Part shown: piece by piece, positions 1 through 64,000 of the stretch
How the letters are laid out: the number at the start of each line of letters is the position of its first letter
How positions within the stretch are numbered: position 1 is the stretch's first letter
Virus record (IMG/VR): IMGVR_UViG_3300037395_000062
Span: 1-64,000 of that record
Strand: one strand, 5' to 3'
DNA from: a virus
DNA length: 64,000 bases
Made by a program: the position numbers and the translations under genes
Notes under the pieces: model-generated
Database searches by the model: none
What the model was told of the DNA's origin: nothing
The model's input: only the letters and a program-made list of their open reading frames with translations

Positions 1-510
1 GATCGATCCGTGATTGAACAGCACGGCATCGCAATCGATGCCGGTCATCTCAGTCTCCGAGGAATGCGCCAGCGACGCGGCGATCTCCGGCGACAGCAGC
101 AGTGATTCCGCGACCGGATCGCGGTTACGTTCGATCCGGATCAGCGTACCGCCGAGCGACTTCACCAGTGCGGCCTCATTGGCGAACCGCACGTCATCGA
201 CAACCACCAGCGCGTGCCCTACGGTCGCATGCAGCCATAGGTTCAACCATACCTCGGAATGGATGCAACTCCTGCCCCACTCGGTGCCCAGGGTCTGCAT
301 GGCGTGCCTGGGCGTGCGTCCAAGCAGTAAGCTGCTGGGTAATTCCTTCTCGTCGCCGTCCACCTGCGCCTCGGTCAACCCGATCGCACGCAGCATGTCC
401 TTCAGTGGCTTGGCGAACGGAACCCGCGCGTAGCCGTGCCGCTCGCATAGGTGCCTCGCCGTCGTGCTCTTGCCGGATCCCTTGGCCCCTACCAGTCCAA
501 TCAGTCGCAT
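1..510 (-). CDS. Deoxynucleoside monophosphate kinase (T4 gp1-like), truncated by the window edge
   Basis: Manual translation from ATG 510 (not in the ORF track): MRLIGLVGAKGSGKST (P-loop), FAKPLKDML, TPRHAMQTLGTEWGR, VVDDVRFANEA, HSSE; GGAG SD upstream. Confidence 0.9.
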   Translation of the reverse strand, partial: MRLIGLVGAKGSGKSTTARHLCERHGYARVPFAKPLKDMLRAIGLTEAQVDGDEKELPSSLLLGRTPRHAMQTLGTEWGRSCIHSEVWLNLWLHATVGHALVVVDDVRFANEAALVKSLGGTLIRIERNRDPVAESLLLSPEIAASLAHSSETEMTGIDCDAVLFNHGSI

Positions 511-591
511 GCTTCAACTCCATCGTTTTGTGTAATATGCGACATACTGCAAATATGTCGTTGACGCCAGCATTATGGCGGGGTAGCGTTC

Positions 592-675
592 ACGTCGTCG
601 AGGTGCGAACCCGACGACGTTTCCTCCCTTACCTAGCCGGCCGTTTCGGGGCCCACGGACGGCCGGCGCTTTTCA
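592..675 (+). ncRNA. Candidate alpha-r8 (suhB/MmgR-like) small RNA
   Basis: TTGACG-17bp-TAGCGT promoter (561-589), 5' hairpin ACGTCGTCG/CGACGACGT, single-stranded TTTCCTCCCT (620-629), 3' hairpin GCCGGCCGT/ACGGCCGGC followed by TTTT. Confidence 0.55.
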
Positions 676-696
676 GCGAAAGGCGTGCCTAGACGC

Positions 697-978
697 ATGG
701 AAGCTCAGGTCGAACGGTTGGTAAAGCAGGGATGCGACCTGTCGTTCCGTCACGTATATATCCTGCTGCGGTGCAACAGCGACGGCGACATGACGATCAA
801 GGCGTTGTCGGACGGCACCAATGGCAGGTACGACAAGCCGTCCGTCTCCCGCGACGTGCAGCGTCTGCTGGATCAGGGATATGTGGACAGGCGAACCCAT
901 CCGGAAGACAGGCGCAGCGTATTGGTGTCGCTCACGAAGGCAGGCAGGAAGTTCATCCGGGCGGCAATCAAGCCGTAG
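697..978 (+). CDS. MarR-family winged-helix transcriptional regulator
   Basis: KPSVSRDVQRLLDQGYVDRRTHPEDRRSVLVSLTKAG MarR signature; ATG 697 (track start GTG 685). Confidence 0.85.
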   Translation: MEAQVERLVKQGCDLSFRHVYILLRCNSDGDMTIKALSDGTNGRYDKPSVSRDVQRLLDQGYVDRRTHPEDRRSVLVSLTKAGRKFIRAAIKP

Positions 979-1013
979 TAGCCACCGGCAGGAGCCACGT
1001 CAGGCGATAGGCC

Positions 1014-1661
1014 TCATCGATCCGCGGCGCCAGCCACCCTTGCCAATTCGATATCCATTCGCCCCATGTCCAGCACGATCCCATCCATGAAATGACAGTC
1101 GATCGGATCGATCCGCCACTCCCCGAAATGCTTGATGCCCCAGACGTTCGGCACCAGCCACGGAACAGCCGGAACGCACGGCACGATGTCGTCGCCGTGC
1201 CAGTATTCGATACCGTCCAGCCCGGCATCAAGGATCATGGTTTTCAATTGCAACCCGCACGACCAAGGCTTTTCCCAGAGCACCGAACGAGCGAATCTGA
1301 TCCCCTCAAGCAGCGCCAGGCCAGCGATAATCGGCCCCACCCCCGCTGCCCGCGAGTGCGTGGCCATGATGATCGGCAGGTTGCCCAACTTGTCCCCGAT
1401 GACAGCCCATAGCGCCTGTGCACCCGCCAGGAAGCCGTCCTCGCAGATGCCGAGCTGCGGATGCGTGGCGGAGTGCACCCCAATGGCTTTGAAATTGGAC
1501 ACCCACTGGCGCATGTCTTGCGTGCCAGGGATCGCGAGCACGGTGTAGGTCGGATATCGATAGATCACAGCCCGGTCGATGCCTGCCGTATAGACTTCTC
1601 CGTTCGGGGAGGCCGTGTAGGCGTCTTGCACGAGCAGGGAGAGCACTGGATCGGAGATCAC
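1014..1661 (-). CDS. Lipase class 3-like alpha/beta hydrolase
   Basis: LAIPGT, GF, THSRAA (variant of GHSxG), DDIVPCVP, C-terminal His; GTG start overlaps the upstream stop. Confidence 0.7.
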   Translation of the reverse strand: MISDPVLSLLVQDAYTASPNGEVYTAGIDRAVIYRYPTYTVLAIPGTQDMRQWVSNFKAIGVHSATHPQLGICEDGFLAGAQALWAVIGDKLGNLPIIMATHSRAAGVGPIIAGLALLEGIRFARSVLWEKPWSCGLQLKTMILDAGLDGIEYWHGDDIVPCVPAVPWLVPNVWGIKHFGEWRIDPIDCHFMDGIVLDMGRMDIELARVAGAADR

Positions 1662-1891
1662 GGCGTGACGATCCCCGTGACCGGCACTGTCGATGCTGGA
1701 GCCGTGGGTGGCGCGCACTCCGTCTGGTGTCCCTTGTAGCAGAGATACGAGGACGCGAGCGCCGGCAGCACGCCAACTTCAGCGGTGGCGAACCCCAGGC
1801 CAGCACTTATGGCCGGGATCCATGGAGCGAGGGCCGCGCCGCACCCTGATAGGCACAGGGAGGTGACTGTCAGGGTGACGATGCGAGTCAC
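1658..1891 (-). CDS. Small lipoprotein
   Basis: Lipobox LSGC after a hydrophobic stretch; translationally coupled to both neighbours. Confidence 0.55.
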   Translation of the reverse strand: MTRIVTLTVTSLCLSGCGAALAPWIPAISAGLGFATAEVGVLPALASSYLCYKGHQTECAPPTAPASTVPVTGIVTP

Positions 1892-2574
1892 GCCACCGGC
1901 AACAACCACGTAAGCCGATAAGCTTCATCGATCCGGGGCGCGAACCATCCCCGTGTGCTCGGCATCCACTCACCCCATGTTGCTGTCGTGTAGCTGTCCG
2001 CGTCGGGATAGTTGCACGGCGCGATGCAGTGGCCGCCGACGACATCGCCCGCCGGGGCATCGTTCCACGGCGCATCGGGATTCACGTCGTTTTGGTAGAG
2101 CGTGACACCGAGGTAGGCCGCGCCGACTGCATTGATCGCCTCCCTGATCGCCTGATCGTCGGTCGGATCGATCCGCGCGAAGTCCAGCATCAGCCGGGCT
2201 TGTTGGCCCACGTCCAACCCGTGCACCGAAACGTATTCGAGCACATCCAGCATCTCCAGGCCGTCCGTCGCCGCGATGGCTGGCTGCGTGGCCGCGCACC
2301 CGTTGATGGCGGAATACACGCCCAACAGCGCGTCCTCGTTGATCACGAGGTCAAAGCCGTGGAAGGCCATCGCCCAGGCGCGGGCCGCGTTGACCAGCCC
2401 AGCCATAGTACAAGTCGGCAAAGAGAGATTGTAGACCGCTGATGGCGTCCATAGCAGCGGGCGCGGCAGCGTGAGCGGCACTGGAACCGCACCCATGAGA
2501 TGCGGCTTGACCGCAGCGACCCTTTGGGGCCGGTGCGGGAGGCGCCCCATGGGGAGGTTGGAGAAGTCGGGCAT
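1888..2574 (-). CDS. Papain-like cysteine peptidase
   Basis: CTMAG, GGHCI and TWG motifs. Confidence 0.6.
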   Translation of the reverse strand: MPDFSNLPMGRLPHRPQRVAAVKPHLMGAVPVPLTLPRPLLWTPSAVYNLSLPTCTMAGLVNAARAWAMAFHGFDLVINEDALLGVYSAINGCAATQPAIAATDGLEMLDVLEYVSVHGLDVGQQARLMLDFARIDPTDDQAIREAINAVGAAYLGVTLYQNDVNPDAPWNDAPAGDVVGGHCIAPCNYPDADSYTTATWGEWMPSTRGWFAPRIDEAYRLTWLLPVA

Positions 2575-2987
2575 TATTTGGCTCCTGGAGATTGTTGGAT
2601 CACCAGAGGATACCTCTGTCGAACGATCACGTGCGGATAAGTCTCACCCGCGTAATTGAAGGCTGAATCGAGATCTGTGTGAGCGAATCCGGTCACATAG
2701 AAACCAGAGCAAGAATTCCCTCGCGTATCTCCGGATCGATCCCACCAGAAGAAGGCGAGCCACAGCGGAGTGCCCCCGCAGGTCCAGAACACTTTGCCGT
2801 CATATACGTCGGGGTGTTTGCCGTTTCGGAGCAGGCCGCCATCCAGCAAATTGAACCACACATCCGGAAACCCCGGAATGTCACTCTTGCCGGGTTCTCG
2901 CCATTTGCCAGCCTCTTGCAGGTAGTGACCGCCCCTCTCACGATAACCGAAATATAGCGCGCGTTTTGTGGTAGCGATCTGTATCAT
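2574..2987 (-). CDS. Hypothetical protein
   Basis: Coupled ORF in the minus-strand operon. Confidence 0.55.
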   Translation of the reverse strand: MIQIATTKRALYFGYRERGGHYLQEAGKWREPGKSDIPGFPDVWFNLLDGGLLRNGKHPDVYDGKVFWTCGGTPLWLAFFWWDRSGDTRGNSCSGFYVTGFAHTDLDSAFNYAGETYPHVIVRQRYPLVIQQSPGAK

Positions 2988-3007
2988 CGGCGTAGTCGCC
3001 CCAAACG

Positions 3008-3487
3008 CTAGCTAACTCCGGCTGCCAGCAACGCTCGCGCCTGTTTGGCCGTGTAGACCGGAGCGACGGCACCGGGCGCCGCAGCCGACAGCCCAACAGC
3101 CGCCAGCAGCGTCGGTAGCAACGACACCGCAGCATTGATGATCGGCCCGATGGCCGCTGCACCGGGAATGAACGACAGCGCAATCGGCGCCAGCGCCTGA
3201 ACTGTCTGTACGATCTCCTGGACCGTGCTGGTAGGGGTCGTGACGGTCGCTGCGGCGACGGTCTTCGCGTCGGCCTGAATGGTGGTCAGGTAGCCCTGAA
3301 GCTGCGCCACGGTGGCCGCCGGGATGCCTGGAATGGCAGCGATGGCAGCGATTGCCGAGGACAGGCCGGATGCGATCAGGTTGGCATCGGTGGCGATCTG
3401 GGAGACGGTTGGGGCGGTAGCGCTGCATGCCGCAACAGAGACGACAGCGAGTGCCGTGGTGGCGCGCAGGAGGGTTCGGCGGTTCAT
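3008..3487 (-). CDS. Tat-type lipoprotein (envelope/lysis accessory)
   Basis: MNRRTLL twin-arginine motif and VAAC lipobox; AAGGAA SD. Confidence 0.7.
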   Translation of the reverse strand: MNRRTLLRATTALAVVSVAACSATAPTVSQIATDANLIASGLSSAIAAIAAIPGIPAATVAQLQGYLTTIQADAKTVAAATVTTPTSTVQEIVQTVQALAPIALSFIPGAAAIGPIINAAVSLLPTLLAAVGLSAAAPGAVAPVYTAKQARALLAAGVS

Positions 3488-3889
3488 GGTTGGGTTTCCT
3501 TCACGGAAAAAGCAGAGTGGCCACGATCGGAACGACTACCAGAAAGATGATAGGTAAAACAACAATCAGGAATGCCGTTTTGAGTTTCGATAGAAACAGA
3601 CTTTGCACGGAGATTCCTTCAACGGATGATATGCGCGAGATACGCCATCGCCACGATCAGCGCCAAAGCACCGAACAGGACGAAGGCCCGAATCAACGAA
3701 AAAGGAAAAACAGCACGACGAGCAGCAGGATGAACCCGATTGCCGAGGACAGGCCGGATGCGATCAGGTAGGCATCGGTGGCGATCTGGGAGACGGTTGG
3801 GGCGGTAGCGCTGCATGCCGCAACAGAGACGACAGCGAGTGCCGTGGTGGCGCGCAGGAGGGTTCGGCGGTTCATGGTTGGGTTTCCTT
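3349..3889. repeat. 153-bp direct repeat (3349-3501 / 3737-3889, one mismatch)
   Basis: Duplicates the RBS and 5' end of the lipoprotein gene. Confidence 0.9.
3693..3875 (-). CDS. Chimeric short lipoprotein with C-terminal transmembrane segment
   Basis: Same N-terminus as 3008-3487, then GFILLLVVLFFLFR. Confidence 0.45.
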   Translation of the reverse strand: MNRRTLLRATTALAVVSVAACSATAPTVSQIATDAYLIASGLSSAIGFILLLVVLFFLFR

Positions 3890-3920
3890 ACGGGTCAGTG
3901 AAAAACGCCAGCGAGTTGCG

Positions 3921-5000
3921 TTAAGCGGAAGGCGCAGGCGGGGTGCTCATCGGCCCGGTTTGCGCCTGGGTCTCGTTCTTCGCCCGCCGGCATACCTCAT
4001 TGAGAATGCGGCGCTCGGAGAGTTCACAGTCGCTTGCGTTCAACTCTACGCCGATCGCGTGTCGCCCGAGCTTGAGGGCAGATATCGCCGCCGTCCCGGA
4101 GCCAAGGAACGGGTCCAGCACTGTTCCGCCCTCCGGGCACCCGCATACAATGCAGCGCTCCGCCAATTCCGCCGGGAAGGGAGCGCTGTGGTTGTGAGGG
4201 TTGTCCGGTCGCGCTTTGATCGTCCAGATATCTTCTTCGCCGCCCAGGGCATCGCGGTTGAAATAATACCTCGGCTGCTTTGCGAAAATGAACAGGTGCT
4301 CGTACATCCGATGCGGCCGATCGTGGGCAGCCGGCTCGCTCAAACAACCGGGGCGGTACCAGATCACGTCGCTGCGCAGCGTCCAGCCCCTATCCTGCAT
4401 TGCCAACGCTACGCGCCAGGGCAGGCCGATAAGGGACTTCCTTGGCAGCCCCAGCCCAGGGCCATCCACAGCCCGTAGCTGTTGGCGGGCGAACTGTCGC
4501 CCGGAGTGCTTCTTATCCGTGCCGTGCGGCTTCCCCTTCGCATTGTAATAGGCATCGCCGATATTGAGGAAAAACACGCCGTCGTCGGTGAGGACGCGCT
4601 TTACCTCATCGAATGCCGCGACCAACGCCTCAACATATTCTCCAATCGTCGGCTCATGGCCGATCTGGCCTTCCACGCCGTAGTCCCTCTGCCAAAAATA
4701 GGGTGGGGACGTGACCGCGCAGTTGGCGGAGCCGACGGCAAGGGTGCGAAATCCCACGCATACGTCGGCATTGAGGATACGATAGGATAGATTCTCGCCG
4801 ACGTGACCATTACGAGTGGGAATCCCAGATTCGGTGCCCGGACTTCCCGCAGGCGGGGGGCGGGCAGACGACTGCCTGATCACCCTTGTACCCGTGGCAG
4901 ACTTCGCCAAGAACGCCTGGACGGCACTCTCGGAAACCCTGATTAGCCCGCGTTTTCCAGCCTTTGCACATTCCAGATTGCCGTCCTGCATTTTCTTCAC
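3921..5000 (-). CDS. Beta-class N4-C/N6-A DNA methyltransferase with a degenerate N-terminal excisionase-like HTH
   Basis: TSPPY, NIGD, HSAPFP, VLDPFLGSGT motifs. Confidence 0.9.
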   Translation of the reverse strand: MKKMQDGNLECAKAGKRGLIRVSESAVQAFLAKSATGTRVIRQSSARPPPAGSPGTESGIPTRNGHVGENLSYRILNADVCVGFRTLAVGSANCAVTSPPYFWQRDYGVEGQIGHEPTIGEYVEALVAAFDEVKRVLTDDGVFFLNIGDAYYNAKGKPHGTDKKHSGRQFARQQLRAVDGPGLGLPRKSLIGLPWRVALAMQDRGWTLRSDVIWYRPGCLSEPAAHDRPHRMYEHLFIFAKQPRYYFNRDALGGEEDIWTIKARPDNPHNHSAPFPAELAERCIVCGCPEGGTVLDPFLGSGTAAISALKLGRHAIGVELNASDCELSERRILNEVCRRAKNETQAQTGPMSTPPAPSA

Positions 5001-5058
5001 GGCCTAGCCGATCCCTTTCAAGGCGTCGCGTTTCTCGAACATGATTGGTCTCCTTGCG

Positions 5059-5472
5059 TTAAGCGGAAGGCGCAGGCGGGGTCGGTGCCGAGACGATGCC
5101 GGAGATCGGCCTGCTGGTCACGTAGCGCATGATATAGCTGCCCACGAGCGTTCCGAGTAGCGCCGCAGCCCCAGCCACCTCGTTGACGGTATCGGTTGAC
5201 CAGCACGTTGCTGTGACGACGGCGCCGCAAGACAGGCCGTATTTGGTCGCGAGCATGGATACCAGCGCGACAGCCACTGTGCCCCACGGGGACTTGGATG
5301 CGATCAGCGCCTTGGGTGCCAGGTCTGGGTCGAGCACGGAAAGCGCCTTGATAGCCGCTGGCACGTCACTTGCTCCGTTCGCCATAGCGGTTTGCAGGTT
5401 GGCCCTCAGTGTGGTTACCGAGGTGGATGCCTCGATTGCCGTTGCGGCCGTGGTCGGGATGGTTGTGCTCAT
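5059..5472 (-). CDS. Holin-like membrane protein
   Basis: Two hydrophobic helices, SKSPW and RYVTSRPI motifs, position in the lysis module. Confidence 0.5.
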   Translation of the reverse strand: MSTTIPTTAATAIEASTSVTTLRANLQTAMANGASDVPAAIKALSVLDPDLAPKALIASKSPWGTVAVALVSMLATKYGLSCGAVVTATCWSTDTVNEVAGAAALLGTLVGSYIMRYVTSRPISGIVSAPTPPAPSA

Positions 5473-5834
5473 GGTTGCTCTTTCAAGTTTTTTGCGTAAT
5501 CAGCCAGAAACGCCCGATCATCATCTTCGACCCTCTGCTCGGCCCGCTGATCATTTGCAGCCTTCGTCACGCTCCAAGCGGCGTCTACTTTGCGACACAT
5601 CTCATATCCCGGCTTCCATTGATATGTTTCAGGATAGGTAAAATTTGGTTTTTGTTCGCGGTGCATATCGCAGATTGTGATAGCTCGATCGAGTTTCGAG
5701 TCGCCTGATGGAATCCTGGTGTCTATTGTCGGCGGACAGAATCTAATCCAAGGCACACGGGTGCAGTCAACCGTGATTTGTGCGCTGGCCACAGATGGCA
5801 GCATCGCGATTGCAACAATAATCGAGGGTCTCAC
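5469..5834 (-). CDS. Secreted hypothetical protein
   Basis: Signal peptide ending ASA; four Cys. Confidence 0.5.
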   Translation of the reverse strand: MRPSIIVAIAMLPSVASAQITVDCTRVPWIRFCPPTIDTRIPSGDSKLDRAITICDMHREQKPNFTYPETYQWKPGYEMCRKVDAAWSVTKAANDQRAEQRVEDDDRAFLADYAKNLKEQP

Positions 5835-6013
5835 GTCGGTTGCTCCGGTATTGCTGACGCGGCGGCGGCAAGCCGCTTCTCCACCAGCGTCGCGATAGCC
5901 TCACGACAAAACGCAACCCTATCCTCGCCAGGACGAAGGGCGGCGGCAACACTGTCCACCATCTGCTGGTCAACACGGATGTGGAGCACGTGCGGATAAC
6001 GTAGCGGCCTCAT
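5831..6013 (-). CDS. Ribbon-helix-helix-like DNA-binding protein
   Basis: LHIRV beta strand followed by two helices (GEDRVAFCREAI); divergent from the tRNA array. Confidence 0.55.
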   Translation of the reverse strand: MRPLRYPHVLHIRVDQQMVDSVAAALRPGEDRVAFCREAIATLVEKRLAAAASAIPEQPT

Positions 6014-6110
6014 GACGGTCTGTATACCGTGATCCGGACGGGATTGCAATGGTTGGCACCCCGGAACGCAAAAGAGGCCCGACCCTGCGGCCGGACCTAG
6101 AAATTATCGC

Positions 6111-6139
6111 TTGACGCTCAGCCTTAACCTCACTACCGA
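6111..6139 (+). promoter_or_regulatory. Sigma70-like promoter of the tRNA array
   Basis: TTGACG-17bp-TACCGA; predicted start site falls at about ATG 6147. Confidence 0.5.
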
Positions 6140-6146
6140 TAGCGTC

Positions 6147-6245
6147 ATGTTGAAAGAGTCCATACAGAAGCTGTGCGTTTCGAAGCATCTCCGGGAAAAT
6201 TCCGAGACGCAATGCTACGCGCGCGGAGAGGCTCAGTCGGGATAA
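6147..6245 (+). CDS. Putative leader peptide (32 aa) of the tRNA-array attenuator
   Basis: MLKESIQKLCVSKHLRENSETQCYARGEAQSG*; overlaps antiterminator strand 6226-6234. Confidence 0.55.
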   Translation: MLKESIQKLCVSKHLRENSETQCYARGEAQSG

Positions 6246-6282
6246 CGAATCCTGACATCGGCAAGACAGCCGGGAGCCTCTC
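6226..6282 (+). promoter_or_regulatory. Putative antiterminator
   Basis: GAGAGGCTC (6226-6234) pairs perfectly with GAGCCTCTC (6274-6282), which is the left arm of the terminator. Confidence 0.6.
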
Positions 6283-6310
6283 AGAGAAATCTGAGGGGCT
6301 TTTTAGTTTT
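6275..6310 (+). terminator. Intrinsic terminator upstream of the first tRNA
   Basis: 11-bp stem AGCCTCTCAGA/TCTGAGGGGCT, GAAA loop, TTTTAGTTTT tail. Confidence 0.85.
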
Positions 6311-6380
6311 CGTGCCTATCGATCTTTGACAGTAGCATCAGGTCATGACGGCCAACCCCAGCCAAGGGTTGGTGACTAAT

Positions 6381-6452
6381 GGGGTGCCCGCAGGGCCGGT
6401 GCTGTTCCTTGCAAGAACGGTTAGCAGAGTTCGATTCTCTGGCACTCCACCA
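6381..6452 (+). tRNA. tRNA-Ala(TGC)
   Basis: Cloverleaf, loop CT-TGC-AA, CCA end. Confidence 0.85.
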
Positions 6453-6454
6453 AT

Positions 6455-6529
6455 GCGGGCAGTGCGCGACGGGTTGCGTGTCACGTTGCCAACGTGAATC
6501 ATCGAGTTCGACTCTCGATGCCCGCTCCA
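6455..6529 (+). tRNA. tRNA-Gly(GCC)
   Basis: Loop TT-GCC-AA, CCA end. Confidence 0.85.
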
Positions 6530-6536
6530 ATTGCCT

Positions 6537-6611
6537 GGACGAATAGCTCAGTGGTCAGAGCTGGCAGCTCATAACTGTCTGGTCTCGGTTCGATCCCGAG
6601 TTCGTCCACCA
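6537..6611 (+). tRNA. tRNA-CAT (elongator Met or Ile2)
   Basis: Canonical D and T arms, loop CT-CAT-AA. Confidence 0.85.
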
Positions 6612-6614
6612 TGT

Positions 6615-6687
6615 TGCAGGGAGGCCAGGGTGCCCGGCTCGGCTCATAACCGAAGCCTCGGCGGTTCGATTCCGCCCTCTGCAACCA
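6615..6687 (+). tRNA. tRNA-Met(CAT), initiator-like
   Basis: TCGG-CTCATAA-CCGA, CCA end. Confidence 0.75.
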
Positions 6688-6689
6688 AT

Positions 6690-6765
6690 GCCCGGTTAGC
6701 TGATGTGGTCATAGCGGCGGTTTGAAGAACCGTTGAACGTCGTTCGATTCGACGGCCGGGCACCA
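6690..6765 (+). tRNA. tRNA-Phe(GAA)
   Basis: Loop TT-GAA-GA, CCA end. Confidence 0.85.
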
Positions 6766-6769
6766 GTTT

Positions 6770-6844
6770 GCGGCATTCCGTCTCTGGGGAGACGACCAGC
6801 CTTCCAAGCTGAGAAGATGGGTTCGATTCCCATATGCCGCTCCA
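6770..6844 (+). tRNA. tRNA-Gly(TCC)
   Basis: Loop CT-TCC-AA, CCA end. Confidence 0.85.
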
Positions 6845-6849
6845 AGTTT

Positions 6850-6925
6850 TCCCATCGACCGAGCAAGCGAACGGACCTGCCTGTTAAGCAGAGGTCGCCA
6901 GGGGCGGTACCTGGGATGGGAGCCA
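6850..6925 (+). tRNA. tRNA-Asn(GTT)
   Basis: Loop CT-GTT-AA; atypical T loop. Confidence 0.75.
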
Positions 6926-6927
6926 AT

Positions 6928-6995
6928 ACCGGGGCGACGTGGCGTCAACACGGTCTCCAAAACCGTGGATGAGGGTTCAATTCCTTCCTCCGGTG
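6928..6995 (+). tRNA. tRNA-Trp(CCA)
   Basis: Loop CT-CCA-AA; followed by CCG rather than CCA. Confidence 0.75.
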
Positions 6996-7002
6996 CCGGA
7001 AT

Positions 7003-7077
7003 GAAGCGTGAATCCGACGGGTTGGGTGGTGGTCTGCAAAACCACATCACGGGGTTCAACTCCCTGACGCTTCTCCA
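7003..7077 (+). tRNA. tRNA-Cys(GCA)
   Basis: Loop CT-GCA-AA, U73, CCA end. Confidence 0.8.
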
Positions 7078-7110
7078 AGATTGCGACCGCGCTTGCGCGA
7101 CGCTCAGAGT

Positions 7111-7186
7111 GTGGTCGAGGCCAACGAAGTGAGGCGCCCGTCTGTGGAACGGGCCTTACCGGATGCAAGTTCCGGCGATCACCCCA
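7111..7186 (+). tRNA. tRNA-His(GTG)
   Basis: Loop CT-GTG-GA, C73, no encoded G-1. Confidence 0.75.
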
Positions 7187-7191
7187 TTCAT

Positions 7192-7267
7192 GCTCCGGTA
7201 GCACAGAGGAAGTGCAGTCGCCTTGTAAGTGACAGGTCGCGGGTTCGAGTCCTCGCCCGGAGCACCA
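7192..7267 (+). tRNA. tRNA-Thr(TGT)
   Basis: Loop CT-TGT-AA, CCA end. Confidence 0.85.
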
Positions 7268-7271
7268 GTTT

Positions 7272-7345
7272 GGCGGATACCTCCGGCCGAGGGCGGCGCG
7301 TTCTGAGCGCGTTCGAGCAGAGATCGACACTCTGGTCCGCTGCCA
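7272..7345 (+). tRNA. tRNA-Gln(CTG)
   Basis: Loop TT-CTG-AG, CCA end. Confidence 0.7.
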
Positions 7346-7349
7346 CCAT

Positions 7350-7420
7350 GGCGGGAGTTCCGGGAACAGGCGATCTTTTGAGGTTCGCCGCGCGCGGTTC
7401 GACACCGTGGCCCGCTGCCA
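7350..7420 (+). tRNA. tRNA-Gln(TTG)
   Basis: Loop TT-TTG-AG; weak anticodon stem. Confidence 0.65.
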
Positions 7421-7425
7421 GGTAT

Positions 7426-7500
7426 GGCCCTTTCGACCACAGGTTAAGTCGGCGCTCTCTCAAGGCGCAGAACCGGGATTGTTACCCGGAAGGGCCACCA
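7426..7500 (+). tRNA. tRNA-Glu(CTC)
   Basis: Loop CT-CTC-AA; atypical T loop. Confidence 0.75.
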
Positions 7501-7505
7501 ACAAT

Positions 7506-7582
7506 GCGAGCGTCGGCGGATGGCGACGCGGACGCACTTAAAATGCGTCGAATATTGGGTTCGATTCCCAGCGCTCGCACCA
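7506..7582 (+). tRNA. tRNA-Leu(TAA), short variable arm
   Basis: Loop CT-TAA-AA, CCA end. Confidence 0.8.
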
Positions 7583-7583
7583 T

Positions 7584-7660
7584 GCGCGCTTAGCCCAGAG
7601 GTAGGAGGCACGACGTTGAGGTCGTCGGCAGGGCGGGTTCGAATCCCGCAGTGCGCACCA
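7584..7660 (+). tRNA. tRNA-Leu(GAG), short variable arm
   Basis: Loop TT-GAG-GT, CCA end. Confidence 0.85.
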
Positions 7661-7664
7661 GTTT

Positions 7665-7741
7665 GCCCGGTTAGCCCAACGGTAGGAGGCACTTCCCTCA
7701 GGAGGAAGGCAGTGTCGGTTCGAATCCGACACCGGGTACCA
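7665..7741 (+). tRNA. tRNA-Leu(CAG), short variable arm
   Basis: Loop CT-CAG-GA, CCA end. Confidence 0.85.
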
Positions 7742-7743
7742 AT

Positions 7744-7830
7744 GGATGGTCAATTCGGTAGGCGCCGAACACCGCCTGGAAAGCGGTTGGCACCGCAAGG
7801 TGTGGGATTCGAGTTCTCGGCCATCCGCCA
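7744..7830 (+). tRNA. tRNA-Ser(GGA)
   Basis: Long variable arm, G73. Confidence 0.8.
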
Positions 7831-7834
7831 GTTT

Positions 7835-7922
7835 GGAGAGTGAAGCAGGACGGCTCCTGCCACCGGTTTGAAGCCGGATGGTGCCGCAAGGCATGGGCAT
7901 CGACAGCACCCGCTCTCCGCCA
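7835..7922 (+). tRNA. tRNA-Ser(TGA)
   Basis: Long variable arm, G73. Confidence 0.75.
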
Positions 7923-7925
7923 GAT

Positions 7926-8013
7926 GGAAGACGATCCGGGACGGCTCCCGGCATCCGTTCGAAGCGGATTGGAACCGAAAGGTTTGCAGGTCGGCACTAG
8001 CCGTCTTCCGCCA
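7926..8013 (+). tRNA. tRNA-Ser(CGA)
   Basis: Long variable arm, G73. Confidence 0.75.
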
Positions 8014-8018
8014 TTTAT

Positions 8019-8106
8019 GGAGCGCGCAATCGGGTAGGCGCCCGAGCGAGTCTGCTAAACTCTGCGCACCTCACGGTGTAGGTTTCGAATACCTGCCGCT
8101 CCGCCA
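8019..8106 (+). tRNA. tRNA-Ser(GCT)
   Basis: Long variable arm, G73. Confidence 0.8.
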
Positions 8107-8107
8107 C

Positions 8108-8178
8108 GCCTCGCACAGCGGCCTGTGCCCGTCCTTGGTATGGATGGTGGTCCGGATCGTCACCGGAGCGAGGCTCCA
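8108..8178 (+). tRNA. tRNA-Thr(GGT)
   Basis: Acceptor stem GCCTCGC/GCGAGGC, loop TT-GGT-AT. Confidence 0.7.
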
Positions 8179-8183
8179 GTTAC

Positions 8184-8268
8184 GGGCGGGGAAAGCCGAT
8201 GGCTTCGGCAAGCAGACTGTAAATCTGTTTCCTTCGGAAGAGTGGATCGAAACCGCACCCGCCCACCA
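8184..8268 (+). tRNA. tRNA-Tyr(GTA)
   Basis: GCAGA-CTGTAAA-TCTGT, long variable arm. Confidence 0.85.
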
Positions 8269-8269
8269 T

Positions 8270-8345
8270 GGTCCGTTAGCTCAATGGCCAGAGCCTTCGG
8301 TTGATAACCGAAAGACGAGAGGTTCAATTCCTCCACGGACTACCA
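8270..8345 (+). tRNA. tRNA-Ile(GAT)
   Basis: Loop TT-GAT-AA, CCA end. Confidence 0.85.
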
Positions 8346-8351
8346 GTTCAT

Positions 8352-8432
8352 GGACCAGATGCGATCACGGGTGTGCGCGGCGGTCTTTTAAACCGTGTCA
8401 ATGGTTGGGTTCGAGTCCCACCTGGTCCACCA
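8352..8432 (+). tRNA. tRNA-Lys(TTT)
   Basis: Loop CT-TTT-AA, CCA end. Confidence 0.8.
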
Positions 8433-8506
8433 ATTTCGTCCCGTTGATCAGGGGCGAACGTCGCGTTCTGGCATAGGTCCAAAGAGCAGTTGGGCGCGAC
8501 ACAATT

Positions 8507-8580
8507 GCCTGCATCTTTCAGTGGTAGGAAGCTGGATTGTCGATCCGGTAACAGGGGTTCGATCCCCCTTGTAGGCGCCA
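8507..8580 (+). tRNA. tRNA-Asp(GTC)
   Basis: Loop TT-GTC-GA, G73. Confidence 0.85.
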
Positions 8581-8588
8581 AAAAGTTT

Positions 8589-8663
8589 CGGGGTGTGGGT
8601 CAATGGAAGGCCGCCAGTTTTGGGTACTGGAAAATGCAGGTTCGAGTCCTGTCACCCCGACCA
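8589..8663 (+). tRNA. tRNA-Pro(TGG)
   Basis: C1-G72, loop TT-TGG-GT. Confidence 0.9.
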
Positions 8664-8665
8664 CT

Positions 8666-8736
8666 ACCCTCGCCGATGGACGGAACCGGATTTCCTAAAT
8701 CTGGGCATGGCGGTTCGAATCCGTCCGAGGGTGCCA
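8666..8736 (+). tRNA. tRNA-Arg(CCT)
   Basis: Loop TT-CCT-AA, CCA end. Confidence 0.75.
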
Positions 8737-8740
8737 TTTT

Positions 8741-8814
8741 GGACCATGAACATGTTGGCAGTGTGCCGCTCCTACAAAGCGGAAGGCGCGGTTCGATTCC
8801 GTGATGGTCTACCA
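8741..8814 (+). tRNA. tRNA-Val(TAC), C33
   Basis: Loop CC-TAC-AA, CCA end. Confidence 0.75.
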
Positions 8815-8818
8815 GTTT

Positions 8819-8893
8819 CTCCCGTTCGACCACCCGCTAAGTCGCCAGTCCTTCAAACTGGAGAAGCCGGGGCAGCACCGGCACGGGAGACCA
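8819..8893 (+). tRNA. tRNA-Glu(TTC), C33
   Basis: CCAGT-CCTTCAA-ACTGG; atypical T loop. Confidence 0.7.
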
Positions 8894-8898
8894 TTTAT

Positions 8899-8974
8899 GG
8901 GCTAGCAGCACGATTGGACGTGCGCCAGATTACGAATCTGGAGGATGGAGGTTCGAATCCTCTCTGGCTCACCA
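8899..8974 (+). tRNA. tRNA-Arg(ACG)
   Basis: Loop TT-ACG-AA, CCA end. Confidence 0.85.
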
Positions 8975-8980
8975 TTTCAA

Positions 8981-9051
8981 GGTCCGCGCCGCGACGGCAG
9001 GCTGAACTTCTAATTCGGCCGATCTGGGGTAAGCACCTAGGCGGATCACCA
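8981..9051 (+). tRNA. tRNA-Arg(TCT)
   Basis: Loop CT-TCT-AA; reduced D arm and atypical T loop. Confidence 0.65.
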
Positions 9052-9053
9052 AT

Positions 9054-9129
9054 GCTCCCGAGGTGTAAGGGAATGCACGCGTGGTTCCGAACCACGTAGC
9101 TGTAGGTTCGAGTCCTACCGGGAGCGCCA
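9054..9129 (+). tRNA. tRNA-Arg(CCG)
   Basis: Loop TT-CCG-AA, CCA end. Confidence 0.9.
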
Positions 9130-9132
9130 AAT

Positions 9133-9208
9133 GCGCGCGTGGCGAAATGGCAAACGCGTCCGGCTCAAACCCGGATTTCTGTAGGTTCGATCCCTACCGT
9201 GCGCACCA
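9133..9208 (+). tRNA. tRNA-Leu(CAA), short variable arm
   Basis: Leu-type D arm, loop CT-CAA-AC. Confidence 0.85.
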
Positions 9209-9212
9209 CCAT

Positions 9213-9288
9213 GGACCGGTAACTCAGTGGTCAGAGTGCCATCCTCTTAAGTTGGAAGTCGTGGGTTCAACTCCCACCCGGTCCCCCA
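9213..9288 (+). tRNA. tRNA-Lys(CTT)
   Basis: Loop CT-CTT-AA. Confidence 0.85.
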
Positions 9289-9290
9289 AC

Positions 9291-9365
9291 GCTGGCATCT
9301 TCTAGTGGTAGGAAACCGCACTCGTAACGCGGCAACCGGGGTTCGATTCCGCCGTGCCAGCACCA
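9291..9365 (+). tRNA. tRNA-Thr(CGT)
   Basis: Loop CT-CGT-AA, CCA end. Confidence 0.8.
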
Positions 9366-9388
9366 TTATCATCTGCTACAAGGCCATC

Positions 9389-9961
9389 ATGACCAGCGCT
9401 ACTGCTCTCCGCACTCTTGTGCTGAACGCGAACTACCTTCCCATGACGACATGGCCCTTGAGCCTTGTGTCAGGACAGGAAGCAGTGCGCGCAGTGTTTC
9501 GCGGCCGGGCATCCGTAGTCGAAGAGTGGGACGCGGTATTTCGTTCGCCTTCTCGGGAAATTCGGGTTCCAAAAATAATTGCGCTGAACGAGTACGCCCC
9601 GATCAGCGCCTCACCGAAGTTCTGCCGTCGCTCGATCTTGCTGCGCGATCGCTACCGCTGCCAGTATTGCGGCGAGCAGTTTGCCTCAAACGAACTGACC
9701 TTTGACCACGTGATCCCAAAGGCCAAGGGCGGCAAAACCGAGTGGACCAACATCCTTTCGGCCTGCGTCAAGTGCAACACGCTGAAACGCGACAATTCGG
9801 CGAATTGGAGCGGGCGTAAGGGATCCGGCTTGCGTCCGTTAAAGCCGCCGCGTCAGCCCGCCACGATGGAATTGCTTCGGGCTGGGCTGCAATTCCTGGA
9901 TGCCGAAACGCGCGAAAATTATGGTTCGTGGCTGTACTGGTCTTCTGAATTGCAGGCTTAG
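9389..9961 (+). CDS. McrA-like HNH endonuclease (tRNA-array associated)
   Basis: LVLNANYLP, RDRYRCQYCG, LTFDHVIPKAKGG, WTNILSACVKCN. Confidence 0.92.
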   Translation: MTSATALRTLVLNANYLPMTTWPLSLVSGQEAVRAVFRGRASVVEEWDAVFRSPSREIRVPKIIALNEYAPISASPKFCRRSILLRDRYRCQYCGEQFASNELTFDHVIPKAKGGKTEWTNILSACVKCNTLKRDNSANWSGRKGSGLRPLKPPRQPATMELLRAGLQFLDAETRENYGSWLYWSSELQA

Positions 9962-10494
9962 GGTGCAACAAAAGACAACGACAACGCCTCGCAATCCGCC
10001 GCCCGCCGATCCCACCCACGCCCATAAATCCGGAACGTCGGCAGGTCGGCGTAGAACTTATCCCGCAGCAGCCACATCGATCTGATCAAGTCATCCGGCG
10101 CATGCCCCTTGACTACCGCCATGGTCATAGGCCCGAACACCCCATCCGCGACCGCCCCAGCAGCCGTCTGGAGAAACTTGATCGCGTGGGCAGGCGCTGA
10201 CCCCACTGCGGCATCGAACACGCTCACGGCCACGCCTGGAGGCAATTCGTCGCACCGGCAGGCTTGCCAGAACAGCGCGCGATAGAACGGAGTGAAGGCG
10301 GACTGTGGGAGCACTTTGAACGCAGCCAGCGACATGGAGAGTTTGTGCATCGCCAGCCACGCCGTGTAGGTCGCGTACGTCGCGCCCCATGATGTCGCAC
10401 CGCCCGGATCGCGCGGGTCGTCGTGAAATCCCTGTCCGTCATTTTCTGGGCGCCATATGAACGCCAGCGCAGTGGTGAATGGATCAGCGGACAT
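9958..10494 (-). CDS. Endolysin, glycoside hydrolase family 108
   Basis: E...DDPRDPGGATSWG, FDAAV, DGVFGPMT, YGRGW. Confidence 0.88.
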   Translation of the reverse strand: MSADPFTTALAFIWRPENDGQGFHDDPRDPGGATSWGATYATYTAWLAMHKLSMSLAAFKVLPQSAFTPFYRALFWQACRCDELPPGVAVSVFDAAVGSAPAHAIKFLQTAAGAVADGVFGPMTMAVVKGHAPDDLIRSMWLLRDKFYADLPTFRIYGRGWDRRAADCEALSLSFVAP

Positions 10495-10798
10495 TACGAC
10501 CCCCTGGATTTTGCATCGTCGATCACGATCTTCGCCGCAGCGGCCAGTTCAAGCGTGGAGTTTGCCCTACCCGCCGCATCTCCCTGTGCCGTGGCAAGAA
10601 GTGTATTCGTCTCGATCAACTTCTCCGTCTGGCCGTTCACCAGGTCATGCACATTCCGGATGCTTGCCTCGTTCTTGAAGCTCTGTGCGGCGGCTCGCTG
10701 ACTTTGAATCGCCGCACGCTGGCTCTGGATGTAGGTTAGAACCCCAATGGTCTGACCTACGCCGACAAAGAAAAGCGTGCCGATTTCGAAACCGGTCA
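10494..10798 (-). CDS. Single-TM lysis-associated protein (holin-like)
   Basis: N-terminal TM helix, coupled to the endolysin. Confidence 0.5.
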
Positions 10799-10953
10799 TC
10801 CGGGAAACAACCATCGAACCAGCGGTTCAAGGGCCACCACCCCGACTACCACACCAAACAGGAGAGCAGCGCCGACACAGCGCTTCAAATGCCTCTCGTG
10901 GCACCGTGCGCAATGGGTAAGCACGAGACCAACCCATCGGATGACTGAGCGCG

Positions 10954-11202
10954 TCATCGCGTGCTCAGCCATTTCAATATAGGGTCTATCCATCGGCTGA
11001 TAACCGCAACGAGGATGGCCGTGATGATCGTCGAGATCGTGCTCCCGAGAAAGCGCAACCAACCCCTGCGCCGCTCTCGTCGCCCCTCCTCTTCCTCTCT
11101 GCGGTGCCGCCAATAGAGCGCATCATCAGCCCCCCAGCCTGGAATTTCCAATGGATTAACGATGTGGTCACGGTGATGTCCCTCATTTTTATCTTCGGCC
11201 AT
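10954..11202 (-). CDS. Small membrane protein (holin-like)
   Basis: C-terminal TM helix; GGAG SD. Confidence 0.45.
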   Translation of the reverse strand: MAEDKNEGHHRDHIVNPLEIPGWGADDALYWRHRREEEEGRRERRRGWLRFLGSTISTIITAILVAVISRWIDPILKWLSTR

Positions 11203-11338
11203 GTCTCCCCCTGGGGTAAATCACCGTGGTGTAATGGTGACTGTGCCCAGGTTCGGCTGGTCAGTCATGGCGGCTTGCTCCGTCGTGGGTGGGTTCGAGG
11301 TCCGGCCTCGTTGGTAGCGGGGTCGGACTTTGTCGTCA

Positions 11339-13645
11339 TCATTTTGGCGTCCACCACGTAATGGTCACTTCCGCAGCGCCGCCTACACCGCCAGGACCGC
11401 CAGTGCCGCCGCACCCAGCGCCACCACCACCGGCGCCGCCACCTCCTACGCCGCCATTGCCGCCAGTGCCGCCTTGCGTGGTTCCAGCGCCCGCGCCAGA
11501 GCCGCCACCGCCGCCCCAGCCTGCCGCCGCCCAGCCGGTAGCACCGTTACCGCCCGTGGCTCCGCCAGCGCTTCCAGCAGTGGTCGTAATGCCGTTCACC
11601 GACGATACGGCCGAGCCACCAGCTTGGGGCGTTCCGGTCGTGCATCCACCACCAGCGCCGCCGCCGGTAGACGCGCTTACAGATGATGCGCCACCGCCAG
11701 CCGCTCCGACTGCTGACGACCCGCCGCCGCCGCTCGCTCCCATTGGTCCGGTCGCGTTTGACCCTCCGACACCTGTTCCGCCGGCGCCGCCATTGAAGTT
11801 TGCACCACCGCCGCCCGCAGCTCCGGTGGAACTCCCTCCACTGCCGATGTTTCCAGCGCCACCGCCGCCGCCGGAGGCTAGCGCCGCCGCGCCACCCGCG
11901 CCACCACCGCCAGCGTAGGCGATCATGTTGTTATCAAGGCCGGTGATCCCAAAAAATGCAGTCCCGCCAACCGACCCATTTGCGCCAGCCGCCGCCGTGC
12001 ACGGGGCATTGATCGTTATTGATGCCACACCAGATGTCATCGACGCTGGGATCGGAGCAGGCGTCAGCTTTACGCCGCCGCCGCCGCCGCCGCCGCCGCC
12101 GGAACCCGACACGCCGCCCGTCAAAGATGGACCACCGCCGCCGCAGCCGCCCTGGCCCCGTGCCGCGACCGTGAATACCGACCCAATCGGGGGCGGCCAG
12201 TAATAAGTCCCGGCCCCTGTAAAGGTGATCTGCCCGCTGGATGGCACGCCGTCGCTGATTGCAAGCGAACCGACATTCGAGCCTCCAGCCGATGCGAAAA
12301 ACTGCGCCAGCGTCATATCCATAACGGCCAGCTTCGTCACAAAGCCGCCCGTTGAAACCGACGTAGCATTGCTCGCCGCGCTGTAGGAAAAATAGATCTT
12401 GCCGCCGACTTCGACCCACCATGGGTCAGCGATCTGACCGACTCCCGTGTTGACCCCCTCATCAGAAGTCAGTCGGGCAAAAAACGGGGTCGTTTTAACA
12501 GGCGTCCACGCCGTGGCATTGAGTGTCGGCGCGCTGAACAAGTAAATGTCTTCTGGCACTGCACCGGACGTGCCAAGCGTGCCATTTGTGGTGGTGGCGT
12601 GCGCGCCGATATACCATAGGCCATTGGTAAAATAGGGAGATGTCGGCCCACCGATCGCTGCGTTTCCAACAGTGCCGCCGCCCCCGGCCGAGCTTATGAC
12701 TGGGTTGCTGACAGGTTGCGAGACGGTGGACATATCGGTCGACGTGAAGAGACCGATCCCTCCGATCCCGCCAACGCTGTTCTGGTAGCCTTCCATGAAG
12801 ATATAGGCAGTGCCGCCGACGAAAATCATCGACGTGTTAGTGACGTTTGTTGCGTCCCAAGTCGCACCGCCGCCCGGCGTGATGAACGCACTCTTCAAGA
12901 CGGAATAGTTACCATAGGCGTTCGCTGATGACAGGAGATCGATCTGCGTCCACCCGGTATTTGCCGCGAGCAGGTAGTAGGCGGTTCCCGTCACGGCCAG
13001 CGGGCCAGAGACTCCGGGGGAACCGCTTAAGGTATAGGTCCCCCCCGCACCGGTTCCACTTACTCTCGCCGTGATATAGTAGGTATTCGAAGTGATCCCG
13101 GTTCCGTTGATATATTGGCCGTTTGTCCATTGCCCCGTGACGGTCCCAGCCACCGTCAGCGTAGAACCGCTGATCGTGCACGCGGAGCACGTCGCGGTAT
13201 TGAGGGTGACAGAAGATGACCGATAGCCCGTGGCGATCGTCGCCGCTGCCTTGTAGGGCCAATGGATACCGTCAGTGCTTTCGAGATATTCCAGGCTTGG
13301 CGTTCCCGGTCCGGCCGTGCCGATCAAGTGCCAGCATGATGTGAATTGCGCGGGGACAAGATTGCAGCTTGTGTCCGGCGCCAGGATCGTTGCCTCTGCG
13401 ACCAACCCTCCCGCCGATCCCATCTCGTATGGCAGCGTCGGGGAATTGATGACGCCCTGGCGCTGGATCACTCCCTTGACCGGAGGCGGTCCCGCATCCC
13501 CCAACTGCCCAGCCGAGTTGAACCAGGCTGCGTCGCCGGGGGTGCCGGTGGGCAGGGGCGGCGGCGTATACCCACTTCCCTGCTGCGCCTGGGCGACGCC
13601 GCAGACGAGAAGAAAGAACGCTGCGAAGATCCTGATGGTGTTCAT
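11339..13645 (-). CDS. Signal-peptide-bearing protein with a glycoside-hydrolase-like beta-propeller and polyglycine-rich C-terminus (adhesin/fibre-like)
   Basis: MNTIRIFAAFFLLVCGVAQA signal; WD and IADPW propeller motifs; Gly-rich tail. Confidence 0.7.
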   Translation of the reverse strand: MNTIRIFAAFFLLVCGVAQAQQGSGYTPPPLPTGTPGDAAWFNSAGQLGDAGPPPVKGVIQRQGVINSPTLPYEMGSAGGLVAEATILAPDTSCNLVPAQFTSCWHLIGTAGPGTPSLEYLESTDGIHWPYKAAATIATGYRSSSVTLNTATCSACTISGSTLTVAGTVTGQWTNGQYINGTGITSNTYYITARVSGTGAGGTYTLSGSPGVSGPLAVTGTAYYLLAANTGWTQIDLLSSANAYGNYSVLKSAFITPGGGATWDATNVTNTSMIFVGGTAYIFMEGYQNSVGGIGGIGLFTSTDMSTVSQPVSNPVISSAGGGGTVGNAAIGGPTSPYFTNGLWYIGAHATTTNGTLGTSGAVPEDIYLFSAPTLNATAWTPVKTTPFFARLTSDEGVNTGVGQIADPWWVEVGGKIYFSYSAASNATSVSTGGFVTKLAVMDMTLAQFFASAGGSNVGSLAISDGVPSSGQITFTGAGTYYWPPPIGSVFTVAARGQGGCGGGGPSLTGGVSGSGGGGGGGGGVKLTPAPIPASMTSGVASITINAPCTAAAGANGSVGGTAFFGITGLDNNMIAYAGGGGAGGAAALASGGGGGAGNIGSGGSSTGAAGGGGANFNGGAGGTGVGGSNATGPMGASGGGGSSAVGAAGGGASSVSASTGGGAGGGCTTGTPQAGGSAVSSVNGITTTAGSAGGATGGNGATGWAAAGWGGGGGSGAGAGTTQGGTGGNGGVGGGGAGGGGAGCGGTGGPGGVGGAAEVTITWWTPK

Positions 13646-13653
13646 ACCGGACC

Positions 13654-14163
13654 TCAATTCGAGATCGAGAGAGTAGTGCCGAGCGGCGAATAGAATGACG
13701 GCACCGCCGCACTTCCAGTGATGTTCTTGGTGTCAGATGCTCCGGCCGCCAGCAGCTCACCGCCCGATGTCGCCGAACACGTGTTGGCCAACCAGCAGAC
13801 GTAGGTCGGGTTCATGCCGGTATTCAGCGCGAACAGCCGCGCGAAGGCGCCCGCCGCCGGGATCGAGCCCGCACTGATGGTGACGTTGGCGGTGATGAGC
13901 GTCGTGCTCGTCGCCGCTGCCAGTGTCATGGTGCCTTGGTAGGTCGTGGCTGGTGTAGTGACCGGAAATTGCGTTCCGCTCGGTACGGTCACGGGAACCG
14001 GCAACGGTACCTTCGGGTTGGCACCCTTCGGGATCGGCCCTGACGGTTCCGTGATCTGAATGCCGTTGTTCGGGTCGTACACGCCGGAATTCTGGGCATG
14101 CGCAGCATGCGATGTCACGGTTCCGGCCAGAAGCAGGAAGATTATGGCTAAGGTGCGCATCAT
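13654..14163 (-). CDS. Signal-peptide-bearing beta-rich protein
   Basis: MMRTLAIIFLLLAG...AHA signal; ATGA overlap with the upstream gene. Confidence 0.65.
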   Translation of the reverse strand: MMRTLAIIFLLLAGTVTSHAAHAQNSGVYDPNNGIQITEPSGPIPKGANPKVPLPVPVTVPSGTQFPVTTPATTYQGTMTLAAATSTTLITANVTISAGSIPAAGAFARLFALNTGMNPTYVCWLANTCSATSGGELLAAGASDTKNITGSAAVPSFYSPLGTTLSISN

Positions 14164-15410
14164 TGGATCACTCGAATGTTGTAGACCGAGATTGTCGGTG
14201 TTGCTGCGACGGCAGCGCACACCTTGACGGTCACGTTTCCAGCCGACGAAACATAAGCCGTCCAATAGATGCCATCGCCCGGATAGGTAACGGGACTTGC
14301 GGCCGCAACCATGGCTGTGGTGGCGTTTGGCACAGATTGTGTTGCCGATGCACACGCACCAGCAGCGAGCGCACTTCCGCCGATGTTGTTAGTCGTGCTT
14401 GTCAAAGCAAGCGCGATTGTCCCCGTCTGCGCGGGCAATATCCAGTTGTAGTTTGACGCCACTGCTGGTGGCTGGAGTTCCCCTGCCCCAGAGGTGGCGC
14501 CCGCCATTTGGATGTTCCCGGCATTCTGCCCCGCCTGGCCAAGCGTGATCAAGCCGTTGCTACTAGCCCGGATTATGTTGTTATTGCTGGAATTGATCAG
14601 TTGCAGCATCACGCTGCCGCTGCTGTTCGGCGATACGATGTGCACCTGATCGGTAGACACGCCAACACCGCCCACGAACAGATTCCCGGCCGTCGAAATG
14701 GAACCGTTTGGATCGCTATTCTGTAGACAATAATCGTTCGCGGGAGGCGACCCTGTGCCGCCGATCGCGGAACAATGATACGCTGTCCAGTCAGTCACGG
14801 AACCAGCCGCGCTGTTGTTGTTCACAAGCAGTGCGTTGAACCCGAGCACATTCCCCATAATGCCGGTCGGGTAATTGGTGCTGGCTGCTAGATATTGGGT
14901 GAAATTAGCGACCGTGCCAACATTTCCGAAGCTGGCTTCAAAGTCCTCATTGCCTCCGGCCTGGCTGTTGCATCCGGATTGGCACGTGTAGAACGCGTGG
15001 ATCACATTGACTTCGCTGTTGTCGATCCCCGGCCCATTCATGAACACCTGAGAGTTCATGTTTTCCCAGTAATTGGACGTATTCGTCGATGGGTTGAGCG
15101 TCACATAGAACTGATTCTGGCGATTGTCGGATGCAGCTGTGGCCAAATCAACCGCGCCCGTGAATTGTATGGCCGGCATCCCGTTCACCGGCAGCGCAAA
15201 CGTCGATCCGCCGATCTGATACCCTGTCGAGGCCGTGGTATTGATCCCGCCGCTATCGACAATACCGACCGTTGTCAGTTGTCCGGTCAGCGTGCCGCCG
15301 GCCAGCGGCAGATACGCGACGCTGCCGCTGGATCCGCCGGTCACCTGATCGGCGTTGGACGCGGATGCCGCGACGATGAGCAGCAGTGCCAGGAGAAGAC
15401 GACGCATCAT
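14160..15410 (-). CDS. Signal-peptide-bearing tail fibre-like protein
   Basis: MMRRLLLALLLIVAASASNA signal; YLPLAGGTLTG fibre motif. Confidence 0.7.
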   Translation of the reverse strand: MMRRLLLALLLIVAASASNADQVTGGSSGSVAYLPLAGGTLTGQLTTVGIVDSGGINTTASTGYQIGGSTFALPVNGMPAIQFTGAVDLATAASDNRQNQFYVTLNPSTNTSNYWENMNSQVFMNGPGIDNSEVNVIHAFYTCQSGCNSQAGGNEDFEASFGNVGTVANFTQYLAASTNYPTGIMGNVLGFNALLVNNNSAAGSVTDWTAYHCSAIGGTGSPPANDYCLQNSDPNGSISTAGNLFVGGVGVSTDQVHIVSPNSSGSVMLQLINSSNNNIIRASSNGLITLGQAGQNAGNIQMAGATSGAGELQPPAVASNYNWILPAQTGTIALALTSTTNNIGGSALAAGACASATQSVPNATTAMVAAASPVTYPGDGIYWTAYVSSAGNVTVKVCAAVAATPTISVYNIRVIQ

Positions 15411-15411
15411 G

Positions 15412-15912
15412 CTACTGCACCTGGCCGCTGAAGAATGCCGTGGCGGACGCGGTTTTTGTGAAGCATCCTGTCGAGCTGAACACTGTGGTTATGCCTGCCG
15501 AGAATAGCCAAGCAGCGGCACCCGGATCAGGAGACAGTCCGATCGTCTGGTTGGCGGGGACGTACAGGCATTTGACTGGCAAAACACTGCCATCGGACGG
15601 CGGCGTGGTTGCGTTGAACACCATCAGGTAGCCAGGCGTGGCACCGCTGGTCACGGCAAAGCCCAGGGCGAGACCTGCGGACGCTTTGAATACGTGGCTG
15701 GATTCGACGGACGTTGACACGATCGGTGTCGTCGAACTGTAGGCGAGCGAGGCTGGAAACGGGTTTACCGTCGAGAACTGATTGCCTTGATAGTCGGCAA
15801 CTCCAGCCATAAGGCCCGGCCATATGGGATAGCTCGTGGCCTTCGCTCCGGCGATGAACAGCAGGATCGCCGCCACCGTCCTCAACGCAACGCTTTTCGT
15901 TCGATCCGTCAC
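15412..15912 (-). CDS. Signal-peptide-bearing small beta-sandwich protein
   Basis: Hydrophobic N-terminus ending AKA; GYLMVFNATT motif. Confidence 0.65.
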   Translation of the reverse strand: MTDRTKSVALRTVAAILLFIAGAKATSYPIWPGLMAGVADYQGNQFSTVNPFPASLAYSSTTPIVSTSVESSHVFKASAGLALGFAVTSGATPGYLMVFNATTPPSDGSVLPVKCLYVPANQTIGLSPDPGAAAWLFSAGITTVFSSTGCFTKTASATAFFSGQVQ

Positions 15913-15922
15913 CTGCCGCCTC

Positions 15923-16564
15923 CTATCCGATGATCCAACTGAGAACCGTACCGCTGACCATGCCGCAGGTCGCCCACACGGCGTCCGTGGTGGTGAAGTT
16001 CGAGCCCGCTGGAGGCCACGACCCGAACGGCGGAATGATAGCGCTCGGCACCGATCCGCTGGCCGGCGCGGACGCGCCTCCGATTATCAACCGCACGGAA
16101 TCGATCTGCGACGTGTTGAACAACTGCAGCGCGTTGCGCGCACCGCTGGCAACGACGGCGGAGTAGGCACCCGAACCGAGCGACACGAAGCCGCTCGTCG
16201 TGGGACCTGCGTTGTTCGCCACGAACCCTGGGCCTGCCGCGAACTGCGACCCGACGACGATAGATACGCTGCCCGGCGGCACCACCACGATCTGCCCATT
16301 CAACGGCGTGAACGGCGCCTGCAATGTTCCCGGAGCCACGACGGCCGTCGTGCCGGCCTGGTCCTCCGTTATCCCGAAGCAGGTCAGCGTACCCCACGAG
16401 CCGGATACCGGCCCGAACGCGCAGTTCACGTTCGTCAACTGTACGCCACCGACGAAGGTGTCGAACGTCACCGGCTGACCGGCGTAGTTCGTCCCTCCGG
16501 GCGGCGTAACCACGACGCTGCCTGATATCGCCGTGCCGAGCTGCAGGTAGCCGTTGCTCGCCAT
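15923..16564 (-). CDS. Putative virion structural protein
   Basis: Gly/Ser/Val-rich ORF in the tail-appendage operon; ATG 16564. Confidence 0.6.
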   Translation of the reverse strand: MASNGYLQLGTAISGSVVVTPPGGTNYAGQPVTFDTFVGGVQLTNVNCAFGPVSGSWGTLTCFGITEDQAGTTAVVAPGTLQAPFTPLNGQIVVVPPGSVSIVVGSQFAAGPGFVANNAGPTTSGFVSLGSGAYSAVVASGARNALQLFNTSQIDSVRLIIGGASAPASGSVPSAIIPPFGSWPPAGSNFTTTDAVWATCGMVSGTVLSWIIG

Positions 16565-16568
16565 GCGA

Positions 16569-17024
16569 TCAGCCGTGATATATCTGATTGCCGCCGGCGA
16601 AATAGTAAGGCACGACGGTGCCGGTCGCCTGCGTGTAGGCCACACCGCTCGATCCACTGCCGATGATGCCGCTCACGGTCGGCGGATAGACCGACAGCCC
16701 GCTGACGCCGAAATTGCCAACGAAGACTGGATACGGAACCGCATTTGGCGGAGGCAGTTGACCTCCAGTACCCGATGCCACGGTAGAGAAAAACGCCCCT
16801 TGGGTCGTAATCGGCGTGGCGTTGCCTATGCCGCTTCCCGCCGCGGTCAAGCCGGACGCCACGGTGCCATAGCCAGCCGCACCCATCGCTCCCGACATCA
16901 CGGAAGCCATCGCTCCCTGGAAATTGTAACTTCGGCCGGGACCTGACTGCTGATCGAGGTTGGCAAAGAACTCGCCGGGATTCAGCAGCCCGAGCGGGAT
17001 GGACGGAGTCGAGGCTGAACCCAT
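16569..17024 (-). CDS. Putative virion structural protein
   Basis: ATG 17024 with CAGGAG SD; Gly/Ser-rich. Confidence 0.6.
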   Translation of the reverse strand: MGSASTPSIPLGLLNPGEFFANLDQQSGPGRSYNFQGAMASVMSGAMGAAGYGTVASGLTAAGSGIGNATPITTQGAFFSTVASGTGGQLPPPNAVPYPVFVGNFGVSGLSVYPPTVSGIIGSGSSGVAYTQATGTVVPYYFAGGNQIYHG

Positions 17025-17115
17025 CGGTGCGTCTCCTGACGGAAAGCCGCAGGCTACCCCGCGACGGATACGCTCCCCATGCCGGGACGTTTCGGTACGT
17101 GATAGCGTCGCGGAC

Positions 17116-18876
17116 ATGAGCGCTCCCGAATGGTTCTGGCCTCCGTCCGGCGCGACGGCGCGCGGCATCGCGCTGGCGCCGTTCGCATCCGGAATGGCGG
17201 TCGCGGACTGGACCGAGCCGGTACTGTGGCCCTATGAATCGGGAGCGCTCGGTGCCGCACTTCCGGTATCCGCCGGGCCGTACGGGTTCGCCGGCGCGGC
17301 CTCCGATACGTCCGGAGGATTGTGGTGCGTCACCTGGGACGGCGTCCTGTCGCACGTCAGCGGCGGTGCATCATCCGGCGCGGTATCGGCTACGATGCCT
17401 TCCGGCCAGATATACATCGGCTGCGCGTACGCGGCCGGCAGCGGCTTCGCGGTAGCCGCTTCGGGCAACGTCTACGCGTCAACCGGTACGTTGTTGGCTG
17501 CGTTTCCGCTTCCCGGGCGACCGATCGCCGCTTCCGGCGGCACTATCCTGTCGTGCATGTCCGTCTCCGGAATCGGCACGATGAACGCGGGCAACGGCGC
17601 CACCGGGTTCGTCGCCCTGCCGTCCGGCATGACGGTGATGTCGTGCATCGCGGCCGCATCCGGTTTCCCGCTCGCGGCCGCCGGCTGGGCGAACGCAGCG
17701 CCGCTGTCCGGCTGCGCCGCCGGAGCGCTCGATCCGCAGGATGCTTTATTCATGCTCGGTATCGGATCGGGGAGTGCCGTCCTGTGGTCGTCGCCCGGCA
17801 TATTCGCGGACGCGTGGGCGCAAATCCAGACCGTCACCGGCTTGGCATCGTTGTCCTCCGTATGCTGGAGGCCGGACGGCACGCAGGCCTTGGCAGTCAG
17901 TCCGGTATCCGGGCAGGTGCAGGTACTGCCGTTCACCGCAGGCGTATTGTCGGCGGGGCAGATCTTGTCCGTATCCGGCGCATGCTCCACAGCCATAGCG
18001 GGCGATTCCGTGCACGCATTGGTCGCCCAGTCGGGACAGGCGCAGGCGACGGCCTTGACCTACACTGGCAGCACATGGTCGACGACGACGGCGGTAACCG
18101 GGCTGACGGGCATCGTCGCGGTCGCACCGTACGGCGCAAGCGGTGCTGTCGCCGCCGTATCCGGTGGCATACGCTACCTCAACCTGTCCGTCGGGGCGTG
18201 GTCGCTCGGAGCGCTGGTGGCGGTTCCGTTCGTGCCGACCGCGCTTACCGTCGATACGTTCGGCCAGGTCTATGTCGCGGGCTCCGGGGCGGTCGCCATG
18301 GCGTCCGGTGCGTTCCTTCTAGCGAGCGGAACGTGGGCGGGTGCGGCACCTACCGCGATCGCGGTGCAGCAGGGTCGCATCGTCATGGCGGTACCGGGCG
18401 ACAGCCTGCTGCGCGTATTCGGCCTCTCGGCACCCGGCACGCTTTCCCAGCAGGCGCATACCGCGTTGTCGCTCGGCGCAAGCGTAGGGTTGGCGCTGTC
18501 GACGACCACGCTGTTCGTCGGCGGTTCGGGAGCCACCGAGACGTTCGGGTTTTCCGGCAGCGCCTACGCGCTGACGCCGGTGCGGTCCGGTTCCGTGGGA
18601 TTCTGGAGCGGATCATCCTGGTCGACGCTGGGACTCGGCGTCGGCCATCTGCCGTCCGCGATCGGTCTCGATGCCTCCGGGAGTGCATGGGTGACGACGA
18701 AACAGAACACGCTATGGCAGGTAAGTTCCGGCGCCGTCGCACTGTCGTCCGGGATCGTGTCGCAATATCCCGGGCAACCACAGACTGTGCCGATCTCGCC
18801 GTCTTCCGTGCTTGCCGGCGCCAGCGGGGTGTTCGTCGCCACTTCGATTCCCGGTGTTTTGGTCCAGGTGGCCTAA
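17116..18876 (+). CDS. Ser-Gly-rich beta-propeller-like baseplate-associated protein
   Basis: Propeller-like motifs (WRPDGTQALAV, IGLDASGSAWV); first gene of the + strand baseplate block. Confidence 0.65.
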   Translation: MSAPEWFWPPSGATARGIALAPFASGMAVADWTEPVLWPYESGALGAALPVSAGPYGFAGAASDTSGGLWCVTWDGVLSHVSGGASSGAVSATMPSGQIYIGCAYAAGSGFAVAASGNVYASTGTLLAAFPLPGRPIAASGGTILSCMSVSGIGTMNAGNGATGFVALPSGMTVMSCIAAASGFPLAAAGWANAAPLSGCAAGALDPQDALFMLGIGSGSAVLWSSPGIFADAWAQIQTVTGLASLSSVCWRPDGTQALAVSPVSGQVQVLPFTAGVLSAGQILSVSGACSTAIAGDSVHALVAQSGQAQATALTYTGSTWSTTTAVTGLTGIVAVAPYGASGAVAAVSGGIRYLNLSVGAWSLGALVAVPFVPTALTVDTFGQVYVAGSGAVAMASGAFLLASGTWAGAAPTAIAVQQGRIVMAVPGDSLLRVFGLSAPGTLSQQAHTALSLGASVGLALSTTTLFVGGSGATETFGFSGSAYALTPVRSGSVGFWSGSSWSTLGLGVGHLPSAIGLDASGSAWVTTKQNTLWQVSSGAVALSSGIVSQYPGQPQTVPISPSSVLAGASGVFVATSIPGVLVQVA

Positions 18877-18879
18877 GCA

Positions 18880-19557
18880 GTGACCCAGACGTTCCGCACT
18901 ATCCCTGTCGGACTCGGCACGCAGCCCGCCGTCTATCAGCTATCGATCCGCGCGCCCGGACAGACCTTCGCCGAACTCAGCACGTATACCTTTCCGTTGT
19001 CGCCGTCGCGGTTGCGCATGGCCCGTTCGTCGTTGTCGAGTTTCGTCGATACGCAGGGGTCGGCCTCATCGCAGGGCGTCACCCGGGTGATGGACGTCTA
19101 CGGCCTGGCGCCGCCGATCTATACCATCGAAGGGACGACCGGCTGGGACCGGCACATGTCTGACGGCTATGTGCTGACCGGGCTGCAGTCGATGCAACTG
19201 CTCGCGGCTTTCCTCGCCCAGTACGCCACGTTGAACCAGCAGCAGCGCGCGAGCGGCAACCCGAACTACTATACCCTGGAGTTCTACGACTATTTCGGCG
19301 ATAATTTTTGGCAGGTAGAACCGATCGGACCCCAGATATTCAACCAGAGCAACGACCGGCCGACGTTGATCTACTACCGGTTCAGTTGGGCAGCCGTGAA
19401 GCCGGCCGGCGTTCCGGTGCTCGGCGTCGTCGACGCGCTGGCCGGCCTGGTCTCGTCGTCCGCGGCCCAGGCTGCGATCAACGCGGCGCAGACGCTAGGC
19501 GCCTTCACCACCGCCTATGCGCCGTTCGGACTCTCCGGCACGTCGGTATTGCCGTAG
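18880..19557 (+). CDS. Baseplate/tail tube initiator-like protein
   Basis: YTFPLSP, IEGTTG, F.QS..RP.L.YY pattern; position. Confidence 0.55.
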   Translation: MTQTFRTIPVGLGTQPAVYQLSIRAPGQTFAELSTYTFPLSPSRLRMARSSLSSFVDTQGSASSQGVTRVMDVYGLAPPIYTIEGTTGWDRHMSDGYVLTGLQSMQLLAAFLAQYATLNQQQRASGNPNYYTLEFYDYFGDNFWQVEPIGPQIFNQSNDRPTLIYYRFSWAAVKPAGVPVLGVVDALAGLVSSSAAQAAINAAQTLGAFTTAYAPFGLSGTSVLP

Positions 19558-20993
19558 TGTCGTACGAACCACCATTCGCGGGCTATCCCGGCACGGTATT
19601 CGCCACCTGCTGGCAATCGGCGGCGTGGCTCTCGACGCTGCTCGCGGGCGGCTCCGCGCCGATCGCGAGCATCGCCAACGGCGCGACGGCGGCGTTCCGG
19701 ACGTTCATGAATGGCGCCGACGCGGTAGCAGCATGGCAGGCGGCCAACGCGTTCGCTCAGGAGCAGATAAACCTGGCTGCGGTCGACGCGCTGCCGCTCG
19801 GCTTGGATCCAGCCACCCAGGCATATTTCACCGCTCGGTTGGGTTCCGTCGCGGCGGCCGCGAGCGGGCTTGCAGTGCTGCCGCCGCAGGTCAGCCCGTT
19901 CGATGCGGTGGCGCTGCTGAGCGCGGGACAGCCGGCCGTTCCGGACTCGGGCTACCTCGAGTGGTGCGCCGGATTCGCGGCCGAGACCCCGCCGTCCGGA
20001 CTGGTGTCGCCGGGATCGCTCGTGACGTATGCGACCGGTGCGGCGACGGCATGGTTGACGGTGACCAACGCGGTGCGCATGCTGCAGGGCGCGTCCTTGA
20101 CCCAGGCGTTCGATACCGCCGCGCGCCAGTTCCGGGTATCGTCCGTGGTGGCGACCGGACTGGCTTCTATGACCGCTGGCGGCTTTACTGAAACGGACAT
20201 CCCGGCACTGTGGAACGGCGCCGTGGCGATGCCGTCGCTTCTGCTGGACGCCGGATCGCTGACGTCATCGCCGGCCTTCCTCGGCAACCAGCAGGGCGGA
20301 GCCATCCGCGTCGCCCTGCGCACGCTGGCACTGCAGACCGCCTACCTCGTGCTGTCGCTGCGGTCGACGATAGCGTCCGGCAGCGTAGCCACCGCTTCGC
20401 TGCGACGCAACGAATCGCTGATGGATCTTGCCGCCCGTGCGGCTGGCGGGTTCGAGGCTTGGTCCTCCATCGCGGCGGTCAACAACATCCAGCCGCCATA
20501 CCCCGGACCGACGAACCAGGCCGTGGCGGCGTCCGGTACGGTGCTGCTGATGCCCGGCAGCGTCGTCGCTCCGTCCGGCAGCGCGGCACCGACATACGCA
20601 GCCAACGTGCTCGGCACCGACTACGACTTCGGACCTATAAACGGTCCGCAACCGCCATGGCTGGGTGACATATCCCTGATCACGGGGTACGCCAACTTCG
20701 CACGCGCGCTGGGGCGACGCCTCCAAACTACGCTCGGTACGCTGGTCTATCATCCGGGCTACGGCAGCCGCATTCCGCTGGAGGTCGGGGCCATCCAAGG
20801 CAGCGACGAGGCGCGGCGGCTCGCGGCGTTCGGCAGGGCGGCGTTGGCTGCCGATCCCAGGACGGCGAGCGTAGTGAGCGCCACGGCGTCGGTGCGGCCG
20901 GGATTCCTGGCAACCTTCTACGGCACCGTGGTACCTGTAGGACCCGGCGCTGTTCCCGTATCCGTCAACGAGGTCATCAACCCCTTGCCGTAG
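19557..20993 (+). CDS. Baseplate protein with LysM-like and gp25-like domains
   Basis: ESLMDLAAR..WSSIAAVNNI (LysM-like); RLQTTLGTLVYHPGYGS..ADPR (gp25-like). Confidence 0.7.
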   Translation: MSYEPPFAGYPGTVFATCWQSAAWLSTLLAGGSAPIASIANGATAAFRTFMNGADAVAAWQAANAFAQEQINLAAVDALPLGLDPATQAYFTARLGSVAAAASGLAVLPPQVSPFDAVALLSAGQPAVPDSGYLEWCAGFAAETPPSGLVSPGSLVTYATGAATAWLTVTNAVRMLQGASLTQAFDTAARQFRVSSVVATGLASMTAGGFTETDIPALWNGAVAMPSLLLDAGSLTSSPAFLGNQQGGAIRVALRTLALQTAYLVLSLRSTIASGSVATASLRRNESLMDLAARAAGGFEAWSSIAAVNNIQPPYPGPTNQAVAASGTVLLMPGSVVAPSGSAAPTYAANVLGTDYDFGPINGPQPPWLGDISLITGYANFARALGRRLQTTLGTLVYHPGYGSRIPLEVGAIQGSDEARRLAAFGRAALAADPRTASVVSATASVRPGFLATFYGTVVPVGPGAVPVSVNEVINPLP

Positions 20994-21002
20994 GAGAGAC
21001 GC

Positions 21003-22217
21003 TTGTCCAGCAGCCTGACGCCGACAGTAGCGGCCGCACCGACGACGGTACAGACGACGGCCAACATGGTCGCGCTGATGGCTGCCCAGACGAACGTCCC
21101 CACCGACTACAACCCGGGCTCGAACGTACGCACGCTCGACGAGGCACTGGGCTCCGTGATCGAGATCCAGGCGGTATCCGATCAGGCGTTGAGCTTCCAG
21201 GCTTTGGCCTACGGGGCGATGTCGCTGTTCGGAGTGCTGTCTGCGCAGGCAACGTTCGCCACGGGCACCGTGACCATGGCCACTTCGTTCCCGGTGGTTT
21301 CGGCGCAGCCGACCACCCAAGCCGTGTTGATCCCGTCAGGCACGCTGGTGCAGACCGCTGGCAGTATCCAGTTCGCGACCATCGGCCAAGCGACTCTGGC
21401 GTCCGGCACGTCGAGCGTCTCTGTCGGCGTCATAGCCTCCTTGGCCGGCAGCGCCGGAAACGTCGCCGCGTCGGCGATCACCGGCCTTCCAATCACGTCC
21501 ATCGGCTATCCGCTCTACGTCGCCAACGGCGCACCTACCGGCGGTGGAAACGATGCCGGCACGCAATCGTCCGCGCTCGCGCAGTTCACCGCCCGGCAGG
21601 CCTCGCTTGGGTTGTCGTCGCCTGTGGCCGTCGCCAACTCACCGATCGGCGTCACCGTCAGCGGTACCGGCGAGATGGTGATGTTCGCCGCTGCCTTCGA
21701 GCCCTGGCTCGCGGCAGGCAGCGGCATGGGATCCGGCACCGCCGGATGGATACTCTACATCGACAACGGTACAGGAGGCGCCAGCAGCAGCCTGATCGCA
21801 GCCGTAGACGCATGGATAACCGGCAACGCGTCCGCCGGGCAGAGTGGGTTTCGTCCGGTCGGGGTGCCGTATCAGGTGCTCGGCGTTACGCCGGTATACG
21901 CCTCGGTCGCGGCATCCGGATCCCTAATCCCTGGCTTGTTCTCCTCCGGTACGGTTCCCGCCGCCGCCGCCAGCGGGATTCAAGCATACTTCAACGCGCT
22001 CGGCATATCCGCACCGTCCCCCGGAGGCTCTACGGGGCTCAACGCGGCAAGCCAGCCACAGATCGCGGCGCGGGTAGCGGATGCCGGTGCCGGTTCGTAC
22101 GCGTCCCTGGCTGTGACGCTGACCTATTCCGCGGCATCCGGCACACCGGTGCCGATCGTCAGCGGCGGTGTCGGCACGCGTGTCATACTAAACAGCCTGA
22201 CCGTCAACATACAGTAG
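21003..22217 (+). CDS. Baseplate wedge J-like protein
   Basis: TDYNPGSNVRTL, ATFATGTVT, IPSGTLV, GSAGNV, TGGGND. Confidence 0.85.
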   Translation: MSSSLTPTVAAAPTTVQTTANMVALMAAQTNVPTDYNPGSNVRTLDEALGSVIEIQAVSDQALSFQALAYGAMSLFGVLSAQATFATGTVTMATSFPVVSAQPTTQAVLIPSGTLVQTAGSIQFATIGQATLASGTSSVSVGVIASLAGSAGNVAASAITGLPITSIGYPLYVANGAPTGGGNDAGTQSSALAQFTARQASLGLSSPVAVANSPIGVTVSGTGEMVMFAAAFEPWLAAGSGMGSGTAGWILYIDNGTGGASSSLIAAVDAWITGNASAGQSGFRPVGVPYQVLGVTPVYASVAASGSLIPGLFSSGTVPAAAASGIQAYFNALGISAPSPGGSTGLNAASQPQIAARVADAGAGSYASLAVTLTYSAASGTPVPIVSGGVGTRVILNSLTVNIQ

Positions 22218-22221
22218 CAAT

Positions 22222-23235
22222 ATGAATTTCGCCGCCGTCCTCGCGCAGCTAAGCGACCTGCCTGCCACGTTCATGCCGTCGGGAAACCCGTACGGACAGT
22301 TCGTCAACGCGCTCGCGGCGGCCGAGACTTTGTACACCGCAGGCGCCGATGCGACGGTGCAGCAGGTGATCGCCTTCCAGAATGCGATCGACGGGTGGAT
22401 CGACCTGTGGGGCTTGATGTTCGAAGTACCTCGCAACCAAAGCGAGGGGAACATACCGTACTCCCTGCGCATTGCCGAAACCGTATTGGCATGGGTCGGC
22501 ACGCTGCCCGCCATCCAGATATGGCTCAACCTGTTCGCGCCCGGCGGCAGCGTCACGGAGAATGCCTCAGGCAGCGGCTATGTCATAACCCTGCCGTCGT
22601 TTCTCACGCAGGCGCAGATCACCGCGTTCGTGGCATCTCTGGGGCGGATACGGCCGGTCGGCGTGCCTTTTACGGTCCTGTCTTCCCGCTCCGGCGTGTA
22701 CCTCGGTAGCGAGGCGTTTCTTGGCGATGGGGTGGACTACGGTTCGTACCTGACCGGTGGTATATCTCCGCTGTCGCTCGGTCTCGGTGCGACGACCTGC
22801 AGTGCACAACCACTGGTGCCTGATCTCTATCTTGTCGATCCCAATCTCGCCCAGCCCGGTCTACTGTCGCGCGGGCTGCAGGGTATTTGGCCGCCTTTAA
22901 ATCAACCGGTACAGCTACGTAACAATCAGTCCGTGCCGGTGCAGATAACCGGGCTGGCGAATAACGGCGGCGTGCTGCAGGTGCTGAACCTGACTGGTTG
23001 GCTGCCGTCCGGAACCGGACTGCCGGCTGGCGGTTTGTGGAGTCCAGACTTGGGAGGTCTAGCCTACGTCGTGCCTGGTGCCACACCCAATCCGTCCGCG
23101 CCGCCTGTCATATTCGGGCTCATAACGGCCGCGGCGCTGCTGGCACTCGGAGGTGCCAACCTGCCTACCACCGATCCAGGCAACGCGCTACAGATATGGA
23201 ACAACGAGGGATTCCTATGCGTATCATTGGGTTGA
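22222..23235 (+). CDS. Baseplate wedge (gpI-like) protein
   Basis: A.DGWIDLWG...R.QSE...Y..RI, IRPVGV. Confidence 0.7.
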   Translation: MNFAAVLAQLSDLPATFMPSGNPYGQFVNALAAAETLYTAGADATVQQVIAFQNAIDGWIDLWGLMFEVPRNQSEGNIPYSLRIAETVLAWVGTLPAIQIWLNLFAPGGSVTENASGSGYVITLPSFLTQAQITAFVASLGRIRPVGVPFTVLSSRSGVYLGSEAFLGDGVDYGSYLTGGISPLSLGLGATTCSAQPLVPDLYLVDPNLAQPGLLSRGLQGIWPPLNQPVQLRNNQSVPVQITGLANNGGVLQVLNLTGWLPSGTGLPAGGLWSPDLGGLAYVVPGATPNPSAPPVIFGLITAAALLALGGANLPTTDPGNALQIWNNEGFLCVSLG

Positions 23236-25715
23236 TCTTTTGCTTTTTGATCTGCTCGTCGAGCGGCGCGTGGGCAGAAGGCCTGTGCTCCAGCACAAAC
23301 CTGTCGGCGTGTCCGAACGGTCCCTTCAACACCGTGGTGGCGAATACGGTGACCGCCGGTGTTTCACCATCGACTGTTACCGTTCCCTCGATCCAAACGA
23401 AAACGCTTCAAGTCATGCTGCAGCGGCTAGTCGGGCATGTTTCGGTTCTGGAGTACGGAGCGGATCCGCTCGGCAATATCGACTCCACGGCGGCGATTCA
23501 AGGTGCCATCAACGCTGCCGCCGGCACGTATCCGAGTTTGGGTGGATCAGTCGACCTATACCCCGGAAACTACAAGATCAGTTCGCCCGGGCTTATCATA
23601 GGCAACGGCGGCGGCAGCGTGGGATCACCCTCGACCGTCAGCGGCATCAAGCTGGTCTGCGTAGCGGCATGGGCCGGCGGCGGAAACAACGATAACGCGT
23701 GCAATCTCAATTCGAGCTACGCCGGCCCAGCGATAACGGTCAATGGCCCCATTCAGGGATGGGGTCTTGAGAATATCGGGATTGTCGCGAACACCACCAG
23801 CACATCGGCGGGGGGACTTCTCGTCAACTCAGGACAGTGGGGTAAGGTTGACGGTTTGTTGGTCTCTGATTTCTACGATTACGGCATAAAGTTGACGACA
23901 TCGGGCGCCACGCCGAGCGACCAGAACGTCTTTCGCCAGATCAACATCGTCACGCCGACTGGCGGAACTACGGCAGTCGGCCTCTACATCGGATGCCCGC
24001 AAGGCGGGGGATGTGAGGGCAGCTTCAGCGATAGCTTCGACGACACGTTCATCGCCGTCAACAACCCTGGGGCGACCGGGCTTTATGCTGGATCGTCGGA
24101 CAGCGAGAGGTTCCGCAATCTAACGTTCGCCAACAGTGCAGCGGGCAACAAGGACATCGTCTTCGATTACTCGCAGGCGAACAATAACGCGTGGCCGTCC
24201 AACTACTTACTCTATGGGCTGGAGACCGGCAACGGCAACGTGGGGGCAATAACTAACATCGGGACGCCTCCCTACACCTTAAACGAGCACAATATCGTCT
24301 ATGCATTCTCGCGGACTAACGGTGCGCCATATCCGGTGCTGCCGAACCTGATCCTCGCAGACCTCATCGGCAAGCAGGGCGTCGATCTGCGTGAGTTCGG
24401 CGACGTTCCGGACGACACTACCGATAACTCGACAGCGATGCAGAACGCGCTGACGTGGGCGGCGACCAGCGGCGGGACCCTGCTAATCCCACCGGGGACG
24501 ACCTACTACGCCGTCGGGCCGACCGCCACGTTGCCTGCTAACGCTACCGTTACGTTCCAGGGGCAGGGTCCAAACCTGTCGCTCCTGCGCCCCGCGTCCG
24601 GTCAGAACGGCCTGACTCTGCTCTCCGGAACGGCGCAGTCGTCGATCCACGTTGACGGCATCGGGTTTCTGGCGAGCGGCGCCGGGGCCGGAGACGCGAT
24701 CCACTTCACGGCCAACGGCGCCACGGTGTTTTCCCAGACCACGGTGATTAGCAACGCGACATTCCGGGGCGCGGACGGCTACGGCGCCTCCGATTACTGG
24801 GCCAATGGCTTTTACACCGACCTCGTCAGCAACATTAATTTCCTGAACGATACATTTTACGGCACCAATGGAACATACCATGGTACCGGGATAAATCTCG
24901 CGGGCGGGACTGGCCTCGGGGTGATATACAACGTATCGGCTTCCAACTTTCAGGCGCTGAATAAAGGCATAAATCTGGGAAACAACATTCAGGGCTTAAC
25001 TATTTCCCAGGGCAATTTCACGCCAGATAACTACGGTGTCTATGTCGGACCCGGCCTGAGTGGTCTCGATCAGATTTCGGTCGTCGCGTCACAGTTTAAC
25101 CAAAACACCGTCGGCATTGATCTACTGTCCCCCGTGGTGAACGTCGTTCTTTCCGGTGGAAACCTCTTTTCGGTCAATGCCACCAACGAGACCGCAATCT
25201 ACATTGCCGAAGCCGATCAGTGCTCGATCACCGGCAACGCGATTAACGGAATCAATTTCACGATCCCGTCCAGCGCAATCGGTATCGACATCGAAGGTGT
25301 CGAAGGCACGAGAGGTTGCGCGATCTCGGGCAACAGCATGAGTCTCTTGGATACGGCGGTTAAACTCGGCTCAGGTACGGCATGGAATAAGGTCTCCGGT
25401 AATCAGTGGGGACAGAACAATACAAAAATAACCTCGGCTAGCATAAACAACGAAATTTCCGGCCTAGGCCTTCTCTCGACCACCGTCACCAACGCGGTTA
25501 ACGATGAATCGGGGGGCACCTTGCTAACCGTTGGCTCCACCTCAGGCTTTGTCACTGGGGAGTGGGTCATGGTAGCCGGCGTCGGAGGTATTCCGATCTT
25601 AAGCGCGGCGGGTTTAGCCCAGATCGTGGTGTCGGACTCGTCGCATCTTGACCTCGTAAACACCGGATTTGGGGGGACCTATACGTCCGGCGGCGTGGTC
25701 TGGGCGGTGCCGTGA
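23217..25715 (+). CDS. Signal-peptide-bearing tailspike/depolymerase with two pectate-lyase-like beta-helix modules
   Basis: VSVLEYGADPLGNIDSTAAIQ and VDLREFG..DNSTAMQNA caps; MRIIGLIFCFLICSSSGAWA signal. Confidence 0.75.
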   Translation: MRIIGLIFCFLICSSSGAWAEGLCSSTNLSACPNGPFNTVVANTVTAGVSPSTVTVPSIQTKTLQVMLQRLVGHVSVLEYGADPLGNIDSTAAIQGAINAAAGTYPSLGGSVDLYPGNYKISSPGLIIGNGGGSVGSPSTVSGIKLVCVAAWAGGGNNDNACNLNSSYAGPAITVNGPIQGWGLENIGIVANTTSTSAGGLLVNSGQWGKVDGLLVSDFYDYGIKLTTSGATPSDQNVFRQINIVTPTGGTTAVGLYIGCPQGGGCEGSFSDSFDDTFIAVNNPGATGLYAGSSDSERFRNLTFANSAAGNKDIVFDYSQANNNAWPSNYLLYGLETGNGNVGAITNIGTPPYTLNEHNIVYAFSRTNGAPYPVLPNLILADLIGKQGVDLREFGDVPDDTTDNSTAMQNALTWAATSGGTLLIPPGTTYYAVGPTATLPANATVTFQGQGPNLSLLRPASGQNGLTLLSGTAQSSIHVDGIGFLASGAGAGDAIHFTANGATVFSQTTVISNATFRGADGYGASDYWANGFYTDLVSNINFLNDTFYGTNGTYHGTGINLAGGTGLGVIYNVSASNFQALNKGINLGNNIQGLTISQGNFTPDNYGVYVGPGLSGLDQISVVASQFNQNTVGIDLLSPVVNVVLSGGNLFSVNATNETAIYIAEADQCSITGNAINGINFTIPSSAIGIDIEGVEGTRGCAISGNSMSLLDTAVKLGSGTAWNKVSGNQWGQNNTKITSASINNEISGLGLLSTTVTNAVNDESGGTLLTVGSTSGFVTGEWVMVAGVGGIPILSAAGLAQIVVSDSSHLDLVNTGFGGTYTSGGVVWAVP

Positions 25716-25743
25716 TCCAAACAGACGCAAGGAACGTAAGCAT

Positions 25744-27054
25744 ATGAACTACCCCAACTTCACCGATCCGCAGTTCCTTGACGCCAACGCGCCAGGCGGC
25801 TTGAATCAGGCCTTCGGCACGGTATCAGGTGCTTTCGCTTTGATGGGTAGCGGAGTGTGGGCCGCACCCGGCCTGCTTGCTCCCGATTCAATGACTTTAT
25901 CGTTCGCGGGCATGACCGCTACGGTAGGCCTCCCGCTTCCGTGGAGCCTGGTATGGTCCGGCGGTGCCGTCGTCAACGCACACGGATCCCAGACCGGCAT
26001 AGACACGCAAAGCTATTCGGTGTCGTTCGCCTCTCTGGTACCCGCCAGCGGATCGCTGACCGCCTATCTCGCGGCGTTCGTCAATTCGATACAGCAAAAC
26101 CCGTTTCCGATCCCAGGACCTCCACCCGGTCATCCGGCCTATGATCCCGCCTTCGTGCCGGTGGTCGGCTACGCCACCAACGTGTACAGCGTGTCGTTGA
26201 CCGCGGTCACCGGCGGAATCGACAACGTGAACACGTTCGAACTGTTCCGCACCACGTTGACCGCTGGACAGACGAACATTTCCGCCGTCAACACCGTCGG
26301 TCAGGTGCGTGCAACACAGCAGTTGGCGAAGGCCCAGATCCGCGTATCGACAGGTGGCCTGCTTACCGCTTCGCAGGCGTACTACGTGATATCGCCGACC
26401 GTATCCGGACTCACCCACACGCTGCCGCCAGCGAGCGGCGCGGGTGGACTGATCTACACGCTGGTCAATCCGACCGCGGTGTGGACGATAGCCGCTACAG
26501 GAACGGACAGGATCGCGGGCTCCGGCGTCGCCAATGGTCTGGCCAGTTTGACCGTACCTGTATCCGGTGCGATGCAGCTATGGGCCAACGCAGCGTCCGG
26601 CACCTGGAATATCATCGGTGCATCGCCAGTCCCGGCGGTAAATCTACTGCCGCTTAACAATACATGGACAGGTAACAATACTTTCAATAATTCGGTTGCT
26701 GTTTCAGGTGCGACATCCGCGAATCATGCAGTCAACCTAGGGCAGTTTGTGTCGGAGTGGACCGGAACCAATGACGGCTATGAGACGCTTCCCGATAATA
26801 CGATTGATCTCACTTACTTCGCTGTTGCACCGTATAACGGTACAGGTTTTTTAACGACGAACATAACACTACCAGATGGCTTGTTTCCGAATCAAATACT
26901 CGATGCTTCTGTGTGCTTCAATGGAAATACACCTCCCCTGAACGTAGCGATCAGCGTGCAACCTTCCACGCGAGTATCGGTGAACGTTACCACAAACTCA
27001 TCCGGCGGTGTCGGTGGCAATGCCGGAATCACTCTACGTATGCGCGGTAACTAG
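25744..27054 (+). CDS. Tail fibre protein
   Basis: NNTWTGNNTF, ATSANHAVNLGQ, gp53-like C-terminus; no signal peptide. Confidence 0.7.
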   Translation: MNYPNFTDPQFLDANAPGGLNQAFGTVSGAFALMGSGVWAAPGLLAPDSMTLSFAGMTATVGLPLPWSLVWSGGAVVNAHGSQTGIDTQSYSVSFASLVPASGSLTAYLAAFVNSIQQNPFPIPGPPPGHPAYDPAFVPVVGYATNVYSVSLTAVTGGIDNVNTFELFRTTLTAGQTNISAVNTVGQVRATQQLAKAQIRVSTGGLLTASQAYYVISPTVSGLTHTLPPASGAGGLIYTLVNPTAVWTIAATGTDRIAGSGVANGLASLTVPVSGAMQLWANAASGTWNIIGASPVPAVNLLPLNNTWTGNNTFNNSVAVSGATSANHAVNLGQFVSEWTGTNDGYETLPDNTIDLTYFAVAPYNGTGFLTTNITLPDGLFPNQILDASVCFNGNTPPLNVAISVQPSTRVSVNVTTNSSGGVGGNAGITLRMRGN

Positions 27055-27063
27055 GTATTGCAC

Positions 27064-28773
27064 CTATTGCGTCGCTTGCGGTGTGACGAAACTGGACCAC
27101 ATCTGCTGGGCAACGGTACCGGCGGTTTCCAAACTGTCAAACAACTGAAGCGCCTGACCAGTCCCTGAAGGCAACCCTATCTGGTAGACATTGGATGAAC
27201 CTGCGACGTATTGCCGTCGCGCATTGCCTGTCCATATCGACTGAAGCAGACCGTTCGAACTGGAATCAGCGTAGATCGAAGTTGGCAGACCGCGTACCAG
27301 AGACAGTATCGTGCGTGAATTGCCTCCGAATACGAACCGATGCGTCACGGCCTTGACATAGAAGTCCCATAGGATCCCGTCCTTGAACGGTGCGTAACGG
27401 AATCGGGTTCCGATATAGACACTAGGCGACAGGGGAATCGTCGCTTCGCCGCGCGCCATCAACGGCAGCGGATGCCACCAACTCACGAGTGCGGCAGTCA
27501 ACGTCGCCACCGTCTGGGGAATATCCAAGTTCTGCCTTTGAGACGCCACTCCGTTCCAGTCGTACATCCAACGTGTCACGCCATTGACGGGTTTGTAGCC
27601 ATACCTGTGCACAGATGCCGGATCGGCGGCACCGCCGAATATGAACTGAAACGGAGCGGTGTTGCTTCCATTGTTGCCGTACAGCGTCTGGTAGGCTGAT
27701 GGGTTCAGCATATAGAAGTTGCGTGCCTCGTCGGACGAGAACTCAATATTCGACTGAACGAAACCGTAGTCCTTCAACTGAGTCAACGGCAGCGCGTTCC
27801 AACGTGCCATATCGAGCGTGCCGATCGAAAAACCCGCACCGGTCGACCTAGGAAAATCCAGGCGCGGCACTGGATTTACCCGTGCCACCATCTGCGGTCC
27901 GGCCGGAAGCGCCGCAGGAAACTGCTGCATGGTAAAAACACGTCCCGAAGTTGACACGTTCGGCACGGAGGCGAAGGCCGTACCGTTGGATGCGGTCAAC
28001 GCATAGGTGCCGGAAGGAGCGGTCGTGACGAAGAACTCATACCAGGGCCATGGAAAAATATCCATGAACTTAGCCATCCACGATTCCATGCCAAGGAACT
28101 GCTCGGTGATTGGAATGTAGACGTTGGGGTATTGCTCCAGCGTCTGGGAGACGAGAGTATTAAACGGCAGGCGCGTGCCGCCGCCCTGGTACGGCACGAA
28201 CGTGGTTCCCAGCATGCCGCCGTTACCTGCCATGATCTTGTTAAACCACACCTGTCCAACCGTAACGGGTGATCCGTTTCCGTTCAGACCCTGCGACATC
28301 AAGGATGTTAGGCTGGACGGCAGATAGCCAAGTTGACCGCCGATCCCAGCGGGGGCCACCAATCCGTACATCGCCAGCGAGTACCAGTTTTGAGTGTTGA
28401 AGAACCAAGCGAAGTCAGAACCGACGACTTGTTGCCTTCGGCTCGCGGTCGAACCTTCCTCGCCGGACGTCCACTGATGTGTCTCTCCGGTTGTAGTCGA
28501 AACCCCGTCCATGACGATCGCCGAATCCGCACCTCGCTGCATGCCGATCAGTACGTGCGAACCTGGCGTGATTATCTCAGTCCAGTTCGGTGACGATTCG
28601 GTGCCCTGCGGACCTCCTGGCGCAAGCTCGATCACGAACGTACCGTTGACCCCTCCGGCAACCGATTTCGATACGGTAACCGATTTTATCTGGCCGCCGA
28701 TGATCTGGTAGGGACCGCCTTCGAACGGATAAACTTCGATTCCGCAAGAGACGACGGCGAAGGGTGACGTCAC
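27064..28773 (-). CDS. Baseplate hub protein
   Basis: Follows the tape measure; FYVKAVTHRF..T.LSLVRG. Confidence 0.65.
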   Translation of the reverse strand: MTSPFAVVSCGIEVYPFEGGPYQIIGGQIKSVTVSKSVAGGVNGTFVIELAPGGPQGTESSPNWTEIITPGSHVLIGMQRGADSAIVMDGVSTTTGETHQWTSGEEGSTASRRQQVVGSDFAWFFNTQNWYSLAMYGLVAPAGIGGQLGYLPSSLTSLMSQGLNGNGSPVTVGQVWFNKIMAGNGGMLGTTFVPYQGGGTRLPFNTLVSQTLEQYPNVYIPITEQFLGMESWMAKFMDIFPWPWYEFFVTTAPSGTYALTASNGTAFASVPNVSTSGRVFTMQQFPAALPAGPQMVARVNPVPRLDFPRSTGAGFSIGTLDMARWNALPLTQLKDYGFVQSNIEFSSDEARNFYMLNPSAYQTLYGNNGSNTAPFQFIFGGAADPASVHRYGYKPVNGVTRWMYDWNGVASQRQNLDIPQTVATLTAALVSWWHPLPLMARGEATIPLSPSVYIGTRFRYAPFKDGILWDFYVKAVTHRFVFGGNSRTILSLVRGLPTSIYADSSSNGLLQSIWTGNARRQYVAGSSNVYQIGLPSGTGQALQLFDSLETAGTVAQQMWSSFVTPQATQ

Positions 28774-28789
28774 CTGTTGCTTTCTCCTG

Positions 28790-31210
28790 TCAGTTGGCTG
28801 GAATGTTCCATGGATTGCCGAACGTCGGATTTAATACGCCCATGTCTTTCATCACCTTCGTTGCTCCCGCTGCTGCCACCGCAAGATCGTGCAGTTGCTG
28901 GTTGACCCACGGTATGATTACGTTCATCTCTCCGAACGACACCTCGCTGCCCTTCATCGTACCGGCAAGCGCGTCGGCTTGTGCCTTCAGCGCGTCCGTC
29001 GGCATGTTCGACGGCCCCGAGCCTGCTGCTGCTCCTCCAGCTGACGCAGCGTCGTTCAGCGAAGGTATTCCAACGTCGCGACCTGCATACTGCTGTGAGT
29101 ACGCACGTGCATAGGCGTGCTGCTCGTCAACGTACCGTTGGGGCACGTTGCCTGGTCTAGAGTACTCGTTCCGCATATAGTCAACGCTATCCTCGGCGGA
29201 ACGCGACTGTGCGATATCCTGGCCGGACTGGTAGGCTCCCGAGTCCGCTCCCGGCTGGGTCTGCTCCATTCGCATGAACTCGACGGCTTCGCGGGTCAAC
29301 TGCTCCGGCGACACGCTCGTATCGTCAGGCATATGCCCATATCTCCGCCTGTAGTTCGTCAGTCGCTCACCGCGCAACTGAAGCAATCCGTGCGCGCCTT
29401 GACCGCCGCCCTTCGTGTTCGAGGCGTACGGATTGAACCCTCCGGTCTCGGTGTTCATGTTCGCCAACACGGCCGAGGCGGCGTTGTTATCCAGTCCGGA
29501 TTGACGAAGCTGGTCGTACGCCTTCGTCACTATGTCGCCGCCTGGACCGTTCTGTCCCTGGCTGTACAGTCCTGGTGTCTGACCGTGAATTCCGATCGCC
29601 AACCCTTTCATGTAGCCGGGCAGTTGATTGATAAACGGGTTGTTGGTTAGCAGTTCCTGTTCGGCCTGCGGGTTGCCTCCGATGACGCCTCCCCCTCCAC
29701 CGACTATCTCACGCAGGTACGACGCAGCAGCCCATCTGTTACCTGCCTTCTGCGCGTCGAAATAGCTTTGCAGCAGTCCGTGACCAACCGGATTGGCGTC
29801 AAATTTCTCAAAGTATCCCGGCTGCGCCTTGTTCAGGAACCCGCGAAGCGAATCGCGCGTTGTAAGTTTTCCCGTAGCGTCACCGTATATCATAGTTCGC
29901 AGAGGGTCCTGGCCAACCGTAGCGTTAGCTGCCTGATATCTTTGCGCGGCGTCCAGCCCAGCCTCTCCCGTCCGTCCTCCTGGCAGATCGGTGTAGCGCG
30001 TGATAAACGCGCCAAGGCCCTCGAGGCTTGCACCGATACCGCCACCGTTCCGGACGGAAGAACCGATCGCGATGTCGATCGACTTCAAAATAGATGCGCG
30101 ATCGAGACCTTGCTCGACCGCCATCGTCATTATCGGCGCCATCTGCTGGAAGTACGTCTGCACACCGTCCGCGTTGCCGCCAACGAAACCGTAGCGTGCG
30201 GACTGGCCTATGGAATCCTCGACGTTCAATCCACTGAACGCGGGAAGAAACTTCGCGCCACCGATCGCTTTTATAAGGTCAGTGCTGTCGCCCACACTGC
30301 GCTGGGATATCCCGAAGTTGGATTGTATGCGTAACGCTTCCGTCGGACCCAATCCAAGCCGCTCCATCCATTCCGGAGGCTTGTAGCCATCGTACAGCGA
30401 ATTCATCAGCCCCTTGCCGCTGAATCCACCAGCACGGCCCATGGCATACGAATCGTATGTCAGGTTACGGTAGGGGGCGGCGTTTCCGAGCGCACTACCC
30501 TCCAGGCCTCCGAGTCTCTGCGGTGCGAAGAACAGCTCCTCCGCCGCAGCTGCGGCCGTAGCCGCGCCGACGGCACCCGTCAGAAGCCTAGACGTGGATC
30601 CCAGACCGACGAATCCCGCACCAGGGATATGAAATCCACCGCCGCCACCCCCACCGCCGCCTGGACTACCGCCACCACCACCACCACCACCCCCACCAGG
30701 CGGCGGTGGTGGTGGTTGGTTGCGCTGACGCTGCAGAAAGGCAGGCGGTGTCGGCCAGCCCTGCGGCGGCATGGGTATGCCTGCGACCGGCGCACCTCCG
30801 CCACCGCCTGGACCACCACCACCTCCGAATCCTGGCCAGCCCTGCGAGAACGACGCGCCCGAAAGGCGAGCGCTGATCCGGTGATCGACGGAATCGATAT
30901 CGCGCAGGAACCCGAGCACGGAACCGATCGGCGCGCCGGCGTTCGGTGTGCTCAACGCCCGGATGAAATCGCTCGCCACGCCGCTGCCGCTGCCGCTGCC
31001 GCCGAATCCCGTTCCGGTGCCTCGCATCGATGCGGCGGCGACGCTGCTTGCGTTGGCGGCGTGCTGCATCTGCCAGGACGACATGAGCGAAGACGCGCCG
31101 CCCGCCGTCACGCCGCCGACCGCGCCGGATTCGACGCCCTGAAGCTGGGCCAGGTTGAGCCCCGTCAGGTTCGCCGGCTGGGCCTGCCCTGACAGCCTGA
31201 TCTCAACCAA
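28790..31210 (-). CDS. Tape measure protein with phage tail lysozyme domain
   Basis: Position; AAS.VLANMNTETGGFNP..GAHGLLQ lysozyme motif. Confidence 0.75.
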   Translation of the reverse strand: MVEIRLSGQAQPANLTGLNLAQLQGVESGAVGGVTAGGASSLMSSWQMQHAANASSVAAASMRGTGTGFGGSGSGSGVASDFIRALSTPNAGAPIGSVLGFLRDIDSVDHRISARLSGASFSQGWPGFGGGGGPGGGGGAPVAGIPMPPQGWPTPPAFLQRQRNQPPPPPPGGGGGGGGGGSPGGGGGGGGGFHIPGAGFVGLGSTSRLLTGAVGAATAAAAAEELFFAPQRLGGLEGSALGNAAPYRNLTYDSYAMGRAGGFSGKGLMNSLYDGYKPPEWMERLGLGPTEALRIQSNFGISQRSVGDSTDLIKAIGGAKFLPAFSGLNVEDSIGQSARYGFVGGNADGVQTYFQQMAPIMTMAVEQGLDRASILKSIDIAIGSSVRNGGGIGASLEGLGAFITRYTDLPGGRTGEAGLDAAQRYQAANATVGQDPLRTMIYGDATGKLTTRDSLRGFLNKAQPGYFEKFDANPVGHGLLQSYFDAQKAGNRWAAASYLREIVGGGGGVIGGNPQAEQELLTNNPFINQLPGYMKGLAIGIHGQTPGLYSQGQNGPGGDIVTKAYDQLRQSGLDNNAASAVLANMNTETGGFNPYASNTKGGGQGAHGLLQLRGERLTNYRRRYGHMPDDTSVSPEQLTREAVEFMRMEQTQPGADSGAYQSGQDIAQSRSAEDSVDYMRNEYSRPGNVPQRYVDEQHAYARAYSQQYAGRDVGIPSLNDAASAGGAAAGSGPSNMPTDALKAQADALAGTMKGSEVSFGEMNVIIPWVNQQLHDLAVAAAGATKVMKDMGVLNPTFGNPWNIPAN

Positions 31211-31596
31211 CCGGAACCGCCTTTCCGCCTTTGCTCAGCCCCATCACCATACCACCGGATTTGGCGTTCTTGCGTTTTTTGTACTCGTCCAGGCGCCGCT
31301 GCGCTGCCGTCGATCCGCGCTTCGCCAGCCATTCGCGCCGCGCATCACCGGTCAGCGAGTTGAACCACGCGGCCGACGATTCCGGGGACACCGCGTCCGT
31401 ACCGAAACGCCTGAAGGTGAACCGTTCCGGTTCATCCTTCGCACCCATCTCCAAGATGAAGTCGATCTCGGCCGGCGTGTGCTCGGTCAGCGGCTTGCCG
31501 AACGGACCGCCCGCCGCGTGTGAGCCAAGGATCCTACTGGCTACCCACAGCTTGCTCGCCAATACGTGGCTTAGGGGGATCCCCTCTCTTTCGAAA
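31203..31596 (-). CDS. Tail assembly chaperone extension (probable frameshift product)
   Basis: +1 frame overlapping the chaperone end; no convincing start of its own. Confidence 0.45.
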
Positions 31597-31953
31597 TCGG
31601 TCCACCTGCTTGTCGAACTCGGTGCGGATCCGCCAGACCGTGTCCTCGTACTCGAACGGGAACTGGGTGAAGTCCACGATCGGTTTTCCGTCCGGACCGG
31701 GAGAGAAACACCACGTCTGGTCGGACCGCACGAGGTACAGTTCGAGGATCGCGAAGCTCGTCGCCATCTCGACCGTCGTCCGGTCGACACCGAAATCGAT
31801 CGGCAGTACGCCGCCGCTCTGCGGGAACGCGCGCCGCCGCACGTCGGCCGCCTTGAATCCCAGTTCGATCAGGTATCTGATGGTGGGTTTCCGGAACGTG
31901 TACGTGCCTTCGTCGACGACGATATCGAACTCGGGAGACAGCGGATCGGCCAC
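31534..31953 (-). CDS. Tail assembly chaperone
   Basis: Lies between tube and tape measure; YTFRKPTI motif. Confidence 0.6.
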   Translation of the reverse strand: MADPLSPEFDIVVDEGTYTFRKPTIRYLIELGFKAADVRRRAFPQSGGVLPIDFGVDRTTVEMATSFAILELYLVRSDQTWCFSPGPDGKPIVDFTQFPFEYEDTVWRIRTEFDKQVDRFRKRGDPPKPRIGEQAVGSQ

Positions 31954-32003
31954 GGGTGAAACCTCGCGATGCTAACGTAACCGCAACTATGCCGCGTTCC
32001 GTG

Positions 32004-32534
32004 CTACCCAGTCAAGCCCAGGGTTCCTGCCGCGGTGCCGGCCGATGCGACGGCGGTCGCGATGCTCAGCGCATTCTCGCCGGTGTTGACGATACTTTCG
32101 CCGGCGCTGTTCAGCACGTTCATCGCCATGAACGAGTACGTGTCGCGTATCGGCGCGTTCGTCGGGATCGATTCGGCGAAGTTCTGGCACTTGGCGCCGA
32201 CGTAGGTGAACTTCACGGTGTTCGTCAGGCCGTCGTAGATATGGATATCGAACTGGTTTCCCGCGAGCAGGTAGCGGATGTCGTTGCCTCCCTGCAGGGC
32301 GTTCACCCCCTGCGTCGTCAGGGCGAAGGAATCGAGCGATATCTGCGGCGACACCCGCAACTGCTGCACCTCCTGCGGCAGCGCGGAACCGATCCCGTAC
32401 AGCTGCTCCGCGCCGAACGGAAACTGGTGCCCGGACGTCTGGGCGAAGAACACGATCTGATCGCCAAGCCATATCTCGACCTGGTTGCCGTTCGCGACGT
32501 TGTTCGCGACCTGCTGCGGATTGAAGCCTGGCAT
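32004..32534 (-). CDS. Tail tube protein
   Basis: Immediately downstream of the sheath; YGIGSALPQE. Confidence 0.75.
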   Translation of the reverse strand: MPGFNPQQVANNVANGNQVEIWLGDQIVFFAQTSGHQFPFGAEQLYGIGSALPQEVQQLRVSPQISLDSFALTTQGVNALQGGNDIRYLLAGNQFDIHIYDGLTNTVKFTYVGAKCQNFAESIPTNAPIRDTYSFMAMNVLNSAGESIVNTGENALSIATAVASAGTAAGTLGLTG

Positions 32535-32544
32535 GTCCGGAATC

Positions 32545-34341
32545 CTACGAGCTTACGATCGAAAACGACAAAGGCTGCACGGACGAGTAGCAGGTGATGT
32601 AGCGGTTCTGGCCGACCAACTGCACGCTGACCGTGATCGACGCCAACTGCTGCGTGCCGCTGTAGTTCAACACCAGCGACGCCGTATTCCAGGCCGACAG
32701 CACGCCGTTGCTGGAGCCGCCCGTGTATATCAGCGAGTTCAACAGCGACTTCAGCGCGTTGAGTATGGCGGTCTCGGTGGCTGGGGTCGCTATCGTGCCG
32801 ACGTACTGCCGCAGCACGCTGGTGACCGAATAGGCTAGCCAGTACCGGCACGCCACCTGCTGCGACGACGTGTTCTCGACGTTGTCGTCGACCTGCCAGC
32901 AGGTCATATCCGACAGGATCGTCGGTGGCCCGTTCTGCTGCGTTGTCTGCCAGATCGCCATCACGCCGGCGTTCTGCAGCGTCTCCAACTGAGACGCGGT
33001 CAATTGCGCCCCGGCGTTCGCACCCTCTACCCCGTCTCCGTTCAATACCTTGTTGGTCAGCGGTTCGGCGACGATGTTGCCAGCCGCGATCGCCGCCGCG
33101 GCCGCGGCCACGTACAGGCCACCGTAGAGTTGGCTCTGCCCCGTCTGCGTGTTCGTCGCGTAGATGCCGGGATAGGCGTAGGCCATCTGCAGCGAATCGA
33201 GGTTCGTCGCGTTGGTCACCGTCGTGGCGACGGTATCGCCGATCGACGATCCGGTGAATCCCCTGCGCCACATTCCGTAGGGCGGCCCCGAAGCGGTCTC
33301 GCAGTGCTGCGCCAGCAGCGCCTGCACCGCGATGGCGTTACTGTCGCAGAACACCGTCCAGGCCGGGACGGACAACGCCGCGATCAGCCCCGACGCATAT
33401 CCACTGTTCACCGGCGGCACGCCGGTGGCTCCGGTAAAGAACGTCGGCGATCCCGTCGCCGGCAACCCTGCGAACCCTACCGCCGCACCGGCACCCGATA
33501 CGGCCGTCACCAACGAAGACGCGAACTGATTGACCCAGAACACCAGGTCGTTCTGGAACGCCGTGGGATAGGTGTAAACAGTAGGAGTACCCGACGCGAC
33601 GGCACCACCGCTATCGTCCATCAGGAGCGAGGGCAGTTGACCGCCCGTCGACGAAACCCCAACCGCGACCCAGTGGCCTGTCCCATTGATCGCTTCGATG
33701 AGCGATCCGACTGTGGCGAAGCCACCGGAACCGATGAACAGATTAACGGTTTCGCCCGCAATCGGACTGTTCAGGTTCATCACGCCGCTGGCGGGATGAA
33801 TGGCGTATGCAGCGCCTGAACTGGTGCCCGTGTAGCCGATACCGAACGGTATGCCTAGCCCGCTGCCGACCAACTGCACGCCCGCATAGTTGTCGGTTAT
33901 CGTCAGGTCGCGACCGTTCGTGGATTGTCCTGCCGCGTAGCTGGTCTGGTACGTCAATTGGTTCGACGGTGGCCCGTAGAGCACCGACGTAAGCGTCGCG
34001 TAGACCGAATTTCCGCCGGACGTGAGCAGTGCCGCGAACGACTGCGTGTTGCTGCTCACGTCGATGAAGGTGATCTGCTGCGCGCCGTTCAACTGCGGCG
34101 ACGGGTTGGCGATGAACGGGATGTAGTTCGCCACCGGCGCCCCGCGCACGGCGGCGGCGAAATCGGTCGGACTCGCGTACGTGACCGGCACCTGCGGCTT
34201 GGGTCCCCAGCCATAACCGAGAACCAGCATGGGTGGCGTGACAGGAGGCGTGTTCGGCAGCGACGGCTGCACGTTGTCGGCATAGTATGCGCCCGGCAGT
34301 CCAATGAAGGTGCCAGCGAAAGTGATTCCCTGCTGCGGCAT
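32545..34341 (-). CDS. Tail sheath protein
   Basis: LPGAYY, EPLTNK, sheath-type C-terminus. Confidence 0.85.
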   Translation of the reverse strand: MPQQGITFAGTFIGLPGAYYADNVQPSLPNTPPVTPPMLVLGYGWGPKPQVPVTYASPTDFAAAVRGAPVANYIPFIANPSPQLNGAQQITFIDVSSNTQSFAALLTSGGNSVYATLTSVLYGPPSNQLTYQTSYAAGQSTNGRDLTITDNYAGVQLVGSGLGIPFGIGYTGTSSGAAYAIHPASGVMNLNSPIAGETVNLFIGSGGFATVGSLIEAINGTGHWVAVGVSSTGGQLPSLLMDDSGGAVASGTPTVYTYPTAFQNDLVFWVNQFASSLVTAVSGAGAAVGFAGLPATGSPTFFTGATGVPPVNSGYASGLIAALSVPAWTVFCDSNAIAVQALLAQHCETASGPPYGMWRRGFTGSSIGDTVATTVTNATNLDSLQMAYAYPGIYATNTQTGQSQLYGGLYVAAAAAAIAAGNIVAEPLTNKVLNGDGVEGANAGAQLTASQLETLQNAGVMAIWQTTQQNGPPTILSDMTCWQVDDNVENTSSQQVACRYWLAYSVTSVLRQYVGTIATPATETAILNALKSLLNSLIYTGGSSNGVLSAWNTASLVLNYSGTQQLASITVSVQLVGQNRYITCYSSVQPLSFSIVSS

Positions 34342-34342
34342 C

Positions 34343-34663
34343 TTAGGTCACTCCAGGCATGCCGGGATACGCCGGTTGCGATCCGTACGCCGCGATCAGC
34401 GCGCTCCACTCGGTCGGCGTGTGCTTCTCGCCTCCGTGGTTGATCTTCAGCAGCTTCAGCCATATCTCGTCGCCATGGCCGTACGTCACGGTCATCACGA
34501 CGCGTCCCTTGAACGTGACGGGTGCGCCGTTGCGTAGCATCGGCACGCGACGCGGCCGCAAGGTGGCCGCGAACACGCCGAACGCGATCGGCAGTTCGGC
34601 CGGTGCCGAATCCGGTACTGGCGCGGATCGCATCCCGTCGGGAGCGAGTGCATCCTCATCCAT
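34343..34663 (-). CDS. Hypothetical protein
   Basis: ORF just upstream of the sheath. Confidence 0.5.
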   Translation of the reverse strand: MDEDALAPDGMRSAPVPDSAPAELPIAFGVFAATLRPRRVPMLRNGAPVTFKGRVVMTVTYGHGDEIWLKLLKINHGGEKHTPTEWSALIAAYGSQPAYPGMPGVT

Positions 34664-34718
34664 GCAGCGAAAAACCTCCGGCTCGACGCATAAAAATAGC
34701 CCCTAATCCAGGGACCAC

Positions 34719-35567
34719 CTATGCCGTCGTCGGTATCTGGATTTCGTCCACCACGTTGCCCCCGGACGACGAGACCGCCACGTTGATGTGCTCGATCAGG
34801 CCGAATCCGGTCAGCATCGTGACGCTGAAATCACCTTCCAAGGTCAGCATGGCGTCCGCCCAGTAAAAGCCAGGCGCCTGCCCGGTCCACTCGTCTCCGG
34901 TAGTTCCCGAGGTCGCCTGGAAGTCGTGCCTGATGTTCTGCGCGATGCGGCTGAACAGCACCGCCTTCAAGGCCCGAAACGCGATCAGGACCGTATCGCG
35001 GTAGAAGTCGCGCTCGTCCGCACTCGGACTGATCACGCTGATCCGCCATACCCGCCGGCTCCAGCCGGGCAAGGTCCACAGGTTCTGCGCATCGGGGTTC
35101 ATCACGTCCTGCCCGATCGCCGTATCGCGATCCTGGAACAGCTCGAGATTGACGACGATGAACGGCATCGCGGCGAATCCGGCCGCTGGCATCTTCGTCG
35201 TCACCTGCACGGGGCTTACCGTCACGCCGGATGGGCGCGGCGCGTTGTTCGTCGCGGCCTGCAGCAGGCGGATGATCAGCGTCGTCAACGCGTCCGGCAC
35301 CGTGACGATGAACCCGGCCGGCGTAACCGGCCCGATCTCCGTCGTACCCGTGGAATCGATCGCCTGCCATTCGTAGGGCAGCGTGGCATCCAGCGGTTCC
35401 GACGAGAAGGATGGTCCGTCGCCCACGTCGCACCAGTAAGGCAATGGCGGCCCCTGGTATATCTGGACGAAAGCGCCCCCCGATACCGAGCGCGACAGGG
35501 TCATGTCGACCACGCCGGACGGCGGCGCGAAGTTCCCGTCGTCGGCGCCGTAGAAACCGAGCAGCAC
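34719..35567 (-). CDS. Tail terminator/completion-like protein
   Basis: Position in the neck cluster. Confidence 0.5.
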   Translation of the reverse strand: MLLGFYGADDGNFAPPSGVVDMTLSRSVSGGAFVQIYQGPPLPYWCDVGDGPSFSSEPLDATLPYEWQAIDSTGTTEIGPVTPAGFIVTVPDALTTLIIRLLQAATNNAPRPSGVTVSPVQVTTKMPAAGFAAMPFIVVNLELFQDRDTAIGQDVMNPDAQNLWTLPGWSRRVWRISVISPSADERDFYRDTVLIAFRALKAVLFSRIAQNIRHDFQATSGTTGDEWTGQAPGFYWADAMLTLEGDFSVTMLTGFGLIEHINVAVSSSGGNVVDEIQIPTTA

Positions 35568-35616
35568 GCCGCCGCCCGTGGGAAGTGGCGTAAGGGTTAC
35601 GGGCGGGCCGCTCAGG

Positions 35617-36150
35617 TCAACCTCCCGTCGCCATGCGCCTGGCCATCGCGGCCAGGGTCAGCGCCGGCGAGTAGGCCGGCATCGGCGGAATGATCCAGGA
35701 ATCCGGCGACGAGTTGGGACCGAATGAGGCGAACTCACTGCCCGATCGTTGGCGCACTTCCGCCCACATAGACGGCCGCAGTCCGGGCGGTCCGGCACCG
35801 ACCCGGCGCAGCGACGTACCTGGCGTGGTGCCGATCGGCCGGTGCATCGGGATGGCACGACCGGACAGCGCGCCGACGGTCTTCATGTCGAAGCTGCGAT
35901 GTCCGGTCTCCAGAATCGCCGCCTCGGGTGCGACGCCCTCGTCGGCGACGATCGCCACCGTCGATTCGTCCACCTGCCGCAGACTCAGGCTACCCGCATA
36001 TTTCCCGCTCGGGTAGTGGATTTTCTTGCCGTTCAGTGAGGTCTCGCCCAGCGCGAACGACAGCCACATCAGGAAGATCTCGACGCCGATCGCGCTCACG
36101 GCCTCCGGCGGGAGATTCGTCCGCACGACATAGGTGTAGCCTAGCGCCAT
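35617..36150 (-). CDS. Neck/tail completion protein
   Basis: LETG..SFDMK, NSSPDSWIIP motifs. Confidence 0.55.
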   Translation of the reverse strand: MALGYTYVVRTNLPPEAVSAIGVEIFLMWLSFALGETSLNGKKIHYPSGKYAGSLSLRQVDESTVAIVADEGVAPEAAILETGHRSFDMKTVGALSGRAIPMHRPIGTTPGTSLRRVGAGPPGLRPSMWAEVRQRSGSEFASFGPNSSPDSWIIPPMPAYSPALTLAAMARRMATGG

Positions 36151-36259
36151 TTCGCTTGACTCCGACGCGCCAGCGCGGCATGTTTGCGGCACGGCTTCGG
36201 CCGCTCGCGTCCTCGGGCGCCTTGGAGGTGGCTTCGGCCACCCCCGGTTGATTTCATGT

Positions 36260-37138
36260 TCATGACCCAGCCACCGCGCGACCGACCATCGGCGTGAACG
36301 GCGATACCGTGCCCGCCAACTGCACGCTGCCGGGCGCCTGCGGCTGGATCCCGCGCTGCCTCGTCCAGAAGTCCAATGCCTGCAGCCGGAACCGCCTGGG
36401 CTCGGTCACCGTGCCGCCGCCCAGCGGGCGAACGTGCGGCAAGCCGCCTGCGCCGCGGAACGCGACGTAGAACGGTGCGGCCTGAAACTCGACCATGTAG
36501 TTCGTGCCGGGCGGATAGCCGCCGATCGTCACCGTAGCACCCGACACGGCGTACTGCGCCACCTGATCGACGTCGCCTGTCGTCGGATCCCATACCGTCA
36601 CCGCATCCTGCGGCGCCACGCGAAGGTTCTGCTGGAACGGCAGGTTCTCCTTCGTGCCTGATTGCAGCACCGCCGTGTACCGCGACTGCATGTCCACCGC
36701 GACGAAGCCGTCGTCGGTGCTTGCGTTCGTCCACGCATCCGTCGGCTGTCCCGGATCGTCCACCGCGAGGGTCGGGTTCATGAACGGAATCGTCATCGAC
36801 GGCTCCGAGGTCTGGAACACGCCGTAAGATTCGTTCATCTTCACGCCGGGTTCGTCCGGCGTCGGGCTCATGTGCATGTATTCGATATACGCCCGGAACG
36901 GCATGGACGGCGCATCCCAGTAGACGCCCAATCCGAGGCACCTCGTGCAGCTACGCTGCGGGGCGCCGATCTGCGGCAGCCGTCCGTTCGCGCCGCCACC
37001 AGCGTAGACGCACGGGCACCCGTGCGAGCGCATCCAGGAAACCCGCTGGCCGTGCGTCGCGATCAAGGCGTCGAAGTTCTGCGACGCCAGGCCCCTGGCG
37101 GTGCTGGTCAGCGCGGGAAACGGGATCACGGGGAGCAT
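36260..37138 (-). CDS. Head closure-like protein
   Basis: V.W.RS..CPC and C.RCLGLG motifs seen in large-myovirus neck proteins. Confidence 0.6.
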   Translation of the reverse strand: MLPVIPFPALTSTARGLASQNFDALIATHGQRVSWMRSHGCPCVYAGGGANGRLPQIGAPQRSCTRCLGLGVYWDAPSMPFRAYIEYMHMSPTPDEPGVKMNESYGVFQTSEPSMTIPFMNPTLAVDDPGQPTDAWTNASTDDGFVAVDMQSRYTAVLQSGTKENLPFQQNLRVAPQDAVTVWDPTTGDVDQVAQYAVSGATVTIGGYPPGTNYMVEFQAAPFYVAFRGAGGLPHVRPLGGGTVTEPRRFRLQALDFWTRQRGIQPQAPGSVQLAGTVSPFTPMVGRAVAGS

Positions 37139-38133
37139 CAGAGGATTCCCAGATGGACGCCACCCACCGCCGACTTGGCCCGCGTCGTCAGTTCCTTCGC
37201 CTGCTTCTCGAACTGCATGATCGCACCGGCGAACGCGCCGCGCGGGTCGAACTTCATCCGCTGCATCAGGCCGTCCGCCTGGATCGCGGTCTCCAGCGCG
37301 CCGTAGTTCACCGACAGTTGCATCGACGACAGCGCGATCACCGCGGTGCGCGCCAGCACGAGCTGTAGCATGAAGTTCCAGTTCGCCTGGTAGTCGGCCG
37401 GCGTCAACCCTGCGGTGTACTGGAACCACATGCCGCCCGGCACGTTCTCGGCGAACCCCATGAACGCAAGCTGCATCGCGAACAGCGGCAGCATCTGCAC
37501 CGACGTGGCAGGCACGAATCGCACCAGGCCGCGATCCTGGTCCTCCACCACCCAACTCTGGGGCATCCGGAAGTACTCGTTCAGCAGCGGGTAGATGAAG
37601 GCGACGTTCTTGGTGCCGTTGAGGTTGGCTGCGTTCACCACCCCGGCAGGATCGACGGTGTCGACGCCCTTGACCGGACGCCAGCGCAGCCGCTGGTAGA
37701 GCCACCCCTCGTCCCGTGCGCGGCTGAAGAAGAAGTCGTACGCCGCCTCGGAGAAATCGTAGTCGACGCCGAGTTGCTGGTAGTTGTACTTGGTCACCAA
37801 TCCAAGCTGCAGCGTCTCGGCCAGGGTCTTGGTGGGCGGCGCCGCGATCCAGGTTTGGCACAGTTTGATGTTGGTGTCGTTCTCGATGTTGTCCTCGGCC
37901 ATCCGGATCCAGCCGAGTACCGTCTGGTCAGGAATCGGCACCGGCGGGTTGCCGAACTGCTGCAGCGGGATCTGCACGTACTGGCGCACATCGTTCGGTT
38001 GCAGTCCGGTCTTGGTCTTGGCGCCAGACGAGTAGGTGTTCACCGTCGGCGCGACGCCGGATACGGACGTGTTCCAGTTCCACAGCGCCTTCGTCGGCAC
38101 CGGAACGTAGGTCTGCGGCCCGGGGGACGACAT
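37138..38133 (-). CDS. Head-tail adaptor protein
   Basis: Position; QYTAGL, ADGL motifs. Confidence 0.6.
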   Translation of the reverse strand: MSSPGPQTYVPVPTKALWNWNTSVSGVAPTVNTYSSGAKTKTGLQPNDVRQYVQIPLQQFGNPPVPIPDQTVLGWIRMAEDNIENDTNIKLCQTWIAAPPTKTLAETLQLGLVTKYNYQQLGVDYDFSEAAYDFFFSRARDEGWLYQRLRWRPVKGVDTVDPAGVVNAANLNGTKNVAFIYPLLNEYFRMPQSWVVEDQDRGLVRFVPATSVQMLPLFAMQLAFMGFAENVPGGMWFQYTAGLTPADYQANWNFMLQLVLARTAVIALSSMQLSVNYGALETAIQADGLMQRMKFDPRGAFAGAIMQFEKQAKELTTRAKSAVGGVHLGIL

Positions 38134-38142
38134 TGCCTGCCC

Positions 38143-38526
38143 CTACCGTCGCTTGCCGTGCTGGTGCGGCTGATTCCGGGTCACCGTGTCCGCGACGCGA
38201 CCCAGCGTCAGCCTGCCCTCGCTCAACACGGCCGGCTGCCGCGTCATGCCGTCCGTCCGTCCGGTCGCGTCCGTCGTGTGCACCGGCGGCAGCGGTGCCT
38301 CCGTCAAGGCCGTATTCGCGACCGGCGTCTCCCCGAACATGACCAGTCGCACCGAAGGAATCTCGCGCAGCCTGGATGCCTGGTCGGCGGTCAACGTATC
38401 GGTTTCGTACCGCCCGACCGCGACGCTCTTGAACAGCACGCCGCTTATCTCGCCGCCAGCGCGGTGGCCTTGCCGCCACATCTTCCAGATCGCCGAGTGC
38501 TCGATCAGTCGCGCGATGAACGTCAT
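38143..38526 (-). CDS. Hypothetical protein
   Basis: ORF with GGAG SD. Confidence 0.5.
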   Translation of the reverse strand: MTFIARLIEHSAIWKMWRQGHRAGGEISGVLFKSVAVGRYETDTLTADQASRLREIPSVRLVMFGETPVANTALTEAPLPPVHTTDATGRTDGMTRQPAVLSEGRLTLGRVADTVTRNQPHQHGKRR

Positions 38527-38587
38527 GCTCCGGCCTTCCCGCCACTCCGCGCAGTCTACGCTGCTTTTTCTAGCGTAGCTAGGGAGT

Positions 38588-38863
38588 TTACGGGACGATC
38601 CCCGCCGCCTTCAACACGCCGGTCAGGTTCGCGTGCACCACCGCGATCTGCGCGGCCTGGGCAGCGGTGATGACGACCACGTCGGGTCCTGGCTGCATCG
38701 CGTCGATCGCCTGGCGCTGCGACTCGTTGAGCAGCGGCTCCCCGCTGCGAAAGGTTGGACCTGAAGGAGTGCCGCTCTGCGGCGCTGGTCCCGGCTCCAG
38801 GGTTGATCCCTGGTTGATCGGTCCGGTCCAGGGTTGCGGTGCCAATGAATTCATCTCCGACAT
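38588..38863 (-). CDS. Hypothetical protein
   Basis: ATG (MSEMN) with GGGAG SD. Confidence 0.45.
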   Translation of the reverse strand: MSEMNSLAPQPWTGPINQGSTLEPGPAPQSGTPSGPTFRSGEPLLNESQRQAIDAMQPGPDVVVITAAQAAQIAVVHANLTGVLKAAGIVP

Positions 38864-39253
38864 GGCACTCCCTGATTGCTGCTGTTCGATGCTCACGACG
38901 CGAATCTCCCTGGTTAACCTGGGTGCAACGTCACACATGGCTCCGGGTTGCGTCGAGCGTCGGAAACTACCTAGATGTGCTTGACTCTCGTCCAAGCAGC
39001 ATTACGCCGGCGCCCGATCGGCAGATGAGCATCGAGGTACATCTCGAACCACAGCCGACGCCGGAACGGCACCCGTGCCCAGCGCCGGCGGTACATGTCG
39101 ACTCGCCTGCACTCGTGCGGCGCGAGACGGGCATGTCTCCAGCCGAACGGTCTAAAGAGCAATCGGTCTATCTTGGCGTCCGCCAAGCCTCGCCTGCGTT
39201 TCCTGGGGATCAGCATTCGCGCAGATTACGTCGGTTCAACGGGTGTGGCAAGT

Positions 39254-40372
39254 TCAGGGAGCAAACTTCGTCCACTTACCCGGGTTGGTGTCGATCTCGT
39301 ACGGACCGAACACGCGGTAATCGCCGCGTATTTCGGCTACAGTCGGTTCGTTGAAGGTCACACGGTACATGTGCTCCGGTTCGATCGTAGCGCATTCCAC
39401 AGGAACCAGCCCTATCGAAGCGCTGTCGACGAATATGTCTCCAAGCGGGCTCGAAAACACTCCATCGCCGAAGGCTGTGTGGAACACCACGATCGGTCTC
39501 TTGCCATCCAGATTGATGACGACAGCGTCGTTTTCAAACTGACTTGCAGGTACGATTACGTCGTCCCACGTCTTCGAATCGAACGCATAGCCAGGATCAC
39601 CCATCCAGTATTCACCGGAAGGTACGTTTATCTTTACTATTTTGGTCTCCTGTTTGTTTCGTTTTTTACCCATCTTAGCTGCGGATAGTTTAGCTCTGTG
39701 CTCCGCCGATTTAGGTTTTCCGGTCAGCGCCGCTCGTATGGCAGCACGATGTTCTGGCGTCCGGACAGCACCAACTGCCAACGTACGAAGCCGCTCCGCT
39801 TCTTCTGGCGTGCACACTTTGGGATTTGCGGCCCAGCGACGAAGCGCTGCTTCTCGCATTTTTAGCTTTACATTTTCTGGATGCTTGCGACCGGTCTGGC
39901 CTCGAGCCATCGCATCGCGCGATTCTTGCGAGGCTTTTCTGCCTGTCTGTCTGATTCGCATGGACTCTACCATATCTGGAGATAGTTTCCGCCCTGAATG
40001 GATTCGGCTTAACTCTGCCTTCCACTCTTCGGTGTGCCGGTAACCAAGCGCTCCGTCACCGCCATCGGTGAGATTATAACCTGCTGGTGAGCGAGTAACC
40101 AACTTTGCAATAAGTTGGGTCTCCATGTCTGCCGCCTCTTTACGTGTCGTAAAAACAGCCACCAGTTCGACAGTGAACGCGTCAAATCCATATTTACGCA
40201 TCGCTGCGTGCAACACCCACCCGCTACCTTTTCGAGCATCGCTAAGATGTTTTCCAAATCGTCTAGCGACAGTCATTGATGTGAACCCGACGTAGTTCTT
40301 GCCGCTCGCAGTGCACCGTATCAGGTACACGTTGAACACGTCGGAACCAGACTGTATGCTTTTCGCAGCCAT
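39254..40372 (-). CDS. GIY-YIG homing endonuclease with NUMOD3 repeats, fused to an unrelated C-terminal domain
   Basis: VYLI..NYVGFT..RRF..H, GYNLTDGGDG, HTEEWKAELS / KSAEHRAKLS repeats. Confidence 0.88.
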   Translation of the reverse strand: MAAKSIQSGSDVFNVYLIRCTASGKNYVGFTSMTVARRFGKHLSDARKGSGWVLHAAMRKYGFDAFTVELVAVFTTRKEAADMETQLIAKLVTRSPAGYNLTDGGDGALGYRHTEEWKAELSRIHSGRKLSPDMVESMRIRQTGRKASQESRDAMARGQTGRKHPENVKLKMREAALRRWAANPKVCTPEEAERLRTLAVGAVRTPEHRAAIRAALTGKPKSAEHRAKLSAAKMGKKRNKQETKIVKINVPSGEYWMGDPGYAFDSKTWDDVIVPASQFENDAVVINLDGKRPIVVFHTAFGDGVFSSPLGDIFVDSASIGLVPVECATIEPEHMYRVTFNEPTVAEIRGDYRVFGPYEIDTNPGKWTKFAP

Positions 40373-40459
40373 ATCGGCAGCCCCTTACTGCTGTTGGTCA
40401 GAAACGGCGCTGCTCTTGCCGGAGCGGCGCCGCTTTCGTATCTAGCTTAATAGCTAGCT

Positions 40460-40508
40460 ATAGTCAACAAAAAAGCCCTGATACACTCAGGGCTTTTTTG
40501 TTGACTAT
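40460..40508. terminator. Bidirectional terminator, 22-bp perfect inverted repeat, overlapping the endonuclease promoter
   Basis: ATAGTCAACAAAAAAGCCCTGA-TACAC-TCAGGGCTTTTTTGTTGACTAT. Confidence 0.9.
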
Positions 40509-40520
40509 TCTCTCAAAGCG

Positions 40521-42446
40521 TTAGTTGTTCGCGCCGAGCGGATTCCATGCAGGGTTATCGGGAACGAAGTTTCGAATCACCGCGTGCATTTTTGGGATTC
40601 TATTCCTTATAGCCCCGATCGAAGCGACACACCACGGCATGTATAGGTTCGCGGCGAAGAGATTAATCCTAGTCAATGGGAGAAGATACCTATAATCTAA
40701 GGCCTCGTCCTCCGTACGCATGTCCAGCAAGTAGATCTCCTCGCTGCCCGGAAGTTGGTAATTGTAGTCGATGAAGTTGACCGTCCCCGTGCCGCTGGCC
40801 AGGATCGAGCCGACGTAGCGCACCGCAGTCGGCGAGTTGGACCCCGACGCGAAACCGCCTGCTCCGGTGCGGAACACGCGATATGCGTAGGCGTCGGCCG
40901 CAGCCGGGCCGCCGATCGCCACCACCGCGGCGCCGGACGTGGTGATCGCGGAACCGGCCAGCGCGTTCGACCATGCGAGGTTCGACTCGTTCATGTTGAC
41001 GTCCGTCGAGGCCACCCCCCAGTGGTACGATGCCGTAGACCCGGTGTAGGGGGATCCCGCGCCGACGCCCCAGTTACTGCCCGCGTAGGCGGCGCCTGAT
41101 GCGCTGGCGATGACGCCGGACGGCGGCGTCGGATTGACGGTCGTGGTCGGCGTGGTGCCGTTCGAGCGCGGCTGCCCCTGGGCTGGCGTGTCGCGCGCGG
41201 TGATGATGATATCGAGCGGGAACTGGATCGGACCCAGGCGGGTCCGCATACCCTGCAGATCGCCGTCCACCACGATACCGGCACGGTCCGAGAACTGGCT
41301 GTTCACCAGGTTGTTCAGCAGCGTGGTGACGAGCGACTGCAGCGAACCGTTGGTCGTCGGCGTCATGAAGGCGTGCGTGCTGCGGCCGAACTTGGTCCAC
41401 GAGGCGATGTTGGCCGCCACCTCGTAGAGCATATTGTACAGCGCCTGGGCGGTGGACCAGCCCTGGCCCAGGTTCGCCGCGACGAACTGCTGGAAGTCGA
41501 ACAGGTTGCCGCTCGGCGTGGTCGGGCCGACGCCGGCGAACTGGTTCGGGAAGATGTTCGGGTTGCCGTGGAAGCACATCCAGTCGGCGGTCTGCAGCAC
41601 GGTGAGCGCCGAGTTGGCGTTCTCCTGCTCGTTGACGCTGACGAAGTTGTTCTGCGCCATCAACGCCAAGGTGACCGCGCGGCCGTCGAGCATCAGCTTC
41701 AGGTTGATCGACTGCAGGGTGTAGATACCCGCGTTCGTCGCCAGCGTGCCGGAGGATACGTTCGAGAACCCGCTGGTCGCCGAGCCCGGCAACGCACCGC
41801 CCGGATCGTCGATATAGGCGAAATAGTCGACCACCTGGTACGCCGGCGACTTCGGCAGCGACTGGTAGAAGGTGAAGCTGTCCGGCCGCACGGTGCCGCG
41901 CGCGAGCCGCGTGTCGAGCGACACATAGCCGAGCGACTGACCGCCGGTGATCTGGGTGAAGTTGGTCTGCGTGCCGACATCCAGCACGGCCTTGGCCATC
42001 GGATTGGCCTTGGCGAGTTCGACGGCGTCGATCTCCAGCAGGCGTCCGCGGCTGGAGTTCGGCTGGGCGCCCGGTGCGTTGGTCTGGTAGTAGCGCGGCG
42101 TGTCGCGCCAGACCCGGGCATACGCCTGCTCCGGTGCTGCCGCCTTGTGCAACGCCTCGCGTGCCTGCGCGCCGTCGAACATGATCGGCGTGCCGCCGCC
42201 GAGGCTGATCGCCGCCGTGTTGCCCATCGCGAGTGCCGCGAACATCGGACGCAGCGGCTCCAGCGGGTTGCCGTGGCCCGGCAGCGAATTCTCGAATTGC
42301 TGCAAGGCCTGAAGCGAGGTGTGCTGAAGCACTTCGGTCGGCATGTCGGCCGACGCCATGTTCGGCCGAACGTAGTCGTAGTCGGGTCGGCGTCCCGTCG
42401 GCATCGGCGGCACGACGGCGGGTACGGACTGGATATGCTCAGACAT
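40521..42446 (-). CDS. Major capsid protein with an Ig/FN3-like insertion
   Basis: GGQSLGYVSLD, EWxxFxG-like DWMCFHG, YRVFRT Ig insert, LLPLTRINL; follows protease and scaffold. Confidence 0.85.
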   Translation of the reverse strand: MSEHIQSVPAVVPPMPTGRRPDYDYVRPNMASADMPTEVLQHTSLQALQQFENSLPGHGNPLEPLRPMFAALAMGNTAAISLGGGTPIMFDGAQAREALHKAAAPEQAYARVWRDTPRYYQTNAPGAQPNSSRGRLLEIDAVELAKANPMAKAVLDVGTQTNFTQITGGQSLGYVSLDTRLARGTVRPDSFTFYQSLPKSPAYQVVDYFAYIDDPGGALPGSATSGFSNVSSGTLATNAGIYTLQSINLKLMLDGRAVTLALMAQNNFVSVNEQENANSALTVLQTADWMCFHGNPNIFPNQFAGVGPTTPSGNLFDFQQFVAANLGQGWSTAQALYNMLYEVAANIASWTKFGRSTHAFMTPTTNGSLQSLVTTLLNNLVNSQFSDRAGIVVDGDLQGMRTRLGPIQFPLDIIITARDTPAQGQPRSNGTTPTTTVNPTPPSGVIASASGAAYAGSNWGVGAGSPYTGSTASYHWGVASTDVNMNESNLAWSNALAGSAITTSGAAVVAIGGPAAADAYAYRVFRTGAGGFASGSNSPTAVRYVGSILASGTGTVNFIDYNYQLPGSEEIYLLDMRTEDEALDYRYLLPLTRINLFAANLYMPWCVASIGAIRNRIPKMHAVIRNFVPDNPAWNPLGANN

Positions 42447-42476
42447 GTCGGTTTCGGTCCTTCTCTATCCGTTCCG

Positions 42477-44702
42477 TTACGCCGCCCGGCGCAGGATTTC
42501 CTGCACAGGAGGCGCGCAGTTGGCGATCGCCGATTTCACGGCCGTATCCGGTAGTGCCATACGGATCGACGCGAGCGCGTCGATCCCCTTGTCGCGCTCG
42601 GCCATGCTGATCTGGCCGGACGAGGCCAGCGCGTTCATCTGCGCCTCGGGTGCCGCCGCCAAATCCACACTGGACTTGAACAGCTCGGTCACAGGTGGGC
42701 GACCGCCGTCCTGCGGGTTGCGCGACTGGCCGCCGACCATCCGCATGACCTGCTGCACGTCGGCCTGCATCAACGCGTAGCCACTGAGCGACTTCTCGAG
42801 CGCGGATGCGATCTTCGCCAGGTCGGCCTGGCTTGCCGGCGAGGGCTGCACGACGACGGTACCGCCGTCGGGAGCCGCGTTGCCGACGGACTCGCCGTGC
42901 GACGGCCACTTGTCCTGGTTCTTCGCCTTGGTCTCCTTCAGCGCCTTGGCGACGGTACCGAGCGACTTCTCGATCTTCGTCATGCTGGGCCCGACGCGGC
43001 CGCCGCGCAGGGACTTCGCGATCGCGGCGTGCGACCGTGCCTTCGCCATGCGGCGGCTTGCCTTCTTGTGGTGCCGGCGTCCCGCCGCGTGGCGGCCGTC
43101 CTCCATGGCATCCTCGGACTCCATGGCCGCGACCTTGGCCAGCTTGACCAATCCCTTGGCAAGCAGCCGCTCCAGTGCGGCGGCCTTCTTCATCGCCTTC
43201 TTCTGGTCGTCGTCGGATTCGGACTCGGCGTCGTCCTCCTCGTCGAGTTCGTTAACGATCTCGATGTCGGTGCCGGAACCGCCTTCGGTCTGCTCGGCCT
43301 CATCGTCCTCGTCGGCATCCTCGCCTTCGTCGTCCTCGCCGGATTCGGATTCCTTGTCCGCAGTGCTTTCGGATTCGCCGGCCTTCTTCGCCTTGGACAC
43401 CGCACGCACGACCTCCGGAATCGCCTTGGCGAGTGCCGAGGCCACGGCGGCCGGAAGCGCCTTGGCGATCTCGGCCTTCAGCACGGCGGGATCGAACGTA
43501 AGCGCCGTCGGCGAGGGCTGCGTCTCCAACGCCTGCACCCGGCTCTGCATCGCCTGACCGAACGCCACCAGCGACTTCATGGCGCGCGCCTGCGTCATCA
43601 GCTTGCGGCCGAGATCCTCGGTGACTGCCTGCACGCCGCTCTGCCGCGTCGGACGCGAATACTCGCGCTCCATCGGTTCGGCGCCATGGCCGGATGCGTC
43701 CTGCGGCTTGCCGACGCCGACCTTGCCAGCCGGAACGGAGGATTCGGGACCGCCTGCACGGGTCGTCTCCAGACGGTCGTCCGGCGGTCCGTCGAACAGG
43801 TCCTCGACCTGACGGATGCGATCGTGGTCGTCGCCTTCCTCCAGCAGTGTGGTCGCCTTGCCGAGTTCCATGGACGCTTCCAGGGAGGCTTCCTTGATCA
43901 TGTCGACGCGTTCCGCCGGGGTCATGCGCCCGAGCAGGGTCCCGAACGCCTTGATAAGGTAGCCGGCGCCGCGCGGCGTGACGGCGGTCTGTGCGATGGT
44001 CATGAACTCTCCCGAGCCTCCGGTCTTGCAGGTGCCGCAACTATGCGTCGGCGTACAGGCGCAGCCCAATGCCGAAACGACGGACGATTTCCCGACCGGC
44101 GACTTCGTATCGCCGGTACGCAGCCAATCGACGAAACCGTCGAAATCCATGCGCCTTACCGAACCGATACGCTCCACGCCGCGCCCGTCAGAGAACGCCG
44201 CGATATAGGTGCGTCCGGCCTGCGCGCCGTCGCTGAAGCCCAGCATGCACTTGTGCTCGTCGAAACCGCCGTCGTCGGCATCGACCTGGTCGATCACGTA
44301 CACCGGACACGTGTGGATACGATGAGCCTCGGGGCCGACATAGACATCGACATGGTCGCCGTCGGCACCCTCGGTGCGCTTCACGTACCCGTAATGCGCG
44401 GGCATGCGTACCGACCACGGCGTGCCGTCCGGCGCCGTGCCGCTGCGCATGCGGTCCAGCGGCGTCTCGATGGTGACCTCCAGGCCGGGATATCGCGTAT
44501 CCATCCCGCGGTCCCACGACCCCAGGATCGCGTGCGTCATCTGATAGTTACCGGCCGCCGCCTGTCCCGGCGACGGGTCCCAGTTGCGCCGGACGGCGCG
44601 GTCTAGGTCGCCCGGCGCGATTACCTCGATCGGATTGTCGCGGTGACCTACGTGCAGTGATCGGGCAGCAGACCGAACTTCCGCTTCGGTAATCAGCGTC
44701 AT
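42477..44702 (-). CDS. InPase-domain/scaffolding protein fusion
   Basis: GLEVTIETP, HYGY..TEGADGDHVDV, FDEHKCMLGF, then acidic and coiled regions; ATGA overlap with the protease. Confidence 0.7.
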   Translation of the reverse strand: MTLITEAEVRSAARSLHVGHRDNPIEVIAPGDLDRAVRRNWDPSPGQAAAGNYQMTHAILGSWDRGMDTRYPGLEVTIETPLDRMRSGTAPDGTPWSVRMPAHYGYVKRTEGADGDHVDVYVGPEAHRIHTCPVYVIDQVDADDGGFDEHKCMLGFSDGAQAGRTYIAAFSDGRGVERIGSVRRMDFDGFVDWLRTGDTKSPVGKSSVVSALGCACTPTHSCGTCKTGGSGEFMTIAQTAVTPRGAGYLIKAFGTLLGRMTPAERVDMIKEASLEASMELGKATTLLEEGDDHDRIRQVEDLFDGPPDDRLETTRAGGPESSVPAGKVGVGKPQDASGHGAEPMEREYSRPTRQSGVQAVTEDLGRKLMTQARAMKSLVAFGQAMQSRVQALETQPSPTALTFDPAVLKAEIAKALPAAVASALAKAIPEVVRAVSKAKKAGESESTADKESESGEDDEGEDADEDDEAEQTEGGSGTDIEIVNELDEEDDAESESDDDQKKAMKKAAALERLLAKGLVKLAKVAAMESEDAMEDGRHAAGRRHHKKASRRMAKARSHAAIAKSLRGGRVGPSMTKIEKSLGTVAKALKETKAKNQDKWPSHGESVGNAAPDGGTVVVQPSPASQADLAKIASALEKSLSGYALMQADVQQVMRMVGGQSRNPQDGGRPPVTELFKSSVDLAAAPEAQMNALASSGQISMAERDKGIDALASIRMALPDTAVKSAIANCAPPVQEILRRAA

Positions 44703-45574
44703 TTCAGCACGCCATCCTTGTTCCGGCCGAACGCCCGGTCGAACGCCTTCTGCATGTTCCGCCGGTGCATCACGGCGTGCGCCGCTATATCGGCCAGCCC
44801 CGCCGGGTATTTCGCGCATTTCTCGAAGTGGCCTCGGTATCCGGTCAGCGACGGGAAGTCCTGCACCCGGCAGCCGAGGCAGTCCGACGCCGCGTACACG
44901 TCGTCCATCGTCTGCGGGACCGCCAGCAGCGCCGACATCGGCGGCCCTTCGATCGACTTCGCCAGTTCGGCGATGTAGGCCTTGGCCGACACTATCCGCG
45001 CCTCGCCCTTCAGCGCCGTGTTCTTCGGCGTGCGGGTGAATGCAAGCGATCTCCAGTCGATCGCCTTGATCACGAACCGCTTCGCCGCGACGCCTGCGGC
45101 GCACTCGCCACGCGTGCAGTCGTCGAGGTCGATCGGGAAACCGTATATCGAGGCGTACCACAGCACGGGCGGATCCCGCCGCAGGCTGGCCCAGAACGCA
45201 TCAGCGTGGCTTCGCGCGGGATCGTCCGTGCCATCGGCCGATCGGCTGATCTCCCCCTCCACGTAGGTTCGCCCGCCGGATGCGGCACGCACATCGAGCG
45301 GCCGGCCGACGATATAGGACTCCGGATCGCGGATCGGCGGGACCATCCTGTGTCCGAGTTCGGATTTGTGATCCATGTCCAGGTGACCCGTGGCGACGAA
45401 CGAAGCCGCACTTCCCAGGAGTGCCGCCTGAAGCACCACGTCCCCATCCAGATCCTGCTCCTCGGTGCTAGCCTCGCATTCAACAATTCTACGTCCGGAC
45501 GCCTCCGGCGCACGCGCCTTCACGAGCACGGGAATGCGCGCGACGATCGCGCGATCAAGCAGGTCGAGGTCCAT
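44699..45574 (-). CDS. Prohead (capsid maturation) protease
   Basis: EASTEEQDLDGDVV, DMDH, ASIYG, LAFT..P.N. Confidence 0.8.
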   Translation of the reverse strand: MDLDLLDRAIVARIPVLVKARAPEASGRRIVECEASTEEQDLDGDVVLQAALLGSAASFVATGHLDMDHKSELGHRMVPPIRDPESYIVGRPLDVRAASGGRTYVEGEISRSADGTDDPARSHADAFWASLRRDPPVLWYASIYGFPIDLDDCTRGECAAGVAAKRFVIKAIDWRSLAFTRTPKNTALKGEARIVSAKAYIAELAKSIEGPPMSALLAVPQTMDDVYAASDCLGCRVQDFPSLTGYRGHFEKCAKYPAGLADIAAHAVMHRRNMQKAFDRAFGRNKDGVLK

Positions 45575-45762
45575 ACGGAAAACGGTTGCAGGAAACGCTC
45601 GAAACCCCTATGCAGTGCGAGTGCCCGCCGCGCTCACCCCGACGGCGAAGGATGTGAAAATATCGGGGAAGTGAACAACGCCGCTTGGCAAAGTGCCCTG
45701 TCGCTATGAAAGTGGACGCACCAGATTAGCGGCAGGGGGCGAGTCCCTCAAAGGATGCGGCC

Positions 45763-45948
45763 GTGCAAGAGAAAGCGATCGTCTACTACGTCGTGGCGAT
45801 GTTGGGTTGCCTGCTGATCGACCTGATCGTCGTCGTGGCCCGTGGACCGATCATGATCGACCCGATCCTGAAGCTGCTGCTGGTCGCGGTCTGCCTTATC
45901 GCCGTCGTGATCGGCCTGGCCCGCCACGGCTGGCTGCTGTCGGGCTAG
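45763..45948 (+). CDS. Small two-TM membrane protein
   Basis: Two hydrophobic helices; AGGA SD. Confidence 0.5.
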   Translation: MQEKAIVYYVVAMLGCLLIDLIVVVARGPIMIDPILKLLLVAVCLIAVVIGLARHGWLLSG

Positions 45949-46586
45949 GCTACCTCCATCGACAGGCTGGCGCAGACCCCGCCGATCTGCGACGACATGC
46001 CGCCGTACGGCGCGTCGCTCTCCCCGTCGCAGGGCGCGAACACGATCCCGGACACGACCGGCGACAGCGCCTTCTCCGCGAGACCCAGGAACTCGTCCAC
46101 AGGCCGGCGCCCCAATTCGTAGGCGCACCAGTCCACCGTATATTTCGGCTTGCGCATCTCGGATTCCAGCCACGCCATCACCAGGCCGCCGTGGCGCGAA
46201 TGGAAATTCGCGTGGAACGACATCTCGATCAGGAGGTCGCGCACGTTGGACGCCGCCACGAAGTTCAACTGGATCCGCCCGACGAACCGGCAGCGCGCGC
46301 AGGCGCACACGCTCCACTTGTGTCCAGCCGGGACGAACCGCATGGCGTCCGTCAACTCCTCGCGGCGGCTGCGCCATTCGGAGCAGGTACCGCAGCCGCA
46401 GATCGCGCGGTCGGACATCGGATAGTGCCGCAGTGCATCCACCACCGGCGCAGCTTCGCGGTCCGGCAGCGCCACCGAGGCGTAGACGCCGAGCATCGAA
46501 TCGAGCGCCTCGATCAGTCCGTGCAGCCTCGCGCGTCTGTGTGCGAGAGCGCGTACGCGAGGATCAAGCGACTGGATGCTGTGCAT
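45945..46586 (-). CDS. Hypothetical Cys-rich (Zn-binding) protein
   Basis: CGCGTC and CACARC motifs. Confidence 0.5.
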   Translation of the reverse strand: MHSIQSLDPRVRALAHRRARLHGLIEALDSMLGVYASVALPDREAAPVVDALRHYPMSDRAICGCGTCSEWRSRREELTDAMRFVPAGHKWSVCACARCRFVGRIQLNFVAASNVRDLLIEMSFHANFHSRHGGLVMAWLESEMRKPKYTVDWCAYELGRRPVDEFLGLAEKALSPVVSGIVFAPCDGESDAPYGGMSSQIGGVCASLSMEVA

Positions 46587-47040
46587 TCACGGCCTTCGCC
46601 CCGTTCATCGCGATCAGTTGGTAGCGGCGATCGACCGCCGACACGCGGCCCACGATGTCGCTGCGTCTCCCCAGCGCCATGCGCATATCCTCCTTGCTCT
46701 TGGGTGGCAGGTCAGGTGCGCGGCCGTTGAACTCCGTAGCGATGTCTCCGGAACTGAGCGGTCCCTTCTCGATCAGTATGGCGACGATGATGTCCGTCAT
46801 GCGATCGGACTTCGCCTTCGGCGCCCTGGAAGGTTGGGCCGCGAACCGCACGCGTTGCTCCGCCTTGACGGGAGCCGGCGTATCGTCGACCGGAAGCGTG
46901 AAGTAGTGGTCGAAGAAAGCGTCCAGCTTCTCCACCTCCTTCGCATGGTGCATGCGGTCCAGCGCGGCCCGCCGGATCCGCACGTCCGGAGATCCGGCTG
47001 CGATCTCGATGGGGTCCCGTATCCTGTTCGCGTCAGCCAT
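46564..47040 (-). CDS. Hypothetical protein, C-terminal winged-helix-like
   Basis: IIVAILIEKGPLSSGDI. Confidence 0.5.
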   Translation of the reverse strand: MADANRIRDPIEIAAGSPDVRIRRAALDRMHHAKEVEKLDAFFDHYFTLPVDDTPAPVKAEQRVRFAAQPSRAPKAKSDRMTDIIVAILIEKGPLSSGDIATEFNGRAPDLPPKSKEDMRMALGRRSDIVGRVSAVDRRYQLIAMNGAKAVNAQHPVA

Positions 47041-47041
47041 G

Positions 47042-50000
47042 TCAATCAGCCGCCTCCTTCACGGGTAGCAAAGCCTCGTAAGCCTCGCGCCAGGACCGCA
47101 GGTCGACGACCCCGAACCGTTCCGTGACGCGGTTGCGTTCGGAGACGCCGTCGATGTCCCACGGCGTCATCGTGGTCCCGTCGATCGGATCCATCTCGAC
47201 GTCGAGCCCGGTACGGTAAAGGCACCGCAGCGCCTCCGCCGGTGCCGCGGCCCCCTGCGACCCGACGAGCGAACGCAGCACGACCCGGTCGATGCCGAGA
47301 CGTCCGAGGTCCAACGCCAACCGATCCGGATCCCGGATGTCCCACTCCTTGGCGTTCGCCGGAATCGGCGCGGTCAGCCGCAGCGCGAATCCACTCATGT
47401 CGGCCGCGAACACGGTCTCGCCGCCGTGCGCCAACGCGACGGCGCGCCCGGCCGGTCCAGGCAAGTCGTTGATCGTCAGCACCCGGCGCGCATCGGCGGC
47501 GGGGCGGCGTTCGTTCCAGGACAGCAGTTCGCGATGCAGGCCCGATATCGCCATCCCGCCCTGGGCAAGGCCGATCGCCAGGTCGGGATGCCAGTATGGA
47601 TCGGGATCCTTCCACCGTTCGGCGAACCGCGCGTTGTCCTTCCGCAGCCTGGCGAAGTCGGCCTGCGCGTTGGCCGGATCGGTGCGGCTGGTGCCCTCCG
47701 GGTGCAGCAGTTCCGCGGTCATCTCGACGACGTTGCGCAATCCGCGCCGGCGCAGGCGCAGGCAGAAATCGGTGTCGCCGTAGTTCATCGGGAAGGCCTC
47801 GGCATCAAACCCGCCGACCGCGTCGAATTTCACCCTGGATACCAACATGCAGGCGCCGGTCACGGCCTGCGCCTCGTGCGTCAGCGCGGCGAGCCATCCG
47901 TTGCCGGGATTGCCGTGCGCCATGCCCTTGAACAGGTGTCCGGCGATTCCCTGGTGGGCGACGACGCCGACGTGCTGGACGACGCCCGCCGGATGCACCA
48001 GCTTGGCGCCGACCGCACCCACATCGGGACGCACCGCATGGCCCATCATCGCATCCAGCCAATTCGCGGCACCGACGCACACGTCGTCGTTCAGGAACAG
48101 CAGGTAGCTTCCCAACGCATGGTTACGGACGACGTCGTTGCAGAGCCGCGACCAGTCGAATACGCCGTCCTGCGCCTCCCACCGTACAACCCTGACACGT
48201 GGATCGGCGAGTGCGTTTGAGCCAAGCTCCGGCTCGGACAGCGGACCGTTCTGCACCACGATGATCTCGTAGTTCGGATAGGCGGTATGCTGGCGCACGG
48301 TGTTGACGCAAGGCTGGATCAGCCTGCCTTTACCGAGCGTCGGCACGATGATCGAGACGAGAGGGTGATCTTCCGGAAACGCTCGATTCCGCACCACCGA
48401 CAGCGTGCCAGGCAGCGTCGGATTCGCGGTCACCGCGACGCCTGCCGCATAGAAGGATTCGATCGCCATCTGCCGTGCCAAGGTATACATCGCCACGTCC
48501 TCGGGCTCCGGTTCCCGCACCGTGGCGACGGTCTTCGGCAGGTGCCTGATAACCTGTTGCGGATGGCCGAAATGTTCAGCGGCATGCAGAAGGAAACCAT
48601 ACAAGTCTACCCTGCTGCTAACCTGAGTCAGGTATCGCGTACGCACGGCGCATACCGGCGTGACGTAGTCGCGTGCCAGGAACAATTCGAGGTCGAAGTC
48701 CGGCTTCAGATCCGGATATACGCCGCCTTTGCCATCGCCGATATCGTTGTCGGCATAGATGGCGCAAACAACATCGTCGGCGTCCGCGCACGCGGCGATA
48801 AGCGTCGCAAACCCGTTTTGTTTCCACGTCACTGAACCGTCCGTGAAGACTACCCAGTTCGAATCGACCGATTCGATGCCGACTCCGAACTCGCGCATCG
48901 AAACGAATTCCCATTCCGTGGATCGCGTCTTCGGTTCCGGCAGGTCTCCCTTCAGCATCGCCCACGAAGCGTAGTCGTGCCCGAATCCGGCAGTGCCAGG
49001 CTGCGGTCCGGCCCACTGCAACCGCAGGAACGCCAGTTCGATATCGGAGCGCTCGCGTTCGGTCAGCATCTCGCCGGCGATGCCGTTCTGTCCTAGGTAG
49101 CCGCGAAGGTGCATCCGCTGCACGCCACCCTGGGTCGGCGGCATCGACGGCACCACCGAGGCCGCGTACGCATCGGCCGCCTGCATGTTGCGGAATCCGC
49201 GTGCCGCGGCCCGCAGGCCCCACTCCATGATGGACTGTTCCTCGTTGCCGCCGCAGCCGTCAACGTCCGGCCAGCCGATCGCGGCTAGCGCGCGCGCCGA
49301 CAGCAAGCTACACGGACCCAACGGGGTGCCGACGATGAGCCTGCGGCCCGGCATATCCGCGCGCACGGCTGCCGCCATCGCCGCCGCGGTATCGGCCGAT
49401 ATCTGCGTCCAGGTATCGAGTCGCGGGAAGGCGTTCGGTCCGTCGCTGGCGAGCGGGATCGCCGACGCCACGTCGTCGGTTTGCGAAATCGCCGATCGCA
49501 TCGACCGCCAACTGTCGTCGTCGAGCGCGGTGCCTGGACGCAGCCATAACACGTCGGCACCCGTTGGCGCCGCGCGACGGCAGGCCTCGATCAGCGACGA
49601 CTTGCGGGGCGCATTGCGTACGCAGCGTGGCATGTCGCCCGCATCCAGCGGAAGCGATACGACCACGTCCTCTTCGCGCTTTCCGGCCCTGCCCACCTTC
49701 CACCGGATATCCGTCGCGCGGTTTCCCGGCAGCCAAGCATCGAGCCGCGCGTCGATTCGCTTCTCGAGCGTGTGGTTCTTGCGCACCCAGGCGAGCAGCG
49801 CATCCGCGTTGACCTGCCGTTCGATCGACGGTGCGGCCATGAACGCCCGTATGGCCGCGATCCAATCCTGCGCGGTCTCGGCGTAGGCGAACACCGGCGG
49901 ATCGCCGTCGGTATAGGACGTCGCGCGCTGGGCGATAACGCAAGCGCCGACCATGCCCCCCTCGATCAGCCGCAGGTTCGACTTGCATTCGTTGAACCGG

Positions 50001-50725
50001 TTGGACTCCAGCGGCGCCAGCACCAGGTCGAGATCGAGTTGCAGCATCTTCAACTGGTACTCGTGCGCCGGCACGCCGGGATGGAATTCGGTGCGAACCG
50101 GTGGGTTCTTTGGTTGGGTCCCGAAGAACACCCACTCGACATCCTCGCCAATCGCCTCCATCGCAGGGCGGATCAACTCGAGATCGCCGTCGTGGGATAT
50201 GCCGCCCACGAAGCCAATGCGTAGCCGTCCTTCGGAGCGCATGACGCGCGGCCGCAGCGCCATCGCGGGAATCGCGTTCGCCACCGTCCGCACGTCGACG
50301 CAACCCAACTCGTCGCGGAACCACGCAGCCAACGGTTCGGTGGACGTCGTCACCCGGTCGCACAGTTTCGCCGCCCTGGCGATTCTGGCGGGTATTCCCG
50401 GTGGCATGAAACCGCGATGAAAACTCGCTTCGGGGATCTCGCCCAGGAAGTCGTCGAGTTCGTAGACCAGCAGCGCGTCCGGCAGCGCCTCGCGGATCGC
50501 GGTCATAGCGGCGACGTGGTTGTCCTCCATGTAGCGCTGGAACACGACGACGTCGGGTGCCGCCGCCACGATCATCTCCAACGGCCACATCGCGATGTCG
50601 AGCCTGCCCTCCGCATGCCCGCCGACGACCATCGACATCAGCGGTACGGCCATGCGGTGATATCCGCAGCCCTGCCGATCGCCTGCGAATCCAAGCACGA
50701 AAGGCGGTCTTACTCTCTCCGTCAC
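47042..50725 (-). CDS. Multi-domain glycosyltransferase (N-terminal GT-B-like plus GT2 domains)
   Basis: GCGYHR, YELDD, IGFVGG.SH.GDL, APL..NRFNECKSNL; YADND..LKPDF; VSIIVPT, LFLNDD, AVTGAC, GGFD..Y.DTDFCLR. Confidence 0.9.
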   Translation of the reverse strand: MTERVRPPFVLGFAGDRQGCGYHRMAVPLMSMVVGGHAEGRLDIAMWPLEMIVAAAPDVVVFQRYMEDNHVAAMTAIREALPDALLVYELDDFLGEIPEASFHRGFMPPGIPARIARAAKLCDRVTTSTEPLAAWFRDELGCVDVRTVANAIPAMALRPRVMRSEGRLRIGFVGGISHDGDLELIRPAMEAIGEDVEWVFFGTQPKNPPVRTEFHPGVPAHEYQLKMLQLDLDLVLAPLESNRFNECKSNLRLIEGGMVGACVIAQRATSYTDGDPPVFAYAETAQDWIAAIRAFMAAPSIERQVNADALLAWVRKNHTLEKRIDARLDAWLPGNRATDIRWKVGRAGKREEDVVVSLPLDAGDMPRCVRNAPRKSSLIEACRRAAPTGADVLWLRPGTALDDDSWRSMRSAISQTDDVASAIPLASDGPNAFPRLDTWTQISADTAAAMAAAVRADMPGRRLIVGTPLGPCSLLSARALAAIGWPDVDGCGGNEEQSIMEWGLRAAARGFRNMQAADAYAASVVPSMPPTQGGVQRMHLRGYLGQNGIAGEMLTERERSDIELAFLRLQWAGPQPGTAGFGHDYASWAMLKGDLPEPKTRSTEWEFVSMREFGVGIESVDSNWVVFTDGSVTWKQNGFATLIAACADADDVVCAIYADNDIGDGKGGVYPDLKPDFDLELFLARDYVTPVCAVRTRYLTQVSSRVDLYGFLLHAAEHFGHPQQVIRHLPKTVATVREPEPEDVAMYTLARQMAIESFYAAGVAVTANPTLPGTLSVVRNRAFPEDHPLVSIIVPTLGKGRLIQPCVNTVRQHTAYPNYEIIVVQNGPLSEPELGSNALADPRVRVVRWEAQDGVFDWSRLCNDVVRNHALGSYLLFLNDDVCVGAANWLDAMMGHAVRPDVGAVGAKLVHPAGVVQHVGVVAHQGIAGHLFKGMAHGNPGNGWLAALTHEAQAVTGACMLVSRVKFDAVGGFDAEAFPMNYGDTDFCLRLRRRGLRNVVEMTAELLHPEGTSRTDPANAQADFARLRKDNARFAERWKDPDPYWHPDLAIGLAQGGMAISGLHRELLSWNERRPAADARRVLTINDLPGPAGRAVALAHGGETVFAADMSGFALRLTAPIPANAKEWDIRDPDRLALDLGRLGIDRVVLRSLVGSQGAAAPAEALRCLYRTGLDVEMDPIDGTTMTPWDIDGVSERNRVTERFGVVDLRSWREAYEALLPVKEAAD

Positions 50726-51066
50726 GCGAATTTCTCCCTGTACTTGACACCGAACTCCGCGACCGTATCGCGCACGACATCACCGAACATATCGCGCGGG
50801 ATGCCGGAATCCTTCTGGTAGCGCCACGTATCGTCGGTGACCTTGGCGGACGCCGACACCTGCGACAATGCGAATCCACCTTCAACCGCCACCCATGCGA
50901 AGTTCGGCCGTTGCGCCTTCGTCGCCGGGTCGTAGGCCCGGTCACACCGCGCGCAGAACAGTTGCGGCGAGCGCCTGTATTCGATCGGCTTTCGGCCGCA
51001 GCAGCGGCCATCCGCGTCAAGCGTATGCGGCGGGTGCACCGCGAGAAGGGTCGCCTGGTCGATCAA
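50722..51066 (-). CDS. Hypothetical Zn-ribbon protein
   Basis: CCGRKP..FCARCDR. Confidence 0.5.
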   Translation of the reverse strand: MIDQATLLAVHPPHTLDADGRCCGRKPIEYRRSPQLFCARCDRAYDPATKAQRPNFAWVAVEGGFALSQVSASAKVTDDTWRYQKDSGIPRDMFGDVVRDTVAEFGVKYREKFA

Positions 51067-51551
51067 CCGGACGGTTCCATCCGCTTCAACCCGATCCTCG
51101 CCAGTTCATCGTCGGAGACGAAGGCGAGCATGTTCGCCGCGAACTGCCGCGCCATCTCCGGCTGCATGGTGCGGAACGACCAGTCGATCGGCAGCAGCAG
51201 CAGATAGGCGTCCGGGTTCGCGGCGGATATCCTGTCCCGCAACGTCTTCACCGCCCGCATGTAATCCAGCGCCTCCGCCATGTCAGGCGGCTTCACCACC
51301 ACAAAGGCGAGCCCACCGGCCGGGATCGAGGACACCTCCGTTATCGCTCCGGCCAGCGGATCGCCGATCGACAGCCGGCCCGCGCCTGCGATCACGGTGC
51401 CGCCCGTCACGCCATGCCCGATCAGGACTTCCGACATGCGTTCGACCGTTTCCGCGACGGATATGAACCAGGGTTCGCCCTGCAGTTTCCGCATCTCCGG
51501 ATCGAACTGCTCGATCGCGTCCTTGTCTCCGTCACCGTCGAAACAGGTCAT
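51063..51551 (-). CDS. Hypothetical protein
   Basis: Coupled to the portal gene. Confidence 0.5.
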   Translation of the reverse strand: MTCFDGDGDKDAIEQFDPEMRKLQGEPWFISVAETVERMSEVLIGHGVTGGTVIAGAGRLSIGDPLAGAITEVSSIPAGGLAFVVVKPPDMAEALDYMRAVKTLRDRISAANPDAYLLLLPIDWSFRTMQPEMARQFAANMLAFVSDDELARIGLKRMEPSG

Positions 51552-53290
51552 ACCGAAGCCTCCGCGCTCGCGGCCTCGGACGCCGAATCACGGCGAACGC
51601 CAGAACGATGCCCGTGCGCCTGGGATTCCGCGGGGTCGGTCTTGCTCGGAAACGGCGCGCCAACCTTATCCGTATCCTTCGCCGAACCGCCTTCCGTCCC
51701 GCCGGTCTCGGCCGCGTGCATGAGTTCGAGCTGTTTCGTCGCCAGGGTTTGATACACGCCAGCCTTCGCTGGATCCTCCGGACACAACTCCATCAACTCC
51801 ATAAGAGTCTTGTACTTCTTCGAAACGCCCTTGGTCAGCGCCGGTTGGTCCACCGCCGTGCGGCTTTCGCGCCACGTGCGCGCAAGCTTGCGCGCCTCGT
51901 ACTCGCGCGCGTCCTGCTTCGGCGAAGCGCCGTTGAACCACAGCCGCAGTCGAGGCCAGTTCGGTGCGATCAAATAGTCGTTCATCCGGCTGGCGACGAA
52001 GCCGAGCAGCGGCGGCAGTCCAGGATCGTCGACCCCTGCGGTCTCTGTCGATTCGTTCGGAAGCGGGGCGTTGTCCTTGTGGTTGCCCGAGACGAACAGC
52101 CCGAGCCGGCGGGCGGGGAACTGGCTGATCGCCATGTACAGCCCGCCCATCAGATTCATGTGGTCCTTGTAGCGGAGGTCCTGCCCCTTCATATCCATGA
52201 AGTCGAGCACGTCGACGTCCCCTTTTTCAGGAACGGACATCACGGGCAGACCCCATACCTTCGACTGCCCGCGCTTCATGTTGGTCCACTCGCGCATCAG
52301 CGCATCGATCTGGGTCTGGTTCCAGAAGTCGCCCTTCAGCAGCAGCATGCCGTTCGGAATCGAGTTCCTGGTAAACGAATCTGCATTGAGATCGATCCCG
52401 CTCTGGAACGCCTGGATCATCCGCACGCCGATCTCCAGTTCGGTGAACCCGTAACCCCATGCGGACGGATCAGTGCGTGGATTGCGGATGGCGAAGAACA
52501 GCTCGTCGCGGGTGAACGGCCGCACGGGGTTTCCCGTGTCGTCCACCATGGCGCAGAAGTACCGCGGGTCGTTGGCATAGCCCTTGCCTGGGATCGCGAG
52601 CCGAATGTTGCCCGCCGGCAGGTTGGCGAACGCCTTCACGTTGCCCAACCTAGTCATATCGGTCCAGACGGCCCAGCCGTCGTACGTGAAGGTATCGTCG
52701 ACGAAGGTGCGCAGGAAGATGTCGAGGGGGTGCAGGTTGTGTGCGTCGCGTTCGCGGGCGTCGGAATAGCTGGATTCGCGGTTGCAGTTCCAGACGAAGC
52801 GCTGCGCGTCGCGGATGTCCTTCCTGTCCTGCTCGGTCGGTGTCTCGTCGCGGTCGCGCAGGCCGATCTCCCAGCCGGGCTCCCAGATCTGGTTCGACAG
52901 GCCAGAGTAGCGCGCGAGGTCGGCGACCCGGGAGCGGATGACGAGTTGGGGGACGATGTTCTCGCGCCGGATCTTCTGCAGGCTCTCGGGTGCGATCCCC
53001 GGCCACGGCAGCAGCCCCGCGTTGGCGGGATCCGGCATGAAACTCATGGTGGCGTACGAATAGGCCTGCGGCGGCACGCCGAGCGACTTCACCACCTCGG
53101 TGAGCGCGCCTTCCATATGCCGTGCCACGTCGCCGATGCTCGCGTGCAGGGCGTCGAGATAGGTCCTGGTGTTCAGCACGTGCACCGCGTATTCGGGGTT
53201 CGGCGTCGGCAACCTGGCGCCTTCGATATGGTCCGGCAGCAATGCGTTGATGTCGAACGGCCCGGACGGTGGTGCGGTGAGGGTCAGCAT
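51548..53290 (-). CDS. Portal protein
   Basis: RNPRTD..GYGF.ELE, N...F...SIP.G.L, DM...D motifs; position (track start 53332). Confidence 0.88.
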   Translation of the reverse strand: MLTLTAPPSGPFDINALLPDHIEGARLPTPNPEYAVHVLNTRTYLDALHASIGDVARHMEGALTEVVKSLGVPPQAYSYATMSFMPDPANAGLLPWPGIAPESLQKIRRENIVPQLVIRSRVADLARYSGLSNQIWEPGWEIGLRDRDETPTEQDRKDIRDAQRFVWNCNRESSYSDARERDAHNLHPLDIFLRTFVDDTFTYDGWAVWTDMTRLGNVKAFANLPAGNIRLAIPGKGYANDPRYFCAMVDDTGNPVRPFTRDELFFAIRNPRTDPSAWGYGFTELEIGVRMIQAFQSGIDLNADSFTRNSIPNGMLLLKGDFWNQTQIDALMREWTNMKRGQSKVWGLPVMSVPEKGDVDVLDFMDMKGQDLRYKDHMNLMGGLYMAISQFPARRLGLFVSGNHKDNAPLPNESTETAGVDDPGLPPLLGFVASRMNDYLIAPNWPRLRLWFNGASPKQDAREYEARKLARTWRESRTAVDQPALTKGVSKKYKTLMELMELCPEDPAKAGVYQTLATKQLELMHAAETGGTEGGSAKDTDKVGAPFPSKTDPAESQAHGHRSGVRRDSASEAASAEASV

Positions 53291-53631
53291 GGCGCTACCA
53301 TCGCTAGAGCGACCATTGTAGATACAATCCAACGGCTAGAAAAATGGCGAATATAACTACGCCAACCGTAAGACCACCTAAGATTCCCCGAAGGAAGTTT
53401 CCATTGCCCGCATGGTGTTTGCGCCGTGGAACCATCAGCATCCGATCATGTCCTCCAGCCTGCCGTAGCGTTTCTCGACCTCTGCGACGAAGCGTTCGGC
53501 ATCGGAGAAGGCGGCCTTTACCTGATCGTCGCTCCGCGATTCCGCGTTAGCGAACAGCAGCGCGGCCATGGCAACAACCGCGATATCCCGCGGTTTAGGT
53601 TCAGGCATCAGAGTTGCCTCTGTTTGCGGTA

Positions 53632-53886
53632 TCAGCGCTGGTTGTTCCAGCTTTTGACGTCCGCCTCCATGGCAACCCGCAGACCCTGCTTGGTCAACGA
53701 TTGCCATCCGTTCGTACGGAAGGCCAATCCCTTGTCGACCAATTCGTCGCGTCCAGACTTCGCTATCAGGTTGCCGTCCCAGACTGGCCCCGTGACGAAG
53801 AACTGCATCATCACTTCCTTGGCCGCACCCGACAACCCATCGAACACAGCCTGGATCGAATGCAACAGTATCGCGGTTGGAATCAC
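53632..53886 (-). CDS. Hypothetical phage protein
   Basis: GPVWDGNLIAKSGRDELV..GLA pattern; overlapped by ORF 53435-54124. Confidence 0.45.
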   Translation of the reverse strand: MIPTAILLHSIQAVFDGLSGAAKEVMMQFFVTGPVWDGNLIAKSGRDELVDKGLAFRTNGWQSLTKQGLRVAMEADVKSWNNQR

Positions 53887-54116
53887 GGCACGTACCGTTT
53901 CGTGCCTCCATTAAGTTTGAGAGCCAGTCACCCTCGAACCATGTTGTTGCGCCATCCTTACGTCGCTTTATGTCAATCTGGCTGCGAGGATGAAGCTCAC
54001 CCAGCAAGTCCCTGCCGTCAACATGCGAAAATGTCTGCGTAACCATCTCGTCAAATCGACGCGCTTTTTCTTCCTGGGATAGCTCCAGGAACGATTCGGC
54101 GCTCAGTTTCTGGATG

Positions 54117-55250
54117 TCATACACAAACCGTCTCCTTGACGAAATACGCCTTGCCCTGCGCGGTCAGTTCGATCCGGCCGCCCAGCGCGTCGTCGACCGC
54201 CTTGCGCACCCCCGCGGTAGCGTCGTAGTCGTCGAACAGCATGGTTCCGCCCTCGACGAGAAGCGGCATGAAGCGCTCGATCACCGCCGCCGCGCAGCGA
54301 TACTGGTCGCAGTCGACATGCACGAAGGCGACCGGCCCGAAGGATTCCGGCATCGTCGCAGGGAACACCCCGGCATGGTATTCCGCATCCGGCACTGCCG
54401 TGCGGACGGCGTCGAGCGAGACATCGGCGAAATCGCCGATACCGTGAACGTCATCCTCGACATCACGCTCCGGAATACCCTCGAACGTATCGAACAGGTG
54501 CAGCCTGCAGCCGCGCGTCTTCGCCAACCTGGACAAATGCCAGGCCGTGCCGCCCTTGTAGACACCCACCTCGACGAAGTCACCTTTCGGCGCGGACTTC
54601 GCAAGCCGCAGCAGCGTAGCGAGGGTGTCCGCGCCGAGCAGCGTCGGCGGCGCCACATCCAATGGCGTCATCACCGCATACCCCTCGTGCCGGTAGTCGA
54701 AACTCACGGCATGCGTGGCGCCCAGGATATCGGCGAAGAACCCGGCGTCGCGCCGGCGCGGCAGCAGATGCCGGATCCCGGCCGGGGCGTTGCCGTGCCC
54801 GAAGGCGCCGTCGAGCCAAATGCGCAGGTCGTCGGCGATCACTACATCGCGACAGCCGCGCAGCCCGGAGAGGATCGAAAGTTCGCGGCTCAACGGCAGG
54901 CGCCGCGCCGGATCGGTCTCCGCGCCGTAGCCCTTCAACCCGTAGTCGGCACCGGGGAAGTGCGCGTCGAGCCAGAACAGGATCGGCTCCTCCCGCGGGA
55001 TCAGGTCGCAGACCACCGAGAGGAACGTCTCGCTGTCCACGCGATGCACGGTTATCCTGGAATCCGATTCGAACGCCTTCGACGCGGCATCGGCCAGCGA
55101 CGGCTCCACCTCGCAGGAGCACAGCGTGCGGAACATGAACCGCGCGGCATGGGCAAGCGACTCGCCGCGACCGGTGCCGGTCTCGACAAAGTGCAGCAGA
55201 CCGTACTTCGCGATCAGCGCGCCGAGGTCGAATTGGGTCAGGCTACCCAC
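54117..55250 (-). CDS. Two-domain SAM methyltransferase with a C-terminal TylF/MycF-type sugar O-methyltransferase
   Basis: FVETGT..WLDAH; GDFVEVGVYKGGT, LFDTFEG, FVHVDCDQY, GG...FDDY. Confidence 0.85.
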   Translation of the reverse strand: MGSLTQFDLGALIAKYGLLHFVETGTGRGESLAHAARFMFRTLCSCEVEPSLADAASKAFESDSRITVHRVDSETFLSVVCDLIPREEPILFWLDAHFPGADYGLKGYGAETDPARRLPLSRELSILSGLRGCRDVVIADDLRIWLDGAFGHGNAPAGIRHLLPRRRDAGFFADILGATHAVSFDYRHEGYAVMTPLDVAPPTLLGADTLATLLRLAKSAPKGDFVEVGVYKGGTAWHLSRLAKTRGCRLHLFDTFEGIPERDVEDDVHGIGDFADVSLDAVRTAVPDAEYHAGVFPATMPESFGPVAFVHVDCDQYRCAAAVIERFMPLLVEGGTMLFDDYDATAGVRKAVDDALGGRIELTAQGKAYFVKETVCV

Positions 55251-55896
55251 CTATACGGCCCCAAAACGCGTCCAGATGCACCGCAAGCAGTTCCCGGATC
55301 GTTTCCTCGGGAAGTGCTGCAATCACGTCCATCCAGGACTTGCAGTCCTTCCAGTTCTCATTGACGCCAAGGTCGACGATTTTCGCTTTTCGCATCGCAA
55401 CATACGCCGCCGAAAAATCGCCGTCCGGATCAGACGACCTGTCGATAGCCTTGAAAAGCTTGGCTTGACTAGCCGGAAGATACGCCATAGTACGCCCAAA
55501 CAGCGGCGTCGCCGCACGTGTCTCCGGGCAATCCCCCCATTGCGCGGAGACGACGTACTCGACAACCGACAAGCATGGCGACGCCAAGTCACGCGGCATC
55601 GAATGCAAGTTGATGTCAAGGTCGAGCAGCGGTAACGTACCGTCCTCTGCGGGCGGCGGGATATCCGGAGATTCGACGATAACCTCGAAATACGGTGCGT
55701 CATGCATGTCGCACGGAATCGACGAAGGTGCCTGAAAACCGATGATGCGAGTCATGCGAGGCAGCGCAGTCAACCCCTGCTCGAACAGCGTTCGCATCAC
55801 CCGAATGCGGCCGCGTCGACGGTCCGCGACGAGCCCATATCGCTCCTCGTCCTGGATACGTTGACGTTCGCTCCATCCAGTCATGTCGGTCGGCAT
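55243..55896 (-). CDS. Hypothetical protein
   Basis: ORF in the operon. Confidence 0.45.
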   Translation of the reverse strand: MPTDMTGWSERQRIQDEERYGLVADRRRGRIRVMRTLFEQGLTALPRMTRIIGFQAPSSIPCDMHDAPYFEVIVESPDIPPPAEDGTLPLLDLDINLHSMPRDLASPCLSVVEYVVSAQWGDCPETRAATPLFGRTMAYLPASQAKLFKAIDRSSDPDGDFSAAYVAMRKAKIVDLGVNENWKDCKSWMDVIAALPEETIRELLAVHLDAFWGRIGG

Positions 55897-56148
55897 CGCG
55901 GCTACACCCCTTGTTCAGGTTATCGCTGAAGGACAGGCTTCGCGCAACTCTCGTCGCCGCTCGTCTTCGACAAGCATGTCCTCACGCATGAGCCGTTCGG
56001 CCTTCGCCGCGTCGGCCTCGGACGGCGTACCCGTCAGCCACCGCCGCATCGCTTCCAGCCACGCCATCGCCGTACGCCTCCTCCGTGCTCACGCGGACGC
56101 TAGCAATGCCGTAAATTCCATGCAAGCCTAGAATATTCACGGTACGCG

Positions 56149-58077
56149 TCAGTTCGTCCCGACGGACGCTCCCCAGCGGGTCCAATCGGCGCAGCCGTCC
56201 ATCGCCGATACGATCCTGCCGTGTTTCTCGCAACGTTCGGCATTGTCCCTGACCGCGTAGCTGCCGCAAGGTGCCCCGCACATGCCCTCGAACGGCGAGA
56301 CGACCATCCCGGGGTTCGTCACCTGCTCGGCGATCCCGCGGAACGCATCCATCGTCGCCTGGTTCGGGTTCTCCTGTCCGAACGGCACGGCCGGCGCCAA
56401 GTGCTCCGTGCCGGACACGCCGGGGACGTAAGCCACCTGCCGCGAACGGACGATCGCACGGGTCACCAGATGCACCAGCGTGTCGAACTCGTCGGCCGCG
56501 CGCGAGCCGCCGGTGAACGCGGTCACCCGTTCCATGAACCCGACCTGGGTATCGCCGTGCGGACCGTGAAGCCACGGAGCGCCCTGCGGCACGAGTATCC
56601 GGCCCATGCGCGCCCAGCCCTGCACGCTGGCGGCCCCGCCGGGAATCGGAAGACCGCCGCCCTTCTGCACCATCACGGGATTGACCGCGCGCTCGAGCTT
56701 GCCCTGCTCCACCTTCTGCCCGACGATCGGGATCTGCGTGCCGCGGAAGGTCTGCAGCAGGCTGACACCCGATTGCTTCTCCTCGACGATGACCCGCCGC
56801 GGATGCCACACGCCATGCCGGGTCCGCAGCGCCATGGCCAGGCCGCGGAAGTCGAGGTCCCGGACCATCAGATCGAGCAGCCATACGTCGTAGTGGAAGT
56901 CGCACTCGCCCACCAGATCGGAATCCTCGCCGCGGTGCCACGACCGGCACGGCACCATCAGCCCGGTCAGCGCGGCGGTCAGGCTGGTGGACTGCGGCTG
57001 CCCGAGCGCCGTATCCCACGCCTCCTCGATCTCGGCGTTCGGAAACGACGCGACCCAGGAACGGATCGCCGGTGACTGGATGCCATCGGACATGTCGGCG
57101 GGCGGGGCGTAGACCCTGAAGTCGCCCTCGTTAAACACGCCTTCCCCGCCGCCGGTCATGTCGCCGTCGTAGTTGACCGCCGCGACGCGAGGCTGCCGGC
57201 GCTTGATCGTCAGGTACTCGCGGCGCTTGGACGGGCTGCCGGGCCAGTAGAACCCGGCGCCGGTCGTATCGATCGCCGCGTAGTAGGCGCGGTACCTGAC
57301 GTAAGGCGAGCGCGGATCCTGCACCGGATCCGGCTCCAGTGTCTCGGTGTAGACGCATTCAAGGCCGTGCGGCACCAGCACGTCGTACCAGAGCCGCCGC
57401 TGTCCAGGACGGGTCGCCGGCAGTTCCAGCACCACCCAGTCGCCGTTTTTCTTCCATTCCTGGTATAGATCGTCCTCCGCCCACCAGCGGCCGGCCGCGA
57501 TGGTGCGGCAGCCACGCGGGTCCGCGCGTCCCATGATGGTGTCGTAGTAGGTCTGCTTGACCTGTGCCCTGCTTTCCGGGGTCGAGGCGTTCTCGCGGTC
57601 GTGCAGATCGTCGAGGATGCGCAGGCGGCAGTGCAGCCCGGTCAACGCCTTGCTGGACACGCCCACGGCCTTGTACGACGCGTCGGGATCGGACGGCGCG
57701 TGCCCGGTGACGAACAGCCCGCGCTGGATGCTCCACCCCTGGTCGGGATCGGGACGCACTGCCGGAAACAGCTCGTGGAAACCCTTGTCGTGCTGCACGA
57801 TCTGCATGACGGTGGACATGAAGCCCTGCGGTAGCGCCTCGCCAGCGGAGATCGCCAACGTGGTCAGCGTCGGGTCGTGACCAAGTTCCCAACTTGCGTA
57901 GACCGTGCTCAGCAGGGTCGACTTGCCCGTGCCAGGCCCGGCAAGATACAGCAGGTTCTCGATCCTGCCGTCCTCCAGCCCAGCTACCAGAGGGTAGTGG
58001 TGCGGTGCCAAGCTAAAGCCGCGCGCCTTGAACAGCATCGAATAGTAGGCGGCCAGGCCGATCCTGCGTTCAGACAT
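56149..58077 (-). CDS. terL: Terminase large subunit
   Basis: GPGTGKST Walker A, ILDD Walker B, RW..DDL, WDTA, VEEKQSG, DEFD. Confidence 0.92.
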   Translation of the reverse strand: MSERRIGLAAYYSMLFKARGFSLAPHHYPLVAGLEDGRIENLLYLAGPGTGKSTLLSTVYASWELGHDPTLTTLAISAGEALPQGFMSTVMQIVQHDKGFHELFPAVRPDPDQGWSIQRGLFVTGHAPSDPDASYKAVGVSSKALTGLHCRLRILDDLHDRENASTPESRAQVKQTYYDTIMGRADPRGCRTIAAGRWWAEDDLYQEWKKNGDWVVLELPATRPGQRRLWYDVLVPHGLECVYTETLEPDPVQDPRSPYVRYRAYYAAIDTTGAGFYWPGSPSKRREYLTIKRRQPRVAAVNYDGDMTGGGEGVFNEGDFRVYAPPADMSDGIQSPAIRSWVASFPNAEIEEAWDTALGQPQSTSLTAALTGLMVPCRSWHRGEDSDLVGECDFHYDVWLLDLMVRDLDFRGLAMALRTRHGVWHPRRVIVEEKQSGVSLLQTFRGTQIPIVGQKVEQGKLERAVNPVMVQKGGGLPIPGGAASVQGWARMGRILVPQGAPWLHGPHGDTQVGFMERVTAFTGGSRAADEFDTLVHLVTRAIVRSRQVAYVPGVSGTEHLAPAVPFGQENPNQATMDAFRGIAEQVTNPGMVVSPFEGMCGAPCGSYAVRDNAERCEKHGRIVSAMDGCADWTRWGASVGTN

Positions 58078-58267
58078 GCTTCTCCCGCCAATAATCCACC
58101 GGCGTGAAACTCCACCCCTTACCGGTCGCGTAAGTGTGCAACCGTTCCGGCGTCCAGCCTATTGAATAGCCCAGGATAGGTGCCGTACGGCAGATGATAC
58201 CGTCGGTTGCTACGACGCCTGCGTTAAAATGCGGCGCATCGACCTCGTAAAGCGCCTTAACCGTCAC
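58070..58267 (-). CDS. Small hypothetical phage protein
   Basis: APHF.AG..APIL motif; coupled to terL. Confidence 0.6.
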   Translation of the reverse strand: MTVKALYEVDAPHFNAGVVATDGIICRTAPILGYSIGWTPERLHTYATGKGWSFTPVDYWREKHV

Positions 58268-59138
58268 TTCGCGAACCGAACACAGGTGCGAGATCGATCA
58301 CGCCTTCCGGCAGATCGGCCTTGCCGACCGGCTTGCGCTCGCGACCTTCGCCTTTGAACTTGTTCGCCTCGTCGGCCAGCCGGCGCGCCTCCCTGCCGGA
58401 GGTGCCGTGCTCCCTGGCGATGCCGGGATCGTTCGCCTCTGCGTTGAACAGTTTCCGCTGCTTCTCGGTGTATGGCATCTCAACCTCCTCCGTCCCGCCG
58501 GTCGAACGTATACCATTGCGGACCCAGCGAAAAGCCGGGTTTCCGCTTCTGTACCTGCTGCCTGTCGGCACTCGATTCCAACCATGCAGCGCCATGTATC
58601 GTGCTGCATCATCCGGTCCACAAATCCAGTGCTCCCAGCGCTGTATCCATGCCGAACCATTACGTATGAGGTCGCGCGATTCAGTGGCTCCGTTAGCGTA
58701 ACGGCTAGTCCTGCGGCCTCCGCAATCAACCATTACCGGAACCTTGTGGCGTTCCGTCTTCGTCCATCCGGAACATTCGTAGACATAGCCTGTATGTCCC
58801 TGGCTTTCGTCGGAGAATGTCACCAGCACGGGCCAACGTGTCCTGTCGATCAGGTTGCGCATCTGAAAACGTAGGGGTTTCGATACGTGTTTCAGCCTAC
58901 GTCTGTGTTTCGGTACTGCAACCATTCGCAACAAGGCCAGAACGCCCGCCGGCTGTTGTTCGCACACGCTCTTTGCGGCCCCTGGAGGAGGCGGTTGCCA
59001 TGCGTAGGCGGCGACGGGAACCTCATCCTCGAAAACGGCGAACGCATAGACCTTAACACCTCCGGCCGAACCGTATGAGTGGAATTGCGCGCACATATCG
59101 CGAACCACATCGAGTGAGCAAGGTCGTATATCGAACAC
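58257..59138 (-). CDS. Mom-like GNAT DNA-modification protein, read in frame into a small downstream protein (MPYTEKQ, 58257-58478)
   Basis: H.Y.., L.RM, LVTFSDESQGHTGYVY..SGW (Mu Mom-family pattern). Confidence 0.7.
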   Translation of the reverse strand: MFDIRPCSLDVVRDMCAQFHSYGSAGGVKVYAFAVFEDEVPVAAYAWQPPPPGAAKSVCEQQPAGVLALLRMVAVPKHRRRLKHVSKPLRFQMRNLIDRTRWPVLVTFSDESQGHTGYVYECSGWTKTERHKVPVMVDCGGRRTSRYANGATESRDLIRNGSAWIQRWEHWICGPDDAARYMALHGWNRVPTGSRYRSGNPAFRWVRNGIRSTGGTEEVEMPYTEKQRKLFNAEANDPGIAREHGTSGREARRLADEANKFKGEGRERKPVGKADLPEGVIDLAPVFGSRSDG

Positions 59139-59384
59139 TCAACCTCCTCCGTCCCGCCGATCGAGCATACCGAAGGACGCGAGCAGAAGCCACACCGCGC
59201 ACACCTCGGTAGCGGATAGGCCCAGGATGACCAGCGCGAACGTCACGATCACGGGCCTGGCACCGTCAGGCTCAACGCCCAGAACAGTCCCAGAAGCCCG
59301 GCGATCAGCACGACGACGGCGCCGATCGGGCGGCCGAACGCCCAGGCGACGAGGAAGAACAGGATGAAAACGGCGATTCCCATG

Positions 59385-59654
59385 TCAGGATCGCCGATGA
59401 AACGCTGCTGCGTTCATCAACGCCGTAATGCGTGCGGCTTCGATCTTCGCCTCATCGAGCGTGTCGAACTCGGTCACGCAGCGTGCATCCGTCGCGGCCA
59501 ACCTGACGTACGGCCTGGGCGTCACGGTATCGGATTGGCACGCCGCGACGGACACGATATGGCCGGTGTTCAGCCAGCATCCGCTCGTCACTTCGACGGA
59601 CACGGTATGGCCGGTGTTCAGCCAGCGCCCACTCGTCACTTCGATCATCGTCAT
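59385..59654 (-). CDS. Hypothetical protein with a 16-aa tandem duplication
   Basis: EVTSGxWLNTGHxVSV twice; own TTGACA-17-TATAAC promoter. Confidence 0.55.
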   Translation of the reverse strand: MTMIEVTSGRWLNTGHTVSVEVTSGCWLNTGHIVSVAACQSDTVTPRPYVRLAATDARCVTEFDTLDEAKIEAARITALMNAAAFHRRS

Positions 59655-59866
59655 TCACATGTTTTCCTTGACGGCTAATCAGACGTTATACGCAACAGTT
59701 GTAAATGTCAACATAATACGCGACTTATACCGTAAATTTTGGTTCGGGGGTAGGCCGGTGCTCCAGGAGACAAAAACCACTCAGCCCCACCTACCCCCTC
59801 CATCGACCGCGGGTAAAACCGGCCAGGTGTGGCGACCGACGGGCCGCCTACCACCCTCCGGAAGGG

Positions 59867-60157
59867 TCAGGCCCTCGCCAGGCGCGGCCACACCGCTACC
59901 GCCTTGATCGGCTTGTAGCGCGCCGTGACGCATCCCGACACGTTCAACCGACCGAGGCGAGCGAACCATAGGCCACCCACCTTGCGGCACTGTGCAGGCT
60001 TGCCATGCTTGGCGAGCGACCAGCTGACGAACACGCGACCCACCTTGAGGAAACGCACACCTCCAACCTTGCGGTATGAGGTGACGAATGCGTCATCGAA
60101 CACGGTGTGCACCGCAGTCAGGACCAATAGGATATCGGAAATAGTGAAAGCGGACAT
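59867..60157 (-). CDS. Hypothetical early protein
   Basis: RKVGG.RF..VGR duplicated; preceded by the repeated cassette. Confidence 0.55.
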   Translation of the reverse strand: MSAFTISDILLVLTAVHTVFDDAFVTSYRKVGGVRFLKVGRVFVSWSLAKHGKPAQCRKVGGLWFARLGRLNVSGCVTARYKPIKAVAVWPRLARA

Positions 60158-60305
60158 TGGGGTTACTCCGTTCGGTTGCGATGACACCTATATAGCGTCG
60201 CTATGCAATGCTGTCAACGATAAATCGTCGCCACGCACAACAAAAACCTAACCCGTTGATTCTAAAACATGCGAACAATCAATAGTTGTAATTTCAACCG
60301 TAAGT

Positions 60306-60333
60306 AGAACGCATAATGGCGATTATGTTAAGT
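60306..60333 (+). other. dif: dif-like XerC/XerD recombination site
   Basis: AGAACGCATAA-TGGCGA-TTATGTTAAGT versus E. coli dif GGTGCGCATAA-TGTATA-TTATGTTAAAT. Confidence 0.8.
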
Positions 60334-60467
60334 AATCAACAATTGCAAATGCCGCAATATCAACGGGTTACGAAAAACGTGAATCCGACTAGGAAAACTT
60401 GCGATTGCCTGTTGACATGGCGCTAGTGCGACGCTACATAGGTGTCATCGCAACCGGAGTAACCGAC

Positions 60468-60833
60468 ATGCCTATATACCGCGTAACCGACAGGGTTCGT
60501 AACGTCATTACGCAAGGCGAAGGCCTCCGGCCGGTGCTGCGTTTCGCACGCAAATACCCGGTCGAGATTATCCGCGTCGACGTATCGGTTGAACAACCCG
60601 AGATGTACGCGGTGACGTTCTACTTCGATCCGGAAGGCCGGCGAGGTTACGAATGCATGGTGCGATTCGCGGATTGGCGCGTGCTGCTCGATTGGCTGCT
60701 CGCTCGCCGCAGCTGGACCGCACTGCACCGTATCCGCTTCGCGCATCGCGGCACGTACGAACTGGCGCTGCAGGATAAGCGCACCGCTCGCCTAGTCGCA
60801 AAGGGTATCACGATCGCAGGACCTGCAATCTGA
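60468..60833 (+). CDS. Hypothetical early protein
   Basis: ATG at the end of a cassette. Confidence 0.65.
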   Translation: MPIYRVTDRVRNVITQGEGLRPVLRFARKYPVEIIRVDVSVEQPEMYAVTFYFDPEGRRGYECMVRFADWRVLLDWLLARRSWTALHRIRFAHRGTYELALQDKRTARLVAKGITIAGPAI

Positions 60834-60892
60834 CTGTTGACAAACACATATAGCGATGCTGTTGTGCCGCTATAGCAACCGGAGTAGCCGAC

Positions 60893-61249
60893 ATGAACGC
60901 GTGGATATATCAATCTGCATTGCTGTGTGACGATTGCGCACGCGATAAGCGAATCAAACTCAACCGTGAGTTAGTCACACTCGCGGACCGTGACGGCAAT
61001 TCAGACATGGCGCCACAAGGCCCTTACGCAAACGGAGGTGGTGAGGCAGATTGCCCGCAATCGTGCGACCTGTGCGGCACGTTCCTGGAAAACCCACTTA
61101 CCGACGACGGAATCGAATACGTAAAAGAGTGCATTCGCAATGGGCATACGCTGCACGCGTCGGGCCGAAAACTACTGTGCATATGGTCGAATCCAGTCGT
61201 TAAGGAATGGTCAGATTTCTACGAAATACAAGCCGGCGAGACTGATTAG
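60893..61249 (+). CDS. Hypothetical Zn-finger early protein
   Basis: CDDC and CDLC; cassette upstream. Confidence 0.65.
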   Translation: MNAWIYQSALLCDDCARDKRIKLNRELVTLADRDGNSDMAPQGPYANGGGEADCPQSCDLCGTFLENPLTDDGIEYVKECIRNGHTLHASGRKLLCIWSNPVVKEWSDFYEIQAGETD

Positions 61250-61309
61250 ATATTTGACAAACACATATAGCGACGCCACGTAGCCGCTATCGCAACCGGA
61301 GTAACCGAC

Positions 61310-61576
61310 ATGACCGTAACCTTGATGGACAACATGATCGTCCAAGCCATCACCACCAAATATATCGGACCGAGCAACACGCGTTCCGGCCGGATCAAGG
61401 CCAGCGCTGCAGCGGGATCGGTCACCATCCCATATCCAAGTCAGCACGGCATGGAGCGTGCGCACGCCACGGCCGCTCTCGCCCTGTGCGAAAAACTGGG
61501 CTGGTCAGGCACGCTCGCCCAAGGTGGCATGCCTAGCGATTCCGGCTACGCCTTCGTATTCACTGGTAGGTGCTAA
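61310..61576 (+). CDS. Hypothetical early protein
   Basis: QAITTKYIGPSNTRSGRIKA; cassette upstream. Confidence 0.7.
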   Translation: MTVTLMDNMIVQAITTKYIGPSNTRSGRIKASAAAGSVTIPYPSQHGMERAHATAALALCEKLGWSGTLAQGGMPSDSGYAFVFTGRC

Positions 61577-61766
61577 GCGCTATGGCTCATGATTCACCAG
61601 ACAGCGACTTCCCGTCTCTGTTGCAGGACGTCAACGCCAACTTAAGCGACGCTATCGACGCATGGGAGAAAGGCGACATGTCGGATGCACTAAGGCTTGT
61701 TCGCAATGCGCTGCACGACGTGCGCAATGCGATTGACGATATCGAATTAAGTGAAGGCGAAACACC

Positions 61767-61970
61767 ATGACACAAGATTCAACCGGCCGCGTCTATCGCA
61801 CGTTCACGCGTCGCGCCAAAAACTGGGAACAGTTCGCCACCGCCCGCAAGCACGCGATCGATCGCAATCTGACGTTGGACGAGGCACGTCGCGCGTGCAC
61901 CGCATTCAACGATCATCGCACCGAAGCACAGGTCCGCGACGGCACCAAAATGGAGTTCGAACACCAATGA
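61767..61970 (+). CDS. Hypothetical early protein
   Basis: Coupled ORF. Confidence 0.55.
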   Translation: MTQDSTGRVYRTFTRRAKNWEQFATARKHAIDRNLTLDEARRACTAFNDHRTEAQVRDGTKMEFEHQ

Positions 61971-62350
61971 CACCGCGACAGATCGCCACCGGGCAGGCCA
62001 TGCGCGCCCGCGGCACCTCGGATGCCGCCATCGGCCAGCGCTTCGGCGTGACGCGCCAGCACGTACACGCCAAGCTGGGGCCACGGCCGGCGCTACGCAA
62101 GGTGCCTGACCCACCACGCAACGGCGTGACACCGGAGGCGTTCGGTGCCGCCGTGAAGGCCTGGCGCGTCAACCGAAACCTGTCACAGAACGCAGCTGCG
62201 AAGCTGTTGCGGGTGGCCGGTCCGTCTGTATCGTTTTGGGAGCAAGGGCGGAACGGCTGCAGCCTGGCAGCCTCGATGCTGCTGCTGATGCGGTCGCTCG
62301 ATGCGGTCGAGGGAATCGAATCGCCGCGCGAAATCATGGTTGACACTTAG
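61967..62350 (+). CDS. Double helix-turn-helix (XRE-type) regulator
   Basis: AAIGQRFGVTRQHV and LSQNAAAKLLRV....VSFWEQG. Confidence 0.8.
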   Translation: MTPRQIATGQAMRARGTSDAAIGQRFGVTRQHVHAKLGPRPALRKVPDPPRNGVTPEAFGAAVKAWRVNRNLSQNAAAKLLRVAGPSVSFWEQGRNGCSLAASMLLLMRSLDAVEGIESPREIMVDT

Positions 62351-62395
62351 CTGTAGCGTCGCTATATAATAGTCAGTGCAACAGGAGTAGCACAT

Positions 62396-62692
62396 ATGCC
62401 TTACGTTCAAGTCTGGCGCGATGGTTCCGCGCAATGCCAGGTGAAAGACCTAAAACTTGGTCAGAGAATCGACCTCGAGAACGATGTGTTCGCGGACCCG
62501 AACGGTTATGTCGATCCTGGAAACGGCGAGATAGCGTTTCAGTGCGAGTTCCAGGAAGTGCTGCAGATCGAAATCGAATCACCGGACTGCACGTTGATCG
62601 GTTATTCGGGAGGCGCATGTGGTTTTCCGCCTGACCACTGGCTTTGCGTCGACGGCGAACAAACCGGCGAACCTGAAGATATCGGGGAGTAG
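62396..62692 (+). CDS. Small acidic early protein
   Basis: Cassette upstream; strongly acidic. Confidence 0.65.
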   Translation: MPYVQVWRDGSAQCQVKDLKLGQRIDLENDVFADPNGYVDPGNGEIAFQCEFQEVLQIEIESPDCTLIGYSGGACGFPPDHWLCVDGEQTGEPEDIGE

Positions 62693-62700
62693 ATAGTTAC

Positions 62701-63063
62701 ATGCGAAACAAAATCGTAATACCTGTTCCGATTAAGCCGGAACCGTTGATATCTCTGGAGATACACAAGCGTATGGACACGATGGGCCTTGAAGTCATGT
62801 CCTACTTTAATCGCACCACCGGCCTGGACGGTGAAGGCCGCACTTACTGGATCCCGGAACACATCGCGGGTGCCGATGGTGCGTTTATACTTTGGCGCTA
62901 CGCCACCGACCCAAAGAACAACTACAAACTTGACGGATGGTTCCCGCAAATCGGACCACACATCCATGGCGGCTTCCACAGTTCGATCACGTCAGCGCTA
63001 GCCTGGATACAGCGTGCCCGCGACGTACGCGACGGCAAGGTAAAGGATTTTCGCGGCGTTTGA
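62701..63063 (+). CDS. Hypothetical early protein
   Basis: GGGGAG SD. Confidence 0.55.
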   Translation: MRNKIVIPVPIKPEPLISLEIHKRMDTMGLEVMSYFNRTTGLDGEGRTYWIPEHIAGADGAFILWRYATDPKNNYKLDGWFPQIGPHIHGGFHSSITSALAWIQRARDVRDGKVKDFRGV

Positions 63064-63137
63064 CAACTATTTCACTTGACGTGCATATGCCATGACGCTA
63101 TACAGACCAAGCCAACCCGGAAACAGGAGTCCCGACG

Positions 63138-64000
63138 ATGAAATATGAACTGACTGCCGAGACGAAGGTCGTCTTCGGAATCACCCTGAAGCGCATTCGC
63201 GCACTGATCGATATAGGCATATCGGTTAAAGCTGGCGACCTCGGCGGGTATATCGAGAAAGAAAGCAACCTCGACGCCAGTGTGTCCGGCAACACGTGGG
63301 TGTTCGGCAACGCCAGTGTGTCCGGCAACGCCAGTGTGTCCGGCGACGCCAGTGTGTCCGGCGACGCCCGTGTGTTCGGCGACGCCCGTGTGTTCGGCGA
63401 CGCCAGTGTGTCCAGCAACGCCAGTGTGTTCGGCAACGCCAGTGTGTCCGGCGACGCCCGTGTGTTCGGCAACGCCAGTGTGTCCGGCGACGCCCGTGTG
63501 TTCGGCGACGCCAGTGTGTCCGGCAACGCCAGTGTGTCCGGCAACGCCAGTGTGTTCGGCAACGCCAGTGTGTCCGGCGACGCCCGTGTGTTCGGCAACG
63601 CCAGTGTGTGCGGGAACGACCGTGTGTCCGGCAACGCCAGTGTGTCCGGCGACGCCCGTGTGTTCGGCAACGCCAGTGTGTTCGGCGACGCCAGTGTGTC
63701 CGGCGACGCCAGTGTGTCCGGCAACACGTGGGTGTTCGGCAACGCCCGTGTGTTCGGCAACGCCAGTGTGTTCGGCGACGCCAGTGTGTCCGGCGACGCC
63801 AGTGTTGACGCTTTTAATATCATCGCGACACGCTCAGACGGATACACATTTGGGATATGGAAACAGACGAATGGTGCGCCGCCGAGGATCACAGCCGGTT
63901 GCCGGAATTTCACCATCACTGAGGCGCGCGCTCATTGGTCTGCGACCCGCGGCGGAACTCGACTCGGCGACGAAAGCCTGACGCTGATCAACCACCTTGA
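63138..64000 (+). CDS. Hexapeptide-repeat (beta-helix) phage protein, truncated by the window edge
   Basis: Manual translation: MKYELT..LKRIRAL..GDLGGYIEKESNL, about 29 copies of [ND]A[SR]V[SF]G, then RSDGYTF..AGCRNFT..EARAHW. Confidence 0.85.
   Translation, partial: MKYELTAETKVVFGITLKRIRALIDIGISVKAGDLGGYIEKESNLDASVSGNTWVFGNASVSGNASVSGDASVSGDARVFGDARVFGDASVSSNASVFGNASVSGDARVFGNASVSGDARVFGDASVSGNASVSGNASVFGNASVSGDARVFGNASVCGNDRVSGNASVSGDARVFGNASVFGDASVSGDASVSGNTWVFGNARVFGNASVFGDASVSGDASVDAFNIIATRSDGYTFGIWKQTNGAPPRITAGCRNFTITEARAHWSATRGGTRLGDESLTLINHL
63273..63805 (+). repeat. 18-bp coding tandem repeat
   Basis: Units of the form RACGCCMGTGTGTYCGGC. Confidence 0.95.

Follow-up and report, generated by a model that had tools for sequence, protein, structure and literature searches.

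Leader-peptide attenuators of amino-acid operons, such as trpL, hisL, leuL, pheL and thrL of E. coli, consist of a short ORF in the 5' leader followed by an intrinsic terminator whose 5' arm can pair instead with an upstream antiterminator strand. The position of the ribosome chooses between the two folds, and a ribosome at the stop codon of the leader favours termination. Other short uORFs lack amino-acid-specific codon runs and change downstream expression by re-folding the leader according to their translation status, as is the case with E. coli toiL (PMC12121999), the B. subtilis vmlR leader (PMC9226507) and the S. meliloti DUF1127 uORF attenuator (PMC12218461), the latter from an alphaproteobacterium; it has been proposed that they monitor ribosome availability or stalling at many positions. 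They control a toxin-antitoxin pair, an ABCF resistance factor and a small DUF1127 protein, respectively. Accessory tRNA genes can also respond to translation, since the long tRNA array (trn operon) of Anabaena sp. PCC 7120, with some 26 genes on a megaplasmid, is kept low and is induced when translation is impaired (PMC8421152), through direct repeats at its promoter that are bound by the repressor TrcR (PMC10272220). Here we describe a predicted ribosome-operated switch in front of a phage tRNA array; our full-text literature searches found no attenuator described for tRNA genes or for phage tRNA arrays.

The window analysed comprises the first 64,000 nucleotides of a 94,109-bp uncultured virus record (IMG/VR IMGVR_UViG_3300037395_000062), with about 60% G+C and sheath, capsid, portal and terminase genes. 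The locus lies in a divergent intergenic region. To the left, a minus-strand operon runs away from it, with a small ORF of 60-72 aa, a 121-aa secreted protein, a 137-aa protein and a 359-aa N6/N4 DNA methyltransferase (3921-5000). To the right, on the plus strand, are the tRNA array (6381-9365), an HNH endonuclease gene (9368-9961) and a GH108 endolysin gene. Between them we find a promoter P1, with -35 TTGACG (6111-6116), a 17-nt spacer and -10 TACCGA (6134-6139), ending 7 nt before ATG 6147, so that the predicted start site is at or within about 1 nt of A6147. A simple sigma-70 scan did not call this promoter because its -10 is weak, but the upstream genes are on the minus strand and the transcript would have to start here. 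The ATG opens a leader ORF of 32 sense codons without a Shine-Dalgarno sequence, ending at TAA 6243-6245. Inside it, GAGAGGCTC at 6226-6234 (region 2) ends 9 nt before the stop codon and is perfectly complementary to GAGCCTCTC at 6274-6282, in the 5' arm (region 3, 6274-6285) of an intrinsic terminator whose 3' arm is region 4 (6290-6301). The terminator scan gives 6272-6303, with 14 pairs, a GAAA loop and a TTTTTAGTTTT tail, the T-run continuing to about 6310, and the hairpin energy is about -20 to -21 kcal/mol. Two inner hairpins complete the antiterminator domain, at 6236-6256, with the stop codon in its loop, and at 6258-6273. On the minus strand, just upstream of the -35, there is a terminator-like hairpin (6075-6098; 10 pairs, tail CTTTTGCGTT) that keeps P = 0.98 in its native context; it may insulate the divergent operon or form part of its 5' UTR, and is a neighbour of the switch rather than a proven part of it. 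A single ATAGCG half-site overlaps the P1 start region at 6139-6144. Two near-identical promoter-like regions elsewhere in the window (60837-60885 and 61254-61302) carry TTGACA followed by the palindrome ATAGCG-N12-CGCTAT, a likely operator, for which the small divergent ORF at 5831-6049 is a candidate binder, although its product, possibly a DNA-binding protein, matches no family.

The observation made in the preliminary description of this locus is therefore confirmed, except that it placed the start of the terminator at 6275, off by one, and counted 36 tRNAs. We detected 22 tRNA genes by strict ARAGORN and 29 in 6381-9365 with relaxed settings (28 of them with a clear 3-letter anticodon), plus one further Rfam hit at 6770-6841. 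The leader matches no Rfam 15 family, including T-box riboswitches (no hit in 6050-6380 at E <= 1, with only tRNA hits downstream), and a word search found no homologue of the leader peptide. A BLAST of the leader against the rest of the genome returned many copies of CCTGCGACCGGACCT at 73,823-74,125, outside the window, with spacings that are multiples of 12 nt, probably a gene for a repeat-containing protein.

The competing helix is more than chance. The minimum-free-energy fold contains the region 2:3 helix (z = -4.47), and a perfect complement of 9 nt or more to the left arm appears in only 23 of 5000 dinucleotide shuffles (0.46%) of the upstream 125 nt. The equilibrium probability of the terminator is 0.30 in the native transcript against a mean of 0.99 in 300 shuffles, none of which is as low. 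Other clean terminators in this phage and a relative keep P >= 0.9 in their native context, against 0.09 here, making this the only one masked by its own upstream sequence. In contrast, the proposal that the ORF is a "codon sampler" is not supported. Although it uses 24 distinct codons for 16 amino acids, as the preliminary description stated, 21% of 32-codon windows in the phage's own genes have 24 or more distinct codons and 17% have 16 or more amino acids. Codon usage lies within 1 SD of genes, with a GC3 of 0.69, which supports neither a rare-codon role nor the remark that some codons look AT-rich for this genome. Codons readable by the array's tRNAs amount to 66%, against 72 +/- 9.5% in gene windows, so that the ORF is, if anything, slightly less matched to the array than ordinary genes.

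The preliminary description had set as a test whether related islands with a tRNA array and an HNH gene share this layout with divergent peptides, and we found that they do. Neighbouring proteins were of no use as handles: the 121-aa secreted protein has one 50% relative on a 1.1-kb contig, a 772-aa protein has none, and relatives of the methyltransferase are not syntenic. GenBank phages share only single tRNAs with the array, and the closest complete relative (105.7 kb; TerL 61%) lacks the whole island of about 15 kb (about 1000-16300 of the window) that carries the methyltransferase operon, switch, array, HNH and lysis genes, having in its place about 440 nt and only one tRNA gene, for tRNA-Met. 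The HNH gene led first to one IMG/VR contig with a homologous array in the same gene order and then, used as an alignment, to soil and peat metagenome loci (80 kept of 307 relatives found) and two alphaproteobacterial MAG contigs. The homologous arrays keep the same gene order in the relatives. The HNH gene sits at the 3' end of the array in many lineages, at 57-79% identity, and may act as a homing endonuclease that spreads the array, as SegB does in the T4 tRNA region (cited in PMC8421152). Direct inspection of the upstream regions, together with a covariance model built from six leaders, identified the same module directly upstream of the array in 14 further phage or prophage lineages, 15 in total. 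Related arrays in three lineages, designated L051, L053 and L097, do without it. The two MAG lineages, L128 (Aliidongia sp., 189-kb contig) and L129 (697-kb contig), point to alphaproteobacterial hosts and possibly to prophage or island copies. The size of the methyltransferase, similar to that of alphaproteobacterial CcrM-type enzymes, is consistent with such hosts.

All 15 lineages have a -35 of the form T[TG]GAC[GAT] (TTGCGT in one), 16-18 nt, TAnnnn and then 6-10 nt to an ATG, although the -10 hexamers share only TA. None has a usable Shine-Dalgarno, there being only a GGAG inside the -10 of one lineage. This is the signature of a leaderless mRNA, and the leaderless start put forward in the preliminary description is thus supported by conservation. 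The ORF ranges from 15 to 68 codons, yet its stop always lies 28-38 nt before the terminator stem, in or beside the loop of a small hairpin, and varies among TAA, TAG and TGA at one aligned place. Over 359 codons in ten lineages frame 0 has no stop, while the other two frames have 13 and 9; the combined chance of staying open is 10^-5.35, before counting the 1-in-3 chance of being in frame. The peptides are unrelated and mostly unalignable, close variants differ by non-synonymous changes, and the one alignable pair gives a dN/dS of about 0.5-0.7 with differences spread evenly over codon positions, as expected if the act of translation matters rather than the peptide.

In transcripts cut off before the 3' arm of the terminator, the 5' arm pairs with a segment inside the ORF that ends 7-13 nt before the stop in ten lineages, and 2-25 nt before it in full-length folds of the whole set. 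This pairing exceeds shuffled controls in 13 of 15 lineages, the prediction being weak in L104 and in L093 with its long start; the lineages are related by descent, so that these statistics are not fully independent. Across ten lineages 84 region-3 nucleotides take part in both helices, and the three strands change together between lineages. RNAalifold on MAFFT alignments of all lineages gave no consensus because the helices slide between lineages, and we relied instead on per-lineage folds and a sequence-only alignment of six lineages. In the latter, 91.4% of antiterminator cells are paired and 7 of 14 pairs changed on both sides, with a covariation score of 0.405 against 0.231 that was reached by 0 of 500 shuffles, while slid controls reach only 37-60% paired. 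The second inner hairpin is 93% paired, with 3 of 5 pairs changed on both sides, and the terminator is 87% paired. Equilibrium terminator probability, however, is not a conserved signal. It is low in only 4 of 10 lineages, whereas the terminator dominates in 5 of 10 (P >= 0.9) and a sixth (L069) is at 0.69, so that the antiterminator must win kinetically there.

Taken together, these results suggest that region 6111-6310 is a ribosome-operated transcription attenuator at the head of the tRNA-array transcription unit, a reading to which we assign a probability of about 0.65. In this view, the transcript would start at a host-type promoter at or next to AUG 6147 and the ORF would be translated as a leaderless mRNA. 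The antiterminator could form first, so that untranslated or slowly translated leader RNA would let RNA polymerase read on, past the downstream box described below and into the tRNA genes. A ribosome that keeps pace and reaches the stop codon would be too far from the terminator to block it directly, but close enough to cover or to have just unwound region 2; the terminator would then form and transcription would end near 6305. The output would be negative feedback of translational capacity on tRNA synthesis. Our computations establish the sequence elements, their non-random complementarity, and their conservation and covariation in the lineages compared; in contrast, the start site, translation of the ORF, termination and its dependence on translation, the direction of the switch, and the idea that the signal is ribosome progress in general rather than one particular codon are inferred from geometry and comparison. 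The interpretation offered in the preliminary description is thus partly supported: its attenuator is well supported by comparative evidence, its codon sampler is not supported, and neither is its trp-like geometry, since pairing of region 2 with upstream sequence does not exceed shuffles in any of ten lineages. No conserved 1:2 helix, pause hairpin or regulatory codon run was found, and the switch appears to have two states.

The link to the array rests on the orientation of the upstream genes and on the absence, in the window, of any consensus promoter between the terminator and the first tRNA, P1 being the only promoter-like site upstream of the array. The TTGACA at 6326-6331, which the preliminary description singled out as a possible downstream promoter, has no usable -10 and lies inside a box (GATCTTTGACAGT, 6321-6333) that starts 11 nt after the T-run. 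The box recurs as G[TC]TCTTTGA[AC] in L084, L053, L057, L050 and L104, and as GGTCTTTGAAG in L082. By sequence likeness only, and in about half the lineages, it resembles the gammaproteobacterial boxA consensus GYTCTTTAANA (PMC5725501) and TTATTTGACATTG in the rrn leader of an alphaproteobacterial MAG that carries a related array (L220, about 1338-1352), although the bare motif occurs at chance frequency genome-wide. If it were a NusB/NusE loading site, it could protect the long untranslated tRNA transcript from Rho. We initially read this box as a second promoter, but dropped that reading for about half the lineages because in several of them the supposed -10 abuts the first tRNA, because in L053 a plain promoter sits 18 nt upstream of the box, and because of the resemblance to boxA. 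The arrangement in L053 suggests that the module is a regulatory insert between promoter and array. A hairpin insertion of about 30 nt (6349-6378) separates the box from the first tRNA in the window; it is absent from L084 and has a counterpart in L053. In the other half of the lineages (L059, L060, the L070 group, L080, L093, L051, L069, L128 and L129) the spacer has a different conserved box (GGTGGAAGCCCCGG..., about GGTG[GC]AAG[CT]CCCGG.TCGA[AG]CGCC) that could be a degenerate tRNA piece, a processing site or a promoter. In L104 a protein-coding ORF of about 70 codons with a strong Shine-Dalgarno (about 3100-3350) lies between the switch and the array, so that the switch can also precede a protein gene.

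The main rival reading, although much less likely, is that the module is a separate transcription unit, either a short structured RNA of about 160 nt or a small peptide gene, ending at its own terminator, with the array transcribed from its own promoter and the alternative pairing only shaping the mature small RNA. The full-length RNA does fold very stably with its 5' and 3' ends paired, some relatives have promoter-like hexamer pairs in the spacer (e.g., TTGAAG-N17-GATAAT in L059), and attenuator-derived RNAs and leader peptides can act in trans in an alphaproteobacterium (PMC6614838, PMC7968998). However, a plain terminator has no need for a conserved, covarying competitor helix, the peptides are not conserved, and the module is always directly upstream of an array on the same strand, the covariance model having found it nowhere else in the loci. 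In several relatives transcription from the supposed promoter would start inside the first tRNA. An internal promoter cannot be excluded, and would make the switch only a modulator. It is less likely still that the switch is set by a protein, a tRNA or a small ligand (riboswitch-, T-box- or PyrR/TRAP-like) and that the ORF is incidental. The antiterminator domain is a conserved three-way structure, and a conserved U-R-R triplet in a hairpin loop could be an RNA contact rather than a stop codon. Yet, besides the absence of Rfam matches, an incidental ORF would not keep an ATG 6-10 nt after the -10 in 15 of 15 lineages, nor stay open and in frame over 45-204 nt of unalignable sequence; the aligned triplet is always a stop and never TGG, and the sequences inside the domain are poorly conserved. 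A classical amino-acid- or codon-specific attenuator is improbable. Trp is present in 9 of the 13 leader peptides inspected, with a W-[HY] motif at codon 9-10 in four lineages, but the excess is weak, as we estimate that about 40-47% of such peptides would carry a Trp by chance; the window's own peptide has none, no codon run exists in any lineage, and the cargo is a near-complete tRNA set rather than one pathway. Finally, a chance ORF and a chance complementarity next to an ordinary terminator, although GC-rich DNA has long open frames and many short complementarities, are all but ruled out by the shuffle tests, the comparison with other terminators, the covariation, the frame-specific absence of stops and the promoter-ATG spacing.

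Phage tRNA arrays are usually discussed as codon-usage helpers or as spares against tRNA-cutting defences, and how their expression is controlled is largely unknown. A conserved, leaderless, ribosome-operated attenuator would show that tRNA supply can be placed under direct feedback from translation itself, a control logic known until now for amino-acid operons and a few stress genes. It would also provide a compact element of about 200 nt with 15 natural variants and clear mutational predictions, and suggests that the array, the switch and the putative homing endonuclease travel together as a mobile cassette. A more speculative and doubtful possibility, in line with the counter-defence role imagined in the preliminary description, is that the module is a general gauge of decoding speed that lets a phage switch on a near-complete replacement tRNA set whenever host tRNAs are depleted or cut, for example by starvation, anticodon-nuclease defences or phage-induced tRNA decay. 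It would then be an inducible counter-defence that moves with the array and its HNH endonuclease among phages and prophages of soil Alphaproteobacteria.

Compared with the attenuators of amino-acid operons, the module has the short leader ORF, the intrinsic terminator before the presumed regulated genes and the mutually exclusive antiterminator placed so that a ribosome at the end of the ORF would mask it, but it fails two defining features of that family, the codon runs and the 1:2 hairpin. In the absence of the latter, untranslated RNA should read through rather than super-attenuate. Also, the predicted ORF is leaderless, region 2 lies inside it, and the cargo is a set of phage tRNA genes rather than biosynthetic enzymes. 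With rRNA-operon leaders, with their boxB hairpin, boxA and boxC (PMC5725501), it shares a hairpin followed within about 20 nt by a GYTCTTT(A/G)A-type box at the head of a long untranslated stable-RNA operon, although here the hairpin is a full intrinsic terminator with a T-run and a competing antiterminator, and the likeness of the box to boxA is one of sequence only and holds for about half the lineages. In structural terms it is nearer to the uORFs that sense general translation stress, having a uORF without specific codon runs whose occupancy would re-fold the leader. However, toiL acts through RBS occlusion and Rho and not through an intrinsic terminator, the toiL and DUF1127 uORFs are described with ribosome-binding sites, and neither these two nor vmlR controls tRNA genes or is phage-borne. 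The nearest biological precedent is the Anabaena array, for which no leader, attenuator or terminator is mentioned (PMC8421152) and which is bacterial and controlled at its promoter by a repressor, but whose induction when translation is impaired follows the same physiological logic as that proposed here.

Follow-up and report, generated by a model that had tools for sequence, protein, structure and literature searches.

To our knowledge, textbook tailed-phage assembly is wholly cytoplasmic, and fibres and spikes are made without export signals. Llp of T5, the Cor proteins of phi80, T1 and N15, and Lom and Bor of lambda are Sec-exported, non-virion proteins encoded beside receptor-binding genes and acting in the envelope. 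In Bdellovibrio bacteriovorus, mosaic adhesive trimer (MAT) fibres combine signal peptides with a tail-fibre/tailspike architecture and variable glycan-binding tips, and are exported and displayed extracytoplasmically (PMC10769870). WceF of Pantoea stewartii is an exported, trimeric tailspike-like beta-helix that cuts the cell's own exopolysaccharide (PMC7949094). Porphyromonas gingivalis phages carry signal-peptide genes that obey a 'Q rule', by which cleavage by signal peptidase I (SPase I) exposes a Gln (Matrishin et al. 2023, PMC10367356). A precedent for a signal-bearing fibre-like phage protein is known to us only as a database note, the GenBank entry for gp49 of phage Bcep781 (NP_705672.2), which reads 'possible tail fiber; possible signal peptide domain'; gp49 has orthologues in Bcep43, Bcep1 and BcepNY3, cultured virulent Burkholderia myophages of the genus Naesvirus. 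The paper on Tunturi viruses mentions neither signals nor fibres.

The window analysed here, 64,000 nucleotides of IMG/VR record IMGVR_UViG_3300037395_000062, is part of a complete 94-kb myovirus genome. A sequence-only reading had reported five ORFs with Sec-type signals, here named g1 to g5, and all five are present and pass our signal rule; the mature Cys counts that it gave (8, 2, 6, 2 and 8, mostly in close pairs) were found again, as was the single Cys of a signal-less fibre at 25744-27054. The five are genuine late genes of a lytic-type myovirus, embedded with overlaps in late structural operons. On the minus strand, g4 to g1 lie directly upstream of a lysis cassette (9958-11202, minus strand) that begins immediately downstream of g1 and consists of a membrane protein of 82 aa (10954-11202), an i-spanin-like protein of 106 aa (10494-10814) whose N-terminus has a TM segment, and an endolysin (9958-10494; phrog_315, 1.5e-33); the roles of the first two are read from sequence features, with no family match. 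A signal-less fibre-like protein (15923-16564, minus strand) with a weak match to PF23140 (podophage GP4 fibre I gp80; E 1.9e-5, below the cut-off) is encoded at or near the head of the operon that runs on into g4 to g1; a further ORF lies upstream of it at 16569-17027.

On the plus strand, a baseplate module (18880-23235; PHROG matches phrog_1011, phrog_975, phrog_6 and phrog_7378) comprises genes for a virion structural protein (18880-19557), a baseplate protein (19557-20993), a J-like wedge protein (21003-22217) and an I-like baseplate protein (22222-23235). The g5 gene follows directly, in the classical fibre slot, and shares 19 nt with the I-like gene; another ATG that could serve as its start is at 23196. 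The operon ends with the signal-less fibre-like protein at 25744-27054 (plus strand; 436 aa), a candidate for the true tail fibre; this label comes from position and composition, since Pfam and PHROG searches gave no match. Both this protein and the gp80-like one fail the signal rule. Promoter and terminator scans gave no excess over shuffles, and thus nothing to suggest that these genes are transcribed separately as morons. Neither a DsbA nor a thioredoxin-like gene was found in the phage genome, no lysogeny genes were noticed in the window, and all-against-all BLASTP of g1-g5 with the fibres and baseplate proteins showed no paralogues (best E 0.04). Searches for cultured relatives by megablast and by tblastn of g3, g4 and g5 against 50,697 phage records gave no match, and the best TerL matches in cultured phages are only 28-31% identical. 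For the host, TerL had one weak match in 201 genomes of the class that holds an Acidobacteriaceae metagenome-assembled genome, and the capsid protein was not found in the four candidate records searched. That the host has a periplasm is deduced from two genes only, the spanin-like one and the one for the GH108-type endolysin.

The g1 gene (11339-13645, minus strand) encodes 768 aa with a predicted cleavage at about residues 20/21, followed by a Pro-rich linker of 40 aa, a body of some 420 aa and a C-terminal third rich in Gly. The body has weak similarity to GH43/GH32 propellers in a profile of g1 and two homologues, with matches to GH43 (4qqs), a glycoside hydrolase (5ta7) and GH32 (3r4y) at E 0.16-0.93 over one blade only, and the AF2 model of the N-terminal part reached pLDDT 47. 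The 'GH-like propeller' of the sequence-only reading thus gained no confirmation at the fold level, nor did its 'polyglycine adhesin-like tail' (AlphaFold pLDDT 47). Close relatives of g1 were not found in viral contigs. The g2 gene (13654-14163, minus strand; 169 aa, mature Cys at 123/129) starts in the stop codon of g3 (ATGA); in the ESM Atlas it comes closest to virus-only clusters of hypothetical proteins, 130-150 aa long, with scores of just 0.90, and a word search of viral contigs gave no relatives. The g3 gene (14160-15410, minus strand; 416 aa) encodes a signal, the YLPLAGGTLTG fibre motif at residues 33-43, a middle part rich in beta structure and, at the C-terminus, a conserved domain of some 80 aa (335-416, with Cys353 and Cys398); its AF2 model reached pLDDT 51, and Foldseek with the predicted models returned nothing at E <= 1e-3. 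The g4 gene (15412-15912, minus strand; 166 aa, mature Cys at 115/150) belongs to a phage-borne family of small, predicted exported proteins, with ESM Atlas scores of 0.93-0.95 to virus-only clusters.

The g5 gene (23217-25715, plus strand) encodes 832 aa, in which the signal is followed by about 50 aa with one Cys pair, two putative pectate-lyase-type beta-helix modules (44-380 and 386-750) and a C-terminal part. Pfam found no family in g1-g4 and only PF12708 in g5 (E 1.8e-5), also given by the precomputed Pfam list; the expectation of pectate-lyase beta-helices holds for g5 homologues, which pass the PF12708 cut-off (P0120 at 58 bits), but g5 itself falls short of it (25.1 against 27 bits). 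g5 also matches the tail spike family phrog_2234 (3.8e-9). There is no model in NCBIfam, Pfam or PHROGs for the g3 C-terminal domain, g1, g2 or g4, and the three libraries revealed no particle-binding (anchor) domain in g1-g5.

The N-termini of g1-g5 have a short basic n-region, an h-region of 10-17 residues rich in Leu, Ile, Phe and Ala, and a small-x-small site, predicted (with the hyphen marking cleavage) as ..GVAQA-QQ in g1, ..HAAHA-QN in g2, ..ASASNA-DQ in g3, ..AGAKA-TS in g4 and ..SGAWA-EG in g5. Signals were called with a fixed rule-based heuristic for Sec/SPase I, distinct from SignalP, that demands a positive n-region, an uncharged h-region of 8-18 residues and small residues at -1 and -3, about 15-38 residues from the start; all five pass it with scores of 5.0-5.8. 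The 94-kb genome has 489 six-frame ORFs of 70 aa or more, and over this full set the rule fired nine times: on g1-g5, one lipoprotein-like ORF, one small ORF with four Cys and two antisense artefacts. Of the seven credible signal carriers in the 94 kb, five are g1-g5. The background rate in 477 other ORFs of related viral loci is 5.7%, and chance was rejected as an explanation on these counts.

The starts themselves are backed by Shine-Dalgarno motifs in g1 (GAGG), g4 (AGGAGG) and g5 (of the same GAGG/AGGAGG type) and by stop/start overlap, that is translational coupling, in g2 and g3. No in-frame downstream start of any of the five has a Shine-Dalgarno motif, so the sequence-only reading's own worry, that the true starts might lie downstream of the hydrophobic segments, was not borne out; mis-called starts were rejected on this support for the upstream starts and on the conservation of the signals in homologues. 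Other kinds of signal fit less well. The Tat motif (S/T-R-R-x-F-L-K) is absent, RR occurring only in g3 (MMRRLLL..), where an n-region of four residues precedes a strongly hydrophobic core of Leu and Ile. A lipobox ([LVI][ASTVI][GAS]C; ..FLIC.. in g5 has Ile at -1) is missing from all five, as is a membrane anchor after cleavage, and the cores are Leu-, Ile- and Phe-rich with AxA-type sites after them, in contrast to the Gly-, Ala- and Ser-rich, weakly hydrophobic SAR domains. A lipobox is present elsewhere in the window, in the ORF at 3008-3487 (..VAA-C).

The signals are conserved over hundreds of distant homologues, and the residues that follow them are not. About 28 of 35 g3 homologues (about 80%) have a signal at the N-terminus; among 51 viral loci with the g3 C-terminal domain, the strict rule accepts 31, and in about 6 others a signal can be seen by eye. 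In the g4 family, 34 of 37 related viral loci have a strict signal and one a visible signal, the other two being cut by contig ends, so that every complete relative carries one; with a single exception, the number of mature Cys is even. A word-based homologue search with g5 found only g5 itself, and the g5 family has 1034 representative homologues, of which the best 149 divide into 68 with a strict signal, 18 with a lax one and 63 with none. The residue at +1, which the rule ignores, is Gln in 46-63% of each family, that is, Gln would be exposed at about half of the predicted cleavage sites.

Mature Cys residues stand mostly in close pairs (for example 24/32, 148/162, 260/266 and 669/701 in g5 and 143/147, 213/228 and 353/398 in g3), and in two families the pairs co-vary with the signal. 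Counted on 75%-identity clusters of the g3 C-terminal domain, 33 clusters have both signal and Cys pair, 2 a signal without the pair, 6 (mostly fragments) the pair without a signal, and 6 neither (Fisher p = 0.0018); those signal-less members that are complete and have fibre-type N-termini (the L013 group and L040/P0035) are entirely free of Cys. Of the g1 family, one homologue with a signal (P0040) keeps the Cys positions of g1, whereas one without (P0039) has all eight replaced and carries a fibre-type N-terminus of 90 aa exactly where g1 has its signal and Pro-rich linker. In the g5 family, Cys percentage and the length of the N-terminal extension do not differ with the presence of a signal, and the Cys pairs of g5 itself are not conserved.

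Since the signals are conserved, the signals and Cys pairs co-vary and +1 is rich in Gln, the comparative evidence supports well the claim of the sequence-only reading that these proteins are exported and fold oxidatively outside the cytoplasm, and we consider this very probable for g1-g5. About an even chance is given to the further proposal that they are not part of the virion and would be free or envelope-bound accessory proteins that bind or cut glycans and are released at lysis. We infer the cleavage, disulfide bonds, non-virion status, glycan substrates and timing of g1-g5. The products would enter the host Sec translocon, be cut by SPase I and reach their fold in the periplasm, where the host Dsb system would form the disulfide bonds; they would not be incorporated into the particle in the cytoplasm and would accumulate in the envelope. 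There g5 could serve as a depolymerase-like double beta-helix, g1 possibly as a propeller hydrolase, g3 through a lectin-like tip, and g2 and g4 as small partners. The set might act from the periplasmic side on the envelope or on exopolysaccharide, or might be freed at lysis as stable enzymes that clear the polysaccharide around the burst cell, which would aid release and spread and destroy receptors on debris. Adsorption itself would proceed through the signal-less fibres.

Exported accessory proteins are favoured because the phage has signal-less fibres of its own, because the g1 signal replaces a fibre-type N-terminus and because a relative's copy is a predicted lipoprotein. Also counted for a non-virion status are the space of only about 50 aa between the g5 signal and its beta-helix, the position of g4 to g1 next to the lysis cassette, the varied module borders at which g4-family genes occur, as accessory genes (morons) do, and the presence in Bcep781 of both a signal-less fibre, gp31, and the signal-bearing beta-helix gp49. 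Counted against it are the late structural operons, the fibre slot of g5, the independence of g5-family Cys content and N-terminal length from the signal, and the fibre motifs and large distal-tail candidates of the related loci described next.

The first alternative is that g1-g5 are virion appendages matured in the periplasm, in which exported, cleaved and disulfide-bonded receptor-binding parts dock on the finished baseplate once holin lesions or lysis bring the contents of periplasm and cytoplasm together; we regard this as unlikely, if the best placed of the other readings. The operon positions speak for it, as does G004, a distantly related 95-kb myovirus with the same layout, in which fibre-like proteins of 719 aa and 1393 aa are both signal-bearing and the only signal-less ORFs of that stretch are of about 296 aa. 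Signals are present in nearly every large distal-tail candidate of G004 and L045, and L008, L044 and L045 have runs of 3-7 signal-bearing genes after internal-virion or tail genes. Several homologues (P0168, P0179, P0036 and L034-37) carry a signal directly before canonical fibre N-terminal motifs (..KISxLP..) that stand without one in P0120 and P0150, so that after cleavage the N-terminus would again be that of an ordinary fibre. Docking at a late stage is physically possible, because the long fibres of T4 attach in vitro to finished particles, but after lysis it would compete with rapid dilution. The signal-less fibre candidates and the replacement, rather than extension, of a fibre-type N-terminus in g1 argue against it, and the family member in the same slot of G004 has a lipobox (..MLAAC), which is hard to square with a free fibre.

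If this reading were right, part of the host-recognition apparatus would be Sec-exported, disulfide-bonded, given a pyroglutamyl-type N-terminus, matured in the periplasm and added at lysis to particles made in the cytoplasm, which we judge improbable; the same low probability attaches to the idea that such a route would extend from this phage to many uncultured relatives and perhaps to cultured Bcep781-like phages. We know of no description of a two-compartment assembly route in tailed phages. As between the two uses that the sequence-only reading had suggested, secreted depolymerases or receptor blockers would fit better than joining the virion at or after lysis, to which the signal-less fibres, the exchanged N-terminus of g1, the lipobox in G004 and the Nitrospirillum locus discussed below are contrary signs.

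A less probable alternative still, for which we see only a slight chance, is that g1-g5 serve in the envelope for exclusion, as exported fibre-like proteins that bind or trim the phage's own receptor glycan and so block superinfection and the loss of progeny on debris, in the manner of T5 Llp and the Cor proteins. Their place beside receptor-binding genes is like that of llp and cor, and the G004 lipobox agrees with residence in the envelope. In a Nitrospirillum locus two such genes stand beside integrase-like and primase-like ORFs, read from N-termini only, and, judged without a family search, no virion gene was recognised within 8 kb; in Acidobacteriota genomes, the g3 C-terminal domain also ends very large signal-bearing proteins with cell-surface-like starts. 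On the other side, g1-g5 lack a lipobox or an anchor that would outlast cleavage, five large proteins including a double beta-helix are far more than known exclusion systems use, and no lysogeny genes were noticed alongside them in the window.

That the hydrophobic N-termini are uncleaved anchors, assembly elements or mis-called starts, and that folding and assembly are cytoplasmic as for ordinary fibres, would agree with the normal rule for tailed-phage virion proteins and with a Cys content of g1-g5 (1.2-1.4%) not above the genome median (1.4%), but is very unlikely given the small-x-small sites in all five, the cores unlike SAR domains, the well-supported starts, the conservation of signals across distant homologues, the co-variation with Cys pairs in the g3 and g1 families and the enrichment of Gln at +1.

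Thus, fibre- and spike-like late phage proteins appear, on comparative evidence, to be exported and disulfide-bonded, and the trait is shared by numerous uncultured phages of soil and freshwater and by one cultured Burkholderia phage. Should the proteins act as free enzymes or lectins, the phages of soil bacteria rich in polysaccharide would possess a secreted toolkit devoted to exit and spread, from which stable depolymerases with disulfide bonds could also be obtained; should they sit on the virion, the tailed-phage assembly pathway needs a new step. Either way, the 'tail fibre' annotation given by pipelines hides a distinct class, and host-range prediction from 'receptor-binding proteins' would be misled by such genes.

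Compared with the described systems, g1-g5 differ from Llp, Cor, Lom and Bor, which are small lipoproteins or outer-membrane proteins, show no architecture of the fibre, beta-helix or lectin-like kind and do not occur in groups of five. Sec-exported and SAR endolysins are similar in being late phage proteins that use the host Sec pathway before lysis, and in G004 a signal-bearing GH108-type endolysin comes right after the signal-bearing fibre-like genes; the endolysin of this window has no signal, however, and g1-g5 have cleavable AxA sites and strongly hydrophobic cores as opposed to the Gly/Ala-rich cores of SAR domains. MAT fibres are products of chromosomal predator genes, not of a phage; in all of them the signal is followed by a beta-rich domain some 130 aa long, and many have an S74 chaperone-protease at the end (PMC10769870); no S74 domain was detected in g1-g4, as Pfam found nothing in them. 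WceF may serve as a working model for g5, with the differences that it is exported by Tat rather than Sec and belongs to a bacterial exopolysaccharide operon, and that no paired-Cys pattern is known to us for it (PMC7949094). The P. gingivalis genes share the Gln at +1, but they belong to Bacteroidota prophages and are read as outer-membrane modifiers, with no mention of tail fibres or spikes (PMC10367356). Bcep781 gp49 has a clear signal (..PAFA-QF), then the same fibre motif (..YVPLAGGTLTGPLT), a beta-helix and many Cys, and adjoins baseplate wedge genes in a phage whose signal-less gp31 occupies the classical fibre slot before the holin. Its similarity to g3 and g5 is only at the level of motifs (E 0.004-0.009); a gp49 N-terminus and a g3 C-terminal domain are joined in one protein, P0013, which links the two, and Bcep781 has one such protein as against five here. 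Cultured analogues such as gp49 make the question directly testable.

Five fibre- or spike-like genes of this uncultured phage, g1 (11339-13645, minus strand), g2 (13654-14163, minus), g3 (14160-15410, minus), g4 (15412-15912, minus) and g5 (23217-25715, plus), encode proteins with Sec-type N-termini, in which a short, basic n-region is followed by a strongly hydrophobic core and then by a small-x-small site (predicted cleavage at AQA/QQ, AHA/QN, SNA/DQ, AKA/TS and AWA/EG, respectively). The mature chains contain 8, 2, 6, 2 and 8 Cys residues, mostly in close pairs, compared with one in the neighbouring signal-less fibre (25744-27054, plus, 436 aa), confirming the sequence-only reading in its observation of signal-bearing, paired-Cys fibre-like proteins. 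Cys makes up 1.2-1.4% of the five proteins, close to the genome median but several-fold more than in the virion core proteins; no DsbA is encoded by the phage. The true starts lie upstream of the hydrophobic segments, with no GAGG/AGGAGG-type site at any in-frame downstream start; ribosome-binding sites of this kind are present at g1, g4 and g5, and the starts of g2 and g3 overlap the preceding stop. Translation from an in-frame ATG at 23196, 7 codons 5' of the g5 start, would give a longer n-region (MEQRGIP..) and a larger overlap with the I-like baseplate gene; a signal is predicted with either start.

A fixed, self-written heuristic rule for Sec signals, applied to the 94-kb genome in all six frames (489 ORFs of at least 70 aa), returned only nine positives: g1-g5, a lipoprotein-like ORF (3008-3487), a small 4-Cys ORF (5469-5834) and two antisense artefacts. 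Chance clustering of the signals is ruled out by this result together with the background of 5.7% among 477 other ORFs in related viral loci. The lipoprotein-like ORF (minus, 159 aa, signal ending VAA/C, no family match) may encode an o-spanin or an exclusion lipoprotein, and the 4-Cys ORF (minus, 121 aa, Sec signal ending VASA/Q, all four Cys in the mature chain, low third-position GC of 0.50, beside the tRNA array) is predicted to encode another small exported protein.

The possibility that g1-g5 are paralogues of one another was rejected. The product of g5, a tail spike according to PHROGs, is predicted to form two beta-helix modules of pectate-lyase type (residues 44-380 and 386-750) after a spacer of approximately 50 residues with one Cys pair, and homologues of each module are found separately; the pectate-lyase assignment falls just under the Pfam threshold for g5 itself, but its relatives pass. 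Over its sequence from residue 61, the g1 product is 42-44% identical to two metagenomic proteins, and its last third is Gly-rich; a GH-like propeller had been proposed for it, but its resemblance to GH43/GH32 propellers is only faint (E 0.16-0.93), and its AlphaFold model is poor (pLDDT 47). The nearest ESM Atlas clusters of the small proteins g2 and g4 are virus-only hypothetical proteins. The g4 family (g4 and L094-L130) comprises small phage-borne proteins with a mature domain of approximately 110 aa, one conserved Cys pair and, in every complete member, a predicted Sec signal; their genes occupy varied genome positions and are usually followed by another signal-bearing gene.

Conservation of the signals was evident in several families. 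In a search of 5.8 billion proteins, approximately 28 of 35 g3 homologues start with an obvious signal, including proteins of Burkholderia gladioli, Methylobacterium and Ramlibacter. The C-terminal 80 or so residues of g3 form a sharply conserved domain found in 51 viral contigs and at 32 bacterial genome loci (mostly Acidobacteriota); the strict signal rule is passed by 31 of the 51 viral members, and about 6 more have a signal by eye. The g4 family has 37 viral loci, 34 with a strict signal, one with a visible signal and two cut by contig ends, and with one exception the mature chains have an even number of Cys. An exhaustive representative search yielded 1034 relatives of g5, the best 149 of which include 68 with a strict signal, 18 with a lax one and 63 with none.

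Signals also co-vary with cysteines. Exactly two Cys occur in the last 85 residues of 81 of the 85 signal-bearing g3-domain members. Complete members without a signal start like classical fibres; of these, the L013-15/L017 group and L040/P0035 have no Cys anywhere in the protein, and L042, L049 and L052 have one each. When g3 domains were clustered at 75% identity, 33 clusters had both signal and pair, 2 a signal without the pair, 6 the pair without a signal (mostly fragments or doubtful starts) and 6 neither (Fisher p = 0.0018). Within the g1 family, the Cys positions of g1 are kept in the signal-bearing homologue P0040, whereas all eight are replaced in the signal-less P0039. No such co-variation was found in the g5 family, where Cys content and N-terminal length are alike by signal status. 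Gln occupies position +1 of the predicted cleavage site in 46-63% of each family, although the detector rule takes no account of that position. About half of the predicted sites would thus leave an N-terminal Gln. This resembles the Q rule, which to date has been described for Bacteroidota, yet many of the sequences examined here have a high GC content and some come from Acidobacteriota or Proteobacteria. A "Q rule" has been noted in Porphyromonas phages for signal-bearing genes of unknown function (PMC10367356). Conservation of the signals in the g3 and g4 families and in the g5 family, co-variation of signal and Cys pair, and Gln at +1 are, taken together, best explained if g1-g5 are exported, cleaved and disulfide-bonded, which is highly probable; as predicted from these sequences, oxidative folding after export, which the sequence-only reading had proposed, is well supported.

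The full virus record (94,109 bp, complete according to CheckV, with the window as its first 64 kb) is that of a myovirus. On the minus strand it encodes a tail hub with a lysin domain (27064-28773), a tape-measure-like protein (28790-31210), sheath (32545-34347), major head protein (40521-42464), portal (51548-53335) and large terminase (56149-58158), and on the plus strand a baseplate module (18880-19557, 19557-20993, the J-like wedge 21003-22217 and the I-like 22222-23235); there are also a GH108-type endolysin (9958-10494) and 22 tRNA genes (ARAGORN). Among 50,697 phage records, no close cultured relatives were found by megablast of the region or tblastn of g3, g4 and g5, and the best cultured-phage matches of TerL are only 28-31%. 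Between g1 and the endolysin are two small membrane proteins (10494-11202, minus), neither matching a family: one of 82 aa, whose TM segment is C-terminal, and an i-spanin-like one of 106 aa, whose TM segment is N-terminal and followed by a long polar tail. Their presence suggests a diderm host. The two tail operons diverge at a point where two long ORFs of opposite strand (16569-17168, minus; 16960-18876, plus) overlap, with plausible starts at M 17027 (minus) and M 17113 (plus). Third-position GC is 0.64-0.75 in the signal-bearing genes and neighbouring fibre (11339-16000, 23217-27054) versus 0.8-0.9 in the core genes of head and tail, a difference that would fit acquisition or exchange at a later time.

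The favoured reading, given about an even chance, is that g1-g5 are exported accessory proteins, which would be set free at lysis and would bind or cut envelope polysaccharide or exopolysaccharide. Alternatively, the exported proteins could dock on the virion at lysis: the genes belong to late structural operons and have neither their own promoters nor their own terminators, and g5 occupies the classical fibre slot, overlapping the I-like baseplate gene by 19 nt. A distantly related 95-kb myovirus, G004, which shares baseplate, sheath and portal homologues, has the same gene order, its J-like and I-like genes being followed by signal-bearing genes for a 719-aa g3-domain member, a 1393-aa protein containing tail-collar-fibre repeats and a protein of 197 aa, and directly thereafter by the gene for a GH108-type endolysin whose Sec signal looks cleavable (L024:14504-15130). 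Runs of three to seven signal-bearing genes occur at L008, L044 and L045, and in some homologues the signal immediately precedes motifs that otherwise start signal-less phage fibres. Docking is nevertheless rather unlikely, and accessory proteins are favoured because the phage has signal-less fibre candidates of its own (25744-27054, plus; 15923-16564, minus); P0039 has a 90-residue fibre-type N-terminus precisely at the place of g1's signal and Pro-rich linker, and therefore the signal replaces an anchor-like part and does not precede it; the G004 member in the same slot has a canonical lipobox; two such genes in Nitrospirillum adjoin ORFs with integrase-like and primase-like N-termini, and none of the ORFs within 8 kb is recognisable as a virion gene, as read from N-termini alone; g4-family genes lie at varied module borders, beside terminase, tail, fibre-assembly or HNH genes; and g4-g1 are directly upstream of the lysis cassette. 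Residence of g1-g5 in the envelope, for exclusion or receptor masking, is less likely still, and that they are not exported at all is highly improbable.

At L077:5933-8228 in Geomonas sp. Red32, close to a Mu-type transposase-like ORF, the gene for a signal-bearing family member of 656 aa begins within the end of a 108-aa ORF whose N-terminus is of the classical tail-fibre type. The pair may represent a single fibre divided into an anchor part that stays in the cytoplasm and a distal part that is exported.

The class of signal-bearing fibre-like phage proteins is real and widespread and is essentially undescribed in print; in full-text literature searches, no account turned up of tailed phages whose tail fibres or spikes have Sec signals. 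The class can be tested in cultured phages. The Burkholderia homologue P0013 led, by tblastn, to the cultured virulent myophages Bcep781, Bcep43, Bcep1 and BcepNY3. Bcep781 gp49, labelled "possible tail fiber; possible signal peptide domain" in GenBank, has a clear signal, then ..QFAPGQVLTAAQLN..YVPLAGGTLTGPLT, a beta-helix and many Cys; in the same phage, the slot before the holin encodes gp31, a fibre without a signal. The nearest characterised analogues are bacterial. Pantoea WceF (PMC7949094) is an EPS glycanase of tailspike fold exported by Tat, whereas the signals of g1-g5 are of Sec type. The MAT fibres of Bdellovibrio are, like g1-g5, signal-bearing and phage-fibre-like, and are surface adhesins encoded by a bacterium and not by a phage (PMC10769870).
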